From: a virus
IMG/VR virus record: IMGVR_UViG_3300029220_000004
Length of the DNA stretch: 64,000 nt
Direction: 5' to 3' (one strand)
Shown: in pieces, positions 1 through 64,000 of the stretch
How positions within the stretch are numbered: the stretch's first letter is position 1
How the letters are laid out: the number at the start of each line of letters is the position of its first letter
Position numbers and translations under genes: made by a program
Notes under the pieces: model-generated
Databases searched by the model: none
Told to the model about the DNA's origin: nothing
What the model saw: the letters and a program-made list of their open reading frames with translations, nothing else

Positions 1-108
1 ATACGGGCCCGTAAGACAGAATAATGCTGATAACAGCATAAAACGTGTTGTTAGCAGATATAGCCGGATTTATACCGGTACATTACTCTAGGAAAGGAGT
101 GAGAAAAT

Positions 109-402
109 ATGGAGCAGGTTATGAACTATGTGAAACCGGAACTTCTTATTGTCGCGGTTGTACTGTACTTTATCGGAATGGGTATTAAAAAATCCGAAGT
201 CATACCGGACAAATATATCCCGGCAATCCTTGGTGCTTTAGGCATTCTGATTTGTGGAATTTATGTTATTGCTACATGTGCTATATCTGGCGCACAGGAA
301 ATCGCAATGGCAATTTTTACCGCAATCACACAGGGAATCCTCGTTGCAGGACTTAGTAATTATGTAAATCAGATCGTAAAGCAGGCAAGCAAAGAAGACT
401 AG
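109..402 (+). CDS. small membrane protein, holin-like
   Basis: 97 aa; RBS GGAAAGGAG upstream; 2-3 hydrophobic helices and a charged C-tail (KQASKED). Resembles small Firmicutes phage holins but lies ahead of the tail genes, not next to the lysin. Confidence 0.5.
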   Translation: MEQVMNYVKPELLIVAVVLYFIGMGIKKSEVIPDKYIPAILGALGILICGIYVIATCAISGAQEIAMAIFTAITQGILVAGLSNYVNQIVKQASKED

Positions 403-450
403 AAGGAGGTGATCCTTTTATCTCCCGGTACAGGGTTACGTACTAGAACC

Positions 451-472
451 AGAGCCGTTAAGGCTCTTTTTT
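451..472 (+). terminator. rho-independent terminator
   Basis: Stem AGAGCC/GGCTCT with a 5-nt loop, followed by a T-run, directly after the 109-402 stop. Confidence 0.6.
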
Positions 473-512
473 ATTGCAACAAATTATAGCCGAAAGGCAG
501 AAAGGAGCCAAA

Positions 513-992
513 ATGGCACGATTAACTACACTTGGTGTGAAATTTTCATATGCCGTTGAAACCGTGAAAGGCACAAAACCTACCAAATTCACACAGCTGG
601 AAGAAGCCTCTTCCATCGGCGGTATTTCTCTTGACACAGAACAGATTGATGTTTCTGCACTGGAAGATTATCTGACTCAGTATGCAGCTGGTAGACAGGA
701 TACAGGTGGTACTTGGGAGATTGAATTTATCATGGATCCAGACAAATCTGTTAAACAGATTAAAAAACTGTACGAAGATTCTAAGGCTGCAAAAACTACA
801 GGATTGGCAACTTGGTTTCAGGTGTCGTTCCCGGATATGTCCGACTCATTCTTTGTTATTGCAGAATGCGGTCGTGAAATTCCAATGCCAGAAATTGCAC
901 AGAACGAAGCAGCAACCATGTCTATTTCTCTTATCATCAATACATATAAGGGACTGGATACCAAAATTGAGCCGACAGCGGCTGCTGAATAA
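513..992 (+). CDS. major tail protein (phi13/TP901-like)
   Basis: ATG at 513 follows AAAGGAG. About 160 aa starting MARLTTLGVKFSYAVE. Size, sequence style and position just before the G/T chaperone pair and tape measure gene fit. Confidence 0.7.
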   Translation: MARLTTLGVKFSYAVETVKGTKPTKFTQLEEASSIGGISLDTEQIDVSALEDYLTQYAAGRQDTGGTWEIEFIMDPDKSVKQIKKLYEDSKAAKTTGLATWFQVSFPDMSDSFFVIAECGREIPMPEIAQNEAATMSISLIINTYKGLDTKIEPTAAAE

Positions 993-1016
993 GATGTAAA
1001 ACAGGGAGGATAATTT

Positions 1017-1439
1017 ATGTTTAGTTTTTCAGCGAATGGCAAAACATACAAAGTAAAATTCGGATATGGCGTACTTACTCAGTCAGACATTCTTACACAA
1101 GTGTCTTCTATGGGAGCAATCAACAATCCGAAAGATATGATTAAAATGCTTCCAGAACTGATTCTAGTAGGATTGCAAAAAAAGCACAAGGATGAATTCG
1201 GATATGAAACCGAAGAAGAAAAGAAAATTGCATACGATAAAGTGTGCGATCTTCTGGACGACTACGAAGATGAATCCACAGAGGAAAATCCTCATAATGG
1301 ATTTACTTTATTTGAAAAAGCAAGTCAGGAGCTTGAAAAGAACGGTTTTTTATCCGGAATGGTAAAAGCAATGGAGGAGAAATCGGAGGAAGAAAAGAAA
1401 CTTCCGAAGACTCCGCAGGATCACAAGAAGAAGAGCTAA
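1017..1439 (+). CDS. tail assembly chaperone (gpG-like)
   Basis: 140 aa, acidic C-terminal half, between major tail and tape measure genes. Contains the slippery heptamer near its 3' end. Confidence 0.75.
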   Translation: MFSFSANGKTYKVKFGYGVLTQSDILTQVSSMGAINNPKDMIKMLPELILVGLQKKHKDEFGYETEEEKKIAYDKVCDLLDDYEDESTEENPHNGFTLFEKASQELEKNGFLSGMVKAMEEKSEEEKKLPKTPQDHKKKS

Positions 1440-1843
1440 CTTTTCCAGAAGTAGTTCATAAAAAGTTACTTCCATTGTATTTATCAATCGGTGTTTCAGA
1501 AGAAAAGTTTATGGATTCTACACCATATGATTTAGAACCATATATGGAAGCCTACAAATTAAAACAAAAAATGGCTGATTCGCAAGCATGGCAGTTCAAC
1601 ATGTACACGATGTGTGCAGTTCAGACTGCGGTTGCAAATGTGCTTATTGGTAAAAAGTCAAAGGCTGAATACCTTAAAGAACCATTTTCACAAACAGCCG
1701 AAAAGCAAAAGCAAGAGGATGAAGAGAATCTTTCTGAAACAGAAAAGAAACGGCAACGTGACAGGTTGCTCATGACATTGCAACTCATGCAAGCAAATTT
1801 TGAGCTGAATCATGGTAATAATGACGAGGGCAGGCAGGATTAA
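1337..1843 (+). CDS. gpT-like -1 frame extension of the tail chaperone (G-T fusion product)
   Basis: Frame is open 1337-1843 and overlaps the end of the gpG-like gene in the -1 frame. No good independent RBS (only a TTG at 1475). This is the classic siphovirus G/GT arrangement. Confidence 0.65.
   Translation, partial: KERFFIRNGKSNGGEIGGRKETSEDSAGSQEEELTFPEVVHKKLLPLYLSIGVSEEKFMDSTPYDLEPYMEAYKLKQKMADSQAWQFNMYTMCAVQTAVANVLIGKKSKAEYLKEPFSQTAEKQKQEDEENLSETEKKRQRDRLLMTLQLMQANFELNHGNNDEGRQD
1346..1352 (+). promoter_or_regulatory. -1 programmed ribosomal frameshift site (T TTT TTA)
   Basis: Heptamer T_TTT_TTA lies in the 0 frame of the gpG-like gene (GGT TTT TTA). The -1 frame opens at 1337, 9 nt upstream, and stays open to 1843. 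Confidence 0.65.
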
Positions 1844-1870
1844 AAGTCTTGTCTGCCCTTTATTTTTTTG
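1828..1870 (+). terminator. hairpin plus T-run between chaperone and tape measure genes
   Basis: GGGCAGGCAGGA...TCTTGTCTGCCC stem followed by TTTATTTTTTT. Confidence 0.5.
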
Positions 1871-1889
1871 ATTAAAAGGAGGTGCTTTA

Positions 1890-3445
1890 ATGGCCGATAA
1901 TACCATAGATACCCTCAATATACAAATAGAGAGTAGCACAACTCAGGCGGTGCGGTCTATTAATAACCTTGTAAAAAAATTAGATACATTAAACACTGCC
2001 TTTGGAAATCTTGACATAAGCCGGTTAAATAATTTTTCCAATTCTTTAAAAAGTTTAGGTAGCGTGAATTTTAAAGCAAATGGATTGAATGCGGCTATAA
2101 ACGCTATCAATCGTCTTGGAAAATCTGATTTCAGTCAGTTTGATACAGGGAAATTAGGCAAAATTCTTACTGAGATGCAGAAACTTGATGCTATTCCAGA
2201 TGTTTCTCCGAGCGTTAGCCGGTTTACAACCGCTATAGCTAAACTTGCCGGTACAGGACAGTATATCGGCAATGTATCAAAGGAACTTCCGAATCTTGCG
2301 ACAGGTTTAAATAATGTGGCTGCTAAATTAAGCTCTATGAGTGAAGTATCAGCATCCACCAATGCCTTTATTACTTCTCTTGGAAAATTAGCTGGTGCAG
2401 GAGATAAAACTGGAAAGACTGCAAGCCAATTATCAACTCTCGCGCAAGAGGTTTTGAAGTTTTTTGACGTAATGAAAAGCGCACCAGATATCAGTTCGAG
2501 TACAATAAGAATGACAGAAGCTCTTGCAGTATTAGCATCGTCTGGAAGCAAAGTAGGGCGTGCCACAAATAGCGTTTCGAATTCATTTAACGCGCTTTCT
2601 TCGTTAGGTTCAAAAGCAAGTACTGTAATCAATGGGCTGACAAATGCTTTTCAAAAATTTGCTTCAAAAGCTATTTCTTTAGGCGGAAAAGCTGTATCTG
2701 CAATCGCAGGTATTGGAAATGCATCGTCTGAAACTGGTGAAAAAATAAGAAGATTGTCAAACCCTATGAGTTCAGTAACTGATAAGTTGAGTGCTCTTTA
2801 CGCCAAAGGTTTCCTCGTAAAAAGAGCATTAGATGTTCTGACATCGCCAGTAGAATCCGCAATGAACTATGTAGAGACTCTGAACTATTTCAACTCTGCG
2901 TTCAATCAGGTGGCAGAAGGAATCAACACTGACGAATGGAAAAAAAGTGGCATAAAATCCGCTGAAGCATATGCAAATTCATTCCAGGAAAGGGCAAAAC
3001 AGCTTTCACAGAAACTGACAGGATTCGAAATTTCAGATACTGGTGAACTGGCTAGAACCAATACCGCTAGTCTTGGACTTGACCCAGAAAAAACAATGCA
3101 GTATCAGGCAACATTTGCACAGATGGCATCATCTATGGGCGATACATCAGAGACTGCATTAAAATTGTCTAATGCACTCACTATGATTGGCGCAGACCTT
3201 GCTTCTGTACGAAACATGGACTTCGAGGATGTATGGCAGGACATGGCATCTGGCTTGACTGGTATGAGCCGCGCTATGGACAAGTACGGCATTAATATCC
3301 GTAATGCCAACATGCAACAGGAACTGTATAATCTTGGAATTAATACCAGCATATCGAATTTGTCTCAGGCAGATAAAACGATTCTGAGAACGATTATCTT
3401 GCTGAACAACTCTAAGTATGCATGGGCTGATTTGTCAGAAACGAT
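1890..3445 (+). CDS. tail tape measure protein, exon 1
   Basis: RBS AAAGGAGG. Helical repeat-rich N-terminal part and the TP901-type core (...AWADLSETI). The frame hits a stop 6 codons after the proposed 5' splice site. Confidence 0.8.
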
Positions 3446-3768
3446 AAATAGGTCAGTAGCGTGATAAATGCGTAGCTACTGGCAAGTCGCTCATATCGAA
3501 ACCGTCAAGTAGGATATGAGTTATTAGTGATGAAATAAGCTGGAAAGCCGTTTGCAACGGTAATCAGAGAGTGAAGGCTATGATTAAAAGTATAGTCAAC
3601 CGCAACGCGTAGGAAGTGAAACTGTAGTTGAGATACTACAGAATATAATCTTCCCAAGAGGCATCACTATCGGACGGTACAGGTGCAGAGCCTGTGGTAA
3701 AAAGGTACGCTGGACATGCATTGTAATAATGCAGAAGTGAGGATAAAAAGCCTTACGATAACAAATCG
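3446..3768 (+). ncRNA. putative ORF-less group I self-splicing intron in the tape measure gene
   Basis: Removing 3446-3768 joins ...SETI|NQPANQIRMLQSNF in frame. The last exon nt is U (3445) and the last intron nt is G (3768). GTCG at 3486-3489 can pair with exon CGAU, giving a G.U at the splice site. Hairpins at 3454-3481, 3622-3641 and 3679-3695. AAAAGTATAGTC resembles the conserved AUAGUC core segment. Confidence 0.6.
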
Positions 3769-6700
3769 AAATCAACCGGCAAATCAGATTCGTATGCTTC
3801 AATCTAACTTTGCATCCCTTGGTAGAACAATAGGTTCCTTATTCATTCCTATACTGCAAACAGTACTTCCATATATCAATGCAATAGTAATCGCAATACA
3901 AAGAATGTTCGCTTATATTGCAAAACTTCTTGGAATCAAACTGTCTAACTTTGTATCATCTACTGGCGGTATTTCTGTAGATACAAGTAACATTGCGGAT
4001 GATATGGATAATGCCAGTGATTCTATTGATACTGCAAATAAGAATGCCAAAAAGCTCAAAAAAACATTGTCAGTTCTTTCATTTGATGAACTGAATCAGC
4101 TTAATGACAATTCTGATTCTGGTAGTACAAGTAATCCATCTTCTGGCTCTGGAAAAGGCGGTTTGGGGCATATCAAAGCACTTGATGCAGCTTTGAACGA
4201 TGCTTTATCTGCATATCAAAAAGCATGGGACGAAGCATTCAAGAAAATGTCCAACAGGGCAAATGAAATGGCAGATGCCATTGTAAATGCCTTTAAGAGA
4301 AAAGACTGGAAAGGCCTTGGAAAAATCATGGCTGATGGCATCAACTGGGGAATGCAAAAGCTTTATGATTTCATTAACTGGAATAACGTAGGCCCGTACA
4401 TCACTAAATTCACCAGTGCGTTCACCCAGACTTTCAACAGCCTTGTTGATAATATCAACTGGGATTTGATGGGACGTACCGTTGGAGCTGGTATGAATAC
4501 TATTGTAAATACTGCAAACCAACTTCTGGAAGGAATCGACTGGAAGAACCTTGGTGCTAAATTTGCCAATGGTATCACTGGCCTTGTTCGTGAAGTGAAT
4601 TGGGAAAACTTCGGCAATCTGCTTGGAAATTCCTTTATGCGTGGATGGGATATTTTCTCAGGCTTCGTAGAAAATCTCCAGTACGGAGAAATTGGAACAG
4701 CTGTCGCAGAAGGCTTGAACGGAATCTTTGAAAAGATTAATTTCGGTGAAATTGCTCATACACTTGCAACTGGATTGAATGGTGCTTTTGATACATTGGC
4801 TTCATTTACAGCAAGCTTTAATTGGGAAAATCTTGTTGATAACATTACAAATGGAATCACCACATTCATGCAAGAATTCAACTGGAAAGAGAATGGACAG
4901 AAGTTAGAAGAATTTATTAACAAATTACTCACGTCACTTATCGAGATTGCAAGGGGTGTCGATTGGGAAGCGTTTGGACACAATGTAGGCGTATTCCTCA
5001 GTGAAATTGACTGGGGAAAACATCTTGCACAGTTACTTACGGTTATCGGAGACGTTCTTGGTGGAATCTGGGAAGGACTTGGAACAACATCTGCCGGCAC
5101 ATTTGTTCAGGCAATGGCTGTTTTTGCTATTGGTAATAAGCTCATGCCATTAGTTGATACAATTACTAAGTTTTTTACAGGTGATACTGTATTTGGAAAT
5201 CTTTCTAAAGCTGTACAAGGTATGCTGAGTCCCGCAATCACAGAAGCAGTCTCAACAACTATTCCGGCTCTTGGGACATCGTTAGGCTCACTTGTTGCAA
5301 CTGGTGGTGGAATTGCTCTTGCAGTAGGTGGTGCAGTATTACTTACCAAGAAATTAGCAGGACTTTTTGAAACCATGCAGGGTGGTAATGGAATGACTAC
5401 ACAATATGGTGGTTATCTCCATGATTACGCAACACAGCTGACTGATGTAGCAAATCTTACAAACGATCAATCGGAAGCGTTGTGGCAGTTGATTGAAAAG
5501 GATGAAGAACTTGGAAAAACTCACGATGAAATGTACTCTGATATGGTTGAAAAGCTTAAAGAATACGGAGTGTCCACAGATCAGGCAAAAACCGCTCTTG
5601 AGCAGTATGGCGCACAGGCAGGTGTATCGGCTGAATTTGTTGAAGGCATGACCGATCAAATTTCTGCTCTTGGAGAAGGTGTGTCTGAAGCTGCAAGTAA
5701 ATTTGATACATCCAAAATAAGTGTCGATAATTTGAAAGATACTCTGTACGCATTGAGCCTTTCTTCTACAGAATTCGGAGGTAATTATACGACGGCATGG
5801 AATGCAATAAGCGAAGTGCCTTATAGCAACACAAAAGATGCATTAGACGCGGTCTACACTTCTCTCAAAAACGCAGGTGTTCCACTTGACGAACTTGATA
5901 AGAAGTTAAGAGAAGATTTTCCAGAAGCAACTGCAGCTACTAAAACAGCAGTAGACAAGAATATTGTTGGAGCACAGCAGACTATTTCAACATCAGTTGG
6001 ACAAGCATCTAAAGATACAAAGACAGCCACAAATGAAATGGCAAAAAATGCCACAGATGATTTCTCGGAAATCCAGAAACAAGCCGATACTTACATGAAA
6101 GGCATGGAAAACACAACTACTAGCTCATGGGGCAATTCTTCCAGAGAAGCTACATTGAAAGCCAGGGAAATGAAAAATGCCGTAAGTACAGAGCTTGGAA
6201 ATATGGACAAATCTGTAACAAGCCATTTCCAAAGTCAGTACAACATTGCTTATAAGAAATGGGAGAATATCGGAAGAGATATTTCTTCTTATGTTTCTGG
6301 AAGTATGTCAAAGAGTATGGATAGCTCTTTAAATAGCTTTATGAGAACTATTCGCAGCGCATTCAGTGATATGTACAGCATTGGCCATAATGCGGCTCAA
6401 TCATTAAGAAATGGAATGAAATCCGTGAGAATGCCTACGCTTTCGTATTATATTTCTCAGTGGAAAACACATAGCCTTGGGAACGGCGGTACCAGTTCAA
6501 CCCCTGTCTATAGTCCGAACTGGTACGCTAAAGGCGGTTTGTTCAAAAATGCATCTGTCATTGGTGTAGGCGAAGCAGGACAGGAAGCCGTTCTTCCTTT
6601 GGAAAATCGTAAAGCCATGAAATCCATTGCCGACAGCATCATGTCTGGATATGACGGCAACATGGGACTTACGAAAGATGAGATCATGGAAGCTGTTGAG

Positions 6701-6862
6701 CGTGGTGTAGTTACTGCTTTGATGAACAATGGTGGCTTTGGCGGTTCTTCACCGGAGTACATCATGAACAGCATCAAAGTGAACGAGCGTGAACTGGCGC
6801 GAATTGTCACAAAGGCTCAGAACAACACAGATTACCGCATGAATCCGTCCCCGGCATATTGA
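3769..6862 (+). CDS. tail tape measure protein, exon 2
   Basis: Continues the TMP core (QPANQIRMLQSNFASLGRTIGSLFIPIL), then W/F-periodic repeats and TM-like segments. The two exons sum to 4650 nt (1549 aa plus stop). The ATG at 3716 in the ORF track lies inside the intron. Confidence 0.8.
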
Positions 6863-6918
6863 TTTTTGCGGTAGAATTTGATATACTAAACGAGAAATAG
6901 TTATTACATTTGTTGAAG

Positions 6919-6980
6919 AGAGCACACTAAAGATGAAACGAGGGAAAAACCTCACGATTCTTTGGTGTGCTCTTTTTTTT
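6919..6980 (+). terminator. possible terminator after the tape measure gene
   Basis: AGAGCACAC/GTGTGCTCT stem followed by T8. The loop is long (37 nt), so this is weak. Confidence 0.4.
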
Positions 6981-7008
6981 GTTTGGTAAAGCAAAGAGAA
7001 AGGTATTT

Positions 7009-7218
7009 ATGAAACCGTATGGATTAGTTGATAAGAAAATTTTATTTAACAACAATTTATCTCTTGAAGCCAAGGGAATTTATGGACTTATAATGAGCTT
7101 TGATAGTGAAAGAATTAATGTAGAGGAAATTTATAAATTATCATTAGAAGATAAAGAGGTTGTTGACAGAGCCATAGATGAATTGCAATCACACGGCTAT
7201 GTCTTTATTGAAAAATAA
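7009..7218 (+). CDS. small winged-helix/HTH protein (HTH_36-like)
   Basis: 69 aa starting MKPYGLVDKKILFNNNLSLEAKGIYGLIMS. The pattern matches phage/plasmid HTH_36 proteins. Located in a moron island inside the tail module. Confidence 0.5.
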   Translation: MKPYGLVDKKILFNNNLSLEAKGIYGLIMSFDSERINVEEIYKLSLEDKEVVDRAIDELQSHGYVFIEK

Positions 7219-7351
7219 TTTTGGTAAAACCAGTAGGCTAGGGTAGCTCCCGAAAAGTGTAATTCCATGATACACCTGCCTACTGTTTTTATAAATCATG
7301 GATCTGTGGCTACAAGGCAGTCACGCATTAACGACATGGAGGTTATCTATT

Positions 7352-8512
7352 ATGAGCGAACAAATCAAAGAATTATCCCAAAATGAATTAGAAAGAAAAG
7401 TAGATTACATATTTTCACATAGATTTAATCACACTCTGCATGCTTATATCGATATTGCAGGTGATTTAACAGCAGGTGTTTTATTATCTCAAATTATGTA
7501 CTGGTTTGATAAAGATTCAAAAAATGAGTGCGTCAGAACAAAAATCAAAAAGAAAGGTTATTTTTGGATTGCTAGGCGTAGAGATGAATGGGCAAACGAA
7601 ATAAGAGTTGCACCTAAGCAGTATGATTCTGCGATGAAAAAATTAAAAGCTAGAAATTTGGTAGTTGTTGAAAAATTTAAAATTAATGGTGCTCCAACAA
7701 CGCATATCAGACCTAATGATGAAGTAATAAATGTTGCTATTAAAGAATGGAAAGAACAAATTGCTCTTGAAATTATCAAAGACAACGAAGCGGAACAAAG
7801 TGACGTGAATTCCTCAAATCAGAATTTACCAGAAGAGGAAAATCACGAAAAAGTAGTGCCAAATGATGATAAACACTGGTTTTCCCCAAAAGAGGAATTT
7901 CCAAATTCCCAAAACAAGGAAAACCATGGAATTTCCCAAAATGGGAAAATGGAACTTCCCCAAAATGGAAACTCTTTAATTAATAAGAACTATAATAAAG
8001 ATTTAGATGAGGTTTATAAAAAGAGGGTTAAAGATTCTGATACTACTAAAGTAGTACCAGTAGATTCTCCATGTCCGGGTAAGCCGGAAACAAGGAGCAT
8101 CCAGTCTCCACTCGGAATGGGAATAAGCGAAATCCTTTTGAGGAAAGGAATAAACCAATATTGGAATGATGTAGGATGCGAAGAGTATGAAGAATTGAAA
8201 ACAAATGTCACTAATGTCATATTATATTTTTTGGAAAAATACAAAATTAAACTAGGCAAAAGCCATGTTCATTTAAAAGAAGAATATATAAAAACCGTAG
8301 TAGAAGGAATTGTTACAGTACCAGACGAGATGATTGAGTTGATAGATGCTTATGGCTTTGAGTATATTTATAAATCATGCATTGACATGTATTTTGATAC
8401 AAAATTCAGAGAAGATACCAATTATCGTATTTTTCATTTCATAAAAGGTGATATTAGGAAAAATATTGCAATGAAACTTTCAGACCAAATAGAGTTGATA
8501 AGCGATAAATAA
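7352..8512 (+). CDS. DnaD/replication-initiator-like winged-helix protein
   Basis: Start at MSEQIKEL after GGAGG. N-terminal region (LLSQIMYWFDK...GYFWIARRRDEWANEI) looks like replication-initiator/HTH_36 domains. The C-terminal half is unassigned. Confidence 0.45.
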   Translation: MSEQIKELSQNELERKVDYIFSHRFNHTLHAYIDIAGDLTAGVLLSQIMYWFDKDSKNECVRTKIKKKGYFWIARRRDEWANEIRVAPKQYDSAMKKLKARNLVVVEKFKINGAPTTHIRPNDEVINVAIKEWKEQIALEIIKDNEAEQSDVNSSNQNLPEEENHEKVVPNDDKHWFSPKEEFPNSQNKENHGISQNGKMELPQNGNSLINKNYNKDLDEVYKKRVKDSDTTKVVPVDSPCPGKPETRSIQSPLGMGISEILLRKGINQYWNDVGCEEYEELKTNVTNVILYFLEKYKIKLGKSHVHLKEEYIKTVVEGIVTVPDEMIELIDAYGFEYIYKSCIDMYFDTKFREDTNYRIFHFIKGDIRKNIAMKLSDQIELISDK

Positions 8513-8656
8513 AAACGAATAGTTCCTGTGGCAACAGGCAATTAAAACGAGCCAAAATCCATTTAAAATACCGTAGGTGATAACTTCTTCACGTAAACGA
8601 TTCAAATTGATTCTGACTTAAAATAATACAGTAATTAATTAGAAAGTGAGAAAGAA

Positions 8657-8986
8657 ATGAGTAGACTTGGAAAAGAAATGCCGGCAGAGTATTCTGACCG
8701 ATTTGATGAACTGAGGCAAAACCGGTGCGAAACAAGCTTTTACAAATACGGCACGGCAAAAGATAATTTTGGAGAACGTCTGGTAAATGCGATTGAATCA
8801 CACGATATGTGCATTAAAAAATATAAAGAAACTGGTAACACGGAGTATCTTTGCGATGCTGCGAATTATCTGATGTTCGAATTTATGTATCCACAAATCG
8901 AAGGTGCTTATTTCAAAGCAACCGACAGTGGGAAAAGTGCCGGAGTAGTTGGAACACCAATTAATCAGTTAAAGGAGAAATGGTAG
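8657..8986 (+). CDS. hypothetical protein
   Basis: 109-aa ORF with RBS AGAAAGTGAGAAAG. No motif recognised. Confidence 0.5.
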   Translation: MSRLGKEMPAEYSDRFDELRQNRCETSFYKYGTAKDNFGERLVNAIESHDMCIKKYKETGNTEYLCDAANYLMFEFMYPQIEGAYFKATDSGKSAGVVGTPINQLKEKW

Positions 8987-9144
8987 GATGAAAAAATCGG
9001 GCAATTCTTATGGGAAACACGGATTATGAATCATTTTGCAAAGAGCACTTCGAAAGATTCATTTCTGATATCCAAAAGAAACATTAATATAACTTTTTCT
9101 TACTGAATCTCACCTTGTATATGTGATAGAATAAAGAATCATAA

Positions 9145-9217
9145 AGCGTCTATCAGAGCGATAGGCGCTATTTTCGTGTAATTAAGCATCTTCTTTCGGG
9201 AAGGTGCTTTTTCTTTT
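9145..9217 (+). terminator. two tandem rho-independent terminators
   Basis: AGCGTCTATC/GATAGGCGCT followed by ATTTT, then GCATCTTC/GGAAGGTGC followed by TTTTTCTTTT. They close the moron island just before the distal tail gene. Confidence 0.6.
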
Positions 9218-9229
9218 ATGAGGTGTTAT

Positions 9230-9592
9230 ATGGCAGAAATATTTTTAAAAGTAAACGGTGTCTCGATGCCTTGCCCGTCTTCCTACACATGGGGATTACA
9301 GGACGTATCAGCGGCAAAATCAGGAAGATCTGATGACTCTGTCATGCATAAAAACAGGGTAGCGCAAAAAAGAAAATTAGCTTTGCAGTGGAACGGTAAA
9401 GATTGGGCTACTACAGCTAAGATTCTTCAAGCGTTCAATCCCGAGTACATCCAAATTACATATCCAGATATGATGTCTGGAAAATACGAAACCAGAACAT
9501 TTTATGTTGGTGACAGGAGTGCGCCTGTTAAATGGTGGTGGCATGGAAACCAGAGAACAGAATCTATCAGTTTTGATGTGATTGAGAGGTGA
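9230..9592 (+). CDS. distal tail protein-like (small Dit-position protein)
   Basis: About 120 aa starting MAEIFLKVNGV. Sits immediately upstream of, and translationally coupled to, the large tail protein. Assignment is by position only. Confidence 0.5.
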   Translation: MAEIFLKVNGVSMPCPSSYTWGLQDVSAAKSGRSDDSVMHKNRVAQKRKLALQWNGKDWATTAKILQAFNPEYIQITYPDMMSGKYETRTFYVGDRSAPVKWWWHGNQRTESISFDVIER

Positions 9593-9595
9593 TGC

Positions 9596-12500
9596 ATGAG
9601 AAAATTATCTAACAGATGGAAAGAAAAAGTCAAGAACGGAATGGACGTGCAGTACCTCAAGTATGCAGATATCACACTTACAGACGGAACTGTACTCAAT
9701 CTGACCAGTGCCAATCTGTGGCAAAACGGAATGGAATTCGAAGATTCCGTGTCCGGGGATAGTAGCTTTGACATCGGTTCTGCAATCATTAATGTATTGA
9801 ATCTTAGCATTAATAATTTTGACGGTGAGTACTCCGATTACGATTTTGAGGGAGCAGAAGTCATATGTTATGTTGGATTACAGATTGAAGATGAGGACAC
9901 AAGTGAACTGTTAGATTCAGCTGGAGAACAAATACTGGATTCAACCGGCGATACAATTATAGTTCATAAAAATACGGTTATTGAAAAAACACGTATTTGC
10001 ACAGTGACAGTTATTGAACAGCCGGAAGACGAAACGGTGACCATAGACCTTACGTGTGAAGATAATATGCGGAAGTTTGACCGGAACTATTCAGACAGCA
10101 AATTGAAATATCCGGCAACCAGAGGGCAGATTGTACAAGATGCCTGCGAGGTATGTGGGGTTACTTTGCAAACAACATCATTTGACAGAGATGATTATAT
10201 CGTGCAGAATCGTCCAAATGACGAAGCTTTAACATTTCGCCAGGTTCTACAGTGGGTTGCGCAGATTGGCTGCCAGTGGATGAAATGCGATGAATATGGC
10301 AGATTGTGCATCAATTGGTACGGTTCTGTCAATGAAGAAGAACTTACAGTTGATGAACTTGGAGTATTAAAAACACAGGACGGAAGCAACGTTAATCTTA
10401 ACTTCTCGAACTCAGATGGTGCGTTGTCGGCTGACAATGGTACGCTTCTTGAAAATGATGGGATTCTGAGGCTTTTTGCAACTGACGAAAAAGGTAACAT
10501 TTCTGAAATAGAAACCACCTATGGTTTTACTCCGCATCATACAGATGTAGTAATCACAGGCGTGAAAGTAACTGAATACAGCGAATCCTCTTCTGATAAT
10601 CCGCAAACTTACATGGTTGGTACAGAGGGATATGTACTTGGAATTTCTGGTAATAAATTAATTCGTGTTGGCGATGGCCAGACGATTGCTTCAATGATTG
10701 CCGAGAAATGCGTTGGCATGAGATTTAGACCATTTGAATCCGAGTGTCCTACAGATGTGGCTCTGGAAGCCGGAGATTCACTGATTATTGTGGATAGAAA
10801 TGGGAAAATATACACATCGCTACTTACCACAACTACATTGAAACCGGGATCCGGTCAGAAGATAGCTTGTAATGCCAAAAGCGCTGCTAAAAATAGCAGC
10901 ACCCAATATTCCCAGGCGACGCAGGCATTTGTTACTGCAAGAAATATGGTTAAGCAGGAAAAAACCGAGAGAGAAAAAGCTCTTGAAGAATTTGGAAAAA
11001 GAATTGATTCAGCCACAGGAGTTTATACTACTGTTGAGCCACAGGAAAATGGAAGCAAAATCTTTTATTTACACGACAAACCAACTCTGGCAGAATCTCA
11101 GGCAATTTGGAAAATGACTTCTGAGGCATGGGGAGTGTCTACAGATGGTGGACAGACATGGAATGGTGGCATGACAGTTGATGGCGATACGATTGTAAGA
11201 ATTTTGAATGCAGTTGGAGTAAATGCAACGTGGATTAATACAGGAGCAATCACAGTAAAGGATGCAAACGAAAATATTCTTTTCCAAGTCGATATGGACA
11301 CCAAAACGGTTGTTATCGACCCAGATGTTTTGATTATCGGAAATATGACATTGTCCGAGAAATTGGAAAACATGGATGAGAATATTGCATCTGCCAAGAA
11401 TATGACATTCCAGCTGTCGAACGATATGCAGACGATCACATCTGACGCAGACGGCAACATTCCGGTATTTCCAACAGTGGCAACTACAGCGAAAGTTATG
11501 TACGGCTCGTCAGATATCACAAATGATTGTAGCTATACCATTACAAAATCAGACAGTGTAACCGGCTCTTGGGATGTAGATACACATACTTACACTGTCA
11601 CAGGCTTGAGTGCAGACAATGGATGGGTGGATATTAAGGCAACGTACCTGATTAATCTTTCTATAACGAAGAGATTTACGATTTCCAAGCAGAAATCAGG
11701 GAAAAACGGAAAACAGCTTTATACATGGAGAAAATACGCATCCATGCCGGATGGCTCTGATATGAGTGATAGCCCAGATTATGTAAAACTTCTGGACAGC
11801 GCCGAAAGTCCCATACTGGACAGTACCGGGGATAAAATCTATACAGTCACAGAAGCAATCTATGTTGGAATTGCTGATAATAAAACTACAGAAACACCGT
11901 CTGATAATCCGAAAGATTACATTTGGAGCCGTTTTCGCGGCGAAGACGGAGCGGATGGAATTGGCATTCCGGGAGAGAACGGAGAAACTTCTTACATCCA
12001 TACCGCTTATGCAAATAGTATTGACGGAACTGTGGATTTTTCCACAACTGATACAGATAGAATTTACATTGGTCATTATTCCGATTTCGAAAAGACGGAC
12101 AGTGCAGACCCAGCGAAATATACATGGGCGAGAATGCGTGGAGAAGACGGGCCTCCAGGAAGAACGTATTACCTGAGAGCCAACGCAGGAGTCCTGATGA
12201 TGGGACAGGATAAGAAAATAACTCCTAATCCATTCAAGGTTCATGCGTATTACAGAGATGGACAGGGTGACGAAGCAACTTTTAAAACCTGGTGGATAGT
12301 AGAATACAGCAAAGATGCCGGAAAAACATGGACAAAAATGGCCTTTAATTCACAGACCAGTGGAATAACTATTAATCCAGATAGCTATTCTCTTGGTGCT
12401 GACGGAATGATACGTGCAACAATTTATACGGATTCCGGAAGAACTAAAATCGCCGATCAGCAGACATGGCAGGTTGCTGTTGACGTTGGCATGCTTACGC

Positions 12501-13381
12501 AGGAGCAGATTGTTGAGATATTGTCCAATGGCGGAGAATTTAAAGGTCTCTACTATTTGAATGGACATCTGTACATCAGTTTAGACGCATTGATGGGAAA
12601 CGCCGCAATTCTAGGTGGAACCAAAAACGGCAACGGATACCTAAAGATTAAAGATAAAAAAGGCACCGTGAAGGGACTGATAGATTACTCAGGATACACT
12701 GCATTTACAAGCTATGAAGAAAATTCTACGCGCATGAAATATACAGGAATTTGTTTTTCAGATACTGGAATAAATCCTGTTAGTGCCGAGAAATACTTTA
12801 GCAGCACTGCGGACATTGAATACGTTGAAACGGCGTGGGGAATCGACTGGACTGCCGAAGAGCTTAATATTAGTGCAACAGAAGTATCGGCTGATACCGG
12901 TACATTTGGAGATTTAACTGTTACTAATTCTGCATCTTTCACAAAATCACCAAAGATAGAAGACATGGAGTATACGACATCATCAAATACTATTTGTTGG
13001 GATGGACGTACAGGATACAAACAGCTGATGCTGAAATCTTCATCCTCGAAACGCTATAAAGATATTGGAAATGATATTTCAGAGCAAGAAATTGAAAACT
13101 GGTACAATATTGAACCAACGTGGGCGAAATATAAAGAGGGATATCTAGTTGAAGGGGACGAGAATGAAGGCAGATATATCCCGATGTTTATTGCCGAAGA
13201 CGTAGAAGAATATTTTCCAGAAGCCACCAGACACGCAAATGGACTGGTCGAAGACTGGAACGAACGTATCATGATACCGGCTATGTTTGCGATGATTAAA
13301 AGCCAGAAAGAACAGCTTGACCGACAGGAGAAACTAATTAATCAGCTCTATGAAAAGTTCAATATAGAAAAGGAGAATTAA
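9596..13381 (+). CDS. tail-associated/tail fibre protein with C-terminal intramolecular chaperone (peptidase S74-like) domain
   Basis: 1261 aa. N-terminus resembles phage minor structural/Tal proteins. C-terminus SSSKRYKDI...IPMFIAEDVEEYFPEA...LINQLYEKF matches the endosialidase-type autocleaving chaperone domain. Confidence 0.75.
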   Translation: MRKLSNRWKEKVKNGMDVQYLKYADITLTDGTVLNLTSANLWQNGMEFEDSVSGDSSFDIGSAIINVLNLSINNFDGEYSDYDFEGAEVICYVGLQIEDEDTSELLDSAGEQILDSTGDTIIVHKNTVIEKTRICTVTVIEQPEDETVTIDLTCEDNMRKFDRNYSDSKLKYPATRGQIVQDACEVCGVTLQTTSFDRDDYIVQNRPNDEALTFRQVLQWVAQIGCQWMKCDEYGRLCINWYGSVNEEELTVDELGVLKTQDGSNVNLNFSNSDGALSADNGTLLENDGILRLFATDEKGNISEIETTYGFTPHHTDVVITGVKVTEYSESSSDNPQTYMVGTEGYVLGISGNKLIRVGDGQTIASMIAEKCVGMRFRPFESECPTDVALEAGDSLIIVDRNGKIYTSLLTTTTLKPGSGQKIACNAKSAAKNSSTQYSQATQAFVTARNMVKQEKTEREKALEEFGKRIDSATGVYTTVEPQENGSKIFYLHDKPTLAESQAIWKMTSEAWGVSTDGGQTWNGGMTVDGDTIVRILNAVGVNATWINTGAITVKDANENILFQVDMDTKTVVIDPDVLIIGNMTLSEKLENMDENIASAKNMTFQLSNDMQTITSDADGNIPVFPTVATTAKVMYGSSDITNDCSYTITKSDSVTGSWDVDTHTYTVTGLSADNGWVDIKATYLINLSITKRFTISKQKSGKNGKQLYTWRKYASMPDGSDMSDSPDYVKLLDSAESPILDSTGDKIYTVTEAIYVGIADNKTTETPSDNPKDYIWSRFRGEDGADGIGIPGENGETSYIHTAYANSIDGTVDFSTTDTDRIYIGHYSDFEKTDSADPAKYTWARMRGEDGPPGRTYYLRANAGVLMMGQDKKITPNPFKVHAYYRDGQGDEATFKTWWIVEYSKDAGKTWTKMAFNSQTSGITINPDSYSLGADGMIRATIYTDSGRTKIADQQTWQVAVDVGMLTQEQIVEILSNGGEFKGLYYLNGHLYISLDALMGNAAILGGTKNGNGYLKIKDKKGTVKGLIDYSGYTAFTSYEENSTRMKYTGICFSDTGINPVSAEKYFSSTADIEYVETAWGIDWTAEELNISATEVSADTGTFGDLTVTNSASFTKSPKIEDMEYTTSSNTICWDGRTGYKQLMLKSSSSKRYKDIGNDISEQEIENWYNIEPTWAKYKEGYLVEGDENEGRYIPMFIAEDVEEYFPEATRHANGLVEDWNERIMIPAMFAMIKSQKEQLDRQEKLINQLYEKFNIEKEN

Positions 13382-13382
13382 T

Positions 13383-13727
13383 ATGGCAAAATTTAATGAA
13401 TACACAGCAAAGGCAACTCCAGAAGATGCAGATACCTTAATGCTCTATGATGCTGCATCAAAAGCAAACAAACTTTCACCATTTAGCGGAATCTGGAACT
13501 GGATGGTCAATAAATTGACAAATGCAGTAATCAATAACTTGCAGACTTCAAACAAGACTGTAGTGGGGGCTCTTAATGAATTAAATAGTAACTCATCAAG
13601 AGTGGAAAATCGCATACAATTCGAATGGCATAATAAAGATGAAAAATATCCTTCAGGCTTAAAATTGGTGGTCGATAAAACGACAACTTTATTGCTTCCA
13701 ATAGAAAGTTTTGTAAAGATGGAATGA
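13383..13727 (+). CDS. hypothetical tail-module protein
   Basis: 114 aa, RBS GGAGAA, coupled to the fibre gene. No TM segment. Confidence 0.5.
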   Translation: MAKFNEYTAKATPEDADTLMLYDAASKANKLSPFSGIWNWMVNKLTNAVINNLQTSNKTVVGALNELNSNSSRVENRIQFEWHNKDEKYPSGLKLVVDKTTTLLLPIESFVKME

Positions 13728-13786
13728 CATTTAAGCAACTTCGTATTCCCATTTAGTTAACTAAGGACTTTGAAAATTTCATAAAT

Positions 13787-15241
13787 ATGTTTCATGATTT
13801 CATGAAAGGAGCTGATAAATTGGAAATTAAAGGAATTGACGTATCATCGTGGCAAGGGAAACCGGATTGGGCAAAAGTATCAAAATCTGGAGTTAAGTTT
13901 GCAATATTAAGAATCCATCAGAAATCTGGAATTGACGAATCATTCGAACACAACTACAAGGGCTGTAAATCCAATGGAATTCTTATTGGTGGATATAAAT
14001 ACAGTTATGCTTTAACACCGGCACAGGCAATTGACGAAGCTGAGAACTTAATTTCCGTTCTTGGTGGACGTGGACTGGACTTTCCAGTGTTCTATGATCT
14101 GGAATGGGCACAGCAAAGAAGTCTCGGAAAACAGGCTATCGAGAATATTGCAGTAGCATTTCTGACCAGAATCAAGAAAGCCGGTTATAAGGTTGGAATT
14201 TATTGTAATTTCGACTGGTACAATAATGTTCTGACAGATGCTCTCAAAAAATATGATTGTTGGATTGCTCGTTATCCGGCAAGCGACAATGGTTCTGTAC
14301 AGGAAAGATTGCGTCCGAATGTCGGTGTAGGCTGGCAATATTCCAGCAAGGGAAAAGTTCCAGGAATTAATGGAAATGTTGATATGGATGTGTTCTACAA
14401 AGACTACAGAGATTCTAACCAGAAAGGAGAAACCAAAATGGTAAAAATCAGTAACTGCGGACATGATGAACGCGGAAGATATGCAGGTGGAAAAGCAGGA
14501 GATCAGACTGGTACGGAATATCAGATCATGAACTGGTACAGTAGACCGTGGCTCTGTGTCCTAAGATTCAATGACGCCAAAATCGCAACCATGATTGCAG
14601 ACATGGCGACAAAAGCGGCACAGAACAATCTCATCGGATACGATCAGGGCACTGCCGGAAACAGCAATGACCGGTATTCGTTCTGGCGGCACTTAAAGGC
14701 AAGCAACTACGATCCGGCGCAGATCACGGTAGCTTGCGAATCTGATTGCAGCGCAAGTACAGCAGCTATCGTCAAGGGGGCTGGGTATCGCTTAAATAAC
14801 GCAAGACTCAAAGCGGTCAGCATCTATCTGACGACACGAAACATGAGAGCAGCAATGAAGATTGCCGGTGCGAAAGTACTGACGGATAGAAAGTATCTGA
14901 CATCCGGTGACTATCTAAAGGCAGGAGATATCCTCCTGAATGATAACCACCACGTGGCTATCGCTGTTACCACTGGCGCAAAAGCAAGTACGCTTTCAAC
15001 GCCAACTATTCTGTCTAAAACTCCGAAGTGGGTGGGAAAGGTGACTGCAAATACACTTAATGTCCGCACATGGGCAGGAACAGAGTATGCACAGCTTAAA
15101 AGCTATCCTACACTTGCAAAAGGCAATTTAGTTGATGTATGCGATATCATTAAAGCAAAAGACAAAGCCGACTGGTACTACATCCGCATTGCCGGAAAGT
15201 ACTTCGGTTTTGTTTCCACGAAATATATTTGCAAAGTGTGA
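13787..15241 (+). CDS. endolysin: GH25 muramidase + central Cys/His domain + SH3-like
   Basis: GIDVSSWQG...FAILR...DLEW is a GH25 signature. The middle region has conserved C...H (CSASTAAIV, NHHVAIAV). The C-terminus is SH3_3-like (VRTWAGTEY...WYYIRIAGKYFGFV). The real start is probably ATG 13802 or TTG 13820, after AAAGGAG. Confidence 0.8.
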   Translation: MFHDFMKGADKLEIKGIDVSSWQGKPDWAKVSKSGVKFAILRIHQKSGIDESFEHNYKGCKSNGILIGGYKYSYALTPAQAIDEAENLISVLGGRGLDFPVFYDLEWAQQRSLGKQAIENIAVAFLTRIKKAGYKVGIYCNFDWYNNVLTDALKKYDCWIARYPASDNGSVQERLRPNVGVGWQYSSKGKVPGINGNVDMDVFYKDYRDSNQKGETKMVKISNCGHDERGRYAGGKAGDQTGTEYQIMNWYSRPWLCVLRFNDAKIATMIADMATKAAQNNLIGYDQGTAGNSNDRYSFWRHLKASNYDPAQITVACESDCSASTAAIVKGAGYRLNNARLKAVSIYLTTRNMRAAMKIAGAKVLTDRKYLTSGDYLKAGDILLNDNHHVAIAVTTGAKASTLSTPTILSKTPKWVGKVTANTLNVRTWAGTEYAQLKSYPTLAKGNLVDVCDIIKAKDKADWYYIRIAGKYFGFVSTKYICKV

Positions 15242-15307
15242 TAAATGTGATATAATAAATATACCATAATTCAACTCCTCCCCAGAGTTTAAGCATGGAC
15301 TCAAAAA

Positions 15308-15345
15308 AAGAGATGGTCTGTTTCTTCCTTGACAGACCATCTCTT
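15308..15345. terminator. bidirectional terminator
   Basis: Perfect 14-bp stem AAGAGATGGTCTGT/ACAGACCATCTCTT flanked by an A-run and a T-run, between convergent genes. Confidence 0.8.
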
Positions 15346-15350
15346 TTGCT

Positions 15351-16049
15351 TCACTTAATAATGTATTCCCAATATTGATTTTTAATATCCGCATATCCGT
15401 TCTTACGAATCAACACTTTATCCCCGGAAAACATCGTAAAATCAGAATCCAGCTTTTGCACATAATCCATGTTTACAACAAATGACTTATGGCAACGCAA
15501 AAACCGTTTATCAAGGTAAGGCTCAACCGACTTTAAAGTTGCATACATACTGTGCATAATCCCGTTCGTGCAATGAACAAAAACTTGCTTATCCCGTGCT
15601 TCGAGGTACTCGATTTTGTTCAATGGAATCCTTATAATGCAATCTCTGTGTCTGATTGTGAGCATCTTGTGTTTCATATCACTCAAGGTATTGTCAATCA
15701 TAGAAAACATTCTTCCGTGTTCATTTCCCTTGATGATATAATGCGTAAATTCAACATCCAACGCATCAAAAACAAAATCCTTGTGAGCTGTCCAGAAAGC
15801 AATTTTGCCCTTATATCCACACTCTCGGAGTTCTTTGGCAATATCCACGCCATTTTCGTTTTTAAGTATTACATCCAAGACAATCATATCAAACCATTTT
15901 CCGTCCTTAACATCATCTATCAAGGGTTCCCCACTGAAATAACCGTCTATCGTATAATTCCGGTCACCGTTTTGCTTCAAAAACGGTTCAATCCGATGCT
16001 TAAAATACTCAACCTGTAGTTCACAATCGTCACAAATAGCAATTTTCAT
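15351..16049 (-). CDS. LytTR-family response regulator (orphan)
   Basis: N-terminal receiver (MKIAICDD...DMIVLDV) and C-terminal LytTR domain (IPLNKIEYLEARDKQVFVHC...CHKSFVVNMDYV). No kinase in the window. Confidence 0.8.
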   Translation of the reverse strand: MKIAICDDCELQVEYFKHRIEPFLKQNGDRNYTIDGYFSGEPLIDDVKDGKWFDMIVLDVILKNENGVDIAKELRECGYKGKIAFWTAHKDFVFDALDVEFTHYIIKGNEHGRMFSMIDNTLSDMKHKMLTIRHRDCIIRIPLNKIEYLEARDKQVFVHCTNGIMHSMYATLKSVEPYLDKRFLRCHKSFVVNMDYVQKLDSDFTMFSGDKVLIRKNGYADIKNQYWEYIIK

Positions 16050-16260
16050 AGTAATCACCTTCCGTTTATCGCCTACGCTTCAACTTTCATCAGATTATCC
16101 TCATCTAATCAATTAATTATGGTAATATAGTAGCACTGAAACGGAAATGTGTAAATAGTTCAGCGAAATTTCGAAAAAATTCGACATATTAATTCGTTGG
16201 TACAGCCTGCCAGATTGCTCTGGGGAGGAACGTGATCGTGAATGCAGGTTTTACCATAAA

Positions 16261-16290
16261 AAGAGCCGAGGATTTTACTCCCCGGCTCTT
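16261..16290 (-). terminator. rho-independent terminator
   Basis: AAGAGCCG/CGGCTCTT stem with an A-run on the + strand (T-run for the minus transcript), right after the 16294 stop. Confidence 0.6.
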
Positions 16291-16293
16291 TGC

Positions 16294-17556
16294 TTACTGC
16301 AATTTAATTAATACTTTTTCATCAGTCCAGACGTTGGCAGTATACTCCAATTCTACAGACTGAGAATCAATTGGTATACTGTAATATGTAGAAAAAGAAA
16401 CACTTCTTCCAGAGGAAAGATTAGTATTTATGAAACCTCTGTTATCCAAACCATATGTTTGTTCACAAGTTTGATTATCAGCATAGCACTTAAAGTCATA
16501 GATACTTGCGTACTTGTCTGTGTTTCCAACATTATTGTATGTAAAAGATACCTTTGCATATTTCATTCCATCGGCAGGCGTATAAAGCCCGTATTCGTCT
16601 TCGTAATCCTGAAAATCAGTGTCCGCATCATCTACAGTGATTTGCAACCCGTTAACTTCAAATGTAGATCCGACAGTTACATAATCAGGTGCAGATTCTT
16701 CAACTGGCTCAGGAGTAGGCATATCAGAAGAATTATTGATTTCTTCTGATACTTCATTTGCAATATCCTGTATTTCTTGCTCGTATGTATTTTGTTTCGT
16801 CGGAGAAGGAGTGCTTGCACTGTCTGAATTAAGTCCTCCACTGCCCAAAACAAATACTGCCAATACGGGGAAAATGATTGACAATGCAATTCTTGTACCT
16901 TTTTTGAAATGATTGTATTTCCACATAACGAATAAACCGATAGGCCAGAATATCAAAATCATAAATACTGTAAATCCGGTAGATGCAAACACAGAATCCT
17001 TCTTTTGTTCTTCTTGAAACTGCTGATACGAGAATGAGCTAGACTGATTGCTAGCATTGTTTTGAACTTTTTGGATATTTACATTGGTTTCGCCAGATTT
17101 GAATTTGTCAGCATGGTTTTTAGCATATTCATTCACAAGATACCAATCGGAAACAAAATCTTTTTTAAAGTACTTGTCTGCTATGTTTACTAAAAAATCT
17201 TTAGTTATTTCATATTTTTCAGAGTTAGCATTTACACATATTTTAAAGGAATCCTTGTAGTTTGGGGTAGAAAATGCGATTTTAAGTTGGTTGCGGCCAA
17301 AATCATCTGGCTCTTCTTTTGAATAATTCAAAACAAAATCATCAACAGGAGATTCCATAATTTGATTGTGCTTATAGAAAACTTTGATTGTTTCTGATGT
17401 TGCTTGAATATACATAGAATCGTTTATCTCTACAGTATATTCTTTTGGTTTTTCTTTTTCGGGCTGCCCTTTGATTAATGGAAAACCACAGTTTGGACAA
17501 CTGGTAGCCTTGTCACTTATTTCTTTTCCACATTCAGGACATTTAATTATAGCCAT
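16294..17556 (-). CDS. zinc-ribbon / transmembrane / DUF4352-like membrane protein
   Basis: N-terminal CPECG...CPNCG zinc ribbon, two TM helices in the middle, and a C-terminal Ig-like DUF4352-type region (GLQITVDD...KVSFTYNNVG...SVELEY). Confidence 0.6.
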   Translation of the reverse strand: MAIIKCPECGKEISDKATSCPNCGFPLIKGQPEKEKPKEYTVEINDSMYIQATSETIKVFYKHNQIMESPVDDFVLNYSKEEPDDFGRNQLKIAFSTPNYKDSFKICVNANSEKYEITKDFLVNIADKYFKKDFVSDWYLVNEYAKNHADKFKSGETNVNIQKVQNNASNQSSSFSYQQFQEEQKKDSVFASTGFTVFMILIFWPIGLFVMWKYNHFKKGTRIALSIIFPVLAVFVLGSGGLNSDSASTPSPTKQNTYEQEIQDIANEVSEEINNSSDMPTPEPVEESAPDYVTVGSTFEVNGLQITVDDADTDFQDYEDEYGLYTPADGMKYAKVSFTYNNVGNTDKYASIYDFKCYADNQTCEQTYGLDNRGFINTNLSSGRSVSFSTYYSIPIDSQSVELEYTANVWTDEKVLIKLQ

Positions 17557-17741
17557 ATCTTTTCCTCCTTAGTAAAATTTGCATATATTATACCGCAAGA
17601 TTCAACAATATCATAGTCAAAACCGAAATATTTTTCATATTTTTATCCATTCAAAATGCAGTTTTATCGTTTTGCCCGATTAATTTGCACAAAAAGTGGT
17701 ATAACTAAGTACATAAAATATAGACTAAAGAGGTATATATT

Positions 17742-18131
17742 ATGAGGAAGATTGAGAGATTGCTGATCGCAGTAGGAGTAATCTTCTTTGCAAGCTACAT
17801 CATTCACTTGCCGATGTGCAATCAAGATTATTTACGTAAAAGCTTCATCCGCTTGGCAGATGATATGTGCAAGCATTCAACTTTAAGCCAGAGCATAAAA
17901 GAGATTCTAAGAACGAACGATATTGTAGAAATCACAGAAAATCCGGTAAAAACGAACTTTATATTTGTGAAAGTAAAGGTCATATTTGAAATCACAAATA
18001 TTCCGGTCTATCTCTGGCAGTTTGCAAGGGCGAATATTAATCCATGTGTCCTGTTTCATTGGACTTACGGAAAATATGATAAAAATAAATGTTCGAATGC
18101 ATATTTCTCACAGTCCAGACATATACTGTAG
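17742..18131 (+). CDS. hypothetical protein with N-terminal TM helix
   Basis: 129-aa ORF with a hydrophobic N-terminus. No motif recognised. Confidence 0.4.
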   Translation: MRKIERLLIAVGVIFFASYIIHLPMCNQDYLRKSFIRLADDMCKHSTLSQSIKEILRTNDIVEITENPVKTNFIFVKVKVIFEITNIPVYLWQFARANINPCVLFHWTYGKYDKNKCSNAYFSQSRHIL

Positions 18132-18157
18132 TAAAGTTTCGATCGGGAGGGTTATTT

Positions 18158-18268
18158 ATGGATTATAAGAAAGAGATTATAAAAATGATAGATGAAATTG
18201 AAAGTCAAAAGATTTTGCGTTATATTTATATTATCGTAGCTGATATTTACAACGATTTACGGAGGTAG
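18158..18268 (+). CDS. small hypothetical protein (36 aa)
   Basis: GGGAGG 7 nt upstream of the ATG. Below the ORF-track cutoff. Confidence 0.4.
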   Translation: MDYKKEIIKMIDEIESQKILRYIYIIVADIYNDLRR

Positions 18269-18273
18269 GACAT

Positions 18274-18465
18274 ATGAACAAAGATTTATTATATTCCGAA
18301 GAAGAGCAAAAGAAAATAATCGCAAAAATGGAAGACCCATCAAATAAAACGGGTCTTCCACCGGCATCGCTTATATACGCATTAATCGACATGGTTGGAG
18401 TTCAGACAAATATGATTCAATCATTACAGGAATCTATTCAGCGGTTGGAGACAAAAATCCAATAG
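18274..18465 (+). CDS. hypothetical protein
   Basis: 63 aa, RBS GGAGGTAGGA. Confidence 0.45.
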   Translation: MNKDLLYSEEEQKKIIAKMEDPSNKTGLPPASLIYALIDMVGVQTNMIQSLQESIQRLETKIQ

Positions 18466-18808
18466 GTCTTTTTGGACGATCATTTTCTTTCGGAACTGAC
18501 ATAAGTAAAAAGTTCAGCTGACTAATGTGCTGAATAAGCGTTGACATCTTTCCGTTAACATATCCTTTAAAAATCATAAGTACGGACTTCTCGTATCCTA
18601 TTTCAGTGACGTGCATAGTAACTGATTGGCCGAAATTGGTAAGCAGAAGTCCTACTTCATGTTCAGAATCAAGTTTTGATTCAAATTCTTTGATATATTT
18701 GCAAAGAATCTCGAACTGTGTGTCTGAATACGAATATGTTAAAGGGATTGGCTCAATATCATTAATTTGTTTCATAGCAGTTTCGTAAATGGTTTTAGTA
18801 TCTAACAT
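18434..18808 (-). CDS. hypothetical protein co-transcribed with the repressor
   Basis: ATG at 18808 after GAGGTG, immediately downstream of the repressor stop. No HEXXH motif, so not an ImmA-type protease. Confidence 0.55.
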   Translation of the reverse strand: MLDTKTIYETAMKQINDIEPIPLTYSYSDTQFEILCKYIKEFESKLDSEHEVGLLLTNFGQSVTMHVTEIGYEKSVLMIFKGYVNGKMSTLIQHISQLNFLLMSVPKENDRPKRPIGFLSPTAE

Positions 18809-18816
18809 AACGCACC

Positions 18817-19158
18817 TCACTCACTTAAAAGATTAATCAATTCAACAATATGTTTCTTTTTGGCATCGGACAGTCCGAAGTATTTCTTTAATGCATCAGA
18901 CAGTTCGGTGTCTTTTCTTATCTGTGCAATCAAATGTGCAGATTCATCGGAAAAATCTTCTTCCGGTTCTTTTCCTGTCATTAGATAATCTACAGATACA
19001 CGGAAGAAATCTGCAATTTTTTGAAGTTTATCTTGCTTTGGCACACTTCTTCCCTTTTTCCAATCAGAAAAGGTAGATGCTGGTATACCAGTTGCTTTGG
19101 ATACATCTATTGCTTTTTTATTATTTTCAATTAACAAATTCACGAAAATCTCATACAT
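18817..19158 (-). CDS. CI-like XRE-family repressor
   Basis: HTH (KKAIDVSKATGIPASTFSDWKKGRSVPKQDKLQKIADFFRVSVDYL). Divergent from a cro-like gene. Confidence 0.8.
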   Translation of the reverse strand: MYEIFVNLLIENNKKAIDVSKATGIPASTFSDWKKGRSVPKQDKLQKIADFFRVSVDYLMTGKEPEEDFSDESAHLIAQIRKDTELSDALKKYFGLSDAKKKHIVELINLLSE

Positions 19159-19177
19159 AATATTCCTTTCCGAAAAA

Positions 19178-19326
19178 TTAGGAATTCCGAAATTTGCCTA
19201 TTGACATTTTAGGATAACCGAAATATAATGTAATTGTGATTAAGGAAATCCGAAAAAAGGCAAAAAAATCCCTATCGCTTTTCATAATATCTTTGTGGTT
19301 ATTGATATTATATCGGATTTCCTAAA
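19178..19326. promoter_or_regulatory. four operator repeats TTAGGAWWHCCGAAA in the CI/Cro intergenic region
   Basis: TTAGGAATTCCGAAAT (19178), TTAGGATAACCGAAAT (19209), TTAAGGAAATCCGAAAA (19240), and an inverted copy ATCGGATTTCCTAAA (19312). Confidence 0.65.
19201..19229 (+). promoter_or_regulatory. consensus sigma-A promoter toward the cro-like gene
   Basis: TTGACA, 17-nt spacer, TATAAT. Operator copy 2 occupies the spacer. Confidence 0.65.
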
Positions 19327-19392
19327 TAAAAGCAACATATTTATGAATTTCGAAATGAAATTTTAGCTTCATTTAGGAAAGGAGGATTCTCA

Positions 19393-19581
19393 TTGTACGA
19401 AAAATTCGAGCAACTCATTACAAAAAAAGGAATAACTACATATAGAGTTGCAAAAGACACCGGAATCGCACCGACTGTTTTTTCCGATTGGAAAACTGGC
19501 AAGAGTAAACCGAAAGTCGATAAGCTAATGATTCTTGCAAAGTACTTCGATGTATCTGTTGAATATTTTTTGAAAGAATAA
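19393..19581 (+). CDS. Cro-like XRE HTH protein
   Basis: 62 aa, TTG start after GGAAAGGAGG. The HTH is paralogous to the repressor N-terminus. Confidence 0.75.
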   Translation: MYEKFEQLITKKGITTYRVAKDTGIAPTVFSDWKTGKSKPKVDKLMILAKYFDVSVEYFLKE

Positions 19582-19600
19582 TTATTTTGAAAGGAGATAC

Positions 19601-20350
19601 ATGAACGAATTAATACCAATTAATTACGATGGCGAACAGCCTACAGTATCAGCCAGAGAGTTACATAAATCTCTTGAAATCAGTAAACGATTTTCGGCAT
19701 GGTTCGAAACAAACTCTCAGGGATTCATTGAGAACGAAGATTTTACAAGTGTACTTTCAGGTACGGTTGTAAATAACGGAGCACACAGAGAAATACAGGA
19801 CTATTCCTTATCAGTAGACATGGCAAAACACATTTGCCTTATGAGCAGAACTGAAAAAGGAAAAGAATGCAGGCAATATCTCATTGATCTTGAAAAAGCA
19901 TGGAACACACCAGAACAGGTTTTTGCCAGAGCATTAAAGATGGCAGATCAGACGATTGCGAAGCTGAAAGACACAAATAAGTTTCTTGCGGAGAAAATCG
20001 AAGCTGATAGACCGAAAACAATCTTTGCAGATGCGGTATCCGCAAGTCATACATCAATTCTTATCGGTGACTTGGCAAAACTTATCTGTCAGAACGGATA
20101 CCAGATAGGACAGAAACGATTATTCCAGTGGATGAGAGACAATGGCTATTTGATGGTTTCTGGAAGTTCACGAAATATGCCAAAACAGAAATACGTTGAG
20201 CAGGGATTGTTTGAAATCAAAGAATCTAACGTTCAGAATCCAGATGGTTCAGTGAGAATCACACGCACGACAAAAGTTAGTGGAAAGGGACAGTTGTATT
20301 TCGTGAATAAGTTTCTGGGACAGGAAACTGAAAAAGCAGACGGTGATTGA
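19601..20350 (+). CDS. antirepressor (AntA/ORF6N N-domain + KilAC C-domain)
   Basis: SARELHKSLEISKRFSAWF matches the ORF6N/AntA style. The C-terminus ...LIGDLAKLICQNGYQIGQKRLFQWMRDNGYL... matches KilAC. Confidence 0.75.
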   Translation: MNELIPINYDGEQPTVSARELHKSLEISKRFSAWFETNSQGFIENEDFTSVLSGTVVNNGAHREIQDYSLSVDMAKHICLMSRTEKGKECRQYLIDLEKAWNTPEQVFARALKMADQTIAKLKDTNKFLAEKIEADRPKTIFADAVSASHTSILIGDLAKLICQNGYQIGQKRLFQWMRDNGYLMVSGSSRNMPKQKYVEQGLFEIKESNVQNPDGSVRITRTTKVSGKGQLYFVNKFLGQETEKADGD

Positions 20351-20366
20351 GAAAGGAGTCATAAAT

Positions 20367-20618
20367 GTGCTGAAACAGTTTTTAAAAAGATTATTCGCGC
20401 CGCAGATTGTAAGAATTCCGGATAACACGCGGGTGATGTGCTTTGCGAGAAATGGAAAGAAATATGTGAAAGTGTTCAACACTCAAAGCGGTGCAAACAT
20501 CTGTTTCCAAGTGAAATCCATCGATTATGCAAACAGCGATTTAAAAGATGAATACCACCCGGAAACAATGTTCAATGAAATCGAAAGTGATCAAAGCGTT
20601 ACGATTTTGAACCAATAG
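20367..20618 (+). CDS. hypothetical protein
   Basis: GTG start 8 nt after AAAGGAG. No motif recognised. Confidence 0.4.
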   Translation: MLKQFLKRLFAPQIVRIPDNTRVMCFARNGKKYVKVFNTQSGANICFQVKSIDYANSDLKDEYHPETMFNEIESDQSVTILNQ

Positions 20619-20797
20619 GTATAATCGTTACATTTCGAACACTTAGGGATGGTTTTACCGGACTTTACAGTTCTCTTAGAACCACAGTTATTACATACAA
20701 ACACTGAGGTTTCAGAAACTTTTTCACCGGACTGATGAAAACCATCTATATGTGGTAATAATAGCAAACTTTTATCTCCTTTCGATTTACTAGGCAT
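20591..20797 (-). CDS. small zinc-ribbon protein
   Basis: CNNCG...CSKC pairs. Weak RBS. Antisense to its neighbours. Confidence 0.35.
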   Translation of the reverse strand: MPSKSKGDKSLLLLPHIDGFHQSGEKVSETSVFVCNNCGSKRTVKSGKTIPKCSKCNDYTYWFKIVTL

Positions 20798-20859
20798 GGC
20801 AGTGCCTGTACTTACATTATAAAGAGATAAGAAGCCAAACTCAACAGAAAGGAAGCAAT

Positions 20860-21060
20860 ATGACGGAAGAAACAAATGCATTACTCAAACAGATTTTGGA
20901 AGAACTTAAAGCCATTCGAAAAGAGATTGTACCTACAAGAACAAAAAAAGTAACGCACACGGTAAATATTGACGGGAAGACAATTACCGAATGCGTTACA
21001 GATGGAATTCAAAACGCTTTATACGGGAAACGAGCGTTTAATCCGACAGATTCTGAATAG
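20860..21060 (+). CDS. hypothetical protein
   Basis: 66-aa ORF. No motif recognised. Confidence 0.45.
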   Translation: MTEETNALLKQILEELKAIRKEIVPTRTKKVTHTVNIDGKTITECVTDGIQNALYGKRAFNPTDSE

Positions 21061-21214
21061 CAAAATCATATGCACGTTTTAAATATTGAATTTCGTCATT
21101 TGACATAGAAGTATTTCCGGCCAATGGAGCTTCTCTTCTGTCAAAAATGTATTCATTTAATTTGGACTTTGCATAAGTAATTGCTAAATCATGAACTATT
21201 TGTTCTTTATCCAT
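21038..21214 (-). CDS. hypothetical protein
   Basis: 58 aa; ATG preceded by GGAAGGAGGTG on the minus strand. Confidence 0.5.
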   Translation of the reverse strand: MDKEQIVHDLAITYAKSKLNEYIFDRREAPLAGNTSMSNDEIQYLKRAYDFAIQNLSD

Positions 21215-21264
21215 AATACACACCTCCTTCCCATAGGAGATTATACCACAGAAAGGAAGCCAGC

Positions 21265-21414
21265 ATGAAAAAAGAAGAAACAAATGAGTTTATAAATATG
21301 ACATTAGAGGAGAAAAAAGACAAAATTATTGAAATAATTCGCGAGATTCCAGAAGATTCTCCGATTCACAAGGAACTGTACGAAACACTGAAAAGAGAAA
21401 TGGAGGAAAAATAG
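21265..21414 (+). CDS. small hypothetical protein (49 aa)
   Basis: RBS GAAAGGAAG. Below the ORF-track cutoff. Confidence 0.45.
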   Translation: MKKEETNEFINMTLEEKKDKIIEIIREIPEDSPIHKELYETLKREMEEK

Positions 21415-21415
21415 A

Positions 21416-21697
21416 ATGATCAAATGTGAAGGCGGGAAAGTTGAATTAGAAGAAGATGCAAATAAGTTGCTTTCTGAATTAACCGCGATATGCAGGGGAC
21501 TAAGAGTTTTCCTTGTGAAAGAAGGATATTCCAAGGAAAAAGCCGATGAACTTGTTTCTGAATCAGCTCAGATGGGGTTGTGGACAGACGAAAAAATACA
21601 AGAAGAACTTGACAGATTAAGGACAGAAACGCTTAGAACGTTTGCGGAATTAATATTGGGGAGAAAGATTTTTGAAGGAGGAAAAGAGAATGATTAA
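21416..21697 (+). CDS. hypothetical protein, paralog A
   Basis: 93 aa starting MIKCEGGKVELEED. Shares its layout with the next gene (G.WT.EK...EL...R.E.L). Confidence 0.55.
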   Translation: MIKCEGGKVELEEDANKLLSELTAICRGLRVFLVKEGYSKEKADELVSESAQMGLWTDEKIQEELDRLRTETLRTFAELILGRKIFEGGKEND

Positions 21698-21965
21698 AAG
21701 TAAAGATGGAGCAGTTGAGGTAAAGGGAAGTACAACAGTTTTAATGACTGATTTGTCAATGATTATTAAATCGTTGAGAGAGACTTTTGAGGAAGAAGAT
21801 ATTCCAAAGGAAACAGGAGATAAACTTATCAGAAAGGCTGTAGACGTTGGGTTCTGGACGGAAGATAAGCTTGACAAGGAACTTTCCAATATGCGAGCGG
21901 AAGTACTTGGAAAACTTATGGGATTAGCATTGTCGTCAATCTGGGGAGGGACAAAAGATGAATAA
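21690..21965 (+). CDS. hypothetical protein, paralog B
   Basis: MIKSKDGAVEVKG... after GGAGGAAAAGAG. Tandem paralog of 21416-21697. Confidence 0.55.
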   Translation: MIKSKDGAVEVKGSTTVLMTDLSMIIKSLRETFEEEDIPKETGDKLIRKAVDVGFWTEDKLDKELSNMRAEVLGKLMGLALSSIWGGTKDE

Positions 21966-22140
21966 AAATACTTATGAGCCAGAAACCCTCGAAGAGGAAT
22001 TTGCTTTACTAGCCGGCAGACTTACAGCTCTGGAAGCGGTTTTAAATGCTGACGATAGTACATTCATTGATAAAAAGTATGTAGCTGCGATCATGGGGAT
22101 TAAATATTTCGAAGGGGATTCCGATAAGAAAGAAGAGTGA
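21958..22140 (+). CDS. hypothetical protein
   Basis: 60 aa, RBS GGGGAGGG. Confidence 0.5.
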   Translation: MNKNTYEPETLEEEFALLAGRLTALEAVLNADDSTFIDKKYVAAIMGIKYFEGDSDKKEE

Positions 22141-22270
22141 AACGCCCCGGAGGTGACGCAACACCTACCGGAGCACGTATCTAACTTAATTAGGGTAAGT
22201 TAAATACAGGATAAGTATAGCACACCTTCCTGTATTTGAAAAGAAAATTTATACCAGGAGGGCATTTTTT

Positions 22271-22432
22271 ATGTCTAAAATCACAAAACACACCGAAAAC
22301 GTAACTAAAAACCAGAGCCTTGCAAGTGAAATCATTGCAGAACAGGCGGCAAAAACAAAACGTCTGGAAGTCGCAGTTGTAGCACTGTCAGTAGCTTTAC
22401 TTGCAACAGCAGCAATAAAAAGAAAGAAGTGA
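22271..22432 (+). CDS. small tail-anchored membrane protein (53 aa)
   Basis: RBS GGAGGG; C-terminal TM helix VAVVALSVALLATAAI. Confidence 0.45.
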   Translation: MSKITKHTENVTKNQSLASEIIAEQAAKTKRLEVAVVALSVALLATAAIKRKK

Positions 22433-22437
22433 GGGAT

Positions 22438-22626
22438 ATGAGAAAAAGAATGTATTTTATCGGAGTGATGGCACAGGTTGGAACATTTTCCACGATTGCA
22501 TTATTGCTCTGGTGGATGACAAAAATGGATGTACTTGAGCTGCTCTGCATAAGTGCAATGGTATCTTCAATGGTATCCCTTCCTATTTTAATGCAGATAG
22601 AAAGGTGGGTAAACGGAGTTGAATAA
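22438..22626 (+). CDS. small membrane protein
   Basis: Two hydrophobic helices; RBS GTGAGGG. Confidence 0.45.
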   Translation: MRKRMYFIGVMAQVGTFSTIALLLWWMTKMDVLELLCISAMVSSMVSLPILMQIERWVNGVE

Positions 22627-23236
22627 ACTTTTAGAAAACAATCAGGCAACACTGATTGGGACAATTGAATCCAAGTTTGAATTTAGCCATGAAACATATG
22701 GAGAAAAGTTTTACACAATGCAGGTATCGGCAAAACGACTGAGCGATACAAAGGATATTCTTCCAGTTATGGTATCCGAAAGGCTTATTGATGTAACACA
22801 GGACTATACCGGAGAAATGGTTGAAGTTTACGGACAGTTCCGTTCTTACAACAAGCACGATGACAAACACAGTAAATTAATTCTCTTTGTTTTCGCAAGA
22901 GAAATTAAATTTGCAGAGGAAGGTACATATCACACCAACAATATTCTTTTGGATGGATTTATCTGTAAACCGCCAGTATACAGAAAGACACCAAACGGAA
23001 GAGAAATCGCAGATATCCTTCTTGCAGTAAACCGCCCACATGGAATATCTGACTACATACCGTGCATTTCTGCCCCAGCAAATGCAAGATACATGGGAAC
23101 CTGCGGAACTGGTACACATATTATTTTACAGGGAAGAATCCAGAGCAGAGAGTACAACAAAAAAGTCGGAAATCAGGTCGAGAAGAAAACAGCCTATGAA
23201 GTGTCGGCTTATTGGGTGGAGGATAAAACAGTATGA
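22619..23236 (+). CDS. tandem OB-fold SSB-like protein
   Basis: Two repeats of the SSB-like pattern (ATLIGTI...VYGQFRSY and ILLDGFICKPP...LQGRIQSREY). TTG start. Confidence 0.5.
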   Translation: MNKLLENNQATLIGTIESKFEFSHETYGEKFYTMQVSAKRLSDTKDILPVMVSERLIDVTQDYTGEMVEVYGQFRSYNKHDDKHSKLILFVFAREIKFAEEGTYHTNNILLDGFICKPPVYRKTPNGREIADILLAVNRPHGISDYIPCISAPANARYMGTCGTGTHIILQGRIQSREYNKKVGNQVEKKTAYEVSAYWVEDKTV

Positions 23237-25209
23237 AAACAGTAGAATTGAAACAGCTTAACATTGAAAACTACAAGAAGTTTGAGTCTGCGGAGTATCA
23301 GCTTGCACCACGAACGATGGTGTCCGGTAGGAACCGTCAGGGTAAAACAACGTTGATGGACGCATATTTTGATACACTGACCGGAAAGCTTGCAGACGGT
23401 ACATCTCCGAATAATGTCAGAAGAAAAGAAGACGGAGAAGAAGTTGAGGGTGTCGTATCAAGAGAACTCACACTTCTGATTGATGGAGAGGAAACCGTGA
23501 TCCGTAAGGAAACGAAGAAAGGTAAATCTTCCAGTACCACAAAATATCAGGTTGATGGGTTTGATTACAACCAGACGAAGTATAAGGAATTTTTAAAAGG
23601 AATATCAGACTCAGAAACCATTATGATGTGTAGTAATGCCAGAGTATTCCTTAATGAACTTCGAAAATCAACAGCAAGTGCCAGAGTAATGCTTGAAAAG
23701 ATGGCAGGGTTCAATGCGGATAAAGTATTACAGGACAATCCAGAAGTTTCGGAAATCATCAAGAATCATTCTGTCGAGGAAGTTGTGAAAAAACTCAATA
23801 GAGACAAAAAAGACTTCCAGAAGAAAATCGATGCCAAAAAGGTTGAAATTGATACTGTAAAGAAACAAGGAATACCAGACACAACAGTTCTTGAAGAAAA
23901 GAGAGGACAAGTTTTAAATCATCTGATCGAGCTGAGACAGAAAGAACAACAGCTGTGTGATTCTGGAAAAGCATACGATGAACTTTCCTATGAAATTGTA
24001 GGCCTTAAGAAATCCAGAGATGCGATTATTTTAAATGCAGCAGAAGCATTACAGGAAGAAAAGAGAAAAATCGTTTCCTTATTAAATGACAGGCAAATCG
24101 AAAAGATGAAAGAAGAAAATCATCTGCGTAATCTTGAAAACGAATTGTCCAAAACCGAAAATCCAAAACGCCTTGAGTCGATGATTTTGCAGTTACAGAA
24201 AAAATATAAAGCACAGTATGCGGCAGAATATGATAACAGCTCTAAACTGGAAGATATTCAGAATGAACAATTCGACCCTACGGTTGCCATTTGCCCGACT
24301 TGTGGTCAGGTTCTTCCGGCAGACGAAATGGAACGACTTAAAGCAGAATTCGAACAGAAAAAGCAGGAGAGAATCAAAGCTGAGTTGGACAAAAAAACAG
24401 ATTTCGAGAATGCAAAACAGCAGAATCTCAGAGAAATCAATGAAGAAGGTAAAAAAACAGTAGAGGAAAAGAAAAAAGCCGAAATCAAGAGAGAACAGCT
24501 GGAAAAAGATATTGAGGCATCTAAGAAAAGCATTGCAATCCTTTTGACCGAAATTTCAAAAACTAACAAAGAATTAGAAAGCATTGCGGAGCCAGACGTG
24601 TCTGTAAACGAAGAGTATCGGGCAGTTGTAGCAGAAATCCAGAAGAAACAGGAACAGCTTGACGGACTGACTAATAATTCTGAGGAAAATGCAGCAGTTC
24701 AGGCAGAAAGAATGTCTGCTGAAAAGGAACTTACAGGAATCGAAACAAAAATTGAGATGGCAAAACAGGCAGTTCAGAAACAGACAGAAACACTTGAACA
24801 GCTGAACACAGAACAGAAAGAGTTAGGTCAGGAAGATTCCGATATTCAGCAGAAACTTGACATGTTGAAAGAATTTTCCATCAAAAAAAATCAGGCACTG
24901 GCAGAAGCTATCAATCCACTTTTCAAGCACTTTCAGTTTCAGTTTTTGGACTATACGCAGGACGGTGAGCCGGTGGAAACTTGCAAGATGATTTGTGATG
25001 GAATCGGATATTTTGATGGATTAAATCACTCTGATCAGATTCTTTGCAACATTGACCTCGTGACTGGTTTGCAGGAATTGAACGGCTTGAATTTGCCGAT
25101 TTGGGTTGATGATGTTGAAAGTGTGAATGCTGACAGAATACCAGATACAGGCAGACAAATGATTCTACTTAAAGTTTCCGACGATGAATTAAAAGTGGAG
25201 GGAATTTAA
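23233..25209 (+). CDS. Rad50/SbcC-like SMC ATPase with zinc hook
   Basis: Walker A GRNRQGKTT, a long coiled coil with a central CPTCGQ hook, and C-terminal Walker B-like LPIWVDDVE. Confidence 0.7.
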   Translation: MKTVELKQLNIENYKKFESAEYQLAPRTMVSGRNRQGKTTLMDAYFDTLTGKLADGTSPNNVRRKEDGEEVEGVVSRELTLLIDGEETVIRKETKKGKSSSTTKYQVDGFDYNQTKYKEFLKGISDSETIMMCSNARVFLNELRKSTASARVMLEKMAGFNADKVLQDNPEVSEIIKNHSVEEVVKKLNRDKKDFQKKIDAKKVEIDTVKKQGIPDTTVLEEKRGQVLNHLIELRQKEQQLCDSGKAYDELSYEIVGLKKSRDAIILNAAEALQEEKRKIVSLLNDRQIEKMKEENHLRNLENELSKTENPKRLESMILQLQKKYKAQYAAEYDNSSKLEDIQNEQFDPTVAICPTCGQVLPADEMERLKAEFEQKKQERIKAELDKKTDFENAKQQNLREINEEGKKTVEEKKKAEIKREQLEKDIEASKKSIAILLTEISKTNKELESIAEPDVSVNEEYRAVVAEIQKKQEQLDGLTNNSEENAAVQAERMSAEKELTGIETKIEMAKQAVQKQTETLEQLNTEQKELGQEDSDIQQKLDMLKEFSIKKNQALAEAINPLFKHFQFQFLDYTQDGEPVETCKMICDGIGYFDGLNHSDQILCNIDLVTGLQELNGLNLPIWVDDVESVNADRIPDTGRQMILLKVSDDELKVEGI

Positions 25210-25210
25210 T

Positions 25211-25450
25211 ATGGCGACAACTACATATAACATTCCAGAAGCAATCAAAGCACAGGACTGGTACTGCAAAACAAAGATATTACCACGTTTTGCACCGGGC
25301 AATGGTATCTGTTGGTCTTGCCACCAGAATATCTATTCTGAGGAAGGACGGACACGGTACGGAAAAGAAACACACGGGTATTCCGTTGAAAGTGCAGCAG
25401 GGCAGTTAATTACAGTGTGCCCATTCTGTAGTAGAAGTTATTGTGATTAA
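25211..25450 (+). CDS. small zinc-finger protein
   Basis: CWSC...CPFC pairs. Coupled to the ATPase gene. Confidence 0.5.
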   Translation: MATTTYNIPEAIKAQDWYCKTKILPRFAPGNGICWSCHQNIYSEEGRTRYGKETHGYSVESAAGQLITVCPFCSRSYCD

Positions 25451-25789
25451 AACGCAATAGGATTAGCATAGTCAGCTTTGCAACGGCAAAGTGATGCAAT
25501 GACAGGCAATGCAAGGGATATGCATAGAACAGATATGATATGCCACGGCATAAAAGCGCACTGCTGAGAATCGCAAAGGAGAAGCGTAGAAACGCACAGA
25601 AACGTAACGGAACAGATATGTGGGGAACCGCACTGCAACGGATTAGCGAAGCTGAGAAAAGCCAAGGAAGAGCAGTGAAAAGAACAGCGCAGCAATGGAA
25701 TAGCTTAGAAAATCGAAGAATTGCAATGGAGGAGCATGGCCTTGACAAGCAAAGTATTAAGCAAAATAAAAAAATCGGAGGAATATGAG

Positions 25790-26386
25790 ATGAAAGAATT
25801 AAAAGTCAGATTAACATTTTTAGAGGAAGTTTTAGGTACTGCAAATGCAGAAAAAGATATTCACGAGAAGTTTATAGCATCTAAAGCACCAGATGCACCT
25901 TCCAGAGAACAGGAAGTTGAAGCTTTAGGAGTTGAAGAAGTTATTGAAAAAGGTCGAACAGTATTTCCGAAAGATGATAACGGCAATCCGTTCCTTTGGG
26001 ACTACCAGATCAGAGGATTCTTTAAGTCAGCTGCACAGGCCGGTTCCTATATCGGCGGGGCAAAGAAACTTGCAGCTTACAAGAAGAAAATTGACTTACT
26101 GGTATTTGTAAACGAACGCAAAATTCCATTTATTCTTCCGGAAGGTACATCACTTTCTGACTGTCAGAGACCACTAAGAGCACAGACAGCACAGGGCGAA
26201 AGAATCTCTTTGGCAGACAGTGAAACAGTACCAGCAGGGTCAACAGTAGAATTCACAATCAAAGTACTTGATGATTCACTCATGAAATATGTAATTGACT
26301 GGCTTGATTATGGAGAGTTTAACGGCATTGGTCAGTGGCGAAACTCAGGCAAAGGCCGTTTCAAATGGACTGAAATCACAGAATAA
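25790..26386 (+). CDS. hypothetical recombination-module protein
   Basis: 198 aa from ATG 25790 after GGAGGA. Glycine-rich C-terminal loop GIGQWRNSGKGRF. Lies between the Rad50-like and RecT-like genes. Family not recognised. Confidence 0.55.
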   Translation: MKELKVRLTFLEEVLGTANAEKDIHEKFIASKAPDAPSREQEVEALGVEEVIEKGRTVFPKDDNGNPFLWDYQIRGFFKSAAQAGSYIGGAKKLAAYKKKIDLLVFVNERKIPFILPEGTSLSDCQRPLRAQTAQGERISLADSETVPAGSTVEFTIKVLDDSLMKYVIDWLDYGEFNGIGQWRNSGKGRFKWTEITE

Positions 26387-26528
26387 GCTACGGCATGGCT
26401 GAATGTAGTTATGATAGGTAAAGCAAAGGCACAGAATTGCTGGGTAATGATTTGCTTCGGCGAAGCGTAGAACTGAACAGAAATGCAAACAAAAATGAGT
26501 TAATTAATATAAGAAAAGGAGAATAAAA

Positions 26529-27629
26529 ATGGCAGAAAACACACAGGTAGCAAATTTTAACACACAGCTTTCCTATTACACAAATCGGTATGTCGATTTA
26601 ATGGAAAGAGATTTGACTTCAAGAGGAATGGAATTTGATTCCTATTCAAAAGATTGTGTAGTAGCGGCAATGGGATCTATTTTCCAGATGGTGCATGAGA
26701 GCGGAGTAAGTTTTGAAGCAATCAACGGTTCTAATCTTAAATTTATCCTGAGTAAAGTAGCAGCGTTAAAGCTGAACGCAAACGCACAGCCGAGAGAGTG
26801 CTATTTCCAGATCAGAAACGTAAACGTAGCAGCGAAAGGGCAGAAACCTCAGTGGGAAAAGAAAATCGAATTTGCGATTGAGGGTGATGGAAATGATGCT
26901 CTTGTAAGTAGATATGGTGTCAATGTGGCTAAAGTATTTCCATATTGGAAAGTTAGAGAGGGTGACAAGTATATCCCACCAAGACACAGAGGTGTAGAAA
27001 TTACACCGCCGGAATGGGAAGAATCTGGAATTGGAAAAGTTGTTCGCGTCGTATATCCGATTCAGTATAAGGACGGACATATTGAATACCTTTCATGTGA
27101 AAGAGCAGACGTACTGAAGAATCTTGCAGCACATATTAAGAACAATCTTCAGAATGAAACATTTGGGATTTGTGCAGACAGATACAAAGCTACAGATGCA
27201 CAGAAAGCCCAGATTGAAGCAAAGAAAAAAGAAGTTATGAAAAAGGTTGCTGATATTGGGGAACTGGAAGCAATTATTGATTGTGAGGAATTAAGACCAT
27301 ACATTTCCCCGTCATACTACGAAACACAGTCGAGAGAATCTATGATTGTTCGTAAAATGCGTAACAACATTATGAAGTCCATTCCTAAGAAATGGGATAA
27401 TCCGGTGCAGGCTTATGAATATAACACGATGGATGCTACATACAGAGAAGTGCAGGAAGAAATCGAACAGAATGCCAATAAAGAGGAATTCATTCCAGAA
27501 CCAATGGCAATTGAAGAACAGCCTAAACAGCCAACAGTCGCAGAAGTCGTAAAGACTGCCGAGAAAGAACCAGTTCCGGCAGCAGTTGTTAAGCCAGAGA
27601 TTCCAGATTTTATGAAGCAGGAGGAATAA
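26529..27629 (+). CDS. recT: RecT-like single-strand annealing protein
   Basis: 366 aa. Core ...ECYFQIRNV...IEFAIEGDGNDALVSRYGV... is RecT-like and the C-tail is acidic/Pro-rich. Assigned by motif memory and context. Confidence 0.6.
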   Translation: MAENTQVANFNTQLSYYTNRYVDLMERDLTSRGMEFDSYSKDCVVAAMGSIFQMVHESGVSFEAINGSNLKFILSKVAALKLNANAQPRECYFQIRNVNVAAKGQKPQWEKKIEFAIEGDGNDALVSRYGVNVAKVFPYWKVREGDKYIPPRHRGVEITPPEWEESGIGKVVRVVYPIQYKDGHIEYLSCERADVLKNLAAHIKNNLQNETFGICADRYKATDAQKAQIEAKKKEVMKKVADIGELEAIIDCEELRPYISPSYYETQSRESMIVRKMRNNIMKSIPKKWDNPVQAYEYNTMDATYREVQEEIEQNANKEEFIPEPMAIEEQPKQPTVAEVVKTAEKEPVPAAVVKPEIPDFMKQEE

Positions 27630-27641
27630 CGAGGTGATAGC

Positions 27642-28034
27642 ATGATCGGGACGTTAGAAGAAGTCATGAAGGATATGAAATATGGCGTACTTGATTTCAC
27701 AAAGGACGGTAAATGCAGTGGTTGTGGACAATGTTGTAGCAACTACTTGCCAATATCCAGTAAAGAAATTAAACGTTACGTAAAGAAGCATCATATCACT
27801 GAACAGAAGCATAATTATCCTTCAGTTGTAGCTTTTGACCTTACTTGCCCGTTCCTGGATGATTCCAAAGAAAAAGAAAAATGTCTCATTTATCCAGTGA
27901 GACCTGAGATATGCAGAGATTTTGTCTGCAACAATCCGAACGGGGCAATCAAAAACAAGAAACTTATGCATAAGAAGTACGCAGCAGTAGATATGCGAGA
28001 AATATTTTTTGGAGGCAACGGGAATGAACAATAA
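27642..28034 (+). CDS. YkgJ-type cysteine-cluster (UPF0153) protein
   Basis: CSGCGQCC...CPFL...C...CRDFVC pattern. Confidence 0.6.
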   Translation: MIGTLEEVMKDMKYGVLDFTKDGKCSGCGQCCSNYLPISSKEIKRYVKKHHITEQKHNYPSVVAFDLTCPFLDDSKEKEKCLIYPVRPEICRDFVCNNPNGAIKNKKLMHKKYAAVDMREIFFGGNGNEQ

Positions 28035-28629
28035 AGAAATTTTACAGAAAGCAAAGGAACTGGTTGAACTTCTGGAAAAGCAGGAAGAAACCGGAAAGGT
28101 TGAGTTGTCAACGCTGAAACGAGGAGAAGTATTTCAGACCACTGGAAAGCGTAAATACAAGGTTCTGGAACAGTATGGAGATACAACAAAAATTATTTCG
28201 CTTGATCTGGTGAAAGAAAATGTAGAGTTTGGTGATACCTCAGATTACAAAACATCAAACGTAAAGAAACTGTGTGACACTGAAATTCTGAAAGACTTCG
28301 AAGAAGAATTCGGGGCAGAAAATGTCGAAACACACACAGCAGATATTATCACTGCGGATGGACAGAAATTGGGGACTGTTGATTGTAAAATCCGTCCAAT
28401 TACATTTGATGAAGCACGAGAATACACAGATATTACACCGAACAATGATCTGAACGACTGGTATTGGATATTATCGCCATGGTCAACGGAAGAACGTGGA
28501 TGGAAAAGAAGTATTACTATTGTTTCCCCTTCGGGCTGTATCGGCGTCAACAGTTACGGCAACGTCTATGGTGTTCGCCCAGTTTGTATCTTAAAATCTA
28601 ATATCTTTGTATCTAAGGTGGAGGAATGA
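28024..28629 (+). CDS. DGR target protein 1 (C-type-lectin/DUF6273-like C-terminus)
   Basis: ATG 28024 after GGAGGC. C-terminus WYWILSPWS...IVSPSG-CIGVNSYGNVY-GVRPVCIL carries VR1. Confidence 0.85.
   Translation: MNNKEILQKAKELVELLEKQEETGKVELSTLKRGEVFQTTGKRKYKVLEQYGDTTKIISLDLVKENVEFGDTSDYKTSNVKKLCDTEILKDFEEEFGAENVETHTADIITADGQKLGTVDCKIRPITFDEAREYTDITPNNDLNDWYWILSPWSTEERGWKRSITIVSPSGCIGVNSYGNVYGVRPVCILKSNIFVSKVEE
28520..28580 (+). repeat. DGR variable repeat VR1
   Basis: 61-bp match to the TR with 11 mismatches, all at TR adenines. Confidence 0.9.
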
Positions 28630-28631
28630 TT

Positions 28632-29231
28632 ATGAAGAAAAATCTGAAATATTTTGAGGATGAATTATCCAGATTAAGTAAAGAGTTCGCAGAATTCAAG
28701 AAAAAGCACATCGGAAAGCCGGAAATCGGAAAAGCTATTGAACTTGCTGGTATGGAATGGCTGATTCTGGATAAGACAGAAAAAGGATATTTTGCCATTT
28801 TGAATGGATTTGATGGAAAAGAAAGAACATTTGATTCAGCTTCAAATAACTGGATTTCAAGTAAACTGAGAAATGAGTTAAACACTCGTTTTCTTAAAAA
28901 AATTACGGACGAGCTTGGAGAAGATGCAGTTATTGAGTTTGATCGAGATTTACTTTCTATGGACGGTCAGACAGAATATGCACATTGTAAAGATAAGATT
29001 TCGATTTTGACGGTGGATGAATACCGAAAATACAGAAAATTCCTTCCAAATATGGATAAATGGTGGTGGCTGCTTACTCCATGGAGTACACCAGCAAATG
29101 ATTACAGTACAACAATTGCTATTGTTTCCCCTTCGGGCTTTATCTACTACGGCATTTTCGACTACGAATATGGTGTTCGCCCAGTTTGCATCTTTTCTTC
29201 TTCAATCTTTGAATCAGGAAATGATGATTGA
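28632..29231 (+). CDS. DGR target protein 2 (paralog of target 1)
   Basis: C-terminus WWWLLTPWS...IVSPSG-FIYYGIFDYEY-GVRPVCIF carries VR2. RBS GGTGGAGG. Confidence 0.85.
   Translation: MKKNLKYFEDELSRLSKEFAEFKKKHIGKPEIGKAIELAGMEWLILDKTEKGYFAILNGFDGKERTFDSASNNWISSKLRNELNTRFLKKITDELGEDAVIEFDRDLLSMDGQTEYAHCKDKISILTVDEYRKYRKFLPNMDKWWWLLTPWSTPANDYSTTIAIVSPSGFIYYGIFDYEYGVRPVCIFSSSIFESGNDD
29122..29182 (+). repeat. DGR variable repeat VR2
   Basis: 61-bp match to the TR with 10 mismatches, all at TR adenines. Confidence 0.9.
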
Positions 29232-29602
29232 TGGCGAATGAAGATTTAAAGGTAATAGCAAAATCCAAGCAACTTGCAAAGCATACATTAATAGTTACGA
29301 GTAATGCCAGACGATACCCGAAGAAATACAGGTTTTCACTTGTAGATAAAATGCAAAATAAAGCATTGGAAATTTATGAGTCACTATTTGAAGCCAACCG
29401 AACTGATCTGAAAGATTATAAAAGAGAACGATTAGAACTTCAAACAAAAGCCATTACTCATTGTGATGAGTTGATGTACTTTATAGAACTTTCATATGAA
29501 TTGGGAATTATCAATTCCGGTGGAATGGAAGCATGGTCGCAAATGGTAAAAGATATAAAGTATATGACTATTTCATGGAGAACAAAAGACAGAAAAAGAT
29601 AA
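29231..29602 (+). CDS. avd: Avd-like accessory variability determinant (four-helix-bundle protein)
   Basis: About 123 aa, helical and basic (KSKQLAKHTLIVTSNARRYPKKYRFSL...). ATG overlaps the target 2 stop. Sits between the target and the TR. Confidence 0.75.
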   Translation: MANEDLKVIAKSKQLAKHTLIVTSNARRYPKKYRFSLVDKMQNKALEIYESLFEANRTDLKDYKRERLELQTKAITHCDELMYFIELSYELGIINSGGMEAWSQMVKDIKYMTISWRTKDRKR

Positions 29603-29631
29603 TTTTCACAGGTTATGCACTGCGAATACCG

Positions 29632-29692
29632 TTGTTTCCCCTTCGGGCTATATCAACAACAACAATTACAACAACGAAAATGGTGTTCGCCC
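29632..29692 (+). repeat. DGR template repeat (TR) core
   Basis: TTGTTTCCCCTTCGGGCTATATCAACAACAACAATTACAACAACGAAAATGGTGTTCGCCC. AAC/AAT-rich with 19 adenines, noncoding, 105 nt upstream of the RT. Confidence 0.9.
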
Positions 29693-29797
29693 AACATGGA
29701 TCACATGCAGACAGAGTAAGCGTAAAGCTGAAATCAGAAAAGATACAAGCAAATGCATAACCTTTCCGCAATGGACAAACATAAAGGAACAAAATAA

Positions 29798-30817
29798 ATG
29801 GATAAAGAAATTGTTGCAAATTTTGAGAATTTATATCGTTCTTACAAAAAGGTTAAGAGCGGTAAAAAATTTAATTCAGGTACTGCAAGATTTTCTAATT
29901 TGTCTCTTGAAGGCATTCATCTCTTGAAGGAACAATTAGAAAGTCAAACGTATACCATAAATCCGTATAATAAATTTCAAATTCATGAGCCAAAAGAGCG
30001 AACGATAGAATCATGTGCATTTAAGGACAAAGTAGTGCAGAGATGCTTTTCTGATTACATTCTGACGCCGAATCTTGAAAATATCCTGATTAAATGGAAT
30101 ACTGCCGGGCAGCAAGGAAAAGGGCAACATATGGCAATGGACGGGTTAAGAAATCAAATGTTGGATTTCTATAAAAGAAATGGAATGAATAGTTGGATTG
30201 TAAAATGTGATATTCACAAATACTTTTATTGCATAGACCATGAAATCATGAAAGATGTTTTGGATTATTACTTTGATGATGATTTTACAGTCTGGTTGAA
30301 CCATTTGTTTATTGACAGTACAGGTAATCCCGGGCTTCCATTAGGAAATCAGGTAAATCAGAAGTACGCATTGTTGCTTTTACATTCACTGGATCAGATG
30401 ATAACGATTGAATTTGGAAATCCATATTACGGACGATACAACGATGATTTTTATGTGATTTGTAAAACGAAAGAAGATGCCAGAGAAATTCTTGAGGCAA
30501 TCCAAAAGATGGTTGAAAGCCTTAGATTGGAACTAAACCCTAAATCACAAATTGTACCGTTTCGCATGGGCTTGTGTTATCTGGGCTTTCATCATTACGT
30601 GACTGATAAAGGAAAATATATCCGAAAGTTGCGCGGGGACAAAAAAAGAAAGACACAAAGAAAAATCCGAAGATGGGTACGGGCAATGAATGACGGGAAG
30701 ATGTCGATAGAAAAATTTCATGAAAAATACGGAGCATGCAAGAATCATATGCTTCATGGAAATTGCACCAAACTATGTCATAGTATGGATTTAGAAATTG
30801 AAAGGAGAATGAAATGA
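29798..30817 (+). CDS. DGR reverse transcriptase
   Basis: 339 aa. RT motifs: KCDIHKYF, LPLGNQVNQ, YGRYNDDF (catalytic box) and LGF. Confidence 0.85.
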   Translation: MDKEIVANFENLYRSYKKVKSGKKFNSGTARFSNLSLEGIHLLKEQLESQTYTINPYNKFQIHEPKERTIESCAFKDKVVQRCFSDYILTPNLENILIKWNTAGQQGKGQHMAMDGLRNQMLDFYKRNGMNSWIVKCDIHKYFYCIDHEIMKDVLDYYFDDDFTVWLNHLFIDSTGNPGLPLGNQVNQKYALLLLHSLDQMITIEFGNPYYGRYNDDFYVICKTKEDAREILEAIQKMVESLRLELNPKSQIVPFRMGLCYLGFHHYVTDKGKYIRKLRGDKKRKTQRKIRRWVRAMNDGKMSIEKFHEKYGACKNHMLHGNCTKLCHSMDLEIERRMK

Positions 30818-31164
30818 GATTAGTAAGTCAGAATGGGGAATTTGATGTCCCTTATGAAATCGTAGCATTAAGCAGAACTGGAAATATCATAAAAGCATAT
30901 GTGCCAATGGTAGGTGAAAAAGGAACAATTATAGCTCGTTATTCGACAAATGAAAAAGCCCAAAAAGCTATGAAAGCGTTGCATAAAGTGTATGCAGGAA
31001 TGTTTTTTGCGCAAAACGTTGAAATGAGCGATGACGATTACGAGGAATGCATAAAAATGGCTGCAAGAGGTTTTGGAATCATCAAAACCATGGTTAACAG
31101 TCCAGATATGAAATTCGAACCGGCAAACATTGTGTTTAGATTCCCGGAGGATGATGAAGTATGA
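30814..31164 (+). CDS. hypothetical protein (paralog family with 35539-35772)
   Basis: MRLVSQNGE...RYSTNEKAQKAMKALHKVY...EDDEV, compared with MLIRSQNKA...RYSSEAKAMKVLDMIQEAY...EDSEV. Confidence 0.55.
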   Translation: MRLVSQNGEFDVPYEIVALSRTGNIIKAYVPMVGEKGTIIARYSTNEKAQKAMKALHKVYAGMFFAQNVEMSDDDYEECIKMAARGFGIIKTMVNSPDMKFEPANIVFRFPEDDEV

Positions 31165-31391
31165 GAGAAATAAAAGAAACAGACTTAAACCAAAGCATCA
31201 GAATTGAGATGACTTTAAATGAATTAGATATTGTTAGATTATGCTTGGTAATAGCAGACAGTGATGATTTGAAATCAGGTTTTAGAGAATCCGGAATAAA
31301 ATTCGAGTCATCTGAAAAATATTTATTGATTAAGAGTTGCCAAGATATTTTACAAAGTTATGGGGTTCTAGGAAAGAGCAATGAAGTATGA
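31161..31391 (+). CDS. hypothetical protein
   Basis: 76 aa, ATGA overlap with the upstream gene. Confidence 0.5.
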   Translation: MREIKETDLNQSIRIEMTLNELDIVRLCLVIADSDDLKSGFRESGIKFESSEKYLLIKSCQDILQSYGVLGKSNEV

Positions 31392-31591
31392 AGAGAGTAG
31401 ACAGCAAGAAAGACTGGGAACAGATAATAACCATTGAACTTCCACTGAAACAGCTCAAATTAATACGAGACAGCATGTGCAAAGTAAGTTATGCGGAGTT
31501 AGAGAGTCTAAATAGAGGGAAGGACATACCATATGCCTATTCCGATTTAGAGAAAACCATAGATGAAGTTGAAAATATCTTAGAAGCATAA
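31388..31591 (+). CDS. hypothetical protein
   Basis: 67 aa, ATGA overlap. Confidence 0.5.
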   Translation: MKRVDSKKDWEQIITIELPLKQLKLIRDSMCKVSYAELESLNRGKDIPYAYSDLEKTIDEVENILEA

Positions 31592-31628
31592 ATGCAATGT
31601 ACAGAAAGCGAGGTGATGTCATTTGTTC

Positions 31629-32391
31629 ATGCGAGTAATTTCAACAGGTAGTACCAAAGGAAATTGTTACGCTTTGCAGTCAAGTGCAGACGAGATTGTT
31701 CTTCTTGACTGCGGGTGCAACTACAAGAAAATCCTCAGAGGGATTGACTATTGGATAAGCAATATTGATGCAGTACTTCTTTCTCATGAACACGGGTGAC
31801 CATACAAAGTCATTCAAGGAAATAATGAATGCAGGCATTCAGATTTACACCAATGACGAGACAGTTGAGAACATGAACATCCGAACAGGCGAATTAATGA
31901 AAGGTGTTCCAGAAAGGCATCCATTTAGAGTTGGTTCGTTTAACGTGATTCCATTTGAATTGCCGCATACAACATACGATAAGGAAGCAAATCAGCTTGT
32001 ACCTTGCTCGAACTACGGATATCTGGTGGAGCACAATGAAATGGGGAAGCTTCTGTATATTACTGATTTTGAGTACAGTAAATATAATTTCCAGAAAATG
32101 AACATACATCATCTGGTAATTGAATGCAACTACTGTGAAGAATTGGTGGACAAAACAGAAGCTAACTACAGTCATAGATTAAAAGGACATTGCTCTTTGT
32201 CAACTTGCAAGCAATTCATTAAGCAAAATCGCACAGAATCGCTTCGGACGGTAACACTGGTACATTTAAGTGGTCAGGCATCTGATGCCTGTAAAATACA
32301 GAAAGAAATACAGGAAGTCGCAGGAGACAATGTTCTGGTTCAGATTGGGCGGGCTGGACTGGAAGTTGACTTGAATTTATGCCCGTTTTGA
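31629..32391 (+). pseudogene. MBL-fold metallo-hydrolase, frame broken in the HxHxDH motif
   Basis: Frame 1 gives MRVISTGSTKGNCYALQS...LLSHEHG then TGA (31797). Frame 2 continues GDHTKSF... Removing one G from the GGG run at 31794-31796 restores SHEHGDH. Confidence 0.7.
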
Positions 32392-32403
32392 AAGGAGAAA
32401 ATC

Positions 32404-32529
32404 ATGAAAATGACTGATTGCGACAAATGCAAATACCGTAGAGGTTGCATACTGGCATGGGACTATGGTTCGCTTTATTGTAATGATTATGAGGAGGATG
32501 AGAATGAAAATCTTTTTGAAAGTGATTGA
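32404..32529 (+). CDS. small Cys-rich protein (41 aa)
   Basis: RBS AAAGGAG. Sequence CDKCKYRRGC...YC. Confidence 0.4.
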   Translation: MKMTDCDKCKYRRGCILAWDYGSLYCNDYEEDENENLFESD

Positions 32530-32866
32530 TAAGCTTAAAAAACAGACACAGTACGGGGAAATAGCAGAGCCATATTTGAATTGCAAGTACAATAAAGGTT
32601 GGAATGATGCACTAGAAAAAGTTGAAGAACTGATTGCTTCTTACAACTTGAGTGAAAACTGGATTCCGGTAGATATGAAACTCCCGCCAGAACCAAAACC
32701 TAATCATATATTTAAAGGAGACATATATTTGATTACTGTCAAAAAAGGAACAATACCTTTCAGAGCAATGTGGAATGGTGAATATTTTACAGACGGTTTC
32801 GAAAAGTTAGAAGTAATTGCGTGGATGCCGTTGCCTGAACCGTATAAGGAGAAAAAACATGAATAA
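32504..32866 (+). CDS. DUF551-like protein
   Basis: WIPVDMKLPPE...VIAWMPLPEPYKE signature. Paralog of 36648-37049. Confidence 0.6.
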   Translation: MKIFLKVIDKLKKQTQYGEIAEPYLNCKYNKGWNDALEKVEELIASYNLSENWIPVDMKLPPEPKPNHIFKGDIYLITVKKGTIPFRAMWNGEYFTDGFEKLEVIAWMPLPEPYKEKKHE

Positions 32867-33281
32867 AGTAATTTTGATCGGACGGTTGATTAAAGATCCA
32901 GATGTCCGAATGGGAACGAACAACACAACAATTGCCAGATACACACTTGCAGTTGAGAGACAGTATCGCAAAAACAATGAACGCACATCAGACTTCATAA
33001 ATTGTGTTGCGCTTGGAAAAAATGGTGAGTTTGCCGAAAAGTACTTGCATAAAGGCATGAAAATTGCGATTGTCGGCTCATGGCAGACTGGAAATTACAC
33101 TGACAAGGACGGAAAGAAAGTCTACACAAATGATTGCCTTGTGGAAACACATGAGTTTGCAGAAAGCAAGAAGAACCAGCCAGAAGAACAGTCGCAGCCA
33201 CCAGTTCCAAGTCCAGAACAGGACACAAGTGGATTCATGGATATGCCGTCAATTATGGATGACGAACTTCCGTTTAATTAA
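32859..33281 (+). CDS. ssb: single-stranded DNA-binding protein
   Basis: MNKVILIGRLIKDPDVR...OB fold; acidic tail ending DDELPF. Confidence 0.85.
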   Translation: MNKVILIGRLIKDPDVRMGTNNTTIARYTLAVERQYRKNNERTSDFINCVALGKNGEFAEKYLHKGMKIAIVGSWQTGNYTDKDGKKVYTNDCLVETHEFAESKKNQPEEQSQPPVPSPEQDTSGFMDMPSIMDDELPFN

Positions 33282-33294
33282 GGAGTGATGCCTA

Positions 33295-33885
33295 GTGGAT
33301 TATAAAAAATTTCGTCAGGCCAAGGCTATCGAAGTGAGTAACAAGAAAAGGCTTTTAAAAGTTAATCCGGATTTAGATAACAAAAGCGGTATTTATTTCT
33401 TAACCAGAGTAGATGAAAACGGAATCCCATTCTTTTATATCGGGCAAGCAGTACATATAATTCAGAGGATGTGTTCACATCTCACTGGATATCAGCACAT
33501 TGACTTGTCCATAAAGAAAAGAGGATTCTACAGTGAAGATAATCCTTTTGGATGGAAAATTAATTTCATTCATTATCCGGTAGAACAGCTTGATAAAATG
33601 GAGCAGTTCTGGATTCTGGAATATACAAAGAAAGGTTATCAATGCAGATACAACAAGACATCTGGAAGCCAAGGCGAGGGGAAAGAAAAGATTAATGAAT
33701 TCAAACCAGCTAAAGGCTATAGAGATGGAATCAAGCAAGGAAAAACAACCCTTGCAAGAGAATTAAAGCATATCATTGATACTCACTTAGAAGTATCAAT
33801 CAAACCGGAGAAATCAAACAACAAGGTGTCTATAAAGGCACTTGAGAAATTCAATAATCTTCTTGATGAAGAATCTTACAAATGA
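33295..33885 (+). CDS. GIY-YIG nuclease domain protein
   Basis: GIYFLT...FYIGQA...R...H...E (WILEYTKKGY) pattern. GTG start 8 nt after AAGGAG. Confidence 0.6.
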   Translation: MDYKKFRQAKAIEVSNKKRLLKVNPDLDNKSGIYFLTRVDENGIPFFYIGQAVHIIQRMCSHLTGYQHIDLSIKKRGFYSEDNPFGWKINFIHYPVEQLDKMEQFWILEYTKKGYQCRYNKTSGSQGEGKEKINEFKPAKGYRDGIKQGKTTLARELKHIIDTHLEVSIKPEKSNNKVSIKALEKFNNLLDEESYK

Positions 33886-34209
33886 TAAAGCTGACGGTTC
33901 TGGCAGACAAAATCCCAAATAATTACAACTAAATATGCGCACGCCCTCTGGGTTTGGACTGATTCATGCAACTTCCTTGGCATATGAGCGCGATCTGAAC
34001 CCAGAGGTTAAAAGAAATGAGGTAACTATGGTAAGTAAATATAACGCCGAAAGAAAGTATCTCGAAGGGCAAGAGAACAGAACTGATCGAACGTGGAAAG
34101 AATATGTCCAGAAATAAATCAACTGATTATGAAGAAACGTCAGATTTCGATTCTGGTGATGATAACGAGGAAATGTTCACATTTTGATGAAAGGCGGTTT
34201 TAGATAAAA

Positions 34210-34437
34210 ATGAGCAAAGTAAAATCTTATGGTTTAAAAGCCTACGTATCCAATGCATTTGACCTATGTGTTGGAAAAAGAATCAAATACGCAGAACGTG
34301 GTGAGGACGGAATAGAACATATCTATGAAGTAAAACAGTTGTTTCCGTTTTGCGTTTTATTGGAAGATATTTACGATCACACAAGAATTTGCCCTTGTTA
34401 CAGCAAGTTAAGCTTGATGTTAAGAGGGATTGAATAA
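34210..34437 (+). CDS. hypothetical protein
   Basis: 75-aa ORF. Confidence 0.45.
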   Translation: MSKVKSYGLKAYVSNAFDLCVGKRIKYAERGEDGIEHIYEVKQLFPFCVLLEDIYDHTRICPCYSKLSLMLRGIE

Positions 34438-34527
34438 GAATCTGGTTAAGAAGATGGGAGTATAAAATCATGTACTAACTGCACAATAGCGTGTCAGTTG
34501 TTTACATGTGGAAAGGGAATAAGAAAA

Positions 34528-35052
34528 ATGAGAGATAAAGAACGCATTTTGATGATTATTATTTCAAGGATCATACCGGGACTGACTTCTTGTACGGCAA
34601 AGAAAGAAGATTATATTCGACCGTTTATATTTAACACGCATGAATTAAAAGCCGGTGATCTAGTTATGGCGAATACTACTATTTTCCCGAATGAATTTAT
34701 GGTCGGTTTCGTGCATGAGGTAAAAAGTGATTGCGTCGTTATCCGGGAAATAGGCTCTAAAAAGTTGTGCAATTATTATAACGAAACTTTTTCGGTCATT
34801 AACAAGGAAAAACTGGGGTACGAAATTCTTGAAGGTGTGCAGTATAAAACGTATCAGAAAGTTTTGAAGGCATTTTCAAAATACACAAGCTATTCAACCA
34901 GATTTCGAAGTATAGAATTTTCTGGTAATACTTGCACGGTAACAAGCAGGATAATGTTCAAGAACGACAAAAACGGCGAAATTTCTTTCGAGTACAACCA
35001 GAAGACGAAAATTTCCGATATAGGTAAATTGTTGGAAAAAGCCGGGTTATAA
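34528..35052 (+). CDS. hypothetical protein
   Basis: 174 aa starting MRDKERIL. No motif recognised. Confidence 0.5.
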   Translation: MRDKERILMIIISRIIPGLTSCTAKKEDYIRPFIFNTHELKAGDLVMANTTIFPNEFMVGFVHEVKSDCVVIREIGSKKLCNYYNETFSVINKEKLGYEILEGVQYKTYQKVLKAFSKYTSYSTRFRSIEFSGNTCTVTSRIMFKNDKNGEISFEYNQKTKISDIGKLLEKAGL

Positions 35053-35081
35053 TACGAAAACGGGGAAAGTGAGGACGCAAA

Positions 35082-35369
35082 ATGAAATTCAAAAGTAACG
35101 CTAAGTATAACGAAGAGCCCAAAACCGGAAGCGTTTTCGCTTTGAAATACAATTCTTTAGTAATCGTTATCCACAAATACGTCGGTTACGGAAATGTACT
35201 GTTTCTCAACTGTAGCGCATTGGATATTTACAACCACAATCTCGGAACAGAGGATTTCGAGGAAGCTGTCAGCAAAGCGAAAGAAGTTGTCATGCGTGAG
35301 GTTAAGAAAATCAGAGAGGATTCATACAGATTCTATTCAGACAACAATATTGAATTTGACAGATATTAG
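35082..35369 (+). CDS. hypothetical protein
   Basis: 95 aa, RBS GTGAGGA. Confidence 0.5.
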   Translation: MKFKSNAKYNEEPKTGSVFALKYNSLVIVIHKYVGYGNVLFLNCSALDIYNHNLGTEDFEEAVSKAKEVVMREVKKIREDSYRFYSDNNIEFDRY

Positions 35370-35380
35370 GAGGGCAAAAA

Positions 35381-35545
35381 ATGAGCTACTGTGACGGAAC
35401 TTGTAAGTATCTGAATAAAAGAAAACACAAATGCGAATTGACAGGAGAAAAACTCACATACATGAAATGGAGTCGTGGAATCGAGTGTTCAGTGCATGAA
35501 TACAGAGGATTCTGTGAGAAAGATGAGGAGGATACAAAATGTTAA
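35381..35545 (+). CDS. small Cys-rich protein (54 aa)
   Basis: RBS AGGAGGG. Confidence 0.45.
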   Translation: MSYCDGTCKYLNKRKHKCELTGEKLTYMKWSRGIECSVHEYRGFCEKDEEDTKC

Positions 35546-35772
35546 TCAGAAGTCAGAATAAAGCAATTTTATTAAACTTTAGCAATTTAACTGCAACTTA
35601 TATTGTGAAAGATGACGAGGATTTTACTGTTTTAAGCCTAGAGAACGAAAACAGATATAGACTTGGTAGATACTCCTCAGAAGCAAAAGCCATGAAAGTA
35701 CTGGATATGATTCAGGAAGCCTATGTAAATGGGCATATTGATTTTCAGATGTCAGAGGATAGTGAGGTGTAA
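35539..35772 (+). CDS. hypothetical protein (paralog of 30814-31164 N-terminal part)
   Basis: See 30814-31164. Confidence 0.5.
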   Translation: MLIRSQNKAILLNFSNLTATYIVKDDEDFTVLSLENENRYRLGRYSSEAKAMKVLDMIQEAYVNGHIDFQMSEDSEV

Positions 35773-35774
35773 GC

Positions 35775-36068
35775 ATGAGGCACAGAAAAAAACCAGTTGT
35801 AATTGACGCGGTACAGTGGATCGGTACAAATCATCGAGAAATGTTCGATTTCCTGACGGACTATCAGTGTGTAGATCAGTACATGTCGGCAGAAGGTAAG
35901 AATTTCTATATTGACCATTGAAAGGTTCCGGGCGGTCTGGTTATTAAGACATTAGAGGGTGAACATCTGGCAAATATTGGTGATTATATCATCCGCGGCG
36001 TTCACGGTGAATTTTATCCATGTAAACCAGATATATTCAGAGAAACTTATGAGGAGGTGGAAGTATGA
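35775..36068 (+). pseudogene. conserved small phage protein interrupted by one in-frame TGA
   Basis: MRHRKKPVVIDAVQW...NFYIDH, then TGA (35919-35921), then [44 protein letters not shown], all in one frame. Homologues as I remember them are single ORFs. Confidence 0.55.
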
Positions 36069-36631
36069 AAAGATCTGAAACAACAAAATTTCTTAGCCAA
36101 TTGCTGGAAAAAAGCTGTTTTTCTGGACCAGGTAAATACTGGGCTAGAGAAGTAAGCCTTGATTATGACTACGCAGCAGGAAAGCCAAGAAGAGTAGATT
36201 ACATGCAGTTTATTCCGGAAAACCAGTGTTCTATCTCAGCAATCGAAAAAGGAATATTTACATGCTATGAAATCAAAAGCTGCAAAGAGGATATTTACAG
36301 CGGAAATGGATTGAATTTTATTGGCGAAAAAAACTATCTTATAACAACAATGGAGTGCTACAAAGAGATTTTACCTGATTTAAAAAATGGAAAATTTGCC
36401 CAACATATACGTGAGAATTTTCCGGAATGTTACGCGGAAATAGGTAACATGGGAGTAATGGTTGCAGTTCCGTATCAGAGAGAGGTTGCCGAAGAATTTG
36501 AAAACCCAACACCACTAGATGGAGATGTGGAAAAATGGAAATTATCGGTTGCTATAAAGTGTAAACACAATGGATCAAGAAAAAGATCCATGACAGAACT
36601 GCTGTTTTGCATGGTAAGAAGCGGACATTGA
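36065..36631 (+). CDS. PD-(D/E)XK-like nuclease (tentative)
   Basis: VDYMQF...YEIKSCKED resembles a D...ExK core. Low certainty. Confidence 0.4.
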
Positions 36632-36647
36632 GAAAGGATGAGATAAT

Positions 36648-37049
36648 ATGATACATATCAAAGACAGATTATCAGATTATCATGATTTCATGAAGAAACT
36701 TGTGGATGACCACCAGATGGTTTTAGCAAGCGATGTTATGGATATGATAGAACAGATTAAGGATGATCTGGAACAGGATGAGAAAGAAAACGGGTGGATT
36801 CCAGTCAGTGAGAGGATGCCGAAAGAACACGATTCCATATTTGCAAAGTTTAAAGGAACGGATAACTGGAAAAGAGGAATGTTCGAAAAAACATCTAAAT
36901 ATGTGATTGCCACAGTTGTATTTGACGATGGAACAGTATTGGTAGAGCAGGCACATACTACTGATGGAATTTGGAGAACGGATAAAAAAGTTTTAGGCGG
37001 AACAGTAGTTGCATGGATGGACTATCCAAAACCATATAAGGAGGACTAA
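36648..37049 (+). CDS. DUF551-like protein
   Basis: GWIPVSERMPKE...VVAWMDYPKPYKE. Confidence 0.6.
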   Translation: MIHIKDRLSDYHDFMKKLVDDHQMVLASDVMDMIEQIKDDLEQDEKENGWIPVSERMPKEHDSIFAKFKGTDNWKRGMFEKTSKYVIATVVFDDGTVLVEQAHTTDGIWRTDKKVLGGTVVAWMDYPKPYKED

Positions 37050-37202
37050 ATGGGATATTGCAAATTAGAGTGTCCAGACGGTGAAACAAAGTGTTGCATC
37101 TACTGTGAGAAACAAGACGGTTGCGATAACCGGTGCGACATGATGGATAGCTACGAATACGCTGAAGATTGCGAAGATTATATCAAGGAGGAAGAAGCAT
37201 GA
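37050..37202 (+). CDS. small Cys-rich protein (50 aa)
   Basis: RBS AAGGAGG. Confidence 0.45.
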   Translation: MGYCKLECPDGETKCCIYCEKQDGCDNRCDMMDSYEYAEDCEDYIKEEEA

Positions 37203-37300
37203 TTACATTCTTGTTAGGACTTACACTCGGAATCATATTCGGAGTGGTCGGTCTTGTATGCGCAGCGATCATGTACGACAAGCACCACCCAGACGAATAG
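37199..37300 (+). CDS. 33-aa single-TM peptide
   Basis: RBS AAGGAGG. Sequence ITFLLGLTLGIIFGVVGLVCAAI. Confidence 0.4.
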   Translation: MITFLLGLTLGIIFGVVGLVCAAIMYDKHHPDE

Positions 37301-37313
37301 AAAGGAGAACGGT

Positions 37314-37520
37314 ATGCTGACAAGGAATAAAAAGCTGAAAGACTACGGTATTCCGGCAGAAGACATAGAAAAACTGAATACGATGCTGAAAGACTTCCCG
37401 GCAGAGTACGGATACCTGCTTTCCAGTGCTGCCTTGTCAGCCTACGGATACAGGCGCAAGACCGTCGCTGTACTGTATGAGAGAATGCGGTTGTTGGGAG
37501 TGTGGAAAGGAGATGAGTGA
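37314..37520 (+). CDS. hypothetical protein
   Basis: RBS AAAGGAG. Confidence 0.5.
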   Translation: MLTRNKKLKDYGIPAEDIEKLNTMLKDFPAEYGYLLSSAALSAYGYRRKTVAVLYERMRLLGVWKGDE

Positions 37521-37836
37521 AATCAAGTCTATTTATCCGAAGGAATATCTTTTAAAAAATGGATTGCTTCGATACTATACTGCTCCTGGAAGATACGGAT
37601 TTGCAATTTACGAAGTGGGCTATCAATTGCCCCTACTGTCGCCGTTGGAATATTGTACGGAAAATAGTGCGAAACTTGATTGTATAAGATTTAATGCTCT
37701 TGGGCCGGAAGAAATCTGGAAAGAATATTGGAGACGTTATGTAATTTCTAAACGACCATTAGGTGCGAAAATAGAGACGTTTGCTGAATGGAAAAGCAAA
37801 AACGCAAACATGTATGAACGGGAGGATAGAAGATGA
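37513..37836 (+). CDS. hypothetical protein
   Basis: 107 aa, overlaps the upstream stop. Confidence 0.5.
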   Translation: MSEIKSIYPKEYLLKNGLLRYYTAPGRYGFAIYEVGYQLPLLSPLEYCTENSAKLDCIRFNALGPEEIWKEYWRRYVISKRPLGAKIETFAEWKSKNANMYEREDRR

Positions 37837-38063
37837 AGTTAATTGATTTAATAGCAGCAAGTGACGACGATCCTGAAAGCGATATAAAAATTCAGATATG
37901 TCACCCTGGAAGAAGCTGGGAGGATTACGATACATTCAATGCCGGTTCAAAGCTGCTGAAACCATTTTACGATTTAGAAATAAGCTGCCTTTCGGCAATA
38001 GAAACAGATGTGATCAGAGTTGATTTGAATTTTGACAAGAAAGAAGGCAAAACAGATGAGTAG
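37833..38063 (+). CDS. hypothetical protein
   Basis: ATGA overlap. Confidence 0.5.
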   Translation: MKLIDLIAASDDDPESDIKIQICHPGRSWEDYDTFNAGSKLLKPFYDLEISCLSAIETDVIRVDLNFDKKEGKTDE

Positions 38064-38319
38064 ACTGATTGATGCAGACAAACTGAAGCATGTAGTGCAT
38101 TGTGCATATTCTGATGATTTAGAGATTCTTAAAAAGATTGACGAACAACCGACTGCTTTTGATGTGGATAAGGTTATTGAGCAATTAGAAGAATTAAAAA
38201 TGAGATACTTCCTAACAATTGCAAATACAGGCGATGTAGATAAAGATTGTGCTTACAAAAATATTGCAAATACAATTGATAAAGCTGTTGAAATTGTAAA
38301 AGGTGGCGGAGTTGAATGA
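38056..38319 (+). CDS. hypothetical protein
   Basis: 87 aa starting MSRLIDADKLKH. Confidence 0.5.
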   Translation: MSRLIDADKLKHVVHCAYSDDLEILKKIDEQPTAFDVDKVIEQLEELKMRYFLTIANTGDVDKDCAYKNIANTIDKAVEIVKGGGVE

Positions 38320-39056
38320 GAGGAACACTGATGCAAAGAGAATTTATTTGCGGTGACTGCATGAATTTTCTCCCGGACTTTCCAGATAATTACTTCGATG
38401 TGGCAGTTGTAGACCCACCATACGGAATCAAAGAACATGGCGGTAAGAATCGCAGTAAATATGTAAAGCAGAAAAATGGAAGTTCCATTTATGTTCCTGA
38501 TGGCGGCTATAAGAATTATGGTTGGGATAATAAACCGCCAGATCGAGAGTATTTTAAACAGCTATTCAGAGTATCAAAAAATCAGATTATCTGGGGATGT
38601 AATTACTTTGATTACCCAATGGCAGGTGGCTTGATAATCTGGGATAAATGCAATGATGGTTCAGATCAATCAGACGCAGAAGTCGCTTACTGCAGTCTTA
38701 CAAGAAGGGTTGACATTTTTCGCTATATGTGGAGAGGAATGTTTCAAGGAAAATCAATAATTGAAGGAACAATACAACAAGGAAACAAAAAACTGAATGA
38801 AAAGCGAATCCACCCAACCCAAAAGCCTGTAAATCTATACAGGTGGATTTGCCAGAAATATCTGCAGAAAGGAATGATGGTGCTTGATACGCATGTGGGG
38901 AGTGCAAGCTCATTGATTGCCTATGAAGAATACGGTCTGGAATATGTCGGCTATGAAATCAATAAAGATTATTACGATTCAGCCCAAAAACGGTTGAACG
39001 AGTTCAGATCACAATTAACATTATTTGATTTAGAAATGGAGGAATCAGATGAGTAA
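38316..39056 (+). CDS. DNA methyltransferase (beta-class N6A/N4C, DPPY)
   Basis: VVDPPYGI (motif IV) precedes HPTQKP and DTHVGSASS (motif I). This is the beta-class order. Orphan, with no nuclease partner. Confidence 0.8.
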   Translation: MRGTLMQREFICGDCMNFLPDFPDNYFDVAVVDPPYGIKEHGGKNRSKYVKQKNGSSIYVPDGGYKNYGWDNKPPDREYFKQLFRVSKNQIIWGCNYFDYPMAGGLIIWDKCNDGSDQSDAEVAYCSLTRRVDIFRYMWRGMFQGKSIIEGTIQQGNKKLNEKRIHPTQKPVNLYRWICQKYLQKGMMVLDTHVGSASSLIAYEEYGLEYVGYEINKDYYDSAQKRLNEFRSQLTLFDLEMEESDE

Positions 39057-39231
39057 ATCAGTATTAGTGATAAATACACCAAAATATTGTGCTTTATGCG
39101 TTTTACGCAGCGGAGTGCTTCACCCGTTCTGTAGAGTAAACAATAGAGATATTACAGATTTGAGTATTAGACCTGATTGGTGTCCGCTTATGGACTTGCC
39201 AGAGAAAGATAAAGAGGAAGAAAATGAGTAA
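39049..39231 (+). CDS. small Cys-rich protein, paralog A
   Basis: MSKSVLVINTPKYCALC...DWCPL. Confidence 0.55.
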   Translation: MSKSVLVINTPKYCALCVLRSGVLHPFCRVNNRDITDLSIRPDWCPLMDLPEKDKEEENE

Positions 39232-39478
39232 ATCAGTATTAGTGATTGATACACCAGAAAACTGTGGAAAATGTAAATTTATAAGTACTTTCTGGTGCAG
39301 AGCAATACATTGTAGGAGAGTTCCAAACAATGATGTAATCCCCGGTTGGTGCCCATTGAAACCATTGCCGGAGCGGAAAGAATATATTGCTCCCATTGAC
39401 AATGTAGAATCACAAAAAGATATTATTGCTGTTGGCTGGAACGCTTGTATTGATGCAATTACGAAAGAGGTGAAGTAA
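39224..39478 (+). CDS. small Cys-rich protein, paralog B
   Basis: MSKSVLVIDTPENCGKC...GWCPL. The first 23 nt are identical to paralog A. Confidence 0.55.
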   Translation: MSKSVLVIDTPENCGKCKFISTFWCRAIHCRRVPNNDVIPGWCPLKPLPERKEYIAPIDNVESQKDIIAVGWNACIDAITKEVK

Positions 39479-39480
39479 TC

Positions 39481-39657
39481 ATGTGGTTTTTGTGTCAAGA
39501 GCCGTGCAAAACATTAGATCAGGCACGGAAAAGAGCAATGGAGATTGGACGAGAGAATTTTGATTCGATTCATAAAGAGCGTTGCGGTTTATTTTTCAAA
39601 AGAACAGTATACGTGGTCCTATGGTGGAGATGGATTGAAAAAGGAGAGGAGAAGTAG
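39481..39657 (+). CDS. hypothetical protein (58 aa)
   Basis: Preceded by the AGAGGTGAAGTA junction motif. Confidence 0.45.
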   Translation: MWFLCQEPCKTLDQARKRAMEIGRENFDSIHKERCGLFFKRTVYVVLWWRWIEKGEEK

Positions 39658-40038
39658 ATGATTGATCTAGCGAATAAATGCGTATTAGTCATAACACATG
39701 AAGAGTATGAAAATATTCTGAAAGCAGCAAAGAAACAAGGATATAGATGGTACGGTGGAAAAGAAGCGTATCCATATCCCTTTGAAGAACAGCAGATCCC
39801 GGATATATTAAAGTTCTATAGCAATAAAGAGCTAACAAGAAATGCCAGCCTTACACTGGGATATGAATTAGTAGAAGCATCAGACGTAATTGAAGATGAG
39901 AAGAAGATCAAAGATGCTATAAACCTTGTCAGAGCATTTGCTAAAAACCCAGACAGAACAGCATTGACAGACTCATTTATTGAGTCCTTGAAGTTACTTG
40001 CAGATAATGTAGAAAGTCAGATGGAAGAGGTGAAGTAG
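39658..40038 (+). CDS. hypothetical protein
   Basis: 126 aa. The N-terminus MIDLANK... resembles 54228-54695. Confidence 0.5.
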   Translation: MIDLANKCVLVITHEEYENILKAAKKQGYRWYGGKEAYPYPFEEQQIPDILKFYSNKELTRNASLTLGYELVEASDVIEDEKKIKDAINLVRAFAKNPDRTALTDSFIESLKLLADNVESQMEEVK

Positions 40039-40260
40039 ATGATAAAAATTAGCAAAATTGCCTTTGAAGCATTAAGCGATACGGACGGAAATGTTTCAAG
40101 AAAACCAGTGGAATGGTGGAGAAGAAATAAGCTGGCATGTATTTGGTGTATATTGTGTATGCTGGCAGAGATTCCAATAGTAATATTAAGATTTGTACTT
40201 ATGGCAATTTGTTTTATTCCACATAAAATTTATGAGCATTTAGAAGATATATCTTTTTAA
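40039..40260 (+). CDS. small membrane protein
   Basis: 73 aa with two hydrophobic helices. Confidence 0.5.
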   Translation: MIKISKIAFEALSDTDGNVSRKPVEWWRRNKLACIWCILCMLAEIPIVILRFVLMAICFIPHKIYEHLEDISF

Positions 40261-40272
40261 GAGGTGAAGTAG

Positions 40273-40722
40273 ATGGAGAGATTAACAAAATGGGAAGATG
40301 GTAGTATCACATATAACGAAAAACGAGAGCTTGAGTGTGGTGAATATTGCGATAGCTGCTCACAGGGCGCAGGAAATTGCAAAACAGTAGAAAATATGAT
40401 TAAAAAGCTTGCCACTTATGAAGACTTAGAAGAACATGGCTTGCTTGTGAGATTGCCGGTTAAAATCGGTGATGATATTTATAAGATTCCGAGCAAAGCG
40501 AATTACGATTTAAATGTTCTGAATGGATATAAAGCAAATAACAGAGTGTATCATCAAAAAGTTTACAGCATTGTATTTTCACAAAGTGGTTGGTTCGTAC
40601 AGTGCGATAAAGACAGTATTCATGCCCCGAACGTTATTTGCATTGACGTAGAATACGGGAAAACATGGTTCCTCACCCGCGAAGAAGCTGAGAAGAAGTT
40701 GGAGGAGATGAATCATGAATAA
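40273..40722 (+). CDS. hypothetical protein
   Basis: 149 aa with an N-terminal Cys cluster. Confidence 0.5.
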   Translation: MERLTKWEDGSITYNEKRELECGEYCDSCSQGAGNCKTVENMIKKLATYEDLEEHGLLVRLPVKIGDDIYKIPSKANYDLNVLNGYKANNRVYHQKVYSIVFSQSGWFVQCDKDSIHAPNVICIDVEYGKTWFLTREEAEKKLEEMNHE

Positions 40723-40936
40723 CATCTATTTGGTACAACGTACAAATGGAAACGTAATCGTTAGTATTATGAGAAATAAGTCCGATAATACTTACTCATT
40801 TGTAAATCTGACAAAGGGTCATATTTGTCCATGCAGATTTGATTCGATTGAAGATGCGGTGAAAGATATGGATGAGAAAATATTGAATGGTGAAATTGTT
40901 GAGTATTTTATGTGGGAGGAGATGGAGAATGGCTGA
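40715..40936 (+). CDS. hypothetical protein
   Basis: 73 aa, RBS GGAGGAG. Confidence 0.5.
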   Translation: MNNIYLVQRTNGNVIVSIMRNKSDNTYSFVNLTKGHICPCRFDSIEDAVKDMDEKILNGEIVEYFMWEEMENG

Positions 40937-41096
40937 ATATGTTAAAAAGTCAGATGTAATAAAAATCATGGAAAATAATTCTCACATGATAGAGGTATTT
41001 GGAGTTAAGAAGAAAATGATTGACGGATTCGCAATGTGTTGTGATTTCGCAGATCTGGAAACTGTCGATATTGATGAGGACGATAAGGATGATTAA
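40929..41096 (+). CDS. hypothetical protein
   Basis: 55 aa starting MAEYVKKSD. Confidence 0.45.
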   Translation: MAEYVKKSDVIKIMENNSHMIEVFGVKKKMIDGFAMCCDFADLETVDIDEDDKDD

Positions 41097-41097
41097 T

Positions 41098-41373
41098 ATG
41101 AAACCAGAAGAAGCGTTAAAAGAATTAAGTTATGATGACACAGCTTATGGCGGTAAATGTACGCATGAAGTTAGACAAGAAGCTATTAAAGCGTTGCAAA
41201 AACAGATTCCAATGAAACCAAATAACATAAAAACCATTTTCGATTTTTCTGGCAGATATTATATGACAAAAGGTGACTGCCCGGTTTGTAATATAGAAGA
41301 ACTTTATAAATCGGATTTTTATTGTAATAAGTGCGGACAGAAATTAGATTGGGGTGAAGAAGATGACATATAA
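41098..41373 (+). CDS. hypothetical zinc-ribbon protein
   Basis: CPVC...CNKCG. Confidence 0.5.
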   Translation: MKPEEALKELSYDDTAYGGKCTHEVRQEAIKALQKQIPMKPNNIKTIFDFSGRYYMTKGDCPVCNIEELYKSDFYCNKCGQKLDWGEEDDI

Positions 41374-41619
41374 CATTGACGAAAGCGTTATTGCTAGAAG
41401 TGTTGACCATTACGGATAAGAAATTCAGGCAACCGTCTGCATGGAGGAATGTGCGGAACTTATACAAGCAATCAGTAAGGAAAAACGTGGAAAATCGACC
41501 GTGATAACATGATAAAAGAAATTGCAGATGTGTTGATCTGCATCGAAATGCTAAAGCAAATGTATATGATTTCCGAAGATAAAATTAATAAGTGGATTGA
41601 GAAGAAACAAGCGAAATAA
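41363..41619 (+). pseudogene. MazG-like NTP pyrophosphohydrolase with an in-frame TAA and a 1-nt frameshift
   Basis: ...DHYG, then TAA (41417-41419), then EIQATVCMEECAELIQAISKEKRGK. After an A4 run the frame shifts and continues DRDNMIKEIADVLICIEMLKQ... One extra A restores it. Confidence 0.6.
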
Positions 41620-41638
41620 GCAGAAAGGATGGAAAAGA

Positions 41639-42760
41639 ATGAATAAGAAAGAAATCGCAGAAATTAAGAAACAGTTTACTCCAGTCAATTGCACAATCAC
41701 ACGCATTTGTGGTTGTTATGTGGACGCAGAAAAGAACAAGAAAACCAAAATTAAGGAAGCATTCCTGTCTCTTCCAGAGGAATAAATGTTTAAGTATTTT
41801 GACATTTTCAAGAAAACCATGTCTGGCAGACTTGGAAAAAACCTTATGAACCTTGATTTTCCATTATCACAGGAAAAAGAGGGTGGAACACAGGAATTTC
41901 TTATGCGGATTAGAGCAAGTAAGCTTAAAAATGACGAACTTTTGGACGAGTTATACGACAAAGTGATTGAAAATTACGATTATCACGAAAATTACTACAT
42001 AGTTCTCATTCATGCAGTATATGACATTCCAGGAAAAGCTTCTGATGGAACTGAAATGCACGATGCATCAGAAGAAATTTATGAACACATTCTGTGCAGC
42101 ATTTGTCCAGTAAATCTTTCAAAGGCTGGGCTTATCTATGATGTGGCTGAAAATAACATCAAAGACAGAATTCGTGATTGGGTAGTCTCAAGACCAGAAA
42201 CAGGATTCTTATTCCCTGTATTCAATGACAGAAGCACTGATATTCATGGAACCTTGTATTTCAACAAAAACATAAAGAATATTCATCCCGACTTCATTGA
42301 AAACGTTCTTGGCACACCAATTCCCCGTATACCCGGCAACGAGATCAATGTCTTTTCAGATTTTATTATGGACAATTTCGAAGGAAATACAACATTCAAT
42401 TTCGCGGAAAGTTTGGTTGAATCTTTGCAGGAAGTAAGAGAACAGAAGAAATACAGCCCGGAGATGGTAACCGTGTCATGTGATGAAATGGAACAGATTT
42501 TTGGATATTGCGGAGCTCCAGACGAGAAGTTGTCGGATTTCAAAGAAAACTGGGAAATGTATTTCAGCAATGAACCCGTTGCTCTTGACAATATTCATAA
42601 TTCAAAAACTGCAAAAATTGTAACACCAGATGCAACAATCTGCATCCAGCCAGATAAAATTGCTCTGATTGAACTGAAAGAAATAAACGGTGTTCCATCT
42701 CTTGTAATTCCGGTAAATGGAGAACTGAAAATCAATGGAATGGAAGTTGAATTAAAATAA
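41639..42760 (+). pseudogene. DUF4317-like protein split by a single in-frame TAA
   Basis: MNKKEIAEIKKQFTP...AFLSLPEE, then TAA (41783-41785), then MFKYFDIFKKTMSGRLGKNL... in the same frame. The family as I remember it is one ORF. Confidence 0.6.
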
Positions 42761-42766
42761 ACACTT

Positions 42767-43732
42767 TTGAAAAACCAGGAATTGGAGAAAGGAATTTTAG
42801 AATTGGCACAGAAACGAATGTTTACGATGAAAATTGTTGACAGTGACGCATTTTTGGATATGCCGGCAACAACGCAATGCTTATATTTCCATTTGAATAT
42901 GAGGGCTGACGATGATGGATTTATTGGAAACCCAAAAAGGATAATGAAAATCACAGGAGCAAGCGAAGATGATCTGCGATTATTGATTGCAAAAAGGTTT
43001 GTTCTTACATTTGAAGACGGTGTAATAGTAATCAAACACTGGCGAATGCATAACACATTGTCAAGAGATAGATACACGGAAACTTCATATATTGACGAAA
43101 AGAGGATGTTGCTTTTAAAAGAGAATGGAAGCTATTCATTAGCAAGCGGAAATGTTATTGACGATACCAAATTAATAGAGCGTTCAAACCGTCAGACGCA
43201 CAATAGACGCAACAAAGACGCAACAAAGACGCACTCAGGTAAAGGTTTAGGTATAGATATAGGTAAAGATATAGATAAAGATATAGATATAGATAAAGAG
43301 AAAGATAATAAATTAATAGTATCTAAAGATACTATTTGTCAGACTGATGTCCGACGCGTCATCGAAGAATGGAAAAAATTACAGGAAGTTGGTATCAATC
43401 CAATACGCGATATTAAACCATCATCAAAAAGATATCAGTTACTCAAAGGGCGAATCCGTGAATACGGAATTGATGAAGTCCTTAATGCAATCAACAACGT
43501 TCGCAACAGTGATTTTCTGCGAGGAGAGAATAACCGCGGATGGATGATAACATTTGACTGGTTCGTAAAGCCGAATAATTTTACAAAAGTTTTGGAAGGA
43601 AACTACAATGTTATAAAAGGAGGCGACATCAAGCATGGAACCGGTAGAACAGCTCAAGCGCATGTCAAACCGCTTATCCCATTCGATCAATGCGGAGGAA
43701 GCGAAATCTCAGACACACCATTTGCAGACTGA
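42767..43732 (+). CDS. phage replication initiator / replisome organiser-like protein
   Basis: KRMFTMKIVDSDAFLDMPATTQCLYFHLNMRADDDGFIGNPK... is a typical Firmicutes phage replication protein N-domain. Carries internal DNA repeats. Confidence 0.65.
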   Translation: MKNQELEKGILELAQKRMFTMKIVDSDAFLDMPATTQCLYFHLNMRADDDGFIGNPKRIMKITGASEDDLRLLIAKRFVLTFEDGVIVIKHWRMHNTLSRDRYTETSYIDEKRMLLLKENGSYSLASGNVIDDTKLIERSNRQTHNRRNKDATKTHSGKGLGIDIGKDIDKDIDIDKEKDNKLIVSKDTICQTDVRRVIEEWKKLQEVGINPIRDIKPSSKRYQLLKGRIREYGIDEVLNAINNVRNSDFLRGENNRGWMITFDWFVKPNNFTKVLEGNYNVIKGGDIKHGTGRTAQAHVKPLIPFDQCGGSEISDTPFAD

Positions 43733-44492
43733 TTGTCCTGATTGTGGCGGTTCTGGTTGGATATGGTCAAGGGATGATAATGGCGTTCCATATTGTGAAG
43801 AATGCCATTGCGGAATCAGAAAGAAGATGATCATGCAGAACCAGCTACAATTTGCTGAAATGCCGGATATGTACAAGGAATGCAGATTTTCAAATATGAA
43901 AAGCAGCGTGTATCAACTTCCAGAAAGTAAGGAAATATTCATACAGGCGGCAAAAGCTGTTAAATATTGGCTCGAAAATATCCAACAGATGCAGAAACAG
44001 GGAATTGGGCTGTACATATATTCAAATACTAAAGGCTCTGGAAAGACAAGGCTTGTATGTAGCATGGCAAATGAGATGATAGAAAAGCATCAGAAATCGG
44101 TAAAATTCACAACATCCCTAAAAATTCTTGATGAGATAAAGTCAACATGGGGAGAACGAGGAAAAAACGCAGAGAATAAGCTGATTAGTGATTTGACTTA
44201 CGCGGATATCTTGATTATTGACGATTTTGGTGCGGAATCTGGGAAAGATTGGATTAATGAAAAATTCTACGGAATCATCAATGGTCGGTATGTGGACAAG
44301 AAAACCACAATTTTCACCAGTAATTATCCTATTTCCCGATTGAAATATGATGACCGCATTACGAACAGAATTTTAGAGCGATCATTGGAAATCCCTTTTC
44401 CTGAAGAATCAGTCAGGGAACACATAGCGGATGCAATGAAACAGGAACTTATCAAAAAGATTCAAGGCGGTGAAAATGGAAAACAAGCGTAA
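43635..44492 (+). CDS. DnaC/IstB-like AAA+ helicase loader with N-terminal zinc ribbon
   Basis: CPDCGGSG...CEEC, Walker A SNTKGSGKT, Walker B LIIDDFG, then TIFTSN. Confidence 0.75.
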   Translation: MEPVEQLKRMSNRLSHSINAEEAKSQTHHLQTDCPDCGGSGWIWSRDDNGVPYCEECHCGIRKKMIMQNQLQFAEMPDMYKECRFSNMKSSVYQLPESKEIFIQAAKAVKYWLENIQQMQKQGIGLYIYSNTKGSGKTRLVCSMANEMIEKHQKSVKFTTSLKILDEIKSTWGERGKNAENKLISDLTYADILIIDDFGAESGKDWINEKFYGIINGRYVDKKTTIFTSNYPISRLKYDDRITNRILERSLEIPFPEESVREHIADAMKQELIKKIQGGENGKQA

Positions 44493-44730
44493 ACCGTGGA
44501 TAAAATTGACGCCACAAGAAATTCAGAATTTGACTAATCGTCAATGTACAGACTGCAAGTTCTATCCGAAATCAAACGGCACATCAGGGAAAATTCAACC
44601 GTGCGATTATATTTTTATGGTCGGCCATAGTCGAGGATGTGACCCAAGAGATTGCGTAAAAGAAGGCAAATTTGAATATGCAGCAACAAAGAAAAGGAGA
44701 AAAGCATGGAGGGCAAAGACGAAAAGTTAG
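44476..44730 (+). CDS. hypothetical protein
   Basis: 84 aa, Cys-containing, basic tail. Confidence 0.45.
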   Translation: MENKRKPWIKLTPQEIQNLTNRQCTDCKFYPKSNGTSGKIQPCDYIFMVGHSRGCDPRDCVKEGKFEYAATKKRRKAWRAKTKS

Positions 44731-44885
44731 ATATCACGCCAGAACTGGTGCTTATATGTAGGAAAGTAATACGACAATACGCAAAGCAAATTGGTAGGCA
44801 TGATTGCCACAAATGCGTCATATATGCAGAATGCGAGCATGACTTTGTCAGATGCCCGGAATTATGGAAGGACATCAGCCTATGA
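44706..44885 (+). CDS. hypothetical protein (59 aa)
   Basis: RBS AAAGGAG. Confidence 0.45.
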   Translation: MEGKDEKLDITPELVLICRKVIRQYAKQIGRHDCHKCVIYAECEHDFVRCPELWKDISL

Positions 44886-45100
44886 GAAGAATCAGCGAAA
44901 TGTACAAGCGTTCGGGCGGTACGAACTATGAACATCAATGCTTTGAATGTAGGATGTTTAAAAACGTTAAAAGATGCAAATGCTTAAATTACGAACTGGA
45001 TGCTGACTGGAATCCGAATTGGACAGCCTGCAAATTTTTTACAAAAGATGAAATAGAAGAAATACAAGGACAGATGAATATTTTTGATTTTGTGAAATGA
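44882..45100 (+). CDS. hypothetical Cys-rich protein
   Basis: 72 aa starting MRRISEMYKR. Confidence 0.45.
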   Translation: MRRISEMYKRSGGTNYEHQCFECRMFKNVKRCKCLNYELDADWNPNWTACKFFTKDEIEEIQGQMNIFDFVK

Positions 45101-45240
45101 GAGGTGAGCATATGGCAATTGTTACGATTGATGGAAAAGAAATTGATATCGAACAAATTGAACTGCCAGAAGAAATTATTAAAATCATAATTGAATGCTT
45201 AGGTTGACCGCAAAAATATTGTAGTGTAAAATGTGTCGTA

Positions 45241-45258
45241 ACATGATATGTGCGGCAC
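45241..45258. repeat. left inverted repeat flanking the serine recombinase gene
   Basis: ACATGATATGTGCGGCAC. Its reverse complement matches 46694-46711 at 17 of 18 positions. Contains the dyad ATGTGC-G-GCACAT. Confidence 0.7.
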
Positions 45259-45283
45259 ATTTCTACACAAAGGAGGAATAGTC

Positions 45284-46648
45284 ATGGAATGTGTTGCGTA
45301 TTTGCGTGTATCAACAGAAAAACAGGTCGAAGAGGGAAATGGATTAGACAGTCAGAAAAGAGATATTGAAAATTATTGCAGAAAAAATCAATTGATTATA
45401 TCTGATTGGTACGAGGATGACGGCTTCACAGGTTCGAATATGAATCGTCCAGAATTGCAACGCTTAATTAATGATTGCTCAAAGAAAAAATTAAAATGTG
45501 TTGTAGCGTTTAAACTAGATCGATTATCAAGAAGCATGGTCGATGGAATATACTTAATTGAACGTGTATTCATACCTAATGGGGTGGATTTTAGATGCGT
45601 GCATGATAGTGTAAGCTACGACAGCCCAATGGAGCAAGCATACACTCAGATGATGGCAGTGTTTGCGCAACTTGACAAAAATACTATGTTGCTTAGAATG
45701 CGTGGCGGTATGCTGGAGCGAGTGAAACAAGGATATTGGATGGGAGGTGGCAACACCCCTTATTGCTATAGATATAGCAAAGAAGACGGAATCTTAGTTC
45801 CCATACCAGAACGCAAAGAAATGGCTTTGCGAGCTATGAATTTGTATATATCCGGTTATTCTGATGTTCGAATACAGAAATTGATAGGATTTAAAAGCGA
45901 GTTTGTTACACGACAGGTTCTTACCAGTCCTGTAAATATTGGCATGATTCCGTATAAAGGGAAACTATATAAGGGAAGACATGAACCAATTTTCGATATT
46001 AAAGTATTCGAATTAGCCCAGGAATTAAGAAAAACTCGTAAGCAAAGTAAAAGCTTCTGTGTTAATCACGAGAATCAGCTCTTGACGGGGCTGTGCTATT
46101 GCGGAGTGTGCGGATGCAAGATGAGATATCAGAAGTGGACTCATGGGAAACATAAAATTTATTGCTATTCAAGGGATAACGGCATGTCGTACTTACCAAA
46201 TTATAATCCGAATTGCAACAATTCGCTTGAGTGGGCAGAAGATATTGAAAAGCAGGTTGAAGATGAGATTTTAAAGATTTCCCTCAATTTATCATCGCAT
46301 AAGCCAAAAGAAAGAGAAAGCTGTCTGGACATTTTGAGTAAACAACTCCAAAAAGAGAAAACGAAGCTAAAACGTCTGTATACTCTTTATGCTGAGGGAA
46401 ATGATACGGTTCTGGAGATGATAAAAGAAACGGAATCCGGCATAGATGAACTAAAAATAAAAATACAGAACGAGATGAAGAACCCGGATAACTCACAGAA
46501 GAAAGAATTTGTATACGATAATATAAAAAAGCTTGCCGATGTGTGGGAACACATTGACAAGCAAAACAAAAACCGTATATTAAAAACTATAATATCAAAA
46601 ATAATTATAGTCAATGGAAATATTGAAATACAGTTGAAGAAATTTTAG
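45284..46648 (+). CDS. large serine recombinase (integrase-type)
   Basis: AYLRVSTEKQ catalytic-Ser motif, a resolvase domain, a recombinase domain, a zinc-ribbon (CGVCGCKMRY...C) and a coiled-coil C-terminus. Confidence 0.85.
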   Translation: MECVAYLRVSTEKQVEEGNGLDSQKRDIENYCRKNQLIISDWYEDDGFTGSNMNRPELQRLINDCSKKKLKCVVAFKLDRLSRSMVDGIYLIERVFIPNGVDFRCVHDSVSYDSPMEQAYTQMMAVFAQLDKNTMLLRMRGGMLERVKQGYWMGGGNTPYCYRYSKEDGILVPIPERKEMALRAMNLYISGYSDVRIQKLIGFKSEFVTRQVLTSPVNIGMIPYKGKLYKGRHEPIFDIKVFELAQELRKTRKQSKSFCVNHENQLLTGLCYCGVCGCKMRYQKWTHGKHKIYCYSRDNGMSYLPNYNPNCNNSLEWAEDIEKQVEDEILKISLNLSSHKPKERESCLDILSKQLQKEKTKLKRLYTLYAEGNDTVLEMIKETESGIDELKIKIQNEMKNPDNSQKKEFVYDNIKKLADVWEHIDKQNKNRILKTIISKIIIVNGNIEIQLKKF

Positions 46649-46693
46649 CACAAACTATATGCCATAGGAACTGCATTATGTAAGTGCTAATAA

Positions 46694-46711
46694 GTGCCGC
46701 ACGTATCATGT
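46694..46711. repeat. right inverted repeat flanking the serine recombinase gene
   Basis: GTGCCGCACGTATCATGT. Confidence 0.7.
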
Positions 46712-46734
46712 CAATAAATAACAGGAGGGTAACG

Positions 46735-47412
46735 ATGATCTCACAGGGAATTAGTCATACCGCATATGATGTAATGAGAGAATACATGATTATAGGAGCA
46801 GAACTGGACGGAAAATATCAGATACCGATGTTAGATAGATACGCAGGACATCCGGGAGAAGATACGGTTGATTTCAAGGATAGCTTCAGTCCGAAGATTA
46901 AGAATCACCGCAAGCTGACAGTGAATTTCTACATCCACGACTACGAATTTGAAAAAATTTGGAATAATCCAGACAGATACCTAGAACATTTAAAATGTTT
47001 CCATAGCGTGATAGGCCCTGACTTTTCTATGGCAGTAGGAGAGAATGGAATGCCATTTGCAATGAATATCTGGCAGAAGTACCGTAATCATGCATTGTCT
47101 CATTATCTCAGCATGAACGGAATTAAAGTTATTCCGAACGTAAGCATACCGCCAGAGTATTGCTATGACTGGGCTTTTGATGGTGTGCCAAAAAGAAGCA
47201 CCGTAGCATGTTGCACCAATGGAAGAATTAAATCCAGAGCATCCAGAGAAGAATTCTGTATAGGCTTTGAAGAAATGGAAAGACACATAGAACCGCTTCG
47301 AGTTATCGTTGTAGGGAAAATACCACCTGAACTCAATACGGACGTGGAAATCATCAATTTCAAGACCAGAAGTCAGAAGATCAAGGATAAGGAGGGAAAA
47401 TATGGGGTATAG
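46735..47412 (+). CDS. DUF4417-like protein
   Basis: VNFYIHDYEFEKIWNNPDRYLEHLKCFHSVIGPDFS...NIWQKYRNHALSHYL matches the DUF4417 pattern. Confidence 0.6.
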   Translation: MISQGISHTAYDVMREYMIIGAELDGKYQIPMLDRYAGHPGEDTVDFKDSFSPKIKNHRKLTVNFYIHDYEFEKIWNNPDRYLEHLKCFHSVIGPDFSMAVGENGMPFAMNIWQKYRNHALSHYLSMNGIKVIPNVSIPPEYCYDWAFDGVPKRSTVACCTNGRIKSRASREEFCIGFEEMERHIEPLRVIVVGKIPPELNTDVEIINFKTRSQKIKDKEGKYGV

Positions 47413-47541
47413 TACTGGAAACTCATTGAGAAAGAAATCAAAGACTAAAAAACAGGAAGAACGAGAACGTAAGATGAAGAATAAGACACCGGCAGCTAAA
47501 AACAAGCTTGGAAAGTTGGATCAGCTGAATAGAATGAATTA
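47401..47541 (+). CDS. small basic protein (46 aa)
   Basis: RBS AAGGAGGG. Confidence 0.4.
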
Positions 47542-47560
47542 AGGCCGGACAACCCGGCCT
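47542..47560. terminator. hairpin between convergent genes
   Basis: AGGCCGG/CCGGCCT, 7 bp. Weak U-tracts. Confidence 0.45.
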
Positions 47561-47565
47561 TGCTG

Positions 47566-48123
47566 TTATATTTCGTATAACAAATCACGTTTTTTGTACA
47601 CTTCATTGAATCTTTTAGATTGATCTACGCTGACTGGGTCGGTAAAATCCAAAGGGAATGATGTAACTGGTACTTTGTTATCCAGTAAAAACATCATAAG
47701 TGCTACGTAACTGCATTTACCGCTTTTGAGCTGTTCTATACCGCTTTCAATTTCTTTGTTAAGTTCATCATCGGAAGTTTTGGGAAGTAAGATCTTTAAA
47801 GTGCCGTATTTGAAAGAATAATAAGTTTTCATAGTTTTTTCTCCTTTTTTGTATAGTTCATCTGGCGTACATAATCTGTCAACGTAAATATCTTTGAGCG
47901 AGTTTACAAAATCGTAAACATCTTTCTCAAATAATTTTCCGGCTTTCAGCACTATTTGAAACGGGGCAGTTGCGAGACTACCTTCTTTTTCATATCTTTG
48001 CCATTGCCTTAAAGATATTCCGATTTTATCAGCAACTTCTTGCTGAGTTAATCCGGAATTTATTCTCATTTGCCTTAATTGATTTGGAAGTTTAAAAGTT
48101 TTATTTTGCTGTTTGTTATCCAT
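47566..48123 (-). CDS. XRE-family HTH regulator with a C-terminal domain
   Basis: LRQMRINSGLTQQEVADKIGISLRQWQRYE. Confidence 0.75.
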   Translation of the reverse strand: MDNKQQNKTFKLPNQLRQMRINSGLTQQEVADKIGISLRQWQRYEKEGSLATAPFQIVLKAGKLFEKDVYDFVNSLKDIYVDRLCTPDELYKKGEKTMKTYYSFKYGTLKILLPKTSDDELNKEIESGIEQLKSGKCSYVALMMFLLDNKVPVTSFPLDFTDPVSVDQSKRFNEVYKKRDLLYEI

Positions 48124-48152
48124 TTTCGCCCTCCTTATGACTTTATGGTCAT

Positions 48153-48181
48153 ATAATATGACAAAAATGGCATATTGTCAA
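48153..48181 (-). promoter_or_regulatory. promoter of the XRE regulator, with overlapping palindromes
   Basis: Minus strand reads TTGACA, 17 nt, TATTAT. Palindromes TATGAC...GTCATA (48136-48153) and TGACA...TGTCA (48159-48180). Confidence 0.6.
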
Positions 48182-49099
48182 GAATGAAATATACATATTT
48201 AGAAAATGTTTTCGGAATTTTTCATGAACCCAGAATAGATGCTATAAAAATATTTGTACAAAATTACAAATAAATAAAAATTATAAAATGACCCGTATCC
48301 ATGGAAAAATGATTTTTTTCGTTCAAAATCCATGCTTCGGGTCTTTTTGAATGTCTGTGAAAATTAGCACTCGTGAGACTTCATAGTAAAGTGATGATAC
48401 ATCAAGAAATATACCCGCAGCAAAACGTGTTGCCATCCGATGCACACGATCATACTAGAAACATTATAATTAATTGCATAATTGCGCCTAAAATCAATTC
48501 AAACGGCATAAGCCTTATACTTATCGGGCAACGATATAAAACAGCTTAAAAGTCAAAATACAGCGTTAAAACATTATGAAGCAGTAAACCGGGATACAAT
48601 ATAATAAGCCAATGCTATTATAAAGCCCGTAAACATGCCTAAAATCAATTTTGCATTTACAGTTGATAAAATACACATGTAAGCATATAAACGGCTGCAA
48701 AACGTCAAATAAACACTTGCAAGGATAGCAAGTCGGCAATAGCTGCATAAGCTGGACGGACTGCCAGAAAATCAGCGTGTAAAAATGGTTCATAAATAAG
48801 ACCGCCCGAAGCGATCCGGAATAGATGCAGCTATAGGCCTGGACAGAATCCAAGTCGGCAGTTATCCACATTGACATATATAACCATAATACGCCTGTTA
48901 TAATTTGCCGTCAATCCTTTTGGTTGATTGCGTAAAACAGCCTAGAAACGATTTTATAGCCGTATGCGGTATATTTTACCGAAAGCCAGTTATAAGCCGT
49001 TAAAAGCCGCATAAAAGGCACTACAGCAGAAAACCCGGCACAGGTCACGAACCAACGCCGCCCGGAGCGGATGCAGGACACCAGAAAAAGAACAGTGTT

Positions 49100-49483
49100 T
49101 TACCGCTCTAAATAGTTTATATGTGCGACCCGGGGCAAGTCCCGGAAGAACTCAGAAAAACCGCCGTCAGTGATATTATATTGACGGTCAGATGTCGGTA
49201 TTATGCGGCCGTCCTTTATCTCCATACAAGAAAGTTGTAAATGATCCGATTTTTTGGGCGATCTATGCAACGCATACCGCATCACAGACACCGCCCCAGA
49301 CTGGCAACGGACCGGCGGCAAGTCGTACCAGATTAATGGGGCAGCGCCGGAAGAAACGGCATTAAATACTTGTCTAGCGTCCTTTTTTGCGGCTGCCTTA
49401 ATCTTATCAACAACGGAAAAATCACCGCTTAAAATTGCGTCAACGGTCTGCTTGGACGTTGGTTTTATAATTCTGTCTATCAT
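49100..49483 (-). CDS. hypothetical protein
   Basis: 127 aa starting MIDRIIKPT, RBS AAAGGGG. Confidence 0.5.
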   Translation of the reverse strand: MIDRIIKPTSKQTVDAILSGDFSVVDKIKAAAKKDARQVFNAVSSGAAPLIWYDLPPVRCQSGAVSVMRYALHRSPKKSDHLQLSCMEIKDGRIIPTSDRQYNITDGGFSEFFRDLPRVAHINYLER

Positions 49484-49542
49484 ATATAATCCCCTTTCTG
49501 ATTGAAAAACAGGCGGGAAAGCCCCGCCCGAAATTATTTTAT

Positions 49543-49746
49543 TTAGTTCAAACAAGCGTTTATTTTTTCTTTCAGATGTGGGAACGCTTCACAAATTTCT
49601 TGCACGCTGTCGGCGTAATAATCTCCGACTATTTTATTAAAAATTGTGATATTCCCAGAGTAAAAACACCCAAGATCATTAAACCAAATATCGAGCCCGG
49701 TTGCCTGTTCCTTTTTGTCGTTGTACCACATATCTATTTTGATCAT
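49543..49746 (-). CDS. hypothetical protein
   Basis: 67 aa, RBS AAGGAGGG. Confidence 0.55.
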   Translation of the reverse strand: MIKIDMWYNDKKEQATGLDIWFNDLGCFYSGNITIFNKIVGDYYADSVQEICEAFPHLKEKINACLN

Positions 49747-49762
49747 TGTATAGCCCTCCTTT

Positions 49763-49927
49763 TTATGCTGCCATTAAAATAATTTTTATAACATTTTCTT
49801 CCCAATCGTAGAAAGTGAAATAATTGTGATCGTAATAATATTTTTCTTTTTCCAGATCGTTTTTTGAATCTGGGAACATATTTACAAGTGTTTTTGTCAT
49901 TTCTGCGACTTTCTGGCGTTCTGACAT
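49763..49927 (-). CDS. hypothetical protein
   Basis: 54 aa starting MSERQKV, RBS GGAGGTG. Confidence 0.5.
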   Translation of the reverse strand: MSERQKVAEMTKTLVNMFPDSKNDLEKEKYYYDHNYFTFYDWEENVIKIILMAA

Positions 49928-49943
49928 TGTTAGCACCTCCCCG

Positions 49944-50090
49944 TTAATATCCAACTAAAATATAATGAGCAATCAACAAAAATGGGAAAGAAGCAACCGC
50001 AAAGCCTAACAAGTAGGCTTTTACGGCATGAATAACTTTTCTTCGGTGGATTGCTTTCCACTGCTTATAAGTATATCTTTTTTCGTTCAT
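49944..50090 (-). CDS. small membrane protein (48 aa)
   Basis: RBS AGGAGGG. C-terminal TM helix. Confidence 0.45.
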   Translation of the reverse strand: MNEKRYTYKQWKAIHRRKVIHAVKAYLLGFAVASFPFLLIAHYILVGY

Positions 50091-50104
50091 TGCTTTCCCT
50101 CCTG

Positions 50105-50512
50105 TTATTTTGTTGCGTTCTTTTCTAGCTCTCTATACAGAAGATAAACGGATCTTTTTTCTGCCTGTTCGTCTGTAAAACGCTGCTTTTCTTCTTCGGT
50201 TTCGTCCAGAAGATCGCCCAGGAAGTCAACGGCACTATGAAGAAAAATATCATCAGCAACCGGGAAAGCCGTTGGGAGTCCTTGCATCCAGTCCATAAAT
50301 AAATCTGATTTGCTAATACGTCCGGCTTTATATCTGTTATCAAGATGCAACTTTTCAATGTAGAACATGTTTAAAATATCTTTGCAGATTTCGTTGTATT
50401 CTGTTTTCATTGTTGCACCTTCATATGTATAATATTCCTCGGCTGCTTCGTAGCTGTCCATGATAATTTTTTTAATTCTGTTCATAACTTCCTTTGAGTT
50501 TGTTTTTAACAT
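50105..50512 (-). CDS. hypothetical protein
   Basis: 135-aa helical ORF. Confidence 0.5.
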   Translation of the reverse strand: MLKTNSKEVMNRIKKIIMDSYEAAEEYYTYEGATMKTEYNEICKDILNMFYIEKLHLDNRYKAGRISKSDLFMDWMQGLPTAFPVADDIFLHSAVDFLGDLLDETEEEKQRFTDEQAEKRSVYLLYRELEKNATK

Positions 50513-50829
50513 TGCTTTTTACCCTTGCCCCTGTTATAATAGGGCTACCTTTCGTTTTTTTGTTGGGTGCCGGTTGTTTGTCTTGGTAGGATTGCAACCG
50601 GCTTTTTTTATTTAGTTGCTAGGAACTAGAATTTTTCAATTAATCGGATCCGGTTCTCTATGTCCTCATTGGTTTGAGTGGTTCGGGCGGTTCTGGTTGT
50701 TTGTTTCTTGTGTTCCCTTCGCTGATATTATAATACTATAATTAAGCACTAATTACAATTGACATAATAGCCAAATTAAGCACTAATTATAAGAGGCGAA
50801 TTGTGCAATTTTATTAAGCACTAAAATCA

Positions 50830-50858
50830 TTGACAATTAAGCACATGTATATTATAAT
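50830..50858 (+). promoter_or_regulatory. consensus promoter (TTGACA-17-TATAAT)
   Basis: Directly upstream of the RHH gene. Confidence 0.7.
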
Positions 50859-50883
50859 GAAACAAAATAAAGGAGGGATAAAC

Positions 50884-51084
50884 ATGGCAGAATTAACAGC
50901 AGAAGAAAAAGCGATAAAAAATAGAGAAGCAGTTAAGAAATGCATGAAAAATAAGGATAGAATTAATGTGATCTTACCGCAGGGAACACTTGACAGAATA
51001 AACGCATACGGACTAAAAACCAACGCTTTTGCGAGGGAATTAATTCTTGCAGAACTTGATAGAATGGACAAGATGAAAAAATAA
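50884..51084 (+). CDS. ribbon-helix-helix (CopG/Arc-like) regulator
   Basis: DRINVILPQGTLDRINAYG...FARELILAELDR. Confidence 0.6.
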   Translation: MAELTAEEKAIKNREAVKKCMKNKDRINVILPQGTLDRINAYGLKTNAFARELILAELDRMDKMKK

Positions 51085-51105
51085 TAAATTAAGCACAAAT
51101 TTCTA

Positions 51106-51134
51106 TTGACAATTAAGCACTAATATTATATAAT
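51106..51134 (+). promoter_or_regulatory. second consensus promoter (TTGACA-17-TATAAT)
   Basis: The spacer is again ATTAAGCACTAA... Confidence 0.7.
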
Positions 51135-51186
51135 AAAGACAACAAAAGAAGAACACCCCAGACGGGGAAATATAGGAGGGTAAGAA

Positions 51187-51507
51187 ATGCAGGAAATTTA
51201 CAGAAGTTTCGAGGGAAAATTAGACGTCGATTGTCAGGACGGATATATTATTCTCGAGTTAAAAGAAAGATACCAGATTGAATGGTTGAGTATCTGGGGG
51301 AAAACTAATAAGATTCGAGTTAGAAAAGATTTGCTTCCGGTGGAAGATTTCGGAAATGCTTCGAAAATATCTGAACTTTTTACGGATATTTCGCATGGAT
51401 GTTTAAAAGGATGCATGTACTATTACAAAAACTCGTGGTATAGCTATGAAAAAATACTGGAGATTCAAAGGAAAAACCAAAGTAACAACTGGCAGGCATA
51501 TGTATAA
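51187..51507 (+). CDS. hypothetical protein
   Basis: 106 aa, RBS AGGAGGG. Confidence 0.5.
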   Translation: MQEIYRSFEGKLDVDCQDGYIILELKERYQIEWLSIWGKTNKIRVRKDLLPVEDFGNASKISELFTDISHGCLKGCMYYYKNSWYSYEKILEIQRKNQSNNWQAYV

Positions 51508-51699
51508 AACAAACGATTAAACAAGGGAGCAAGAGAAACAAGCCAAAATATTTGAATACAAAAAAGCCCTTGGAAAATTCCAGTGGCTTATATCATGCTT
51601 TTTGTGGCGGCTTTTAGGACAGGTACAGAACTGCCGCCGAAGTCCTGACATAATTATTCATAGCACAATATCATCAAAAAGTCAACGACAAATTTTTAC

Positions 51700-51848
51700 T
51701 TGACTTTTACGAGTCGTTCTGTTATGTTCAATACAACGAAGCCGACGGAACTCAGGAAGGGGCAGGGCTGACAAAGCGGATCGTAACTGAATACGAAAAA
51801 AATATAGCCAGATCATGCCGGATCAGATGCCGGAAGGTCTGGCTTTTT
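51700..51848 (+). ncRNA. candidate small RNA unit (promoter plus terminator, no ORF)
   Basis: TTGACT, 17 nt, TATGTT (51700-51728). About 110 nt downstream is AGCCAGA...TCTGGCT followed by TTTTT (51806-51848). No ORF with an RBS in between. Confidence 0.35.
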
Positions 51849-52227
51849 GTGTGTTCAAAATGCCCTATTATAATATTATATATATTAATATTATGGATTA
51901 TGAATATCTATAATTATAGTTATTCCCTGTCCCTTCCTAGATTCCAGAGGCTGAGTTGATTAATATAATATTGTATATAGTATATATAATATACATAGAT
52001 ATAGTATATGCTGTTATATGAGATTGACTAAAAGTTTTAAATTAATAGTTGACAGAACAACAACTTGTATGTTAATACTGTTAATAGAGATACAGATACA
52101 GACCGAAAGCGAGAACGAACCGCTGGAGGGCTGAACCGGTTAGCTACTGGACAACGAACCAGAGCCGACCGGCTTTTTTTTATTTATAATGATTTAATAG
52201 ATTAACGTTATAAAGTGAGGTGATACA

Positions 52228-52923
52228 GTGCAGAGTACAGACAATAGCGTGTTAGATACGTTTAAACAGGACACAAAGAAATACTTAGATATATTTTGCG
52301 CTGAATATGGTATTGAAGACCTTATGAAAGCACCTCAGAACACATTTGAGTCAGCTCTTAGTTATGCAGGGGATCATGTATTTCTGAAGCCTGAAAACGT
52401 AACGCTCAAGTACAACAGACAGACTATATTAGATTGCGATAATGCAGAACTGATCAATTACATACTCGACTATTATATATTTATATGTGGCGTATATAAC
52501 AAGGAGTCAAATATACAAGGGTTTGCTAAATATATTAAGATTAGTGAACAGACTATGTATAACTGGGTAAATGGAGAATATAAGACAAAGATATATATAG
52601 ATACAGACGGCAATGTTATTAAGGATATACAGGAGTGGAAGTTGAATAAGAGAGGGGAGTATAGGGAAATAGCAAGCACAGCACACCTTGACCTAATCAA
52701 AAAATTAAATGCGAATGACGAACACTCACTTGCAAACATTGGAATCAGTGATAAGAATAACACAGGTGTGGCAATGAAACTCAATTCTAAATTCGGATGG
52801 AACGCACCAAACGGACGGAGCGCAGAAGAGAACAACGGAAAGCCAAAGCAGACAGCACAACAGATCGCGGACAAGTACAAGGACGTGTTGGAGCTTCCGG
52901 AGATGGAAAAGCCGGAGCTATAA
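52228..52923 (+). CDS. terminase small subunit-like HTH protein (tentative)
   Basis: LINYILDYYIFICGVYNKESNIQGFAKYIKISEQTMYNWV resembles the TerS families of Firmicutes phages. GTG start after GAGGTG. It lies 10 kb from TerL. Confidence 0.4.
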   Translation: MQSTDNSVLDTFKQDTKKYLDIFCAEYGIEDLMKAPQNTFESALSYAGDHVFLKPENVTLKYNRQTILDCDNAELINYILDYYIFICGVYNKESNIQGFAKYIKISEQTMYNWVNGEYKTKIYIDTDGNVIKDIQEWKLNKRGEYREIASTAHLDLIKKLNANDEHSLANIGISDKNNTGVAMKLNSKFGWNAPNGRSAEENNGKPKQTAQQIADKYKDVLELPEMEKPEL

Positions 52924-53232
52924 CAATATGTTGTACTTTCTGGGACTAGCGCACAATATATAGTAACGTTCAATGTTCTTTTAGGGTGTACTCTAAGTAT
53001 ACATTGGCATAACAACGATTTTTTGTGCAATATGACAATAAAACGGCGAGTAATATTCCTTGATCGCTGCCGCAGGCCGAACGAATAACAGCGTTAAGGC
53101 CAGAGCAGCGGGAACCCATGGGGCAAAGGGCTACCCGGTCAGCGTTACCAGGAACAGACCCGGGAGGGGGTATATATACAGACCCACATCGGCCTAGTAA
53201 GTCCTCCGAGTTCCCGAAAAAATAAAAAAGCC

Positions 53233-53247
53233 CCGTCAATGTGACGG
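53233..53247 (-). terminator. terminator hairpin for the minus-strand HTH gene
   Basis: CCGTCA/TGACGG with an A-run on the + strand side. A second hairpin GAAGAG/CTCTTC lies just after the stop. Confidence 0.5.
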
Positions 53248-53271
53248 AGCAAGTAAAAAAAAGAAGAGCCA

Positions 53272-53505
53272 TTACGACTCTTCTCTAACATCATCAATAT
53301 TAAATTTGACGATTACATCTGGTATGGCTTCAACCACTATTTGGCATCCGAGGAAATCCAGAATAGTAATCAACTCATTAGCAGAAAGCGTTCCTCTGGA
53401 AAACTTATTTGCCAAAGCTTGTGGAGAAGTTCCAAGATGTTCGGCAACTTGAACATTGGTTGCTTTTTTGAGTCTCATTATCTGTTTTACTTTTTGAGAA
53501 ACCAT
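53272..53505 (-). CDS. small HTH DNA-binding protein
   Basis: ATNVQVAEHLGTSPQALANKFSRG. RBS AGGAGG. Confidence 0.65.
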   Translation of the reverse strand: MVSQKVKQIMRLKKATNVQVAEHLGTSPQALANKFSRGTLSANELITILDFLGCQIVVEAIPDVIVKFNIDDVREES

Positions 53506-53584
53506 AACGATACCTCCTATAATTATATAATAAACGCAAACGTTTCAAAAATCAATAATAATTCACTTGAATGTGAACAATATA

Positions 53585-53613
53585 CTTGCAATCGCACACG
53601 CTAAGGTGTATAA
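53585..53613 (+). promoter_or_regulatory. promoter TTGCAA-17-TATAAT
   Basis: Upstream of the resolvase gene. Confidence 0.6.
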
Positions 53614-53644
53614 TTTATTTATAAAGAAACAGGGGCGTGTATAT

Positions 53645-54235
53645 ATGAAGATAGGATATGCAAGAGTATCAACAGTTGACCAGAACGAAGCAAGACAGAT
53701 TGAAGCCATGAAAGCAGATAGCGTTGAAAAAATATACGTGGACAAACAGTCAGGAAAAGATTTTAATCGTCCGCAATACCAGCAAATGATTTCGGAACTT
53801 AGAGAAGGTGACATGCTGGTTCTCCATTCTATCGATCGTCTCGGAAGAAATTATGAAGAGATTCTGGAACAATGGAGGATTATTACAAAAGAAATCAAAG
53901 CGGACATCATGGTTCAAGATATGCCACTTCTCAATACATCCATATCAAAAAATTTGGATGGTACGTTTGTAGCAGACTTGGTTCTCCAGATTCTTTCGTA
54001 TGTATCGCAAAAAGAAAGAGAAAATATCAAACGCCGTCAAGCAGAGGGCATTGCCATTGCTAAGGCTCAGGGCAAATATAAAGGACGTGCAAAGAAAGAG
54101 ATTGACAAAAAACTTTTTGAAGATACTAAAGCCAGATGGCAGAATGGTGAGATTACAAAAATTCAATTTGCTGAGATCATTGGAGTTTCCAGGGGAACAT
54201 TATACAAAATCTTAGGGGAGGAAAAGGATGATTGA
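53645..54235 (+). CDS. small serine recombinase (resolvase/invertase) with C-terminal HTH
   Basis: MKIGYARVSTVDQ...LVLHSIDRLGRN...GRAKK...IGVSRGTLYK. Confidence 0.85.
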   Translation: MKIGYARVSTVDQNEARQIEAMKADSVEKIYVDKQSGKDFNRPQYQQMISELREGDMLVLHSIDRLGRNYEEILEQWRIITKEIKADIMVQDMPLLNTSISKNLDGTFVADLVLQILSYVSQKERENIKRRQAEGIAIAKAQGKYKGRAKKEIDKKLFEDTKARWQNGEITKIQFAEIIGVSRGTLYKILGEEKDD

Positions 54236-54695
54236 TTTTGCAAACAAGGCTATTACTACAAAAAGTGATTTAGAATCGGAACAGTTACTTAAAAAAGCTG
54301 TGGCACAAGGGTTTGGATTACCAAAAGGCGAAAAAGCTTTAATTACTAACAGATTCTTTAGATTTATCGGAAGTCCATATAAGCAGATTTTAATTCCAGC
54401 AACGATAAGCCATGCAGAATTTGACCAGGCTATTTCTTACACGGATTTGTTTGGTGATCCTGAAACGGAATTAAGAAAAATTGTTGATTCAGCTACAAGA
54501 TGGTGCAGAGCTTATGGATATGAGCATTTAAGCATATTTGCAAATGAGGGAATAGATAAATTTTCTGGCAAAGGACTTGCGAAAACTTCAGAAGGCATTA
54601 TCCAGCGTGTTGATGCTGATGTGATGAAGCCAAGAAAGATTACTATTGCCGAGTTGGAAAAACAGCTTGGATGCCCGATTGAGATTGTTAGTTAA
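54228..54695 (+). CDS. hypothetical protein
   Basis: 155 aa. N-terminus MIDFANK... resembles 39658-40038. Confidence 0.5.
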   Translation: MIDFANKAITTKSDLESEQLLKKAVAQGFGLPKGEKALITNRFFRFIGSPYKQILIPATISHAEFDQAISYTDLFGDPETELRKIVDSATRWCRAYGYEHLSIFANEGIDKFSGKGLAKTSEGIIQRVDADVMKPRKITIAELEKQLGCPIEIVS

Positions 54696-54706
54696 GGATA
54701 CTGCCT

Positions 54707-54856
54707 ATGAAAAATAATAATCCTCAGGGCGAATCAATCAGAATTCGTATTCCGTACCAGCTAGAACGAAAACTCATAGCCGAGAAGAACCGAACCGGCA
54801 AAAGCGTATCCCAGATCACAAGGGAAGCACTGGCAGAATATTTTCGGAGAAGGTAG
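54707..54856 (+). CDS. small RHH (CopG-like) protein (49 aa)
   Basis: IRIRIPYQLERKLIAEKNRTGKSVSQITREALAEYF. Confidence 0.5.
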   Translation: MKNNNPQGESIRIRIPYQLERKLIAEKNRTGKSVSQITREALAEYFRRR

Positions 54857-54922
54857 ACGAATGTCGATACTTGAAAAATTCTTAAAAAATAAAAAAAGCG
54901 ATTTTGGAAAGGAACGAAACGA

Positions 54923-55318
54923 ATGAATAGAAACGAAAAAGTTTATTATGTGTACGTAGAAAACGGAAAAGCGGTTATTACAGAGGAAGCACCGGACTTC
55001 GATAAAGTTCACGATTACATGCTAATGAAAGCGGATGGAATCGAGCTTTTTATGGGAGTACATAAGAATCAGGACGATTTAATGCTTCCAGACGAACCAA
55101 TTGACGCGGCGTCCATGCTGATTAATGCAACGATAACTGTTGAACCTAGCAAATCCGGTACATTTTCACCATTGCATAATAAAGAACCGCAGACCTTTGC
55201 AAAGTACGACACAAATCAGCTTCAAGAGATTGCAGAACATCTACTGACATATTGCAATGCACAAGAAAGGGGATGTGTAGATGCCTGTTGTGAAAATTAT
55301 AAATCCGAGTCCGTATAA
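54923..55318 (+). CDS. hypothetical protein
   Basis: 131-aa ORF with an RBS. Confidence 0.5.
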   Translation: MNRNEKVYYVYVENGKAVITEEAPDFDKVHDYMLMKADGIELFMGVHKNQDDLMLPDEPIDAASMLINATITVEPSKSGTFSPLHNKEPQTFAKYDTNQLQEIAEHLLTYCNAQERGCVDACCENYKSESV

Positions 55319-55664
55319 CTGGATGGGGACACAGTGCTTTATTGACGGACATGAAGTCCCAAGAGTAAAGTCTGTTGATTTCCATGTTGCTGTTGACGAG
55401 CTTCCGACATTTGTATTCGAGATGGTGGCAGAGCCGGATATTGAAATGGAGTGTCTGGCACAAATTAGTTTCACTTCTCAATCAATTACTGATGCAGTTT
55501 CAGTTTTAAGGCATGAACTGTTACAACACGGGGAAATTTACCGTGGATTCAAAGCAAGCCTAAAATCGGCTTTAGAGCGTTATAATTACTGTGGATTACC
55601 ATTTGAGCCGGAAGAAGAAATTGCAGATAAGATACTTAATTTTATGATTGGAGAGGAAAAATGA
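55281..55664 (+). CDS. hypothetical protein
   Basis: 127-aa ORF with an RBS. Confidence 0.5.
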   Translation: MPVVKIINPSPYNWMGTQCFIDGHEVPRVKSVDFHVAVDELPTFVFEMVAEPDIEMECLAQISFTSQSITDAVSVLRHELLQHGEIYRGFKASLKSALERYNYCGLPFEPEEEIADKILNFMIGEEK

Positions 55665-55834
55665 GATTACCATTAACCATTATCGCAGTGGCAATTAATA
55701 TTCTGATTTTTACTACATTAGCTGCATTTTTGATGAGCCGGAATTACAAAGGCAATCAATTTTCCACAGCATTCTTCTTGCTGATGGAAGCAGGAATGAT
55801 ACTTAATACAGTTTTGATTTGCACTGCGAGGTAA
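55661..55834 (+). CDS. small membrane protein (57 aa)
   Basis: Two TM helices. ATGA overlap. Confidence 0.45.
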   Translation: MRLPLTIIAVAINILIFTTLAAFLMSRNYKGNQFSTAFFLLMEAGMILNTVLICTAR

Positions 55835-56132
55835 ATACATGCTGATTGCAATTCCTATGAGGATTATTCCGTTTTTTATCATAGAGCGGGTTAAACCTAT
55901 AATTAAACCGAAAGGATACGCTTGTCCGGTAGTGGAGCGGTATGCAAGCAAACGATCGAGACATCCGATTTAGCAAATATGACTCTACAAAAAAAGAGAA
56001 CAACTTAGTTATTTAAACGCTGATTCTCCACATAAGTTGTGTTGCAATTGTAGAGCACATAATAAAAATATTATCACACATTCAATTCTTTCTCCTGCTT
56101 TTGTAATGGTGCGGAGTGGGAGAAAGATTCTA

Positions 56133-56202
56133 GGGCTATCGCCAAGTGGTAAGGCACAGCACTTTGACTGCTGTATTCGCGGGTTCGAATCCCACTAGCC
56201 CA
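56133..56202 (+). tRNA. tRNA-Gln (anticodon TTG)
   Basis: Manual cloverleaf: acceptor GGGCTA/TAGCCC, D arm CCAAGTGGTAAGG, anticodon stem CAGCA/TGCTG with loop CTTTGAC, T loop TTCGAAT. Confidence 0.75.
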
Positions 56203-56263
56203 GCTTGCCGGGCTGCGCATGTACCTGGCAATGGTTTATTTTACATAGACCCTCCGACGAAAA

Positions 56264-56315
56264 CCCATCTAGCTCAACGGAGCTGATTAAAGGGGCTTCA
56301 AATGTCCCGGATGGG
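56264..56315 (+). ncRNA. cloverleaf-like element lacking a T arm
   Basis: Closing stem CCCATC/GATGGG encloses GCTC-AACG-GAGC and GGGGC-TTCAAAT-GTCCC hairpins. Not a canonical tRNA. Confidence 0.3.
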
Positions 56316-56437
56316 AATCATCGTAAAAACGATGTACTCTATTTATCCATGACATTTGTTGCGGCTGGTGGCAAAGAACCGCAACAGTAGAAGCAAATCA
56401 ACTCAAAATCTGCAATCCGGGAGACTGCTTCTACTCA

Positions 56438-56510
56438 GGAAATTTAGTTCAGCGGTTAGAACGCCCGGCTCATAACCGGGAAGTCCTGAGTTCGAATCTC
56501 AGAATTTCCA
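56438..56510 (+). tRNA. tRNA with CAT anticodon (Met or Ile2)
   Basis: Acceptor GGAAATT/AATTTCC, D arm GTTCAGCGGTTAGAAC, anticodon stem CCCGG/CCGGG with loop CTCATAA, T arm CTGAGTTCGAATCTCAG. Confidence 0.85.
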
Positions 56511-56869
56511 TTTCTTCCGTATGCTACCCATCCGTTTTATGGGCAGAAAAAACTTTCGGATGAGCGTATGTGAATCAGAATGAGCAAAGGTATGTAACGG
56601 CATAGGCTTGTGCTTGATCTGATTTCCCGTCCGATAAATGTTTCTTAGTTTCAATAAGCCATCACAAGTGCACATTGATGGCAGGGAGTTTTCAAGAAGC
56701 ATAAAGTTAAAAGGCATAATAATATCCGAAACAACTCCGTGGAGCATACCACGGTTACCAAAAAGCCGTCAGGTTGGCAAAAATACGATAGTCCAAGTTA
56801 TGAAAAATTGCCTAGTGGAAAGCATAACACGAAAAAATCATTGCTAACCCGGAACAATCTCCGGGTTCT

Positions 56870-56940
56870 GGGGGAATAATACCATAAGGGGCAGAGGGCT
56901 GATTAACAGTACCAGGGCGGTTCAACTCCGCATTCTCCCA
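56870..56940 (+). tRNA. atypical tRNA-like RNA with a TTA (ochre-reading) triplet in the anticodon position
   Basis: Acceptor GGGGGAA/TTCTCCC, T arm GCGG-TTCAACT-CCGC, anticodon arm GGGCT-GATTAAC-AGTAC. Against it: A at position 33, one G-A mismatch and a weak D arm. Confidence 0.35.
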
Positions 56941-57040
56941 TTATCCAATCTGTAAATATTGGATATGAGGAAGCTGTCCGAGATGTAAGAAACAGTCGGT
57001 TTGTGGATTGCCGGTACAAATACGCTGAAAATCCACACAA

Positions 57041-57112
57041 GGCAGGGTAGAGAAGTGGAATCTCACAAGACTCATATTCTTGAGAACGGCGGTTCGAATC
57101 CGCCTCCTGCAA
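57041..57112 (+). tRNA. tRNA with CAT anticodon (Met or Ile2), second copy
   Basis: D arm GAGA-AGTGGAA-TCTC, anticodon stem CAAGA/TCTTG with loop CTCATAT, T arm GGCGG-TTCGAAT-CCGCC. Pair 1:72 is mismatched. Confidence 0.8.
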
Positions 57113-57234
57113 CTTAATCCGTCTATCATTCAGCGGATTAAAACAAATTCTCAATACACCTTCTTTCTATGAATGTGGAACTCAACCCAATTGCTCTTTC
57201 ATTGGAGTGTTTGACCGTTATAGGCGGCAACTAT

Positions 57235-57349
57235 GGCGAGGTAGCTCAATTGGTAGAGCAGTAAAAAGATTGCAAGTCATGTTTGTGACTTCTACAGCAA
57301 TTCTTCCATTACAAGGTACGTGTTGATGGTTCGACTCCATCCCTTGCCA
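57235..57349 (+). ncRNA. 115-nt tRNA-shaped RNA with an extended bulged helix in place of the anticodon arm
   Basis: Canonical acceptor GGCGAGG/CCTTGCC, D arm GCTC-AATTGGTA-GAGC and T arm GATGG-TTCGACT-CCATC. However, 65 nt lie between the D and T arms, forming GTAA/TTAC + GATTGC/GCAATT + AAGTCA/TGACTT helices with a CTACA bulge and a TGTTTG loop. Confidence 0.5.
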
Positions 57350-57503
57350 CTATGTGGTGCTTACAGCAATTATTCTGGATATGACTGTTAATCATAAAAA
57401 CCAAAAGCATCATGAAAATTTTAGGGGACACTTACAGCAACTTATTTATTAATAAAATCTTAGGCGAATATTTTATATTTTTGTGTCCTGAAAGGAGAAA
57501 AAC

Positions 57504-58961
57504 ATGGATTTCGCAAACGCAATGAAAGAAGAAGGTAAATTCACAAGAACTGAAAATGGCGCAGTCGCACTGAGCACTACAAGCGATGCAAGACTTGACT
57601 TGTTTGGAACTGTTGGAGCATTAAGAGATGCTGATGAGAATAGAATCACTACATTGTTCTCAGAAGCGTATGCACAGGACAAGCTCTTTGCAACAAAGAT
57701 TGCTTTTTACGCAAGAGATATTCGTTGCGGACTTGGAGAAAGAAAAACTTTCCGAACCATTATTCGCTATATGGCAGAGTATCATCCAGAAGCGCTCAGA
57801 CCAAACCTTGATTTGACTGGAGTGTTTGGAAGATACGATGACCTCTATGAATTGATTGGGACACCACTGGAAGATGATATGTGGAAAACCATGAAAAATC
57901 AGTTCGAGGAAGATCTGAAGAATCTCAATGATGGCAAAGCAATTTCTCTGCTTGCCAAATGGATTAAAACTGCTGACGCAAGTAGTGCAAAGACTAGAAA
58001 ATTAGGAATTATGACTGCACAGAAGTTAGGCTATCCAGTTTACAACTTTAAGAGAATCGTTCGCAGCATGAGAAAACAGATAGGTGTTGTTGAAAGCCTC
58101 ATGTCTGCCGGTAAGTGGAACGAGATTAAATATCCAGAAGTTCCAAGCCGTGCAATGATGATTTATCGTAGAGCCTTTGCAAAGCATGATCCAGATAGAT
58201 TCAGCGAATTTATCAATAAAGCTGATAAAGGAGAAGCTAAAATCAATGCTTCAACCTTGTATCCATACGACATCGTAGAAAAAATCCTTTATGGAAGAGA
58301 AAACAACAAAGTTCTTGAAGCACAGTGGAAAGCACTTCCAGATTATGTTGAACAGGGAACAAATGCACTGATAATGGCTGATGTATCTGGCTCAATGTAT
58401 GGAAGACCAATGGCAACGTCAATCGGTTTGGCAATATATTTTGCCGAGAGAAATACAGGAGCATATCATAATTTGTTTATGACATTCTCTAGTTGTCCAC
58501 AGATTGTTTCTCTGAATGGAGAAACACTTCATCAGAAAATAATCAATGTTGCAAAAGCAAATTGGGGCTATGGCACAAACCTTAAAGCTGCATTTGAGAA
58601 AGTACTCGATATTGCTGAAGAGAACAACGTTTTACAAGAAGAGATGCCGAAAGCTATAGTCGTTATCTCTGATATGGAAATTGATTATAGTGGGAATAAG
58701 GATTGGACTTTCTATGACAAAATGGAAAAGAAATTCCGAAAAGCCGGATATGTTATTCCGAATATTATCTTTTGGAATGTCAACAGCAGACATGACGTAT
58801 TCCATGCAGACGCCACAAGAAAAGGTGTACAGCTTGCAAGTGGTCAGTCGGTAACAGTATTCAAACAGGTATTACAGAACCTTGGATACAATCCGATTGA
58901 AACTATGGAAAACATAATCAATTCAGAAAGGTACGACTGCATTACAATTGAGAAAATATAA
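57504..58961 (+). CDS. DUF2828/TROVE-like helical domain + vWA (MIDAS) protein
   Basis: 485 aa. N-terminus ...TENGAVALSTTSDARLDLF...FYARDIRCGLGERKTFR (DUF2828 style). C-terminal vWA domain with DVSGSM...T...SDME MIDAS-like residues. The architecture parallels Ro60. Confidence 0.65.
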   Translation: MDFANAMKEEGKFTRTENGAVALSTTSDARLDLFGTVGALRDADENRITTLFSEAYAQDKLFATKIAFYARDIRCGLGERKTFRTIIRYMAEYHPEALRPNLDLTGVFGRYDDLYELIGTPLEDDMWKTMKNQFEEDLKNLNDGKAISLLAKWIKTADASSAKTRKLGIMTAQKLGYPVYNFKRIVRSMRKQIGVVESLMSAGKWNEIKYPEVPSRAMMIYRRAFAKHDPDRFSEFINKADKGEAKINASTLYPYDIVEKILYGRENNKVLEAQWKALPDYVEQGTNALIMADVSGSMYGRPMATSIGLAIYFAERNTGAYHNLFMTFSSCPQIVSLNGETLHQKIINVAKANWGYGTNLKAAFEKVLDIAEENNVLQEEMPKAIVVISDMEIDYSGNKDWTFYDKMEKKFRKAGYVIPNIIFWNVNSRHDVFHADATRKGVQLASGQSVTVFKQVLQNLGYNPIETMENIINSERYDCITIEKI

Positions 58962-58968
58962 AACATAC

Positions 58969-59050
58969 GGAGCGAACTAGGTGTAGTGTAGTGGTTCGAT
59001 TCCACTTGTGGGCGTAGCTCTTGCGAATAAGGTTTCCACCGTTTTTTTTG
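58969..59050 (+). ncRNA. T-arm-containing structured element ending in a T-run, just after the TROVE-like gene
   Basis: AGTGG-TTCGATT-CCACT (58990-59006) lies inside a GGAGC/GCTCT closing stem. T8 at 59042-59049. No acceptor partner found. Confidence 0.3.
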
Positions 59051-59092
59051 ATTTTTTGACGATACAATAAAATCAGATTTGGTTAGTTAAGT

Positions 59093-59175
59093 GGTGCATT
59101 GCTGTAATGGTAACAGAGAGACTTGCTAAGTCTTCCAACAGAAATGTTGTCCGTGTTCGAATCACGGATGCACCG
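59093..59175 (+). tRNA. tRNA-Ser (anticodon GCT)
   Basis: Acceptor GGTGCAT/ATGCACC, D arm CTGT-AATGGTA-ACAG, anticodon loop TTGCTAA, long variable arm CAACA-GAAA-TGTTG, T arm CCGTG-TTCGAAT-CACGG. Confidence 0.85.
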
Positions 59176-59236
59176 TTCCAATGAAATGCAATCATTGGAA
59201 GGATTTCATTTTTATCTTACCTTTCTATGAATGGTT

Positions 59237-59288
59237 TCCAGTACTCCACGTTGGGTGGCTAGTTACGGTTCAAGTCCGTGTACTGGAA
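59237..59288 (+). ncRNA. 52-nt mini tRNA-like RNA lacking an anticodon arm
   Basis: Acceptor TCCAGTA/TACTGGA, D-like hairpin CCAC-GTTGG-GTGG, 5-nt linker, T arm TACGG-TTCAAGT-CCGTG, then TTTTT. Confidence 0.45.
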
Positions 59289-59310
59289 TTTTTGTTTAGA
59301 GAGGTGGATT

Positions 59311-59490
59311 ATGGAAGAAAAAGATTATTGTTGTACATGTAAATGGTACGCGACATACGAAGGCGTTTGCTGTAATGGTGACAGTGAACATTGCGCAGAT
59401 TTTAGATGTCTTGATGATAGCTGTGAATGTTGGGAGGACATAGGAGATGACTGTACAAGAAGTAAAGAAAATGGAAGAAGATTTATCTGA
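59311..59490 (+). CDS. small Cys-rich protein
   Basis: MEEKDYCCTCKWY... after GAGAGGTGG. Confidence 0.5.
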   Translation: MEEKDYCCTCKWYATYEGVCCNGDSEHCADFRCLDDSCECWEDIGDDCTRSKENGRRFI

Positions 59491-59752
59491 TTACAAAAAG
59501 GTATTTTCGGAATTAGAAGAGAGATGTAGCCAAGAAGCATTGGAATACTGGCATCGTCATTTGTGGTATGGACTTACTATTCAGTCAAATGCTGAAGCAG
59601 CAACCCCAAAAGATGGAGAACCCCCTAAACATCCTTTAAAATTAGCAGATTGGCTAATTGACAGAGGATTAAAAGATGGGATCCGATTATACGGAAAGAA
59701 TGAGCTTAAACAAATTGCCAAACACCTTTTAATTTATTGTGAGGACGAATAA
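59447..59752 (+). CDS. hypothetical protein
   Basis: 101 aa, RBS GGGAGGA. Confidence 0.5.
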   Translation: MTVQEVKKMEEDLSDYKKVFSELEERCSQEALEYWHRHLWYGLTIQSNAEAATPKDGEPPKHPLKLADWLIDRGLKDGIRLYGKNELKQIAKHLLIYCEDE

Positions 59753-59913
59753 TGCAAATAGCAGGTAAAGAAATCAACGATGAATGTTCCAAGTGCGGAA
59801 ATATTCTCGAATGCGAGTTGTTTAGTCAAGGACATGGAATAAAACAGGAACGTGAGAATGTAGCGAAGATGATTGAGTGCCAGATGAAACATAGGGAAGA
59901 CAGGGAGAAATGA
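59752..59913 (+). CDS. hypothetical protein (53 aa)
   Basis: Start overlaps the upstream stop. Confidence 0.45.
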   Translation: MQIAGKEINDECSKCGNILECELFSQGHGIKQERENVAKMIECQMKHREDREK

Positions 59914-59917
59914 GATT

Positions 59918-60202
59918 ATGGAAAATGATTTATTGTTACGAGATAAACGTAAATGTCCACTTTGTGGAGGAACGGTAATCAATACAGGAGTGGATATCTT
60001 TGGCGGCGACGTAGATGCTGCAGGTTTGAGAACTGATGCAGAATGGATTTGTACAAACTGCAAAACTGAATTTAATAGTGAATTTTGTCTCGAATCTGAT
60101 AGGATTAAGACGATTTATAACGCAAAGGCCACATTACTTGATAAAAAAGATTGTCAACCTAACTTTCTTGGAGAGTCAAGCACTAATAGAGGAATGTGGT
60201 GA
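59918..60202 (+). CDS. zinc-ribbon protein
   Basis: CPLCGG...CTNC. Confidence 0.5.
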   Translation: MENDLLLRDKRKCPLCGGTVINTGVDIFGGDVDAAGLRTDAEWICTNCKTEFNSEFCLESDRIKTIYNAKATLLDKKDCQPNFLGESSTNRGMW

Positions 60203-60208
60203 TATAAA

Positions 60209-60417
60209 ATGATAAAATTTTAGTTCCTGGAACATTAAAAAGAATAAATTGCGGAAAATGCGGAGCAGTGTTGCAGTACGATGAAAAAGAAGATGTTAAA
60301 GAAGAATGCATAGAAAAAATGTTTTCTACAAATATGCCATCTGGACGTGGACGTAAGCAGAAATATATCATATGCCCACAGTGCAAGAATAAAATAGTTA
60401 CGTGGTCTACAAGATAG
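60209..60417 (+). pseudogene. zinc-ribbon protein with its start separated from the ORF by a 1-nt frameshift
   Basis: ATG ATA AAA TTT TAG stops after 4 codons. One more A in the A4 run gives MIKILVPGTLKRINCGKCGAVLQYDE...CPQCKNKIV. Confidence 0.5.
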
Positions 60418-60428
60418 GAGAAGATGCC

Positions 60429-60668
60429 ATGATTAAGAAACTCTGCAATTTCTATATAAGACACAAGACAAAAAATCTCACAAGGATTCCATTGTTCACA
60501 ATGACTTTTGACTGGAAGAAGTTTCAGAAAGACGGAAAAGAAAACAGTTGTATGTTATATACCTTGCATCCAGACATCGCAAAAGACCAATTTCTAAAAG
60601 AGAAATTATCTGAATGTGTAGATTATATCCGGGATAACTATGATATGGAAACGTTTACCAAAATCTAA
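60429..60668 (+). CDS. hypothetical protein
   Basis: 79 aa starting MIKKLCNFY. Confidence 0.45.
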   Translation: MIKKLCNFYIRHKTKNLTRIPLFTMTFDWKKFQKDGKENSCMLYTLHPDIAKDQFLKEKLSECVDYIRDNYDMETFTKI

Positions 60669-60686
60669 GGGAGGCAGTTATGAGAA

Positions 60687-60959
60687 TTGAAGACATGGCA
60701 ACATGAGATTTTAGACAAGGATAATAAAATCAACGAGCTTCAGGCTGAACTGGATAAAATGTGTGCTTATAACAATGAGTTAAAAAGACAGGTGGACGAA
60801 AAGGCAGATACGCCATTTTATGACGAATCTGTAGAAATCGTAAAATATCACAGGCAGCATCAGTCCGATTGCATCACAATCAATCAGCTTCAGACTGCAT
60901 TGGACGTAATAGTTGACCGATATTATGCAAATCTAAGAAAGGTTCATGGAGTGAACTGA
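60687..60959 (+). CDS. hypothetical coiled-coil protein
   Basis: 90-aa ORF. The start is unclear: TTG, or an upstream ATG at 60680 in another frame. Confidence 0.4.
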   Translation: MKTWQHEILDKDNKINELQAELDKMCAYNNELKRQVDEKADTPFYDESVEIVKYHRQHQSDCITINQLQTALDVIVDRYYANLRKVHGVN

Positions 60960-60960
60960 C

Positions 60961-61134
60961 ATGGGCGTAGAAACAAAAGGTTATCCAGAATGGAGGACGA
61001 AGATACAACAGGCACCTGTCAAAGAAATTGCTGACTTTGCGAAATCATATCCGCACGAGTATATGAGAAAATGCTTAGAGCAATATCCGTATTGGGGAAA
61101 CAAAGACAATGGTTTTGAACGGCAGAAAATTTAA
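60961..61134 (+). CDS. hypothetical protein (57 aa)
   Basis: RBS GGAGTG. Confidence 0.45.
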   Translation: MGVETKGYPEWRTKIQQAPVKEIADFAKSYPHEYMRKCLEQYPYWGNKDNGFERQKI

Positions 61135-61146
61135 GGAGATTTTTTA

Positions 61147-61380
61147 ATGAGTATCAAATCAGCATTTGAATCTGAGGGGATAGATTTTTCTCAGGTAATG
61201 AACCCACCGGAGCCGTGGGACGGACGGGCATTAATAAAGAACATCAATGGCAAACTGTGGTATTGCTGTCCTTTTTGCGAGAAGAAAGCACTTCTGATTA
61301 GTCCAGATACAAAAATTCAGCATCTTAAATTGAAGTGCAAGGGTAGTAACTGTAAGAAAGAATTTGAGGTGAATGTATGA
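61147..61380 (+). CDS. cysteine-rich KTR-like protein
   Basis: CCPFCEKK...LKCKGSNCKKEFEV. Confidence 0.55.
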   Translation: MSIKSAFESEGIDFSQVMNPPEPWDGRALIKNINGKLWYCCPFCEKKALLISPDTKIQHLKLKCKGSNCKKEFEVNV

Positions 61381-61697
61381 ATACTTGTTATGATTGTGCA
61401 TGTTCAAAAATTGAAACAGACGGCATTCTTAAAGCTATTGATTCTATAAAAGTGCCTGATGAAGATGTTATTAAAACAGTTGCCAGCGATGCGGAAGAAC
61501 TTCAAAAGACTAAACCTGTGGAACTGGACGAACTTTCGGAAGAAACCAAGTTTAGAATTTATAAATTAATTGTAAATGAAATTGGAAAGCATTTTTACAA
61601 TTGCGAGATGCGTATGTCATATAAAGACTTTATACTTGTTGAGGATTGCATCAGAAAAGTTTTGCAAGGAGAACAAGATGAACACAAAACGGATTAA
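61377..61697 (+). CDS. hypothetical protein
   Basis: 106 aa, ATGA overlap. Confidence 0.5.
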   Translation: MNTCYDCACSKIETDGILKAIDSIKVPDEDVIKTVASDAEELQKTKPVELDELSEETKFRIYKLIVNEIGKHFYNCEMRMSYKDFILVEDCIRKVLQGEQDEHKTD

Positions 61698-61854
61698 ATG
61701 TATTTTGACAGGTGGATGCAAGTTCAAAAGTTCTGATACAGAATCGAAATGTAATGACAAAGAAAAAACTTGCACTATTACAGAAACTTGCTGCAAATGC
61801 GGAAAGAAATATACAGCGGTATTTACTTACAAACAATTAGGTATTCCAGATTGA
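61678..61854 (+). CDS. small Cys-rich protein
   Basis: RBS AAGGAGAA. Confidence 0.45.
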   Translation: MNTKRIKCILTGGCKFKSSDTESKCNDKEKTCTITETCCKCGKKYTAVFTYKQLGIPD

Positions 61855-61863
61855 GGTTAATGT

Positions 61864-62184
61864 ATGAGCAAATATTTTGTAGTAAATTTTCCAATAAAGA
61901 TTTTTGCTAAAGACAAAAAAGTTGTCGATGCGTTGGCAAATATTGATGTGTACCATGAAAAAGATAAGAGAATTATTTTTGTAGAATTTGTCACACTTTA
62001 TACTGTTTTTCCAAAAGAATGTGTTTTTGAAATAGGATATCTTAAAAAGAAATTCAAATTCTTACATGTTGAGCCACACGTATCTGATTCTGGACTATAT
62101 AAAATAAAAATTCAATATAAACGAGAAGAAGATATAAAAGAAAAAGATGAGTGGTGGGATTCACTTAGAAGTATTGTGAGGTGA
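61864..62184 (+). CDS. hypothetical protein
   Basis: 106 aa. Confidence 0.5.
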   Translation: MSKYFVVNFPIKIFAKDKKVVDALANIDVYHEKDKRIIFVEFVTLYTVFPKECVFEIGYLKKKFKFLHVEPHVSDSGLYKIKIQYKREEDIKEKDEWWDSLRSIVR

Positions 62185-62188
62185 GTAA

Positions 62189-62776
62189 ATGAAAAAGATA
62201 CCAACATTATTTGAGCGAGAATTTAAAGACCATAAGGTTGTAAAGGTTCTTCCGAAAGTGCATCCGGGCATGGAATGGGTACTTAAAGGAGAAGGTGTTG
62301 CAACAGTCAAATACGACGGTTCTTGCTGCGCGATAATTGACGGAGAATATTATAAAAGATATGACTGCAAGAAAGACAAAATACCACCAGAGGGATTTAT
62401 TCCTTGTTGTGAGCCAGATTCCATTACAGGTCATTGGCCGGGATGGGTAAAGGTTGATGAGAATAATCCGTCTGATAAGTGGTTTGTAGAAGCATATTAT
62501 GTAACTTCAATGTGGACAAATCAAGGCCTTAAATTGCCGGATGGCACATATGAAGCTTACGGAAAACATTTTCATGGCAATCCGTATAATGATGATTACG
62601 ATGCCTTGATAAAGCACGGCAAAGAAATCGTTGAAGTCGAAAGAACATTCGAGGGAATCAAAAAATATCTTTCTGAACACGAGATAGAAGGATTAGTTTT
62701 CTGGAAAGACGGAAGCCCACAATGCAAAATCAAACGTTCAGATTTTGGCTTTGAATGGCCGGTCAAGAAAGCGTGA
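62189..62776 (+). CDS. minimal ATP-dependent RNA/DNA ligase-like nucleotidyltransferase
   Basis: Motif I KYDGS (ATVKYDGSCCAI), motif IV-like EGLVFW, motif V-like CKIKRSDF. 195 aa. Confidence 0.6.
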   Translation: MKKIPTLFEREFKDHKVVKVLPKVHPGMEWVLKGEGVATVKYDGSCCAIIDGEYYKRYDCKKDKIPPEGFIPCCEPDSITGHWPGWVKVDENNPSDKWFVEAYYVTSMWTNQGLKLPDGTYEAYGKHFHGNPYNDDYDALIKHGKEIVEVERTFEGIKKYLSEHEIEGLVFWKDGSPQCKIKRSDFGFEWPVKKA

Positions 62777-62780
62777 CCAA

Positions 62781-62975
62781 ATGAACAAAATCAGAAAAAT
62801 ATGTTGGATAATTGTGAATTTCATAATATTCAAATGGGTAGCAGATTATTTGATAGCCACAATTCAAATGACAATTGAAAATCATTGGGGACTTTCGGCG
62901 GTTCCGTTATTGTTCATGGCAATATTCGCAGAATGGAAAGTAATTGAAAATATTTTTACGGAATTTAATAAATAA
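62781..62975 (+). CDS. small membrane protein
   Basis: Two TM helices. Confidence 0.45.
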   Translation: MNKIRKICWIIVNFIIFKWVADYLIATIQMTIENHWGLSAVPLLFMAIFAEWKVIENIFTEFNK

Positions 62976-62995
62976 ACCAGTCAAAGAGCCACACG

Positions 62996-63042
62996 AGAGC
63001 CAGACTAAATCCTAAAAAGAAAGGAGGTCTGGCTCTATTTTT
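62996..63042 (+). terminator. 9-bp hairpin plus T-run that encloses the TerL RBS
   Basis: AGAGCCAGA/TCTGGCTCT with AAAGGAGG in the loop, followed by ATTTTT and the ATG. Confidence 0.5.
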
Positions 63043-64000
63043 ATGCAAAAATTCACAGAAGGTTCGATTGAATGGTATCGGGCAATTTTAAATCAAATCA
63101 TTAATGGTGATATGACATTCTATCAAAACCAGAAAGATTGCCTTGATCTGCTGTTAAATATGAATATTGACCTTCCTTTCAATGATAATCCAGATGCACA
63201 GAACATGGCAATGAAAGTCAGCCGGTACGCTCACAATGAAGCTGCGAAACAGGCAGCAGTTACAGGAAGTGGCTCATTTGATGATTTGTACTGGCAGTAT
63301 TTGTTGTTGGAAGCACAGAACTATCAGGTTGACAGCGGGCTCCTTTACCTTGAAAAGAACCGAATCCCGAAAGAACGATTCTATGAACCACGAAGAAATG
63401 TGTTCTTACAGCATAACATCATAGGTTCACTGCAAGACCTGATGGATGACAAATTAGATATATTTGCATTAAGCGTACCTCCGGGTTGTGGAAAGAGTAC
63501 TCTGGAAGATTTCTTTTTATCATTGGTAGGTGGATGGTTCCCGAATGACTTTAACCTGTCTTCGGCACACAGTAGCATTCTGACACGTTCCCTTTATGAT
63601 GGTGTTCTGGAAATTATCAATGATCCCGTGGAATATACGTGGCATGAGATATTCCCTAACATAGAAATTCAAGGAACAAATGCAAAGGAAACTACAGTCA
63701 ATCTCGAAAGAAACGGACGATTTAAGACATGGACATTTCGTTCTATTGATGGTTCTTTGACTGGCGCCACTAGATGCAATAGATTTCTTACTGCCGATGA
63801 CCTTGTGTCTGGTATTGAAGAAGCTTTGAATAAGAACCGACTTGATACCTTATGGACAAAAGTGGTAAATGACTTGCGTTCCCGTAGACTTGAGGGATGC
63901 AAAGAGTTTTATATTGCCACTAGATGGTCAGTACATGATCCTATCGGAAAGCTGCAACAACTATATGCTGGAAACCCACGGGCAAGGTTTATTGCAGTAC
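63043..64000 (+). CDS. terL: terminase large subunit (5' part, runs off the window)
   Basis: Open from ATG 63043 to the end of the window. It is absent from the ORF track because it has no stop. Walker A VPPGCGKST and Walker B-like FLTADDLVSG. Confidence 0.8.
   Translation, partial: MQKFTEGSIEWYRAILNQIINGDMTFYQNQKDCLDLLLNMNIDLPFNDNPDAQNMAMKVSRYAHNEAAKQAAVTGSGSFDDLYWQYLLLEAQNYQVDSGLLYLEKNRIPKERFYEPRRNVFLQHNIIGSLQDLMDDKLDIFALSVPPGCGKSTLEDFFLSLVGGWFPNDFNLSSAHSSILTRSLYDGVLEIINDPVEYTWHEIFPNIEIQGTNAKETTVNLERNGRFKTWTFRSIDGSLTGATRCNRFLTADDLVSGIEEALNKNRLDTLWTKVVNDLRSRRLEGCKEFYIATRWSVHDPIGKLQQLYAGNPRARFIAV

What the first reader, a model, noticed from the sequence alone, without database searches (positions are those of the whole stretch)
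3446..3768. ORF-less group I-like intron interrupting the tape measure gene
The TMP reading frame stops at 3462-3464 and resumes about 300 nt later. Deleting exactly 3446-3768 rejoins the conserved core as ...ADLSETI|NQPANQIRML in frame, with the exons summing to 4650 nt. The junctions obey group I rules: U before the 5' splice site and G as the last intron nt. GTCG at 3486-3489 can form P1 with exon CGAU, giving a G.U at the splice site. The insert has stops in all frames and several stable hairpins (3454-3481, 3622-3641, 3679-3695). It also carries an AAAAGTATAGTC segment resembling the conserved AUAGUC core strand. I could not build a full P3-P9 model by eye.
Basis: partly seen in the sequence, partly recalled or inferred. 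Interest (0 to 1): 0.65.

Follow-up and report, generated by a model that had tools for sequence, protein, structure and literature searches.

The report
Group I intron in tape-measure gene
The 323-base insert that splits this phage's tail tape-measure gene is an ordinary self-splicing group I intron without its own endonuclease gene, of a subtype (IA1) already described in phage tape-measure genes, so the gene is intact and the finding is correct but not new.

Summary
Window 3446-3768 (323 nt) interrupts a 1549-codon tape-measure (TMP) gene, and removing it restores one ORF that lines up with uninterrupted TMPs. Among 73 near-identical IMG/VR relatives, 47 have no insert, 23 carry this 322/323-nt insert, and 3 carry a 1253-nt related intron at the same site. 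That larger intron encodes a GIY-YIG/NUMOD1 homing endonuclease.

I built a full P1-P9 group I model, including the P3/P7 pseudoknot, a bulge-flanked invariant G-C pair in P7, U.G at the 5' splice site, a terminal G, and a P7.1/P7.1a insertion typical of subgroup IA. Covariation supports it: 83% of pair cells are paired across 41 diverse homologs, against 37-41% for slid controls, and 99.4% across ten same-site variants.

Rfam's RF00028 model finds nothing. However, it also scores the textbook T4 td intron below its own threshold. A family covariance model built without the window hits 3521-3670 at 122 bits (E=3e-29). The same family includes the published IA1 intron TMP-IVS3b of plasmid pBWB404 and the intron in the terL (large terminase subunit) gene of phage JCL1032, which is reported to self-splice.

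Verdict: a new member of a known kind, of low interest. Splicing itself is inferred, not shown.

The parts
1890..3445 (+). TMP exon 1 (1556 nt). It ends ...GAAACGAU, and its last 4 nt (3442-3445, CGAU) form the 5' strand of P1.
   Evidence: ORF list and translation. tblastn to annotated tape measure proteins.
3446..3768 (+). ORF-less group I intron (IA1-type), 323 nt.
   Evidence: In-frame excision. Presence/absence polymorphism in 73 relatives. Covariation. Family covariance model built without the window.
3452..3483 (+). P1 extension hairpin (stem 3452-3460 / 3475-3483) inside the P1 loop. Its loop, GUGAUAAAUGCGUA, is conserved in close relatives.
   Evidence: MFE fold. 100% paired, with one compensatory and four one-sided changes among the ten same-site variants. 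Related introns.
3486..3489 (+). Internal guide sequence GUCG. It pairs with exon CGAU (3442-3445), with U3445.G3486 at the 5' splice site.
   Evidence: Invariant in 10/10 same-site variants. The sister HEG-containing intron has AUUU-GUCG. Related tail-gene introns have exon UGGU with IGS GCCG.
3490..3520 (+). P2 hairpin (3490-3497 / 3513-3520).
   Evidence: Perfect 8-bp inverted repeat (I3). MFE fold. Compensatory change in same-site variants.
3526..3532 (+). P3 5' strand (AGUGAUG). It pairs with 3662-3668.
   Evidence: Inverted repeat I4. All 7 pairs show double changes across 41 homologs. The RNAalifold consensus recovers it independently.
3540..3567 (+). P4 (3540-3543 / 3564-3567) enclosing P5 (3547-3552 / 3556-3561), with A-rich J4/5 and J5/4.
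   Evidence: P4 is 95% paired, with 3 of 4 pairs compensatory. MFE fold.
3576..3597 (+). P6 hairpin GGCUAU...AUAGUC.
   Evidence: 88% paired, with all 6 pairs showing double changes. Compensatory changes in same-site variants.
3603..3611 (+). P7 5' strand (C-A-A-C-GCGUA) with C3606 bulged. G3607 pairs with C3710, the candidate guanosine-binding pair.
   Evidence: P7 is 97.6% paired, and 4 pairs show double changes. The G-C pair is invariant in 41/41.
3612..3654 (+). P7.1 (3612-3616 / 3650-3654) plus P7.1a hairpin (3622-3628 / 3635-3641). This peripheral insertion between P7 and P3' marks subgroup IA.
   Evidence: P7.1 is 100% paired, with 4 of 5 pairs compensatory. P7.1a is 92% paired. Subgroup features per PMC3984707.
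3662..3668 (+). P3 3' strand (CAUCACU). It lies between the two strands of P7, which creates the group I P3/P7 pseudoknot.
3669..3698 (+). P8 (outer 3669-3671 / 3696-3698; inner 3679-3683 / 3691-3695).
   Evidence: Two compensatory pairs among same-site variants.
3699..3712 (+). J8/7 (AAAAAGG, 3699-3705) followed by the P7 3' strand (UACGCUG, 3706-3712).
   Evidence: Nearly invariant A-rich joiner in 41 homologs. P7 covariation.
3717..3768 (+). P9 (3717-3722 / 3728-3733), then a P9.x hairpin (3737-3742 / 3751-3756) with the conserved loop AUAAAAAG, then the conserved tail GAUAACAAAUCG ending in omega-G 3768.
   Evidence: Alignment A1. Pair counts. This is the most conserved stretch in blastn hits to other phage introns.
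3769..6862 (+). TMP exon 2 (3094 nt including the stop). It starts AAAUCAACC.
   Evidence: The +1 base is A in all 26 insert-bearing alleles and C or T in all 47 intron-less alleles.

Best explanation
[quoted passage not shown] It sits inside a conserved stretch of the phage tape-measure gene.

**Proposed mechanism** (inferred from established group I chemistry, not measured here):

1. The pre-mRNA folds into P1-P9.
2. The guide sequence GUCG (3486-3489) pairs with exon CGAU, presenting U3445.G3486.
3. A free guanosine, bound at the G3607-C3710 pair of P7, attacks the 5' splice site.
4. The terminal G3768 then takes over the G-binding site.
5. The free 3'-OH of exon 1 attacks the 3' splice site.
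6. The exons are joined as ...ACGAU|AAAUCAACC, so a single 1549-aa tape measure protein is translated.

**Mobility.** The intron probably entered this site by endonuclease-mediated homing. It now persists as an endonuclease-less allele. In the same phage population, intron-less alleles and a related intron carrying a GIY-YIG endonuclease occupy the same site.
For: **The gene is intact once the insert is removed.**
- Removing 323 nt restores one 4650-nt ORF.
- Uninterrupted TMPs cover the junction in a single tblastn piece, for example Dulem virus 39 at 100% coverage.

**Natural presence/absence.**
- Among 73 relatives with 92-99% aa identity, 47 have no insert, 23 have the 322/323-nt insert, and 3 have a 1253-nt insert at the same nucleotide position.
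- The 1253-nt insert belongs to the same RNA family (covariance model R1, 59 bits).
- It carries a GIY-YIG + NUMOD1 ORF and the guide sequence AUUU-GUCG. That sequence is complementary to both exon ends, CGAU|AAAU.

**Structure.**
- The hand-built P1-P9 model includes the P3/P7 pseudoknot.
- On a MAFFT alignment of 41 distinct homologs, 83.3% of pair cells are paired, against 37-41% when partners are slid. The covariation score is 0.519 against 0.08-0.16, and 0 of 500 shuffles reach it.
- P7 is 97.6% paired and P7.1 is 100% paired, with multiple compensatory pairs. The P7 G-C pair next to the bulge is invariant.
- Among ten same-site variants, 99.4% of cells are paired and 9 pairs show compensatory changes. 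This points to ongoing selection on the fold.
- The MFE fold reproduces the helices (z = -3.4).

**Family.**
- The 21-nt core motif occurs in at least 120 viral contigs and at least 120 prokaryotic contigs.
- nhmmer finds 163 copies in 1.1 Mb of fetched loci. The annotated phage examples lie in split genes: terminase, helicase, gyrA and tail genes, often with endonuclease ORFs.
- A covariance model built without the window, using an RNAalifold-derived structure, hits 3521-3670 at 122.5 bits (E=3e-29). That is the only significant hit in the window.
- The same model hits pBWB404 TMP-IVS3b at 87 bits. That intron is published as an HEG-less IA1 group I intron in a TMP gene (PMC2504315).
- It also hits the JCL1032 terL intron at 70 bits. 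That intron is reported as self-splicing by Riipinen & Alatossava 2004, cited in PMC6669764.

**No independent expression signals.** There is no + strand promoter or terminator inside the insert, and no terminal inverted repeats.
Against: - Rfam RF00028 gives no hit, even at E<=10 on a 511-nt slice. T4 td is at least detectable at E=4e-8. The P7 sequence here (GCGUA/UACGC) differs from the common GACUA/UAGUC.
- P1 in the window's copy is only 4 bp. I found no convincing P10, although sister variants have one.
- For some related introns (L084, L111) I could not assign P1 by eye.
- No RNA data or biochemical assay is available, so splicing is inferred.
- I did not read the JCL1032 splicing paper itself. 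I saw only a citation of it.
Confidence: 0.93

Rival explanations
1. The insert derives from an intron but can no longer splice. The TMP gene in this phage is therefore a pseudogene, or splicing depends entirely on a protein cofactor supplied in trans.
For: P1 is short (4 bp) and the window's copy has no evident P10. There is no endonuclease ORF, and no splicing data.
Against: The same insert sits in at least 23 otherwise intact, long phage contigs with open exons. Ten variants keep 99.4% of pairs, with 9 compensatory pairs. All core helices and the G-binding pair are intact. A TMP is essential for assembly of a long-tailed phage (general knowledge).
Confidence: 0.04
2. The locus encodes two separate tape-measure polypeptides. 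The first (1890-3464) ends in the insert. The second starts at ATG 3716. The insert is then an intergenic spacer.
For: An ATG at 3716 opens the downstream ORF in frame, with an AAAGG stretch a short distance upstream.
Against: Forty-seven near-identical phages and many distant TMPs encode a single continuous protein across this point. The insert is conserved as RNA structure, not as codons. Its homologs interrupt unrelated genes. It has no promoter or terminator.
Confidence: 0.02
3. The insert is a non-intron mobile element (a MITE or IS remnant with a 4-bp AAAT target duplication), or a very long translational bypass ('hop') element.
For: AAAT flanks both junctions.
Against: There are no terminal inverted repeats and only one copy in the window. 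The group I topology is supported by covariation. The insert is homologous to published group I introns. At 323 nt it is far longer than the 50-nt T4 gene 60 bypass (general knowledge).
Confidence: 0.01

Closest known systems
TMP-IVS3a/b group I introns (IA1) in tape-measure genes of Bacillus cereus-group prophages, including pBWB404 (Tourasse & Kolsto 2008, PMC2504315)
   Same: - Same RNA family: pBWB404 TMP-IVS3b matches the family HMM over positions 5-231 (E=3e-29) and model R1 at 87 bits.
- Same host-gene type (TMP).
- TMP-IVS3b also lacks a complete endonuclease gene.
- The situation is the same: different related introns, with and without an HEG, occupy one TMP site.
   Different: - The TMPs are not detectably homologous at the junction, so the insertion site differs.
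- The host differs: a gut-metagenome phage rather than a Bacillus prophage.
- The window's copy has a longer P5 and a P7.1a hairpin that pBWB404 lacks.
Self-splicing group I introns of Lactobacillus delbrueckii phage JCL1032 (terL and TMP genes; Riipinen & Alatossava 2004, cited in PMC6669764)
   Same: - The terL intron is a clear family member (R1 69.8 bits, E=1e-15).
- JCL1032 also has an intron in its TMP gene, annotated as a joined CDS.
   Different: - The JCL1032 TMP intron matches only weakly (22.8 bits, E=0.002).
- The insertion sites and hosts differ.
- I did not read the splicing evidence first-hand.
T4 td intron (IA2, with the GIY-YIG endonuclease I-TevI)
   Same: - Same mechanism class and overall P1-P9 topology, with extra helices between P7 and P3'.
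- Similar 3' tail: ...AACAUAAUG against ...AACAAAUCG.
- The sister intron at this TMP site carries an I-TevI-like GIY-YIG/NUMOD endonuclease.
   Different: - The family HMM and covariance model detect no similarity to td.
- td has the canonical P7 GACUAU/AUAGUC and separate P7.1 and P7.2 helices.
- The window's intron has no ORF.
Rfam RF00028 (Intron_gpI)
   Same: It is the generic model for the class.
   Different: It gives no hit here. It also scores T4 td below its own gathering threshold. It is therefore not a usable membership test for IA-type phage introns.

Membership tests
Group I intron | The insert interrupts a gene, and its removal restores an ORF that lines up with uninterrupted homologs. 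| tested here: met
   47 intron-less near-identical alleles, with an exact 323-nt difference.
Group I intron | P1: the last exon nucleotide is a U that forms a U.G wobble with an internal guide sequence near the intron's 5' end. | tested here: met
   U3445.G3486 sits within CGAU/GUCG and is invariant in 10/10 same-site variants. The sister intron's guide sequence is AUUU-GUCG. Related introns have exon UGGU with guide GCCG. The helix is only 4 bp in this copy.
Group I intron | The last intron nucleotide is G (omega-G). | tested here: met
   G3768 is conserved in all same-site variants and in the 1253-nt sister intron.
Group I intron | Conserved core P3-P9 with the P3/P7 pseudoknot (order P3-P4-P5-P6-P7-P3'-P8-P7'-P9). 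| tested here: met
   Across 41 homologs, 83.3% of cells are paired against 37-41% for slid controls, and the covariation score is 0.519 against at most 0.163. RNAalifold independently recovers P3, P6 and P7.1/P7.1a.
Group I intron | A guanosine-binding G-C pair in P7, next to a bulged nucleotide. | tested here: met
   G3607-C3710 is invariant in 41/41. C3606 is bulged. The flanking A-U pair covaries to G-C. This is sequence-level evidence only.
Group I intron | P10 pairing between the guide sequence and the start of exon 2. | tested here: not met
   No convincing P10 in the window's copy (CAA lies upstream of GUCG, against exon AAAU). P10 is present in the L202-type variant (UGAUUU) and in the sister intron (AUUU). 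To my knowledge P10 is not universal among group I introns.
Group I intron | A match to the Rfam RF00028 covariance model. | tested here: not met
   No hit at the gathering threshold or at E<=10. In the control, T4 td scores 40.3 against the 50-bit threshold. PMC6125680 states that RF00028 does not capture subtype diversity.
Group I intron | GTP-dependent self-splicing in vitro, or a spliced junction in vivo. | not testable with these tools
   No RNA or biochemical data. A family member (the JCL1032 terL intron) is reported as self-splicing (citation in PMC6669764; homology).
Subgroup IA (IA1) | Extra helices (P7.1 with P7.1a or P7.2) between the P7 5' strand and P3'. | tested here: met
   P7.1 at 3612-3616/3650-3654 is 100% paired with 4 compensatory pairs. 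P7.1a is at 3622-3641. The role of P7.1/P7.2 in classification is given in PMC3984707.
Subgroup IA (IA1) | Homology to introns that specialists have classified as IA1. | tested here: met
   pBWB404 TMP-IVS3b, classed IA1 in PMC2504315, matches the family HMM at E=3e-29 and model R1 at 87 bits. The GISSD IA1 covariance model was not available to run.
Mobile (homing) group I intron | The intron encodes a homing endonuclease. | tested here: not met
   Stops in all six frames. The window has no homolog of the sister intron's GIY-YIG protein. The 1253-nt sister intron at the same site does encode one.
MITE / IS-derived insertion | Terminal inverted repeats and multiple genomic copies. | tested here: not met
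   No terminal inverted repeats. Single copy in the window.

The most novel reading that the evidence does not exclude
Three alleles of one TMP codon position coexist in a single gut-phage species cluster that is about 96% identical in nucleotide sequence: an empty site, an ORF-less IA1 intron, and a distantly related IA1 intron carrying a GIY-YIG endonuclease. This could be a live 'homing cycle'. In that reading, the ORF-less intron persists because it disrupts the endonuclease's target, acting as an immunity allele, and/or because the sister intron's endonuclease mobilises it in trans. The A at exon position +1 and the N-to-E codon change next to the junction would then be co-conversion or resistance marks. 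A secondary point is that this very widespread IA1 family is invisible to Rfam, so many 'split' phage genes in metagenomes are probably mis-annotated.
Probability: 0.3. Interest if true: 0.4.

Novelty: new member of a known kind. Interest (0 to 1): 0.2.

Why it matters
**Annotation.** The TMP of this phage should be annotated as one joined CDS (1890..3445, 3769..6862) encoding 1549 aa, not as two ORFs or a pseudogene. TMP length sets tail length, so a wrong call would mislead structural inference.

**Detection.** This case shows that the standard Rfam group I model misses a large IA1-type family. Automated pipelines will therefore report many broken terminase, helicase, gyrase and tail genes that are really intron-containing.

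**Population genetics.** The three-allele polymorphism at one site (empty, ORF-less intron, endonuclease-bearing intron) is a convenient natural data set for studying intron gain, loss and competition. The phenomenon itself is well described.

Tried and rejected
- **Rfam, gathering and E-value modes.** I searched the window, the 511-nt slice and four related loci. No group I hit appeared. I do not count this as evidence against the intron, because the T4 td control scored below threshold.
- **Full-length family covariance model (233 positions).** I used the P3-to-P3' half (139 positions) instead, so no covariance model tests the 3' domain. Only nhmmer and pair counts cover it.
- **Reading 'AUAGUC' as P7.** Rejected. 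It pairs locally with GGCUAU as P6, and the real P7 covaries as GCGUA/UACGC against GCAUA/UAUGC.
- **Search for P10 in the window's copy.** I found none. The UGAU in the P1-extension loop is not conserved among variants.
- **Pfam on the 236-aa junction region.** No family matched. The TMP identity rests on tblastn hits to annotated tape measure proteins.
- **Same insertion site as the pBWB404 or JCL1032 TMP introns?** No detectable protein homology at the junction.
- **Free-standing homolog of the GIY-YIG endonuclease in the window.** None found.
- **Is the ORF-less intron a simple deletion derivative of the 1253-nt intron?** No. The RNA parts are only about 49% identical.
- **Assigning P1 by eye for L084 and L111.** Inconclusive.
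- **MITE or bypass readings.** Rejected.

Full report
**1. The observation**

The window has an ORF at 1890-3464 and another open frame that runs to 6862. Removing 3446-3768 (323 nt) joins 1556 + 3094 = 4650 nt into one ORF of 1549 codons. It reads ...AWADLSETI|NQPANQIRML... The insert has stops in all six frames. T3445 precedes the insert and G3768 ends it.

Because AAAT begins both the insert and exon 2, the excision could be slid by up to 4 nt with the same product. Only 3446-3768 gives a U at -1 and a terminal G.

tblastn of the spliced junction finds many phage proteins annotated as tape measure proteins. They cover the junction in one uninterrupted piece. Dulem virus 39, for example, gives 100% coverage at 52% identity.

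**2. A natural experiment: presence and absence of the insert**

A scan of IMG/VR with the spliced junction returned 80 loci. I could place the junction in 73 close relatives (92-99% aa identity, about 96% nucleotide identity to the window over 7 kb). The result:

| Allele at the site | Number of contigs |
|---|---|
| No insert (...ACGAT\|CAATCAACC...) | 47 |
| 323-nt insert (one copy is 322 nt) | 23 |
| 1253-nt insert | 3 |

The first base of exon 2 is A in all 26 insert-bearing alleles. It is C or T in all 47 empty alleles. The change is synonymous (ATC or ATT to ATA).

The 1253-nt insert (L198 3363-4615) belongs to the same RNA family (model R1, 59 bits). Its RNA parts are only about 49% identical to the window's intron. 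It contains a 315-aa ORF with GIY-YIG and NUMOD1 domains, which makes it an I-TevI-like homing endonuclease. Its guide region reads AUUU-GUCG. That is exactly complementary, with the usual U.G wobble, to the two exon ends CGAU|AAAU.

**3. The RNA structure**

blastn of the insert against GenBank phages gave short matches (70-94% identity) in 72 records. The annotated examples I inspected fall in gaps of split genes:

- Staphylococcus large terminase, with an annotated homing endonuclease
- Bacillus phage helicase
- Yersinia phiR1-37 gyrA
- a Clostridium phage tail gene

Compensatory changes were already visible by eye in these matches. From them I built a full model (intron position 1 = window 3446):

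| Element | Intron positions | Notes |
|---|---|---|
| P1 | exon CGAU / 41-44 (GUCG) | U.G at the 5' splice site |
| P1 extension | 7-15 / 30-38 | hairpin inside the P1 loop |
| P2 | 45-52 / 68-75 | |
| P3 | 81-87 / 217-223 | |
| P4 | 95-98 / 119-122 | |
| P5 | 102-107 / 111-116 | |
| P6 | 131-136 / 147-152 | |
| P7 | 158, 160, 162-166 / 261-267 | C161 bulged |
| P7.1 | 167-171 / 205-209 | |
| P7.1a | 177-183 / 190-196 | |
| P8 | 224-226 + 234-238 / 246-253 | outer and inner stems |
| J8/7 | 254-260 | AAAAAGG |
| P9 | 272-277 / 283-288 | |
| P9.x | 292-297 / 306-311 | conserved loop AUAAAAAG |
| Tail | 312-323 | GAUAACAAAUCG, ending in omega-G |

P3 and P7 cross each other. This is the group I pseudoknot.

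An unconstrained MFE fold reproduces every nested helix (z = -3.4).

On a MAFFT alignment of 41 distinct family members from different contigs (A1), the results were as follows:

- 83.3% of pair cells form standard pairs, against 37-41% when the 3' partners are slid by 1-3 columns.
- 551 cells carry changes on both sides, against 92-226 for the slid controls.
- The covariation score is 0.519, against 0.08-0.16. None of 500 shuffles reaches it.
- P7 is 97.6% paired, with four pairs showing double changes. The G-C pair next to the bulge is invariant (41/41), as expected for the guanosine-binding site.
- P7.1 is 100% paired, with four compensatory pairs.

Within the ten distinct same-site variants, 99.4% of 830 cells are paired. 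Nine pairs, in the P1 extension, P2, P6, P7.1a, P8 and P9, show compensatory changes. P3, P4, P5, P7, P7.1 and the CGAU/GUCG P1 are invariant. This pattern shows selection on the fold within the present phage population.

**4. Correcting one detail**

AAAAGTATAGTC (3586-3597) is not the J8/7-P7 strand. AUAGUC pairs with GGCUAU ten nucleotides upstream to form P6, and this hairpin covaries (helix 4). The real P7 is GCGUA/UACGC, which alternates with GCAUA/UAUGC in relatives. This unusual P7 sequence probably explains why the generic model misses the intron.

**5. The covariance-model question**

Rfam 15 gives no group I hit at the gathering threshold, or at E<=10 on a 511-nt slice. It also finds none in four related loci.

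As a control, the textbook T4 td intron scores only 40.3 bits against RF00028's 50-bit threshold. Nawrocki et al. 2018 (PMC6125680) state that RF00028 does not capture the subtype diversity. In their hands it missed all the archaeal introns that subtype models found.

I therefore built a family model without the window or its same-phage copies. It uses 37 sequences covering the P3-to-P3' half, and its structure comes from RNAalifold rather than from my model. It hits window 3521-3670 at 122.5 bits (E=3e-29). There is no other significant hit in 64 kb.

**6. Link to described introns**

The same model hits two published introns:

- **The intron in the TMP gene of plasmid pBWB404** (Bacillus mycoides/weihenstephanensis KBAB4) at 87 bits. 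The family HMM matches it over positions 5-231 at E=3e-29. Tourasse & Kolsto 2008 (PMC2504315) describe this intron as TMP-IVS3b, an IA1 group I intron without a complete endonuclease gene. They also describe related introns, with and without endonucleases, sharing one TMP site.
- **The intron in the terL (large terminase subunit) gene of Lactobacillus phage JCL1032** at 69.8 bits (E=1e-15). It also gives a weak hit to that phage's TMP intron. Riipinen & Alatossava 2004 reported the JCL1032 introns as self-splicing, according to the citation in PMC6669764. I did not read the original paper.

T4 td (IA2) is not hit.

The P7.1/P7.1a insertion between P7 and P3' fits subgroup IA (feature list in PMC3984707).

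**7. Family distribution**

A 21-nt core motif occurs in at least 120 IMG/VR contigs and at least 120 prokaryotic genome contigs. The prokaryotic hits are mainly Bacillota and Nostoc, with some candidate phyla radiation (CPR) genomes and a few archaeal MAGs. nhmmer finds 163 copies in 1.1 Mb of fetched loci, but only one in the window.

**8. Rival explanations**

- **Two separately translated TMP halves.** The ATG at 3716 makes this formally possible. It is contradicted by the continuous TMP in 47 near-identical phages and in distant homologs. It is also contradicted by RNA-type rather than codon-type conservation, and by the lack of a promoter or terminator in the insert.
- **A decayed, non-splicing relic.** This is unlikely, given the compensatory evolution and the intact exons in at least 23 long contigs.
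- **A MITE, IS remnant or bypass element.** The insert has no terminal inverted repeats and occurs as a single copy.

**9. What remains inferred or unexplained**

Splicing itself has not been observed. P1 is only 4 bp in this copy, and I found no P10, although two sister forms have one.

In one TMP lineage, the intron's first 7 nt equal the empty allele's exon-2 start (TAACCAG). Two alternative excisions would therefore give the same protein. Only the U(-1)/GUCG choice fits group I rules. The cause is not established. It may be similarity between the intron's first bases and the start of exon 2, which can pair with overlapping guide bases, combined with a crossover during homing.

**10. Verdict**

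The element is an ORF-less IA1-type group I intron in a phage TMP gene. That situation was described in 2004-2008, so this is a new member of a known kind. The practical lessons are to annotate the gene as a joined CDS and to recognise that RF00028 is blind to this abundant family.

Noticed in passing
window 57235-57349 (+): A tRNA-like gene (Rfam RF00005, 46.3 bits) has normal acceptor, D and T arms. Where the top of the anticodon stem and the loop (11 model positions) should be, it has 53 nt instead. ARAGORN does not call it. The MFE fold turns the insert into a long extended arm. The insert is too short for a group I intron, so this could be an unusual tRNA intron, an extended arm, or a pseudo-tRNA.
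   Followed up: partly
window 7231-7301 (+): An int-alpA RNA motif (RF02996, 54 bits against a 35.8-bit threshold) lies immediately upstream of a 404-aa ORF (7298-8512). It sits just downstream of the TMP gene, an unexpected place inside a tail module.
   Followed up: no
L198 3363-4615 (also L199, L201): A 1253-nt sister intron occupies the same TMP site in three related phage contigs. It carries a 315-aa GIY-YIG + NUMOD1 homing endonuclease and a textbook guide sequence, AUUU-GUCG. Its RNA parts are only about 49% identical to the window's intron.
   Followed up: yes
L202/L203/L207 junctions (TMP lineage B), compared with window 3446-3452: The intron's first 7 nt (TAACCAG) are identical to the first 7 nt of exon 2 in the intron-less allele of the same lineage. 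Exon 2 of the intron-bearing allele starts AAATCAG. Two alternative excisions would therefore encode the same I-N-Q. The cause is unknown.
   Followed up: partly
L010 3859-4484; L078 ~8950-9256; L056 ~4930-5240; L013: L010 has two family introns about 130 nt apart in one gene. L078 and L056 carry related introns four codons apart in homologous tail-gene N-termini (spliced GVSTLG[I/V]TFGYG), both with exon UGGU and guide GCCG. L013 has about eight family hits in 14 kb.
   Followed up: partly
window 3427-3434 and 3780-3787 (also 3425-3433 / 3769-3777): The two exons are complementary to each other: CTGATTTG in exon 1 and CAAATCAG in exon 2. Similar sequences occur at these positions in the intron-less alleles. 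This is probably a coding coincidence, but it could help bring the splice sites together.
   Followed up: no
Genome-contig loci L209-L328 (e.g. L210, L223, L226, L236, L277; many Nostoc contigs): The 21-nt family core motif also occurs in contigs labelled as archaeal MAGs, candidate phyla radiation (CPR) bacteria and many Nostoc genomes. I did not check whether these are full introns or what they interrupt.
   Followed up: no
window 55977-56058 (+): A weak hit of the family covariance model (17.7 bits, E=0.07) lies just upstream of the tRNA cluster (Gln, Met, Met, Ser at 56132-59176). It is probably noise.
   Followed up: no

What the first reader, a model, noticed from the sequence alone, without database searches (positions are those of the whole stretch)
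28024..29231. The DGR diversifies two tandem small proteins in the early/recombination module, not a tail fibre
Both targets are about 200 aa, paralogous and independently diversified. VR1 encodes CIGVNSYGNVY and VR2 encodes FIYYGIFDYEY on a shared WW.L.PWS...IVSPSG...GVRPVCI scaffold (C-type-lectin/DUF6273-like). I see no signal peptide, TM helix or fibre-like repeats. They sit between RecT/Cys-cluster genes and early genes, about 15 kb from the tail genes at 0.5-13.4 kb. In the characterised phage DGR (Bordetella BPP-1 Mtd) the target is the receptor-binding fibre. These could be hypervariable intracellular binders (for example aimed at host defence or takeover) or detachable virion decoration proteins.
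Basis: inference. Interest (0 to 1): 0.8.

Follow-up and report, generated by a model that had tools for sequence, protein, structure and literature searches.

The report
Phage retroelement diversifies two early-operon lectin-fold proteins
A gut phage carries an active mutation-generating retroelement that rewrites the binding loop of two small twin proteins encoded among its early DNA-recombination genes rather than among its tail genes, which is a recurring but little-discussed arrangement whose purpose is still unknown.

Summary
Window 28024-30817 holds a complete diversity-generating retroelement (DGR). It has two tandem 201-aa paralogues (T1, T2), an Avd-like gene, a template repeat (TR) and a reverse transcriptase (RT). 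In the 63-nt TR core, 21 of the 23 TR/VR differences sit at TR adenines. In 31 related loci, 52% of TR-adenine positions differ in the VRs, against 1.8% of other positions. TR is nearly constant and almost every VR is unique, so both targets are actively diversified. Each protein is one amphipathic N-terminal helix plus one DUF6273 (C-type-lectin-like) domain (AF2 pLDDT about 96). Neither has a signal peptide, Ig domain or fibre domain. The cassette lies between RecT and an MBL-fold hydrolase/SSB, 8.8 kb downstream of a consensus early promoter. The same pair sits in early regions in all 80 related viral loci and in most of the 20 divergent Clostridia genome loci fetched. It is an accessory island: 25 of 72 near-identical relatives lack it cleanly. 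Small remote DGR targets of Brigit, Toutatis/Lelie and Shimadzu also sit among early or replication genes (nd4: upstream of SSB/DnaC). Such targets are already published as "unknown function", and Quimbyvirus is a published non-structural precedent. "Not a tail fibre" is supported. An intracellular role is plausible but unproven. I rate it a new variant of a known kind.

The parts
19201..19229 (+). Candidate early lytic promoter (TTGACA-17-TATAAT, 12/12) between the divergent repressor (18817-19158, -) and anti-repressor Ant (19601-20350, +); heads the + strand operon that contains the DGR
   Evidence: promoter scan; no + strand terminator-like site between 19.2 and 34 kb; repressor, Ant PHROGs. 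Consensus match only; function inferred.
26529..27629 (+). RecT-like ssDNA annealing protein, upstream neighbour
   Evidence: phrog_2185 E 2.9e-119
27642..28034 (+). CxxCxxCC zinc/iron-chelating domain protein; its stop overlaps the T1 start. It is the left boundary of the accessory cassette
   Evidence: PF03692, 45.7 bits; in cassette-less relatives this gene is followed directly by the 30814 homologue
28024..28629 (+). DGR target T1: 201 aa, N-terminal helix (res 3-23) plus one DUF6273 C-type-lectin-like domain
   Evidence: phrog_9958 8e-24; AF2 pLDDT 96.4
28519..28581 (+). VR1 (core aligned to TR). The 33-nt mutable stretch 28537-28569 encodes CIGVNSYGNVY, a beta-hairpin at residues 173-184 of T1
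28626..29231 (+). DGR target T2: 201 aa paralogue (30% identical to T1), N-terminal amphipathic helix (res 2-27) plus one DUF6273 domain
   Evidence: DUF6273 30.1 bits; phrog_9958 3e-47; AF2 pLDDT 95.6
29121..29183 (+). VR2 (core aligned to TR). The 33-nt mutable stretch 29139-29171 encodes FIYYGIFDYEY (T2 residues 172-182)
   Evidence: (population entropy peaks at residues 172-182)
29228..29602 (+). Avd-like accessory protein (124 aa)
   Evidence: 23S_rRNA_IVP 29.7 bits, bAvd 18.2 bits, both below their cut-offs; 95-100% conserved in close relatives and 49-74% in distant ones, always between T2 and RT
29631..29693 (+). Template repeat (TR) core in the avd-RT intergenic region. The adenine-rich 33 nt at 29649-29681 read TAT ATC AAC AAC AAC AAT TAC AAC AAC GAA AAT. 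Homology to the VRs runs about 29627-29702, with 3' divergence after GGTGTTCGCCCA (IMH-like boundary)
29798..30817 (+). DGR reverse transcriptase (339 aa). It contains LGNQVNQ (a variant of the DGR [ILV]GxxxSQ motif) and YNDD
   Evidence: RVT_1 1.3e-12; tblastn to annotated DGR RTs, including BPP-1 Brt, 25% id, E 4e-23; sequence
30814..31164 (+). Conserved early gene of unknown function (phrog_25456); right boundary of the cassette
31765..33281 (+). Downstream recombination/replication genes: MBL-fold metal-dependent hydrolase (31765-32391) and SSB (32817-33281)

Best explanation
What it is (shown). This is a complete, naturally active DGR (avd-TR-RT). It forms a discrete 2.8-kb accessory cassette inside the early recombination/replication operon of a phage whose near-complete relatives are about 75-85 kb, with a lysogeny-type repressor/anti-repressor switch. 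The closest genome-resident relatives are in Lachnospiraceae.

How the DGR works (from established DGR knowledge). The TR transcript is reverse-transcribed with adenine-specific errors. The cDNA then replaces the 33-nt mutable stretch at the 3' end of two adjacent paralogous genes.

The targets (shown). Each gene encodes a soluble 201-aa protein with no signal peptide. It is built from one N-terminal amphipathic helix and a single DUF6273 C-type-lectin-fold domain. The eleven diversified residues form a surface beta-hairpin.

Function (inferred). T1 and T2 are made from the early operon as non-structural, hypervariable ligand-binding proteins. They act in the infected cell, most plausibly in phage-host conflict, by binding a variable host or competitor factor. 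They are not the phage's receptor-binding fibre. The pair probably works together or as oligomers through the heptad-patterned N-terminal helices. Selection would act when a variant genome enters a new host.

Confidence. The anatomy and the DGR activity are near-certain. The intracellular role is the favoured reading but is unproven; the confidence below refers to that role.
For: DGR anatomy and activity:
- TR/VR anatomy and adenine specificity.
- In 31 related loci, 628 of 1206 TR-A positions differ in the VRs, against 15 of 840 non-A positions. There are 28 distinct VR1, 30 distinct VR2 and only 10 TR variants.
- Protein entropy peaks at T2 residues 172-182.

The proteins:
- Fold: AF2 pLDDT 95.6 and 96.4, helix plus one domain, VR as a hairpin.
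- Best solved match is the DUF6273 N-terminal domain of the T. ramosa IgA protease, followed by C-type lectins.
- No Ig, fibre or adaptor domain.
- None of the 150 nearest 50%-cluster representatives has a signal-like N-terminus.

Early-operon context:
- Order is repressor/Ant switch, consensus promoter, SSB-like, SbcC-like, RecT, CxxC, T1, T2, avd, RT, MBL hydrolase, SSB, methylase, DnaD, DnaC.
- Start and stop codons overlap on both sides of the cassette.
- There is no + strand terminator-like site between 19.2 and 34 kb.

Conservation of that context:
- 80 of 80 IMG/VR loci, including a 46-53% identity clade with reshuffled neighbours.
- Most of 20 Lachnospiraceae/Oscillospiraceae/other Clostridia genome loci at 31-59% identity keep pair-avd-RT.

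Independent lineages place the small target among early genes while the Ig-bearing or tail target and the RT sit in the late region:
- Brigit gp06, shown here to carry a VR.
- Toutatis gp24 and Lelie orf58.
- nd4 tgt2.
- Shimadzu orf43, directly before Erf/SSB.

Dispensability:
- 25 of 72 relatives with RecT at least 93% identical lack the whole cassette, with a clean CxxC-p30814 junction.

Fusions of close small-class relatives to domains typical of early intracellular phage proteins:
- DUF3310 (SaV / T7 gp1.7 family) in an nd12 tgt2-like protein.
- A Lar restriction-alleviation zinc ribbon.
- DUF4406 (PMC8306868, PMC10700055).

Other support:
- The phage has its own 1261-aa tail protein with host-range/adsorption PHROG hits.
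- Published precedent for a non-structural phage DGR target (PMC8008677).
Against: - No expression, localisation or binding data exist for any member of this class.
- Gene position is not the same as timing. Early-operon products can persist and be incorporated into virions.
- Every functionally characterised phage DGR target is virion-exposed.
- In sister lineages the same TR also diversifies an Ig-domain 'tentaclin'/Hoc-like protein or a tail protein. That would be natural if both targets bind extracellular ligands.
- A helix plus lectin domain resembles the collectin neck-CRD architecture (weak Foldseek hits). That architecture gives multivalent surface binding.
- The domain fusions are single 50%-clusters from metagenomes and could be gene-calling artefacts.
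- A weak PHROG hit to 'Hoc-like head decoration' exists, though it covers only the lectin domain.
- Promoter and terminator calls are consensus matches only.
Confidence: 0.45

Rival explanations
1. T1 and T2 are accessory virion proteins. They would be detachable adhesins or decorations that dock on the capsid or tail through their N-terminal coiled-coil-type helices. They would display hypervariable lectin domains for binding bacterial surface glycans or gut mucus, like Mtd or the tentaclin/Hoc-like DGR targets. On this view their genes simply lie outside the late operon.
For: - All experimentally characterised phage DGR targets are virion-exposed binders (PMC8144416; PMC10743442).
- The domain is the same as in tentaclins and in the 407-aa DUF6273 protein next to the tail genes of phage FP01 (PMC13432834) and of Moorella phage MCACPph1.
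- T2's helix has a perfect 3-4 hydrophobic repeat: M3, L7, F10, L14, L17, F21, F24.
- There are weak Foldseek matches to the neck+CRD of collectins.
- In Brigit, Toutatis and nd4/nd12 one TR serves both an Ig-bearing target and the small target.
- An accessory presence/absence pattern is also typical of decoration proteins.
Against: - The small class consistently sits among early, recombination or replication genes across unrelated lineages.
- There is no Ig, fibre, beta-prism or other known attachment domain.
- Fusion partners are early-protein domains. Only 1 of 135 nearest representatives carries an Ig-like domain.
- No late promoter is visible upstream.
Confidence: 0.35
2. T1 and T2 are lysogenic-conversion or released factors. 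They would be soluble hypervariable lectins that reach the outside by lysis or in vesicles and act for the lysogen population or on the mammalian host, as recently proposed for the Mushuvirus DUF6273 tentaclin.
For: - bioRxiv 10.64898/2026.05.08.723808 reports a prophage DUF6273 DGR target expressed in lysogeny and found in the secretome or vesicles without particles.
- The cassette is accessory.
- The proteins are kept in relatives that have lost avd/RT.
Against: - There is no signal peptide in T1, T2 or the 150 nearest representatives.
- The genes overlap their neighbours inside an operon that lies downstream of the repressor-controlled switch, with no strong promoter of their own. Expression in a stable lysogen is therefore not expected.
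Confidence: 0.1
3. The two proteins have no function of their own for the phage. On this view the cassette is a selfish or decaying mobile DGR unit that has landed in a permissive variable island, and the diversity is neutral.
For: - Presence/absence polymorphism at one site.
- Repeated loss of avd/RT.
- Replacement of avd/RT by an HNH-like ORF in some relatives.
Against: - The T1-T2 pair is conserved as intact ORFs down to about 31-35% identity across Lachnospiraceae and Oscillospiraceae genome loci.
- The scaffold outside the VR is strongly conserved: mean entropy is 0.23 bits, against about 3 bits in the VR.
- The pair is retained in 13 of 72 relatives that have lost the RT.
Confidence: 0.05

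Closest known systems
Small single-domain DUF6273 DGR targets ('target2' of gut phages nd4/nd12; small targets of Faecalibacterium phages Lelie/CP11; Toutatisvirus gp24; Brigit gp06)
   Same: - About 200-290 aa, with a single DUF6273 C-type-lectin-fold domain.
- VR at the 3' end, forming a beta-hairpin.
- A short flanking helix and no signal peptide.
- 28-32% identity to T2 (PMC10743442, PMC11792537).
- They lie among early or replication genes (Brigit, Toutatis/Lelie) or upstream of SSB/DnaC (nd4).
   Different: - In those phages the small protein is a single, remote second target, 10-41 kb from TR/RT. The cassette core sits next to an Ig-bearing tentaclin in the late region.
- Here there is no tentaclin and no third VR.
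- Here the small targets are a conserved tandem pair, and avd-TR-RT itself lies in the early operon.
- The flanking helix is N-terminal here and C-terminal in most of the others.
Bordetella phage BPP-1 DGR (mtd-avd-TR-brt)
   Same: - Gene order target-avd-TR-RT.
- Adenine-specific TR-to-VR mutagenesis.
- VR at the C-terminus of a C-type-lectin-fold domain.
- The RT is related: 25% identity, E 4e-23.
   Different: - Mtd is 381 aa, with beta-prism and beta-sandwich domains that attach it to tail fibres, and it is encoded next to the tail genes (PMC10743442).
- T1 and T2 are 201 aa with only a helix before the lectin domain, there are two of them, and they lie between RecT and SSB.
- Mtd (1YU0) is not among the top 50 Foldseek PDB matches.
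Quimbyvirus (Bacteroides phage) second DGR target ORF84, and Roseburia phage Shimadzu orf43
   Same: - Both are phage DGR targets outside the structural module.
- The Quimbyvirus target was proposed to be non-structural and tied to defence/counter-defence (PMC8008677).
- Shimadzu orf43 is a 209-aa lectin-type protein directly upstream of Erf and SSB, and it is diversified experimentally (bioRxiv 10.1101/575076).
   Different: - Both phages also have a structural target next to the RT.
- Their target families and RT lineages differ (Shimadzu RT is 27% identical).
- Their targets are single genes, not a tandem pair.
Tentaclins / Hoc-like DGR targets (Mushu, Brigit gp60, nd4/nd12 target1)
   Same: DUF6273 lectin-fold domain with a DGR-diversified hairpin. 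Weak PHROG hit to phrog_10993.
   Different: - Tentaclins have the lectin domain at the N-terminus, followed by 1-4 Ig-like domains with a C-terminal anchor motif, and the VR is near the 5' end (PMC10743442).
- T1 and T2 have no Ig domain, and the VR is at the 3' end.

Membership tests
Diversity-generating retroelement (DGR) | Template repeat and variable repeat(s) that differ almost only at TR adenines | tested here: met
   11/12 (VR1) and 10/11 (VR2) differences at TR-A in the window. Across 31 loci, 628/1206 A positions changed against 15/840 non-A.
Diversity-generating retroelement (DGR) | DGR-type reverse transcriptase next to TR | tested here: met
   RVT_1 48.3 bits. tblastn hits to annotated DGR RTs of nd12, nd4, Brigit, Toutatis, Lagaffe and BPP-1 Brt. 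The sequence shows LGNQVNQ (Asn in place of the usual Ser of [ILV]GxxxSQ) and YNDD. No RT phylogeny was made.
Diversity-generating retroelement (DGR) | Accessory variability determinant (Avd) between target and TR | tested here: inconclusive
   A 124-aa ORF in the canonical position. Pfam 23S_rRNA_IVP 29.7 bits (cut-off 33.8) and bAvd 18.2 bits (cut-off 40). It is conserved with the RT in relatives. No structure was predicted.
Diversity-generating retroelement (DGR) | VR at the 3' end of the target ORF, with a conserved GC-rich 3' boundary (IMH) that differs from the TR copy (IMH*) | tested here: met
   The VRs end 48 nt before each stop codon. All three repeats share GGTGTTCGCCCA. The VRs then read GTTTG(T/C)ATC and TR reads ACATGGATC. 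The function of this boundary was not tested.
Diversity-generating retroelement (DGR) | Evidence of ongoing diversification in populations | tested here: met
   28 distinct VR1 and 30 distinct VR2 in 31 loci, with a near-constant TR. More than 3000 90%-identity clusters of T2 homologues; among the 120 closest, variation is concentrated at residues 172-182.
DUF6273 / C-type-lectin-fold DGR variable proteins | Match to Pfam PF19789 and a lectin-like fold with the VR on a surface hairpin | tested here: met
   T2 30.1 bits (cut-off 23.5); T1 22.2 bits, just below. AF2 models with pLDDT 95.6 and 96.4 and a VR hairpin. Foldseek best matches: 9qa6 DUF6273 domain, E 5e-6; BFVD DUF6273 phage proteins, TM up to 0.71; C-type lectins at E about 0.2-0.3 only.
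Small single-domain 'target2' class of DUF6273 DGR targets | About 200-300 aa, only one DUF6273 domain plus a short terminal helix, VR at the 3' end | tested here: met
   description of the class in PMC10743442.
Tentaclins | [quoted passage not shown] | tested here: not met
   201 aa. No Ig-like Pfam or PHROG domain beyond the lectin part. The models show a helix plus one domain.
Mtd-type receptor-binding proteins | N-terminal beta-prism and beta-sandwich domains that attach a trimer to the tail fibre; gene in the tail module | tested here: not met
   There is no such N-terminal region. Mtd is not among the top 50 PDB fold matches. The genes lie between RecT and SSB. Trimerisation is not testable with these tools.
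Virion structural proteins | Presence in purified particles | not testable with these tools
   I found no virion proteomics for this lineage or for any small DUF6273 target in the papers I searched.

The most novel reading that the evidence does not exclude
T1 and T2 are the first examples of a phage 'adaptive' intracellular binder system. On this reading, early-expressed, DGR-diversified lectin-fold proteins work like an antibody repertoire inside the infected cell. Rare variants that bind and neutralise a variable host defence, or another host or competitor factor, are selected each time the phage meets a new host. The small early-region DGR targets of Brigit, Toutatis, nd4/nd12, Shimadzu and Quimbyvirus would belong to the same functional class.
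Probability: 0.3. Interest if true: 0.9.

Novelty: new variant of a known kind. Interest (0 to 1): 0.55.

Why it matters
DGRs are the only known natural systems of targeted protein hypermutation outside adaptive immunity. For phages, the textbook reading is tropism switching through the receptor-binding fibre.

This window is a clean natural case that separates the DGR from the tail. The whole cassette and both of its targets sit in the early recombination operon. The arrangement is conserved across many gut Clostridia phages. The phage can do without the cassette.

This survey also shows that small 'second targets' of several other gut phages sit among early genes. Together these points turn a scattered set of 'unknown function' notes into a testable class.

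If the proteins act inside the cell, DGRs would be a counter-defence or host-takeover diversification engine. If they prove to be virion decorations, the case shows that accessory adhesins can be encoded and regulated with early genes. Either result refines how DGR targets in viromes should be annotated; at present they are assumed to be tail proteins.

Tried and rejected
Searches that found nothing useful:
- Megablast of window 20-40 kb against INPHARED phages found no relative, only a 48-nt chance hit.
- The first GTDB scan with exact T2 peptides found nothing. A closer alignment worked.
- PADLOC gave nothing for T1, T2, Avd or the neighbours. The RT gave only generic RT/DRT hits, which I do not read as a defence RT because TR/VR anatomy and activity are clear.
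- A sequence profile against the PDB found only the IgA-protease DUF6273 domain.
- Paper searches found no virion proteomics and no expression data for any small-class target.

Ideas tested and dropped:
- A third, remote VR in a tail or Ig-bearing protein, as in Brigit or Shimadzu. There are only three TR-like matches in the window and at most VR1+VR2+TR in 75-81 kb relatives. One 43-kb contig has four matches and was not followed.
- A tail-fibre or Mtd-like reading. There are no such domains and no PDB match.
- A secreted or lipoprotein reading. There is no signal-like segment.

An attempt that failed:
- I planned to model the natural T1-T2 fusion protein P0121 to probe a T1:T2 interface. MAFFT stacked nearly all single-domain sequences on the C-terminal half, so I used the second structure job for T1 instead.
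Full report
**1.
The + strand carries four tightly packed ORFs:
- T1, 28024-28629 (201 aa from the ATG)
- T2, 28626-29231 (201 aa)
- an Avd-like ORF, 29228-29602
- a reverse transcriptase, 29798-30817, after a 195-nt spacer

A 76-nt repeat occurs three times: near the 3' end of T1, near the 3' end of T2, and in the avd-RT spacer. In the 63-nt core (TR 29631-29693, VR1 28519-28581, VR2 29121-29183), 11 of 12 TR/VR1 differences and 10 of 11 TR/VR2 differences are at TR adenines. A pattern that keeps only the non-adenine TR bases matches three times in the window, against 0.00 expected from shuffles.

The mutable 33 nt of TR read TAT ATC AAC AAC AAC AAT TAC AAC AAC GAA AAT, the usual AAC/AAT-rich DGR design. 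All three repeats end in GGTGTTCGCCCA and then diverge, VR against TR, which gives an IMH-like boundary.

The RT hits RVT_1. By tblastn it matches annotated DGR RTs, including Brt of BPP-1. The Avd call rests on position plus sub-threshold Pfam hits.

**2. The DGR is active on both targets in nature.**
T2 has more than 3000 homologue clusters at the 90% level. In the 120 closest, residue entropy is about 3 bits at positions 172-182 and 0.23 bits on average elsewhere.

Eighty IMG/VR loci were fetched. In the 31 where TR, VR1 and VR2 could be extracted, there are 28 different VR1 and 30 different VR2 but only 10 TR variants. In these loci 52% of TR-A positions differ in the VRs, against 1.8% of other positions. 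The two paralogues are therefore independently diversified, as claimed.

**3. What the targets are.**
T1 and T2 are 30% identical. Both hit PHROG 9958 (unknown function) and Pfam DUF6273, T2 above the cut-off and T1 just below it.

AlphaFold2 with a 108-sequence alignment gives pLDDT 95.6 (T2) and 96.4 (T1). Each model shows one N-terminal helix (residues 2-27 in T2, 3-23 in T1) followed by a single compact alpha/beta domain. The VR forms a beta-hairpin.

- The best solved match is the DUF6273 N-terminal domain of the Thomasclavelia ramosa IgA protease (9qa6, E 5e-6).
- C-type lectins follow only weakly, at E about 0.2-0.3 (PMC12402451).
- In the viral library the matches are DUF6273 phage proteins.
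- Mtd is not among the top 50.
- There is no Ig-like, fibre, beta-prism or other attachment domain.
- There is no signal peptide or TM segment, and the 150 nearest 50%-cluster representatives (median 206 aa) have none either.
- T2's helix has hydrophobic residues at all seven a/d positions of a heptad register. It could pack on the domain or form a coiled coil.

**4. Where the cassette sits.**
PHROG annotation gives this order:
- tail module at 0.1-13.4 kb, with tape measure and a 1261-aa tail protein that has host-range/adsorption hits
- endolysin at 13.8-15.2 kb
- a divergent repressor (18817-19158, - strand) and anti-repressor (19601-20350, + strand)
- then, all on the + strand: SSB-like, SbcC-like, RecT, CxxCxxCC, T1, T2, avd, RT, MBL-fold hydrolase, SSB, DNA methylase, DnaD-like, DnaC-like, and a large serine recombinase

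A perfect TTGACA-17-TATAAT lies at 19201-19229. No + strand terminator-like site lies between it and 34 kb. Start and stop codons overlap at CxxC/T1, T1/T2, T2/avd and RT/next gene.

The cassette is therefore embedded in the early recombination operon, about 15 kb from the tail genes. Head and packaging genes are not in the window. Near-complete relatives are 75-85 kb.

**5. Synteny in relatives.**
- All 80 IMG/VR loci keep T1 immediately followed by T2. A 46-53% identity clade keeps the pair among SSB/SbcC/RecT/MBL genes even though the neighbours are reshuffled.
- Twenty GTDB genome loci were fetched from Lachnospiraceae (Mediterraneibacter, Lachnospira, Roseburia, Agathobacter, Dorea), Oscillospiraceae and other Clostridia. 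Most show pair-avd-RT at 31-59% identity, many with SSB/RecT/MBL or a repressor upstream.
- No tail or lysin marker appears in these flanks. The markers are too divergent for that absence to count for much.

**6. Other lineages.**
tblastn against annotated phages finds the small class in several genomes:

| Phage | Small target | Neighbours |
|---|---|---|
| FP_Brigit | gp06, 203 aa | right after the regulators, before exonuclease-RecT |
| FP_Toutatis / Lelie | gp24 / orf58 | between methylases and replication initiation / antiterminator Q |
| nd4 | tgt2 | after amidase and hypothetical genes, upstream of SSB/DnaC |

In all of these, and in nd12, the RT lies 10-41 kb away in the late region, next to an Ig-bearing tentaclin. 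I confirmed that Brigit gp06 carries a VR: an 80-nt match to TR with 7 of 9 differences at TR-A.

Roseburia phage Shimadzu has a different RT lineage and a different lectin subfamily. Its second VR is in orf43 (209 aa), directly upstream of Erf and SSB, with 15 of 15 differences at TR-A. Its authors showed that both VRs are diversified and left orf43 as unknown (bioRxiv 10.1101/575076).

Larger DUF6273 proteins do sit in structural modules: Brigit gp60, the Moorella Hoc-like protein, and the 407-aa protein of FP01 (PMC13432834). There is thus a dichotomy. Small single-domain targets lie among early genes; large multi-domain targets lie among late genes.

**7. The cassette is accessory.**
I anchored a second survey on RecT (at least 93% identical). 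Of 72 relatives with enough downstream sequence:
- 32 have the pair plus RT
- 13 have the pair without RT
- 2 have a single copy
- 25 have nothing, and in the 16 of these that carry the CxxC gene it is followed within about 10-200 nt by the next conserved downstream gene, usually the homologue of 30814

In some relatives an HNH-like ORF replaces avd-TR-RT. The pair is therefore not needed to build a particle in this lineage. It is nevertheless retained after loss of the RT, and it is conserved as intact ORFs down to about 31-35% identity. That argues against junk.

**8. Fusion partners.**
Among 135 nearest 50%-cluster representatives, 122 hit only DUF6273. Single clusters are fused to DUF4406, a Lar restriction-alleviation zinc ribbon, DUF4869, Cas5d and one Ig-like domain. 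An nd12 tgt2-like protein carries DUF3310. DUF3310 is the domain of the lactococcal early protein SaV, of T7 gp1.7, and of cytotoxic early mycobacteriophage proteins (PMC8306868, PMC10700055).

These partners point to the early, intracellular gene pool. Each is a single metagenomic cluster, however, and could be a gene-calling artefact. A 389-aa T1-T2 fusion (P0121, on a 2-kb contig) hints that the two paralogues act together.

**9. Interpretation.**
Shown:
- an active DGR
- two independently diversified lectin-fold proteins without export or attachment domains
- early-operon embedding
- conservation of that context across lineages
- dispensability

Inferred: early expression and an intracellular role. 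I favour the non-structural reading (about 0.45) over accessory virion adhesins (about 0.35), released or lysogenic-conversion lectins (about 0.1) and a neutral selfish cassette (about 0.05).

The main counter-arguments are these. Position is not timing. Every characterised phage DGR target is virion-exposed. In sister lineages one TR serves both an Ig-bearing or tail target and the small one.

**10. Relation to the literature.**
The small class is already described (PMC10743442, PMC11792537, bioRxiv 10.1101/2024.10.15.618418), usually with the assumption that it binds receptors. Benler et al. proposed a non-structural, conflict-related DGR target for Quimbyvirus (PMC8008677). A 2026 preprint reports a DUF6273 tentaclin expressed in lysogeny and found outside particles (bioRxiv 10.64898/2026.05.08.723808).

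What is different here:
- the whole DGR, not just a remote second VR, lies in the early operon
- there is no structural target at all
- the targets are an anciently conserved tandem pair
- the unit behaves as a discrete accessory island

I rate it a new variant of a known kind, with interest 0.55. The intracellular 'adaptive binder' reading is not excluded (about 0.3) and would be a major finding if true.

Noticed in passing
window 1890-3464 and 3716-6862: The tape-measure protein is split into two ORFs separated by about 250 nt. They hit consecutive parts of the same PHROG profiles: phrog_28918 positions 1-195, then 198-914. This could be a frameshift, an intervening element or an assembly error.
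   Followed up: no
window 7298-8512: A DnaD-like helicase-loader/replication-initiation ORF (phrog_6493, 1.5e-13) sits inside the tail module, between the tape measure and the distal tail genes. That is an odd place for a replication gene.
   Followed up: no
window 19201-19229: A perfect sigma-70 consensus (TTGACA-17-TATAAT, 12/12) lies between the divergent repressor and anti-repressor genes. It is a likely early lytic promoter.
   Followed up: partly
window 45248-46648, 47566-48123 (-), 53567-54235: A large serine recombinase lies at the end of the + strand early block. It is followed by a minus-strand block with a second repressor-like gene and, further on, a DNA invertase. The true attachment site and lysogeny module of this phage may be here. 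The 420-aa minus-strand ORF at 16294-17556 is not an integrase; only its first ~25-50 residues have PHROG matches.
   Followed up: no
window 57504-58961 and 62189-62776: A 485-aa 'RNA-binding protein' (phrog_850, 2e-136) and an RNA ligase (phrog_14301) suggest an RNA-repair module, possibly a counter to anticodon nucleases.
   Followed up: no
window 31623-31799 and 31765-32391: The MBL-fold hydrolase downstream of the DGR appears as two overlapping ORFs. The same split is called in a relative (L002 2922-3098 and 3134-3700). It may be a programmed frameshift or two genuine genes.
   Followed up: no
P0121 (389 aa, 2-kb metagenomic contig): This is a single polypeptide made of a T1-like and a T2-like protein fused head to tail. 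It could be a natural fusion or a sequencing frameshift. If it is real, it argues that the two paralogues act together.
   Followed up: partly
L029 10740-11222 and similar loci (L038-L040, L064): In some close relatives avd-TR-RT is replaced by a 160-aa HNH/AP2-like ORF while T1-T2 stay intact. In others (L016, L025, L030) T2 is followed directly by the 30814 homologue.
   Followed up: partly
L006 3948-4559 and L092 9300-9800 (Faecalibacterium phage FP_Brigit, NC_047909): Brigit gp06, the first gene after the regulators, carries an 80-nt VR that matches the TR 41 kb away, with 7 of 9 differences at TR adenines. Brigit's DGR therefore has a remote early-region target in addition to the Hoc-like gp60.
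   Followed up: yes
L132 8390-10066 (IMGVR_UViG_3300045988_060245, 43 kb): There are four TR/VR-pattern matches, spaced 510-602-510 nt, instead of the usual three. This could be a duplicated TR or VR, or an assembly artefact.
   Followed up: no

What the first reader, a model, noticed from the sequence alone, without database searches (positions are those of the whole stretch)
56100..59300. Ro60/TROVE-like vWA protein inside a tRNA array flanked by tRNA-mimicking RNAs: a candidate phage Ro/Y-RNA-like module
The only protein gene in a 3.2 kb RNA-gene block is 57504-58961. It has an alpha-helical DUF2828-type N-domain and a vWA domain with a DVSGSM MIDAS motif, which is the domain logic of Ro60 (Rsr). 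Bacterial Rsr genes (Deinococcus, Salmonella) are encoded next to Y RNAs whose distal module mimics a tRNA. Here the gene is flanked by RNAs that have perfect T arms and acceptor stems but no usable anticodon arm (57235-57349, 58969-59050, 59237-59288). Four ordinary tRNAs are also present. A minimal ligase lies 3 kb downstream.
Basis: inference. Interest (0 to 1): 0.75.

Follow-up and report, generated by a model that had tools for sequence, protein, structure and literature searches.

The report
Phage Ro60-like protein with partner RNAs
A gut phage encodes a ring-shaped Ro60-like RNA-binding protein next to small tRNA-mimicking RNAs that all carry one conserved 'handle' (a short helix plus ACAGCAA). 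The same protein–RNA pairing recurs in phages of many bacterial phyla and appears to be an undescribed relative of the Ro60/Y-RNA particle.

Summary

**Protein.** The protein at 57504-58961 (Pfam DUF2828 + DUF7788/vWA, complete MIDAS) gives a confident model (pLDDT 96). Its seven best PDB matches are all Ro60 structures, aligned over the full length.

**RNAs.**
- 57235-57349 is a real, covariation-supported tRNA-shaped RNA. A 7-bp hairpin followed by ACAGCAA replaces its anticodon arm.
- Two further RNAs were missed: 57354-57414 and 57425-57490. Both have the form [7-bp helix]-NN-ACAGCAA-[variable]-[helix]-G. One carries a tRNA-Asn-like anticodon stem-loop. The other abuts the gene's ribosome-binding site.
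- 58969-59050 is not supported.
- 59236-59288 is a different conserved armless tRNA-like RNA without the motif.

**Across phages.** In 56 diverse loci encoding a homologue (30-73% identity; phages of Salmonella, Listeria, Mycobacterium, Campylobacter, Bacillus and others):
- ACAGCAA is the commonest heptamer beside the gene.
- It occurs 174 times on the gene strand and 15 times on the opposite strand.
- 54 of 56 loci have it within 1.5 kb.

**Relation to known families.** Rfam's YrlA and Y_RNA models do not match these RNAs. The only Rfam family that fits, below threshold, is Dictyostelium Class I RNA, which has the same stem + ACAGCAA + UG design.

**Limits.** Protein–RNA binding and function are inferred, not shown.

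The parts
56132..56204 (+). tRNA-Gln (UUG), first gene of the RNA block
   Evidence: ARAGORN; Rfam tRNA 55.5 bits
56438..56510 (+). tRNA-Met (CAU)
   Evidence: ARAGORN; Rfam tRNA 74 bits
56869..56941 (+). Decayed tRNA-Tyr. The acceptor and T arm are kept; the anticodon and variable arms are degraded.
   Evidence: Local alignment to the intact tRNA-Tyr of relative L002 2358-2442
57041..57113 (+). tRNA-Met (CAU)
   Evidence: ARAGORN; Rfam tRNA 54.6 bits
57235..57349 (+). E1: tRNA-shaped RNA with acceptor, D and T arms. The anticodon arm is replaced by a 2-bp base, an irregular linker, the hairpin AAGUCAU-GUUU-GUGACUU, and then CU-ACAGCAA (57294-57300).
   Evidence: Rfam tRNA 46.3 bits with a 53-nt insert. 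Present in 75 of 80 relatives. Covariation in the acceptor, D, T and distal hairpin helices. The same type occurs in at least 20 diverse loci.
57354..57414 (+). Module B: helix GUGGUGC/GCAUCAU, UU spacer, ACAGCAA (57363-57369), 3' G (57414). Inside is an anticodon-stem-loop mimic, UAUGA-CUGUUAA-UCAUA (57380-57396), resembling tRNA-Asn GUU.
   Evidence: Alignment with relatives shows helix covariation, GGUGCUU/AAGCAUC versus GGACACU/AGUGUCC. Module alignment. Anticodon-like hairpin scan.
57425..57490 (+). Module C: helix GGGACAC/GUGUCCU, UU spacer, ACAGCAA (57434-57440), 3' G (57490). It ends one base before the ribosome-binding site AAAGGAG (57491-57497) of the protein gene.
   Evidence: Covariation GGACAC/GUGUCC versus GGACUC/GAGUCC. 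Rfam Dicty_Class_I_RNA 26.5 bits, below threshold.
57504..58961 (+). Ro60-like protein, 485 aa: alpha-helical DUF2828 domain plus a vWA domain with a complete MIDAS site
   Evidence: Pfam and PHROG 850. AlphaFold2 model pLDDT 96.1. Foldseek top 7 hits are all Ro60.
58969..59050 (+). E2: T-arm-like hairpin plus a U run. Probably a tRNA remnant or terminator; not a supported RNA gene.
   Evidence: Fold z = -0.08. No Rfam hit. Present in 11 of 80 relatives.
59092..59176 (+). tRNA-Ser (GCU)
   Evidence: ARAGORN; Rfam tRNA 52.9 bits
59236..59288 (+). E3: tRNA-like RNA without an anticodon arm. It has an 8-bp acceptor-like stem, a D-like hairpin with loop GUUGG and a T arm, followed by a U run. It has no ACAGCAA.
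   Evidence: Fold z = -2.5, or -4.05 with flanks. Present in 61 of 80 relatives as two types with compensatory changes in three helices.
62189..62776 (+). RNA ligase (RLIG1-like, KxDG motif), 3.2 kb downstream on the same strand
   Evidence: PHROG 14301 E 4.6e-55. Pfam RLIG1 22.9 bits, below its cut-off. PDB 9c6l 'RNA ligase1' E 7.9e-9.

Best explanation
The block encodes a phage ribonucleoprotein of the Ro60/Y-RNA kind.

**The protein.** The DUF2828-vWA protein is a structural homologue of Ro60.

**The RNAs.** Its cognate RNAs share one handle: a 7-bp helix (5' strand consensus RNGACNC), a 2-nt spacer, the single-stranded heptamer ACAGCAA, and a G after the 3' strand. The handle most likely docks on the protein, as the 5' strand of the Y-RNA stem docks on Ro60. 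The rest of each RNA is a variable cargo that imitates part of a tRNA.

**In this window:**
- E1 is a whole tRNA body whose anticodon arm is replaced by the handle. It is a circular permutation of the YrlA-like form seen in FelixO1 and mycobacteriophage Faith1.
- Module B carries a tRNA-Asn-like anticodon stem-loop.
- Module C lies in the gene's own 5' leader, against the ribosome-binding site. There, protein binding would repress translation (autoregulation).

**Proposed role.** The particle presents tRNA look-alikes to enzymes that act on tRNA, such as processing, modification or repair enzymes, exonucleases, or host anticodon nucleases. This would serve the phage's own tRNA set during infection, with the nearby RNA ligase pointing to RNA repair.

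**Shown:** the protein fold, the RNA structures, and the gene-RNA linkage.
**Inferred:** binding, autoregulation, and the decoy/adaptor role.
For: **Fold**
- The AlphaFold2 model has pLDDT 96.1 and pTM 0.94.
- The Foldseek PDB top 7 hits are all Ro60: 9l5y phage phiLo (E 4.9e-7), 1yvr (TM 0.61), 2nvo and others, over 508-575 aligned columns. After them come only isolated vWA domains.

**Linkage**
- In 9 of 9 annotated phages from five phyla, the motif lies in the non-coding flanks on the gene strand, after a helix strand whose complement follows.
- In 56 diverse loci the motif occurs 174 times on the plus strand and 15 on the minus strand.
- Its density is 2.65/kb in the 500 nt upstream, against 0.13/kb in the gene and 0.04/kb on the opposite strand. 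It is the most frequent flank heptamer (103 occurrences). 54 of 56 loci have it within 1.5 kb.
- The strict helix-plus-G test is met at 50.6% of motif sites against 5.7% of random positions.
- The linkage holds without tRNAs nearby, in Faith1 and in Staphylococcus phage S-CoN_Ph9.
- In the reverse test, loci were found by RNA pattern alone. Of 31 with the closing helix, 27 hold the gene; of 49 without it, 3 do. The gene was on the motif's strand in all 30 cases.

**RNA structure**
- E1-type alignment of 29 sequences: 89% of cells are paired, against 39-45% when the partners are slid.
- All 7 acceptor pairs and all 7 hairpin pairs show changes on both sides.

**Permutation**
- The E1 hairpin reads ...GUCAU-G-NNN-GUGAC...-NN-ACAGCAA. 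This is the module helix with its two ends joined.

**tRNA parts**
- 21 of 86 modules hold an anticodon-like hairpin (shuffled mean 1.6, maximum 6).
- A further 21 hold a T loop.

**Context**
- An RNA ligase lies 3.2 kb downstream here, and an RtcB lies 1.3 kb downstream in the Listeria phage.
- The known parallel is Ro60 with Y/Yrl RNAs, including in phages (PMC4201824, PMC12135203).
Against: - No experiment or expression data were available, so protein-RNA binding is inferred from co-location alone.
- The protein is not detectably TROVE by sequence. Pfam gives DUF2828 only. PDB sequence and profile searches find only vWA proteins. hhalign against human Ro60 aligned only the vWA part, with probability 4%.
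- TM-scores to Ro60 are moderate (0.44-0.61), and whether the ring closes was not examined.
- The known Ro60-binding motif (CGAA/GNCGAA) is absent.
- The two middle helices of E1's arm are poorly conserved (63% and 31% paired).
- The loci were chosen through the protein, and many IMG/VR loci are related to one another. The counts are therefore not independent events.
- The decoy/adaptor role has no direct support.
Confidence: 0.68

Rival explanations
1. The odd tRNA-like elements are decaying tRNA genes in a fast-turnover tRNA array and have no function of their own. The protein is unrelated to them.
For: tRNA content varies among relatives. A decayed tRNA-Tyr is present at about 56869-56941. 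E2 is patchy and unstructured.
Against: E1 and E3 keep their helices through compensatory changes. E1-type RNAs persist in loci whose proteins are only 40-73% identical. The inserted arm carries the same helix plus ACAGCAA as non-tRNA modules in unrelated phages.
Confidence: 0.05
2. The ACAGCAA modules are cis-acting signals of phage tRNA or early operons, such as promoter, processing, terminator or leader elements. Host factors read them, not the DUF2828 protein.
For: The modules are co-oriented with tRNA arrays and often interleaved with tRNAs. One module lies in the 5' leader of the gene. A weak promoter-like match overlaps module C.
Against: The modules track the gene even where no tRNA is near. 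Their density peaks within 500 nt of the gene. The helix covaries, so the signal acts at the RNA level. Of loci found by the RNA pattern with a closing helix, 27 of 31 hold the gene. The motif is not repeated before other genes in the window beyond chance.
Confidence: 0.15
3. E1 is a functional tRNA gene interrupted by an intron-like insert. The insert is removed and the halves are rejoined by the downstream RNA ligase.
For: The acceptor, D and T arms are intact and the tRNA model score is above threshold. An RNA ligase lies nearby.
Against: No excision restores a 5-bp stem with a 7-nt anticodon loop; only 2-3 base pairs flank the insert. The insert's conserved part is the handle shared with non-tRNA modules. 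At 53 nt it is far too short for a group I intron. No intron family was hit in Rfam.
Confidence: 0.04
4. The protein works mainly through its vWA/MIDAS domain in protein-protein contacts, for example as a chaperone cofactor, an assembly factor or an anti-defence protein. The neighbouring RNAs are partners of something else.
For: The MIDAS site is complete and invariant. One record annotates a homologue as 'putative structural protein'. Sequence searches detect only the vWA part.
Against: The full-length structural matches are Ro60 only. The helical domain keeps invariant or near-invariant basic residues: R41, R71, R74, R80, R110, K152, R190. The RNA linkage is tight and strand-specific.
Confidence: 0.08

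Closest known systems
Ro60 (Rsr) with Y RNA / YrlA in bacteria, and phage phiLo Ro60 with Yrl1/Yrl2 (PMC4201824, PMC12135203)
   Same: - A helical-repeat ring protein with a C-terminal vWA/MIDAS domain.
- Partner RNAs are encoded within about 1-2 kb on the same strand, often in several copies.
- Each RNA has a terminal stem with a short conserved motif on the 5' side, plus a tRNA-like domain.
- RNA ligase genes lie nearby, as in the Salmonella rsr-yrlBA-rtcBA operon.
   Different: - The protein belongs to Pfam DUF2828, not TROVE, and has no sequence-level match to Ro60.
- The RNA motif is ACAGCAA, not CGAA/GNCGAA.
- The Rfam YrlA and Y_RNA models do not detect the RNAs.
- E1 has normal tRNA topology, with its ends at the acceptor stem, rather than the permuted YrlA topology.
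- Many cargos are anticodon-stem-loop mimics.
- The system is embedded in phage tRNA arrays.
Dictyostelium Class I RNAs (Rfam RF01414; PMC7919456)
   Same: - A short helix joins the 5' and 3' ends.
- A 2-3 nt pyrimidine spacer and then ACAGCAA follow the 5' strand directly (Dictyostelium: GUUGAC-CUU-ACAGCAA...GUCAAC-UG).
- The interior is variable.
- An unpaired (U)G follows the 3' strand.
- Length is about 50-70 nt.
- This is the only Rfam family that aligns end to end with the phage modules (26.5, 23.1 and 19.1 bits).
   Different: - All scores are below the gathering score of 41.5.
- The helix sequence and spacer length differ.
- The Dictyostelium genes are dispersed and have their own upstream promoter element.
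- The only proven direct binder there is the RRM protein Rnp1A/CIBP.
- No link to a DUF2828 protein is known.
- Class I RNAs are described as unique to Dictyostelia.
TROVE proteins TEP1 with vault RNA
   Same: Another Ro60-type module paired with a small structured RNA. This is from general knowledge.
   Different: No sequence or RNA similarity was tested here. TEP1 is a large multidomain eukaryotic protein.

Membership tests
Ro60 / TROVE protein family | Alpha-helical (HEAT-like) repeat domain capped by a C-terminal vWA domain, giving the Ro60 fold | tested here: met
   The Foldseek PDB top 7 hits are all Ro60 (E 4.9e-7 to 1.2e-5, TM 0.44-0.61, 508-575 aligned columns), using a model with pLDDT 96.
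Ro60 / TROVE protein family | Sequence membership in Pfam TROVE (PF05731), or a detectable sequence match to Ro60 | tested here: not met
   Pfam at E <= 1 gives DUF2828, DUF7788 and VWA_2 only. PDB phmmer and profile searches give no Ro60.
Ro60 / TROVE protein family | MIDAS motif (DxSxS...T...D) in the vWA domain | tested here: met
   D293, S295, S297, T358 and D390 are invariant in 122 homologues.
Ro60 / TROVE protein family | Binds Y RNA on the outer surface and misfolded RNA ends in the central hole | not testable with these tools
   This needs a binding assay or a structure of the complex.
YrlA / Y RNA (Rfam RF02553, RF00019) | Terminal 5'/3' stem carrying the GNCGAA(N)G / CGAA motif | tested here: not met
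   The motif here is ACAGCAA. There is no YrlA or Y_RNA hit at E <= 10 in the window block. The only YrlA hit elsewhere, at 22.5 bits, spans two adjacent tRNAs.
YrlA / Y RNA (Rfam RF02553, RF00019) | Encoded within a few kb of the Ro gene on the same strand | tested here: met
YrlA / Y RNA (Rfam RF02553, RF00019) | tRNA-like domain (T arm, acceptor stem, D arm) | tested here: met
   E1 has an unpermuted tRNA body. Permuted T arm-acceptor-D arm inserts occur in FelixO1 and Faith1 modules. A T loop is present in 21 of 86 modules.
Dictyostelium Class I RNA (Rfam RF01414) | Short stem joining the 5' and 3' ends, with the 11-nt motif CCUUACAGCAA next to the 5' strand and a 3' CUG(U) | tested here: met
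   Module C reads GGGACAC-UU-ACAGCAA...GUGUCCU-G. The core ACAGCAA is identical, and 9 of the 11 motif positions match (the two leading C positions read CA).
Dictyostelium Class I RNA (Rfam RF01414) | Reaches the Rfam gathering score (41.5 bits) | tested here: not met
   26.5 bits for window module C; 23.1 and 19.1 bits for Listeria phage modules.
tRNA (Rfam RF00005) | Cloverleaf with a 5-bp anticodon stem and a 7-nt anticodon loop | tested here: not met
   E1 passes the model score (46.3 against 29), but 53 nt replace the anticodon hairpin and ARAGORN does not call it. E3 has no anticodon arm.

The most novel reading that the evidence does not exclude
The phage handle RNAs and the Class I RNAs of Dictyostelium are one RNA family, and DUF2828-vWA proteins (Ro60 paralogues) are their conserved protein partner.

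Pfam DUF2828 is also reported in eukaryotes; papers on plants list the domain.

If this reading is right:
- Class I RNAs would not be unique to social amoebae.
- They would be the Y-RNA equivalents of a second, unrecognised Ro-type particle shared by phages and eukaryotes.
- DDB_G0281243, a protein of unknown function pulled down with Class I RNA DdR-21 (bioRxiv 10.1101/2020.04.05.026054), would be a candidate for that partner.

I could not check whether Dictyostelium encodes a DUF2828 protein, or what DDB_G0281243 is.
Probability: 0.3. Interest if true: 0.92.

Novelty: new variant of a known kind. Interest (0 to 1): 0.8.

Why it matters
**Scale.** Homologues of this protein are in at least 705 sequenced phages, including well-studied and applied ones: FelixO1-like phages, Listeria P100/A511-like phages, Campylobacter and Staphylococcus phages, and cluster L mycobacteriophages. 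They are annotated 'hypothetical', 'DUF2828', 'vWFA' or 'Ro-like RNA binding protein'.

**What the finding adds.** A cognate RNA class with a simple, searchable signature turns an orphan gene into a testable ribonucleoprotein. It would also:
- give names to many unannotated 'gaps' in phage tRNA arrays;
- suggest that phages display tRNA fragments (anticodon loops, elbow plus acceptor) on a Ro-type scaffold, which bears on how phages handle tRNA-targeting host defences and RNA repair;
- offer a second, independent example for understanding how Ro-type rings choose their RNAs.

**The Dictyostelium link.** If it holds, it would give a long-studied orphan RNA class a protein partner and an evolutionary origin.

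Tried and rejected
**Searches that gave nothing useful**
- PDB sequence search with the protein and with a 122-sequence profile found only vWA proteins and no Ro60.
A proper TROVE alignment was not built.
- Rfam at gathering and at permissive thresholds showed no YrlA or Y_RNA family on any module.

**Methods dropped or corrected**
- A lenient helix criterion (at least 6 bp anywhere within 260 nt) is uninformative. It was met at 10 of 15 opposite-strand motif sites. I replaced it with a strict test that has a random-position control.
The replacement 14-base pattern also returns chance matches: 46 of 80 loci had neither helix nor gene.

**Literature**
- 'DUF2828' returns no relevant paper.
- Motif-string searches return only primers.
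- Avesson et al. 2011 and the Sim et al. 2020 review are not held.
- DDB_G0281243 is mentioned only as 'function unknown'.

**Readings rejected**
- E1 as an intron-containing tRNA.
- E2 as a real RNA gene.
- E3 as a decayed copy of the extra tRNA-Met seen in relative L004. In L004, E3 lies downstream of that tRNA.

**Not interpreted**
- Outgroup 'Class I candidates' in the Kjellin supplement (for example A. thaliana ath_can_1, covariance-model score 40) are too few to interpret.

Full report
**What is in the window**

ARAGORN finds four standard tRNAs on the + strand: Gln-UUG 56132-56204, Met-CAU 56438-56510, Met-CAU 57041-57113 and Ser-GCU 59092-59176. The only long ORF in the block is 57504-58961 (485 aa). 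Close relatives form a family of roughly 78-kb gut phage contigs. The tRNA content of the block varies among them. The window itself carries a decayed tRNA-Tyr at about 56869-56941.

**The protein**

- Pfam gives DUF2828 (E 9.5e-42) and DUF7788 (4e-40), plus a weak VWA_2 hit. PHROG 850, 'RNA-binding protein', matches at 2e-136.
- In an alignment of 122 homologues (38-57% identical to the window protein), the MIDAS residues D293, S295, S297, T358 and D390 are invariant. Several basic residues of the helical domain are invariant or nearly so.
- The AlphaFold2 model is confident: pLDDT 96.1, pTM 0.94.
- Against the PDB, the seven best Foldseek matches are all Ro60. They include the Thermus phage phiLo Ro60, Xenopus Ro with and without RNA, Deinococcus Rsr and human Ro60 complexes. 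They align over 508-575 columns, with E 4.9e-7 to 1.2e-5 and TM up to 0.61. Every later hit is an isolated vWA domain.
- Sequence methods do not see this relationship.

So the protein works like Ro60 in architecture, but it is not a Pfam TROVE member. Homologues occur in 705 phage records. These cover FelixO1-like phages, Listeria, Campylobacter, Staphylococcus, Enterococcus, Bacillus, Vibrio and Aeromonas phages, and mycobacteriophages where the protein is already labelled 'Ro-like RNA binding protein'.

**The tRNA-shaped RNA E1 (57235-57349)**

- The Rfam tRNA model scores it at 46.3 bits, with 53 nt in place of the anticodon hairpin.
- It is present in 75 of 80 related loci, at identities down to 70%.
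- A covariance model built from it finds 112-130-nt relatives at 52-83 bits in at least 20 loci whose proteins are only 40-73% identical. There are often several per locus.
- On 29 such sequences, 89% of cells pair, against 39-45% when the partners are slid by 1-3 columns.
- All 7 acceptor pairs, 3 of 4 D-stem pairs, 4 of 5 T-stem pairs, both pairs at the base of the arm and all 7 pairs of the distal hairpin show changes on both sides.
- The two middle helices I proposed are weak, at 63% and 31% paired.
- That alignment is fitted to the model, which favours the structure. However, an independent MAFFT/RNAalifold run on close relatives gave the same helices.
- The arm is conserved as ...GUCAU-G-NNN-GUGAC...-NN-ACAGCAA.

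**The handle**

ACAGCAA occurs three times on the + strand within 150 nt: at 57294 inside E1, and at 57363 and 57434. TACAGCAA occurs 8 times in the window against 2.4 expected.

- **Module B (57354-57414):** GUGGUGC-UU-ACAGCAA...GCAUCAU-G.
- **Module C (57425-57490):** GGGACAC-UU-ACAGCAA...GUGUCCU-G.

Both helices covary in more distant relatives. Module C ends one base before the ribosome-binding site. Some relatives carry one or two further E1-type paralogues between E1 and B.

**Generality across phages**

In nine annotated phages from unrelated hosts, the heptamer lies in the non-coding DNA beside the gene. The hosts are Salmonella, Mycobacterium, Listeria, Campylobacter, Staphylococcus, Enterococcus, Bacillus, Sinorhizobium and Vibrio. 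All copies are on the gene strand and none on the opposite strand. The flanking copies follow, 0-2 nt downstream, a helix strand whose complement lies 19-110 nt further on.

| Measure across 56 diverse loci (359 kb) | Result |
|---|---|
| Motif on gene strand / opposite strand | 174 / 15 |
| Density, 500 nt upstream of the gene | 2.65 per kb |
| Density, 500 nt downstream | 1.06 per kb |
| Density inside the gene | 0.13 per kb |
| Density on the opposite strand | 0.02-0.11 per kb |
| Rank among flank heptamers | first (103; tRNA T-loop word GGTTCGA has 66) |
| Loci with the motif within 1.5 kb | 54 of 56 |
| 7-bp helix at spacer 2 plus a following G | 50.6% of motif sites, 5.7% of random positions |
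| Base after the 3' strand is G | 85 of 110 |
| 5' strand consensus | RNGACNC |

The linkage does not depend on tRNAs. Faith1 and Staphylococcus phage S-CoN_Ph9 have three modules next to the gene and no tRNA nearby.

I also ran the reverse test, scanning IMG/VR with the RNA pattern alone:
- 27 of 31 loci with a closing helix hold the gene.
- 3 of 49 without a closing helix hold it.
- The gene was always on the motif's strand.
- Most of these loci belong to one phage group, so this is supportive rather than independent evidence.

**One object with two topologies**

In FelixO1 and Faith1, one module has a permuted tRNA-like insert. Its order is helix 5' strand, ACAGCAA, linker, T arm, acceptor hairpin, D arm, linker, helix 3' strand. 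This is the YrlA layout.

E1 has the same connectivity. The difference is that its ends are at the acceptor stem and its handle helix is closed by a short loop. The conserved GUCAU-G and GUGAC of the module ends are simply joined.

Among 86 modules, 21 carry a hairpin with a stem of at least 4 bp and a 7-nt loop CUNNNRN, the geometry of an anticodon arm. Shuffled inserts give a mean of 1.6 and a maximum of 6. The triplets are UUU, GCA, UGA, GUU, GAU and others. Another 21 modules carry a T loop. Module B has UAUGA-CUGUUAA-UCAUA, which resembles the tRNA-Asn anticodon arm (that comparison is from my own knowledge of the E. coli sequence).

- **E2 (58969-59050).** It folds no better than shuffled sequence, has no Rfam hit, and occurs in 11 of 80 relatives. 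I treat it as a remnant or terminator.
- **E3 (59236-59288).** It is real but different. It has an 8-bp acceptor-like stem, a D-like hairpin with loop GUUGG and a T arm, then a U run. It has no anticodon arm and no ACAGCAA. It occurs in 61 of 80 relatives as two types with compensatory differences in all three helices. Its role is unexplained.

**Comparison with known systems**

Bacterial and phage Ro60 proteins are encoded next to Y/Yrl RNAs. Those RNAs have a terminal stem, a CGAA/GNCGAA motif and often a tRNA-like domain (PMC4201824, PMC12135203). The present system has the same logic but differs in three ways:
- a different protein family by sequence;
- a different RNA motif;
- a tRNA-topology variant of the RNA.

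The Rfam YrlA and Y_RNA models do not detect these RNAs. I found no paper on DUF2828 proteins or their RNAs in the searchable library. Subscription-journal papers are not covered by that library.

Of 4227 Rfam families, the only one that aligns end to end with the modules is Dictyostelium Class I RNA. It scores 26.5 bits on module C, and 23.1 and 19.1 bits on two Listeria phage modules. All of these are below the gathering score of 41.5.

Published Class I sequences read GUUGAC-CUU-ACAGCAA-variable-GUCAAC-UG. They therefore share with the phage modules:
- the terminal helix;
- the pyrimidine spacer;
- the identical heptamer;
- the variable interior;
- the unpaired (U)G at the 3' end.

Class I RNAs are reported as unique to Dictyostelia. 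The RRM protein Rnp1A is their one proven direct binder. DDB_G0281243 is an uncharacterised co-purifying protein (PMC7919456; bioRxiv 10.1101/2020.04.05.026054). Papers on plants list the DUF2828 domain. I could not test whether Dictyostelium has such a protein, so this remains a lead.

**Mechanism**

The best-supported reading is a Ro-type particle. The protein binds the handle, and the cargo imitates tRNA parts.
- *Inferred from position:* module C, abutting the ribosome-binding site, is a plausible autoregulatory operator.
- *Inferred from the cargo types and the RNA ligase or RtcB neighbours:* the particle engages enzymes that act on tRNA, for repair, quality control, or as a decoy against tRNA-targeting defence.

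None of these functional steps has been shown.

**Verdict**

This is a new variant of a known kind. It has a widespread, simple and previously unannotated RNA signature.

Noticed in passing
window 59236-59288 (with U run to about 59294): A conserved tRNA-like RNA lacking an anticodon arm: an acceptor-like stem, a D-like hairpin with loop GUUGG and a T arm. It lies just before the next gene's ribosome-binding site. With its flanks, the fold pairs CCUUUCUAU with UAGAGAGG, which would cover that ribosome-binding site (z = -4.05). Function unknown.
   Followed up: partly
window 59176-59200: A hairpin directly after tRNA-Ser with an 8-9-bp stem and a 7-nt loop AAUGCAA. Relatives have different stems but a similar loop: AUUGCCA in L004 and L036, ACUGCAA in L013. 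It was flagged as terminator-like.
   Followed up: no
window 56869-56941: A decayed tRNA-Tyr. Relatives have an intact tRNA-Tyr (GUA) here. The window copy has lost the anticodon and variable arms.
   Followed up: yes
window 7231-7301: An Rfam int-alpA RNA match above threshold (54 bits against 35.8), far from the finding.
   Followed up: no
L083 (Listeria phage LP-083-2) 2465-3016: A ROOL RNA match (87.4 bits, just under the gathering score of 99.1). It lies inside the tRNA array, about 1 kb upstream of the DUF2828 gene. An RtcB ligase lies 1.3 kb downstream of the gene.
   Followed up: no
L085 (Staphylococcus phage S-CoN_Ph9) 4510-4857: Two tiny annotated 'hypothetical protein' ORFs (4510-4599 and 4729-4857) overlap handle modules whose ACAGCAA lies at 4532 and 4681; the third module (4609) falls in the gap between them. 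The ORFs are probably mis-annotated RNA genes.
   Followed up: partly
window 59099-59106, within tRNA-Ser: The D-arm region of tRNA-Ser contains UUGCUGUA, the exact complement of UACAGCAA. Relatives keep it. This may be coincidence.
   Followed up: no
Supplemental Table S4 of PMC7919456: One Arabidopsis 'outgroup candidate' dismissed by the authors (ath_can_1, covariance-model score 40) reads GUUUUC-AUU-ACAGCAA...GAAAAC-UG, a full handle. Plants encode DUF2828 proteins. A single case cannot be interpreted.
   Followed up: no
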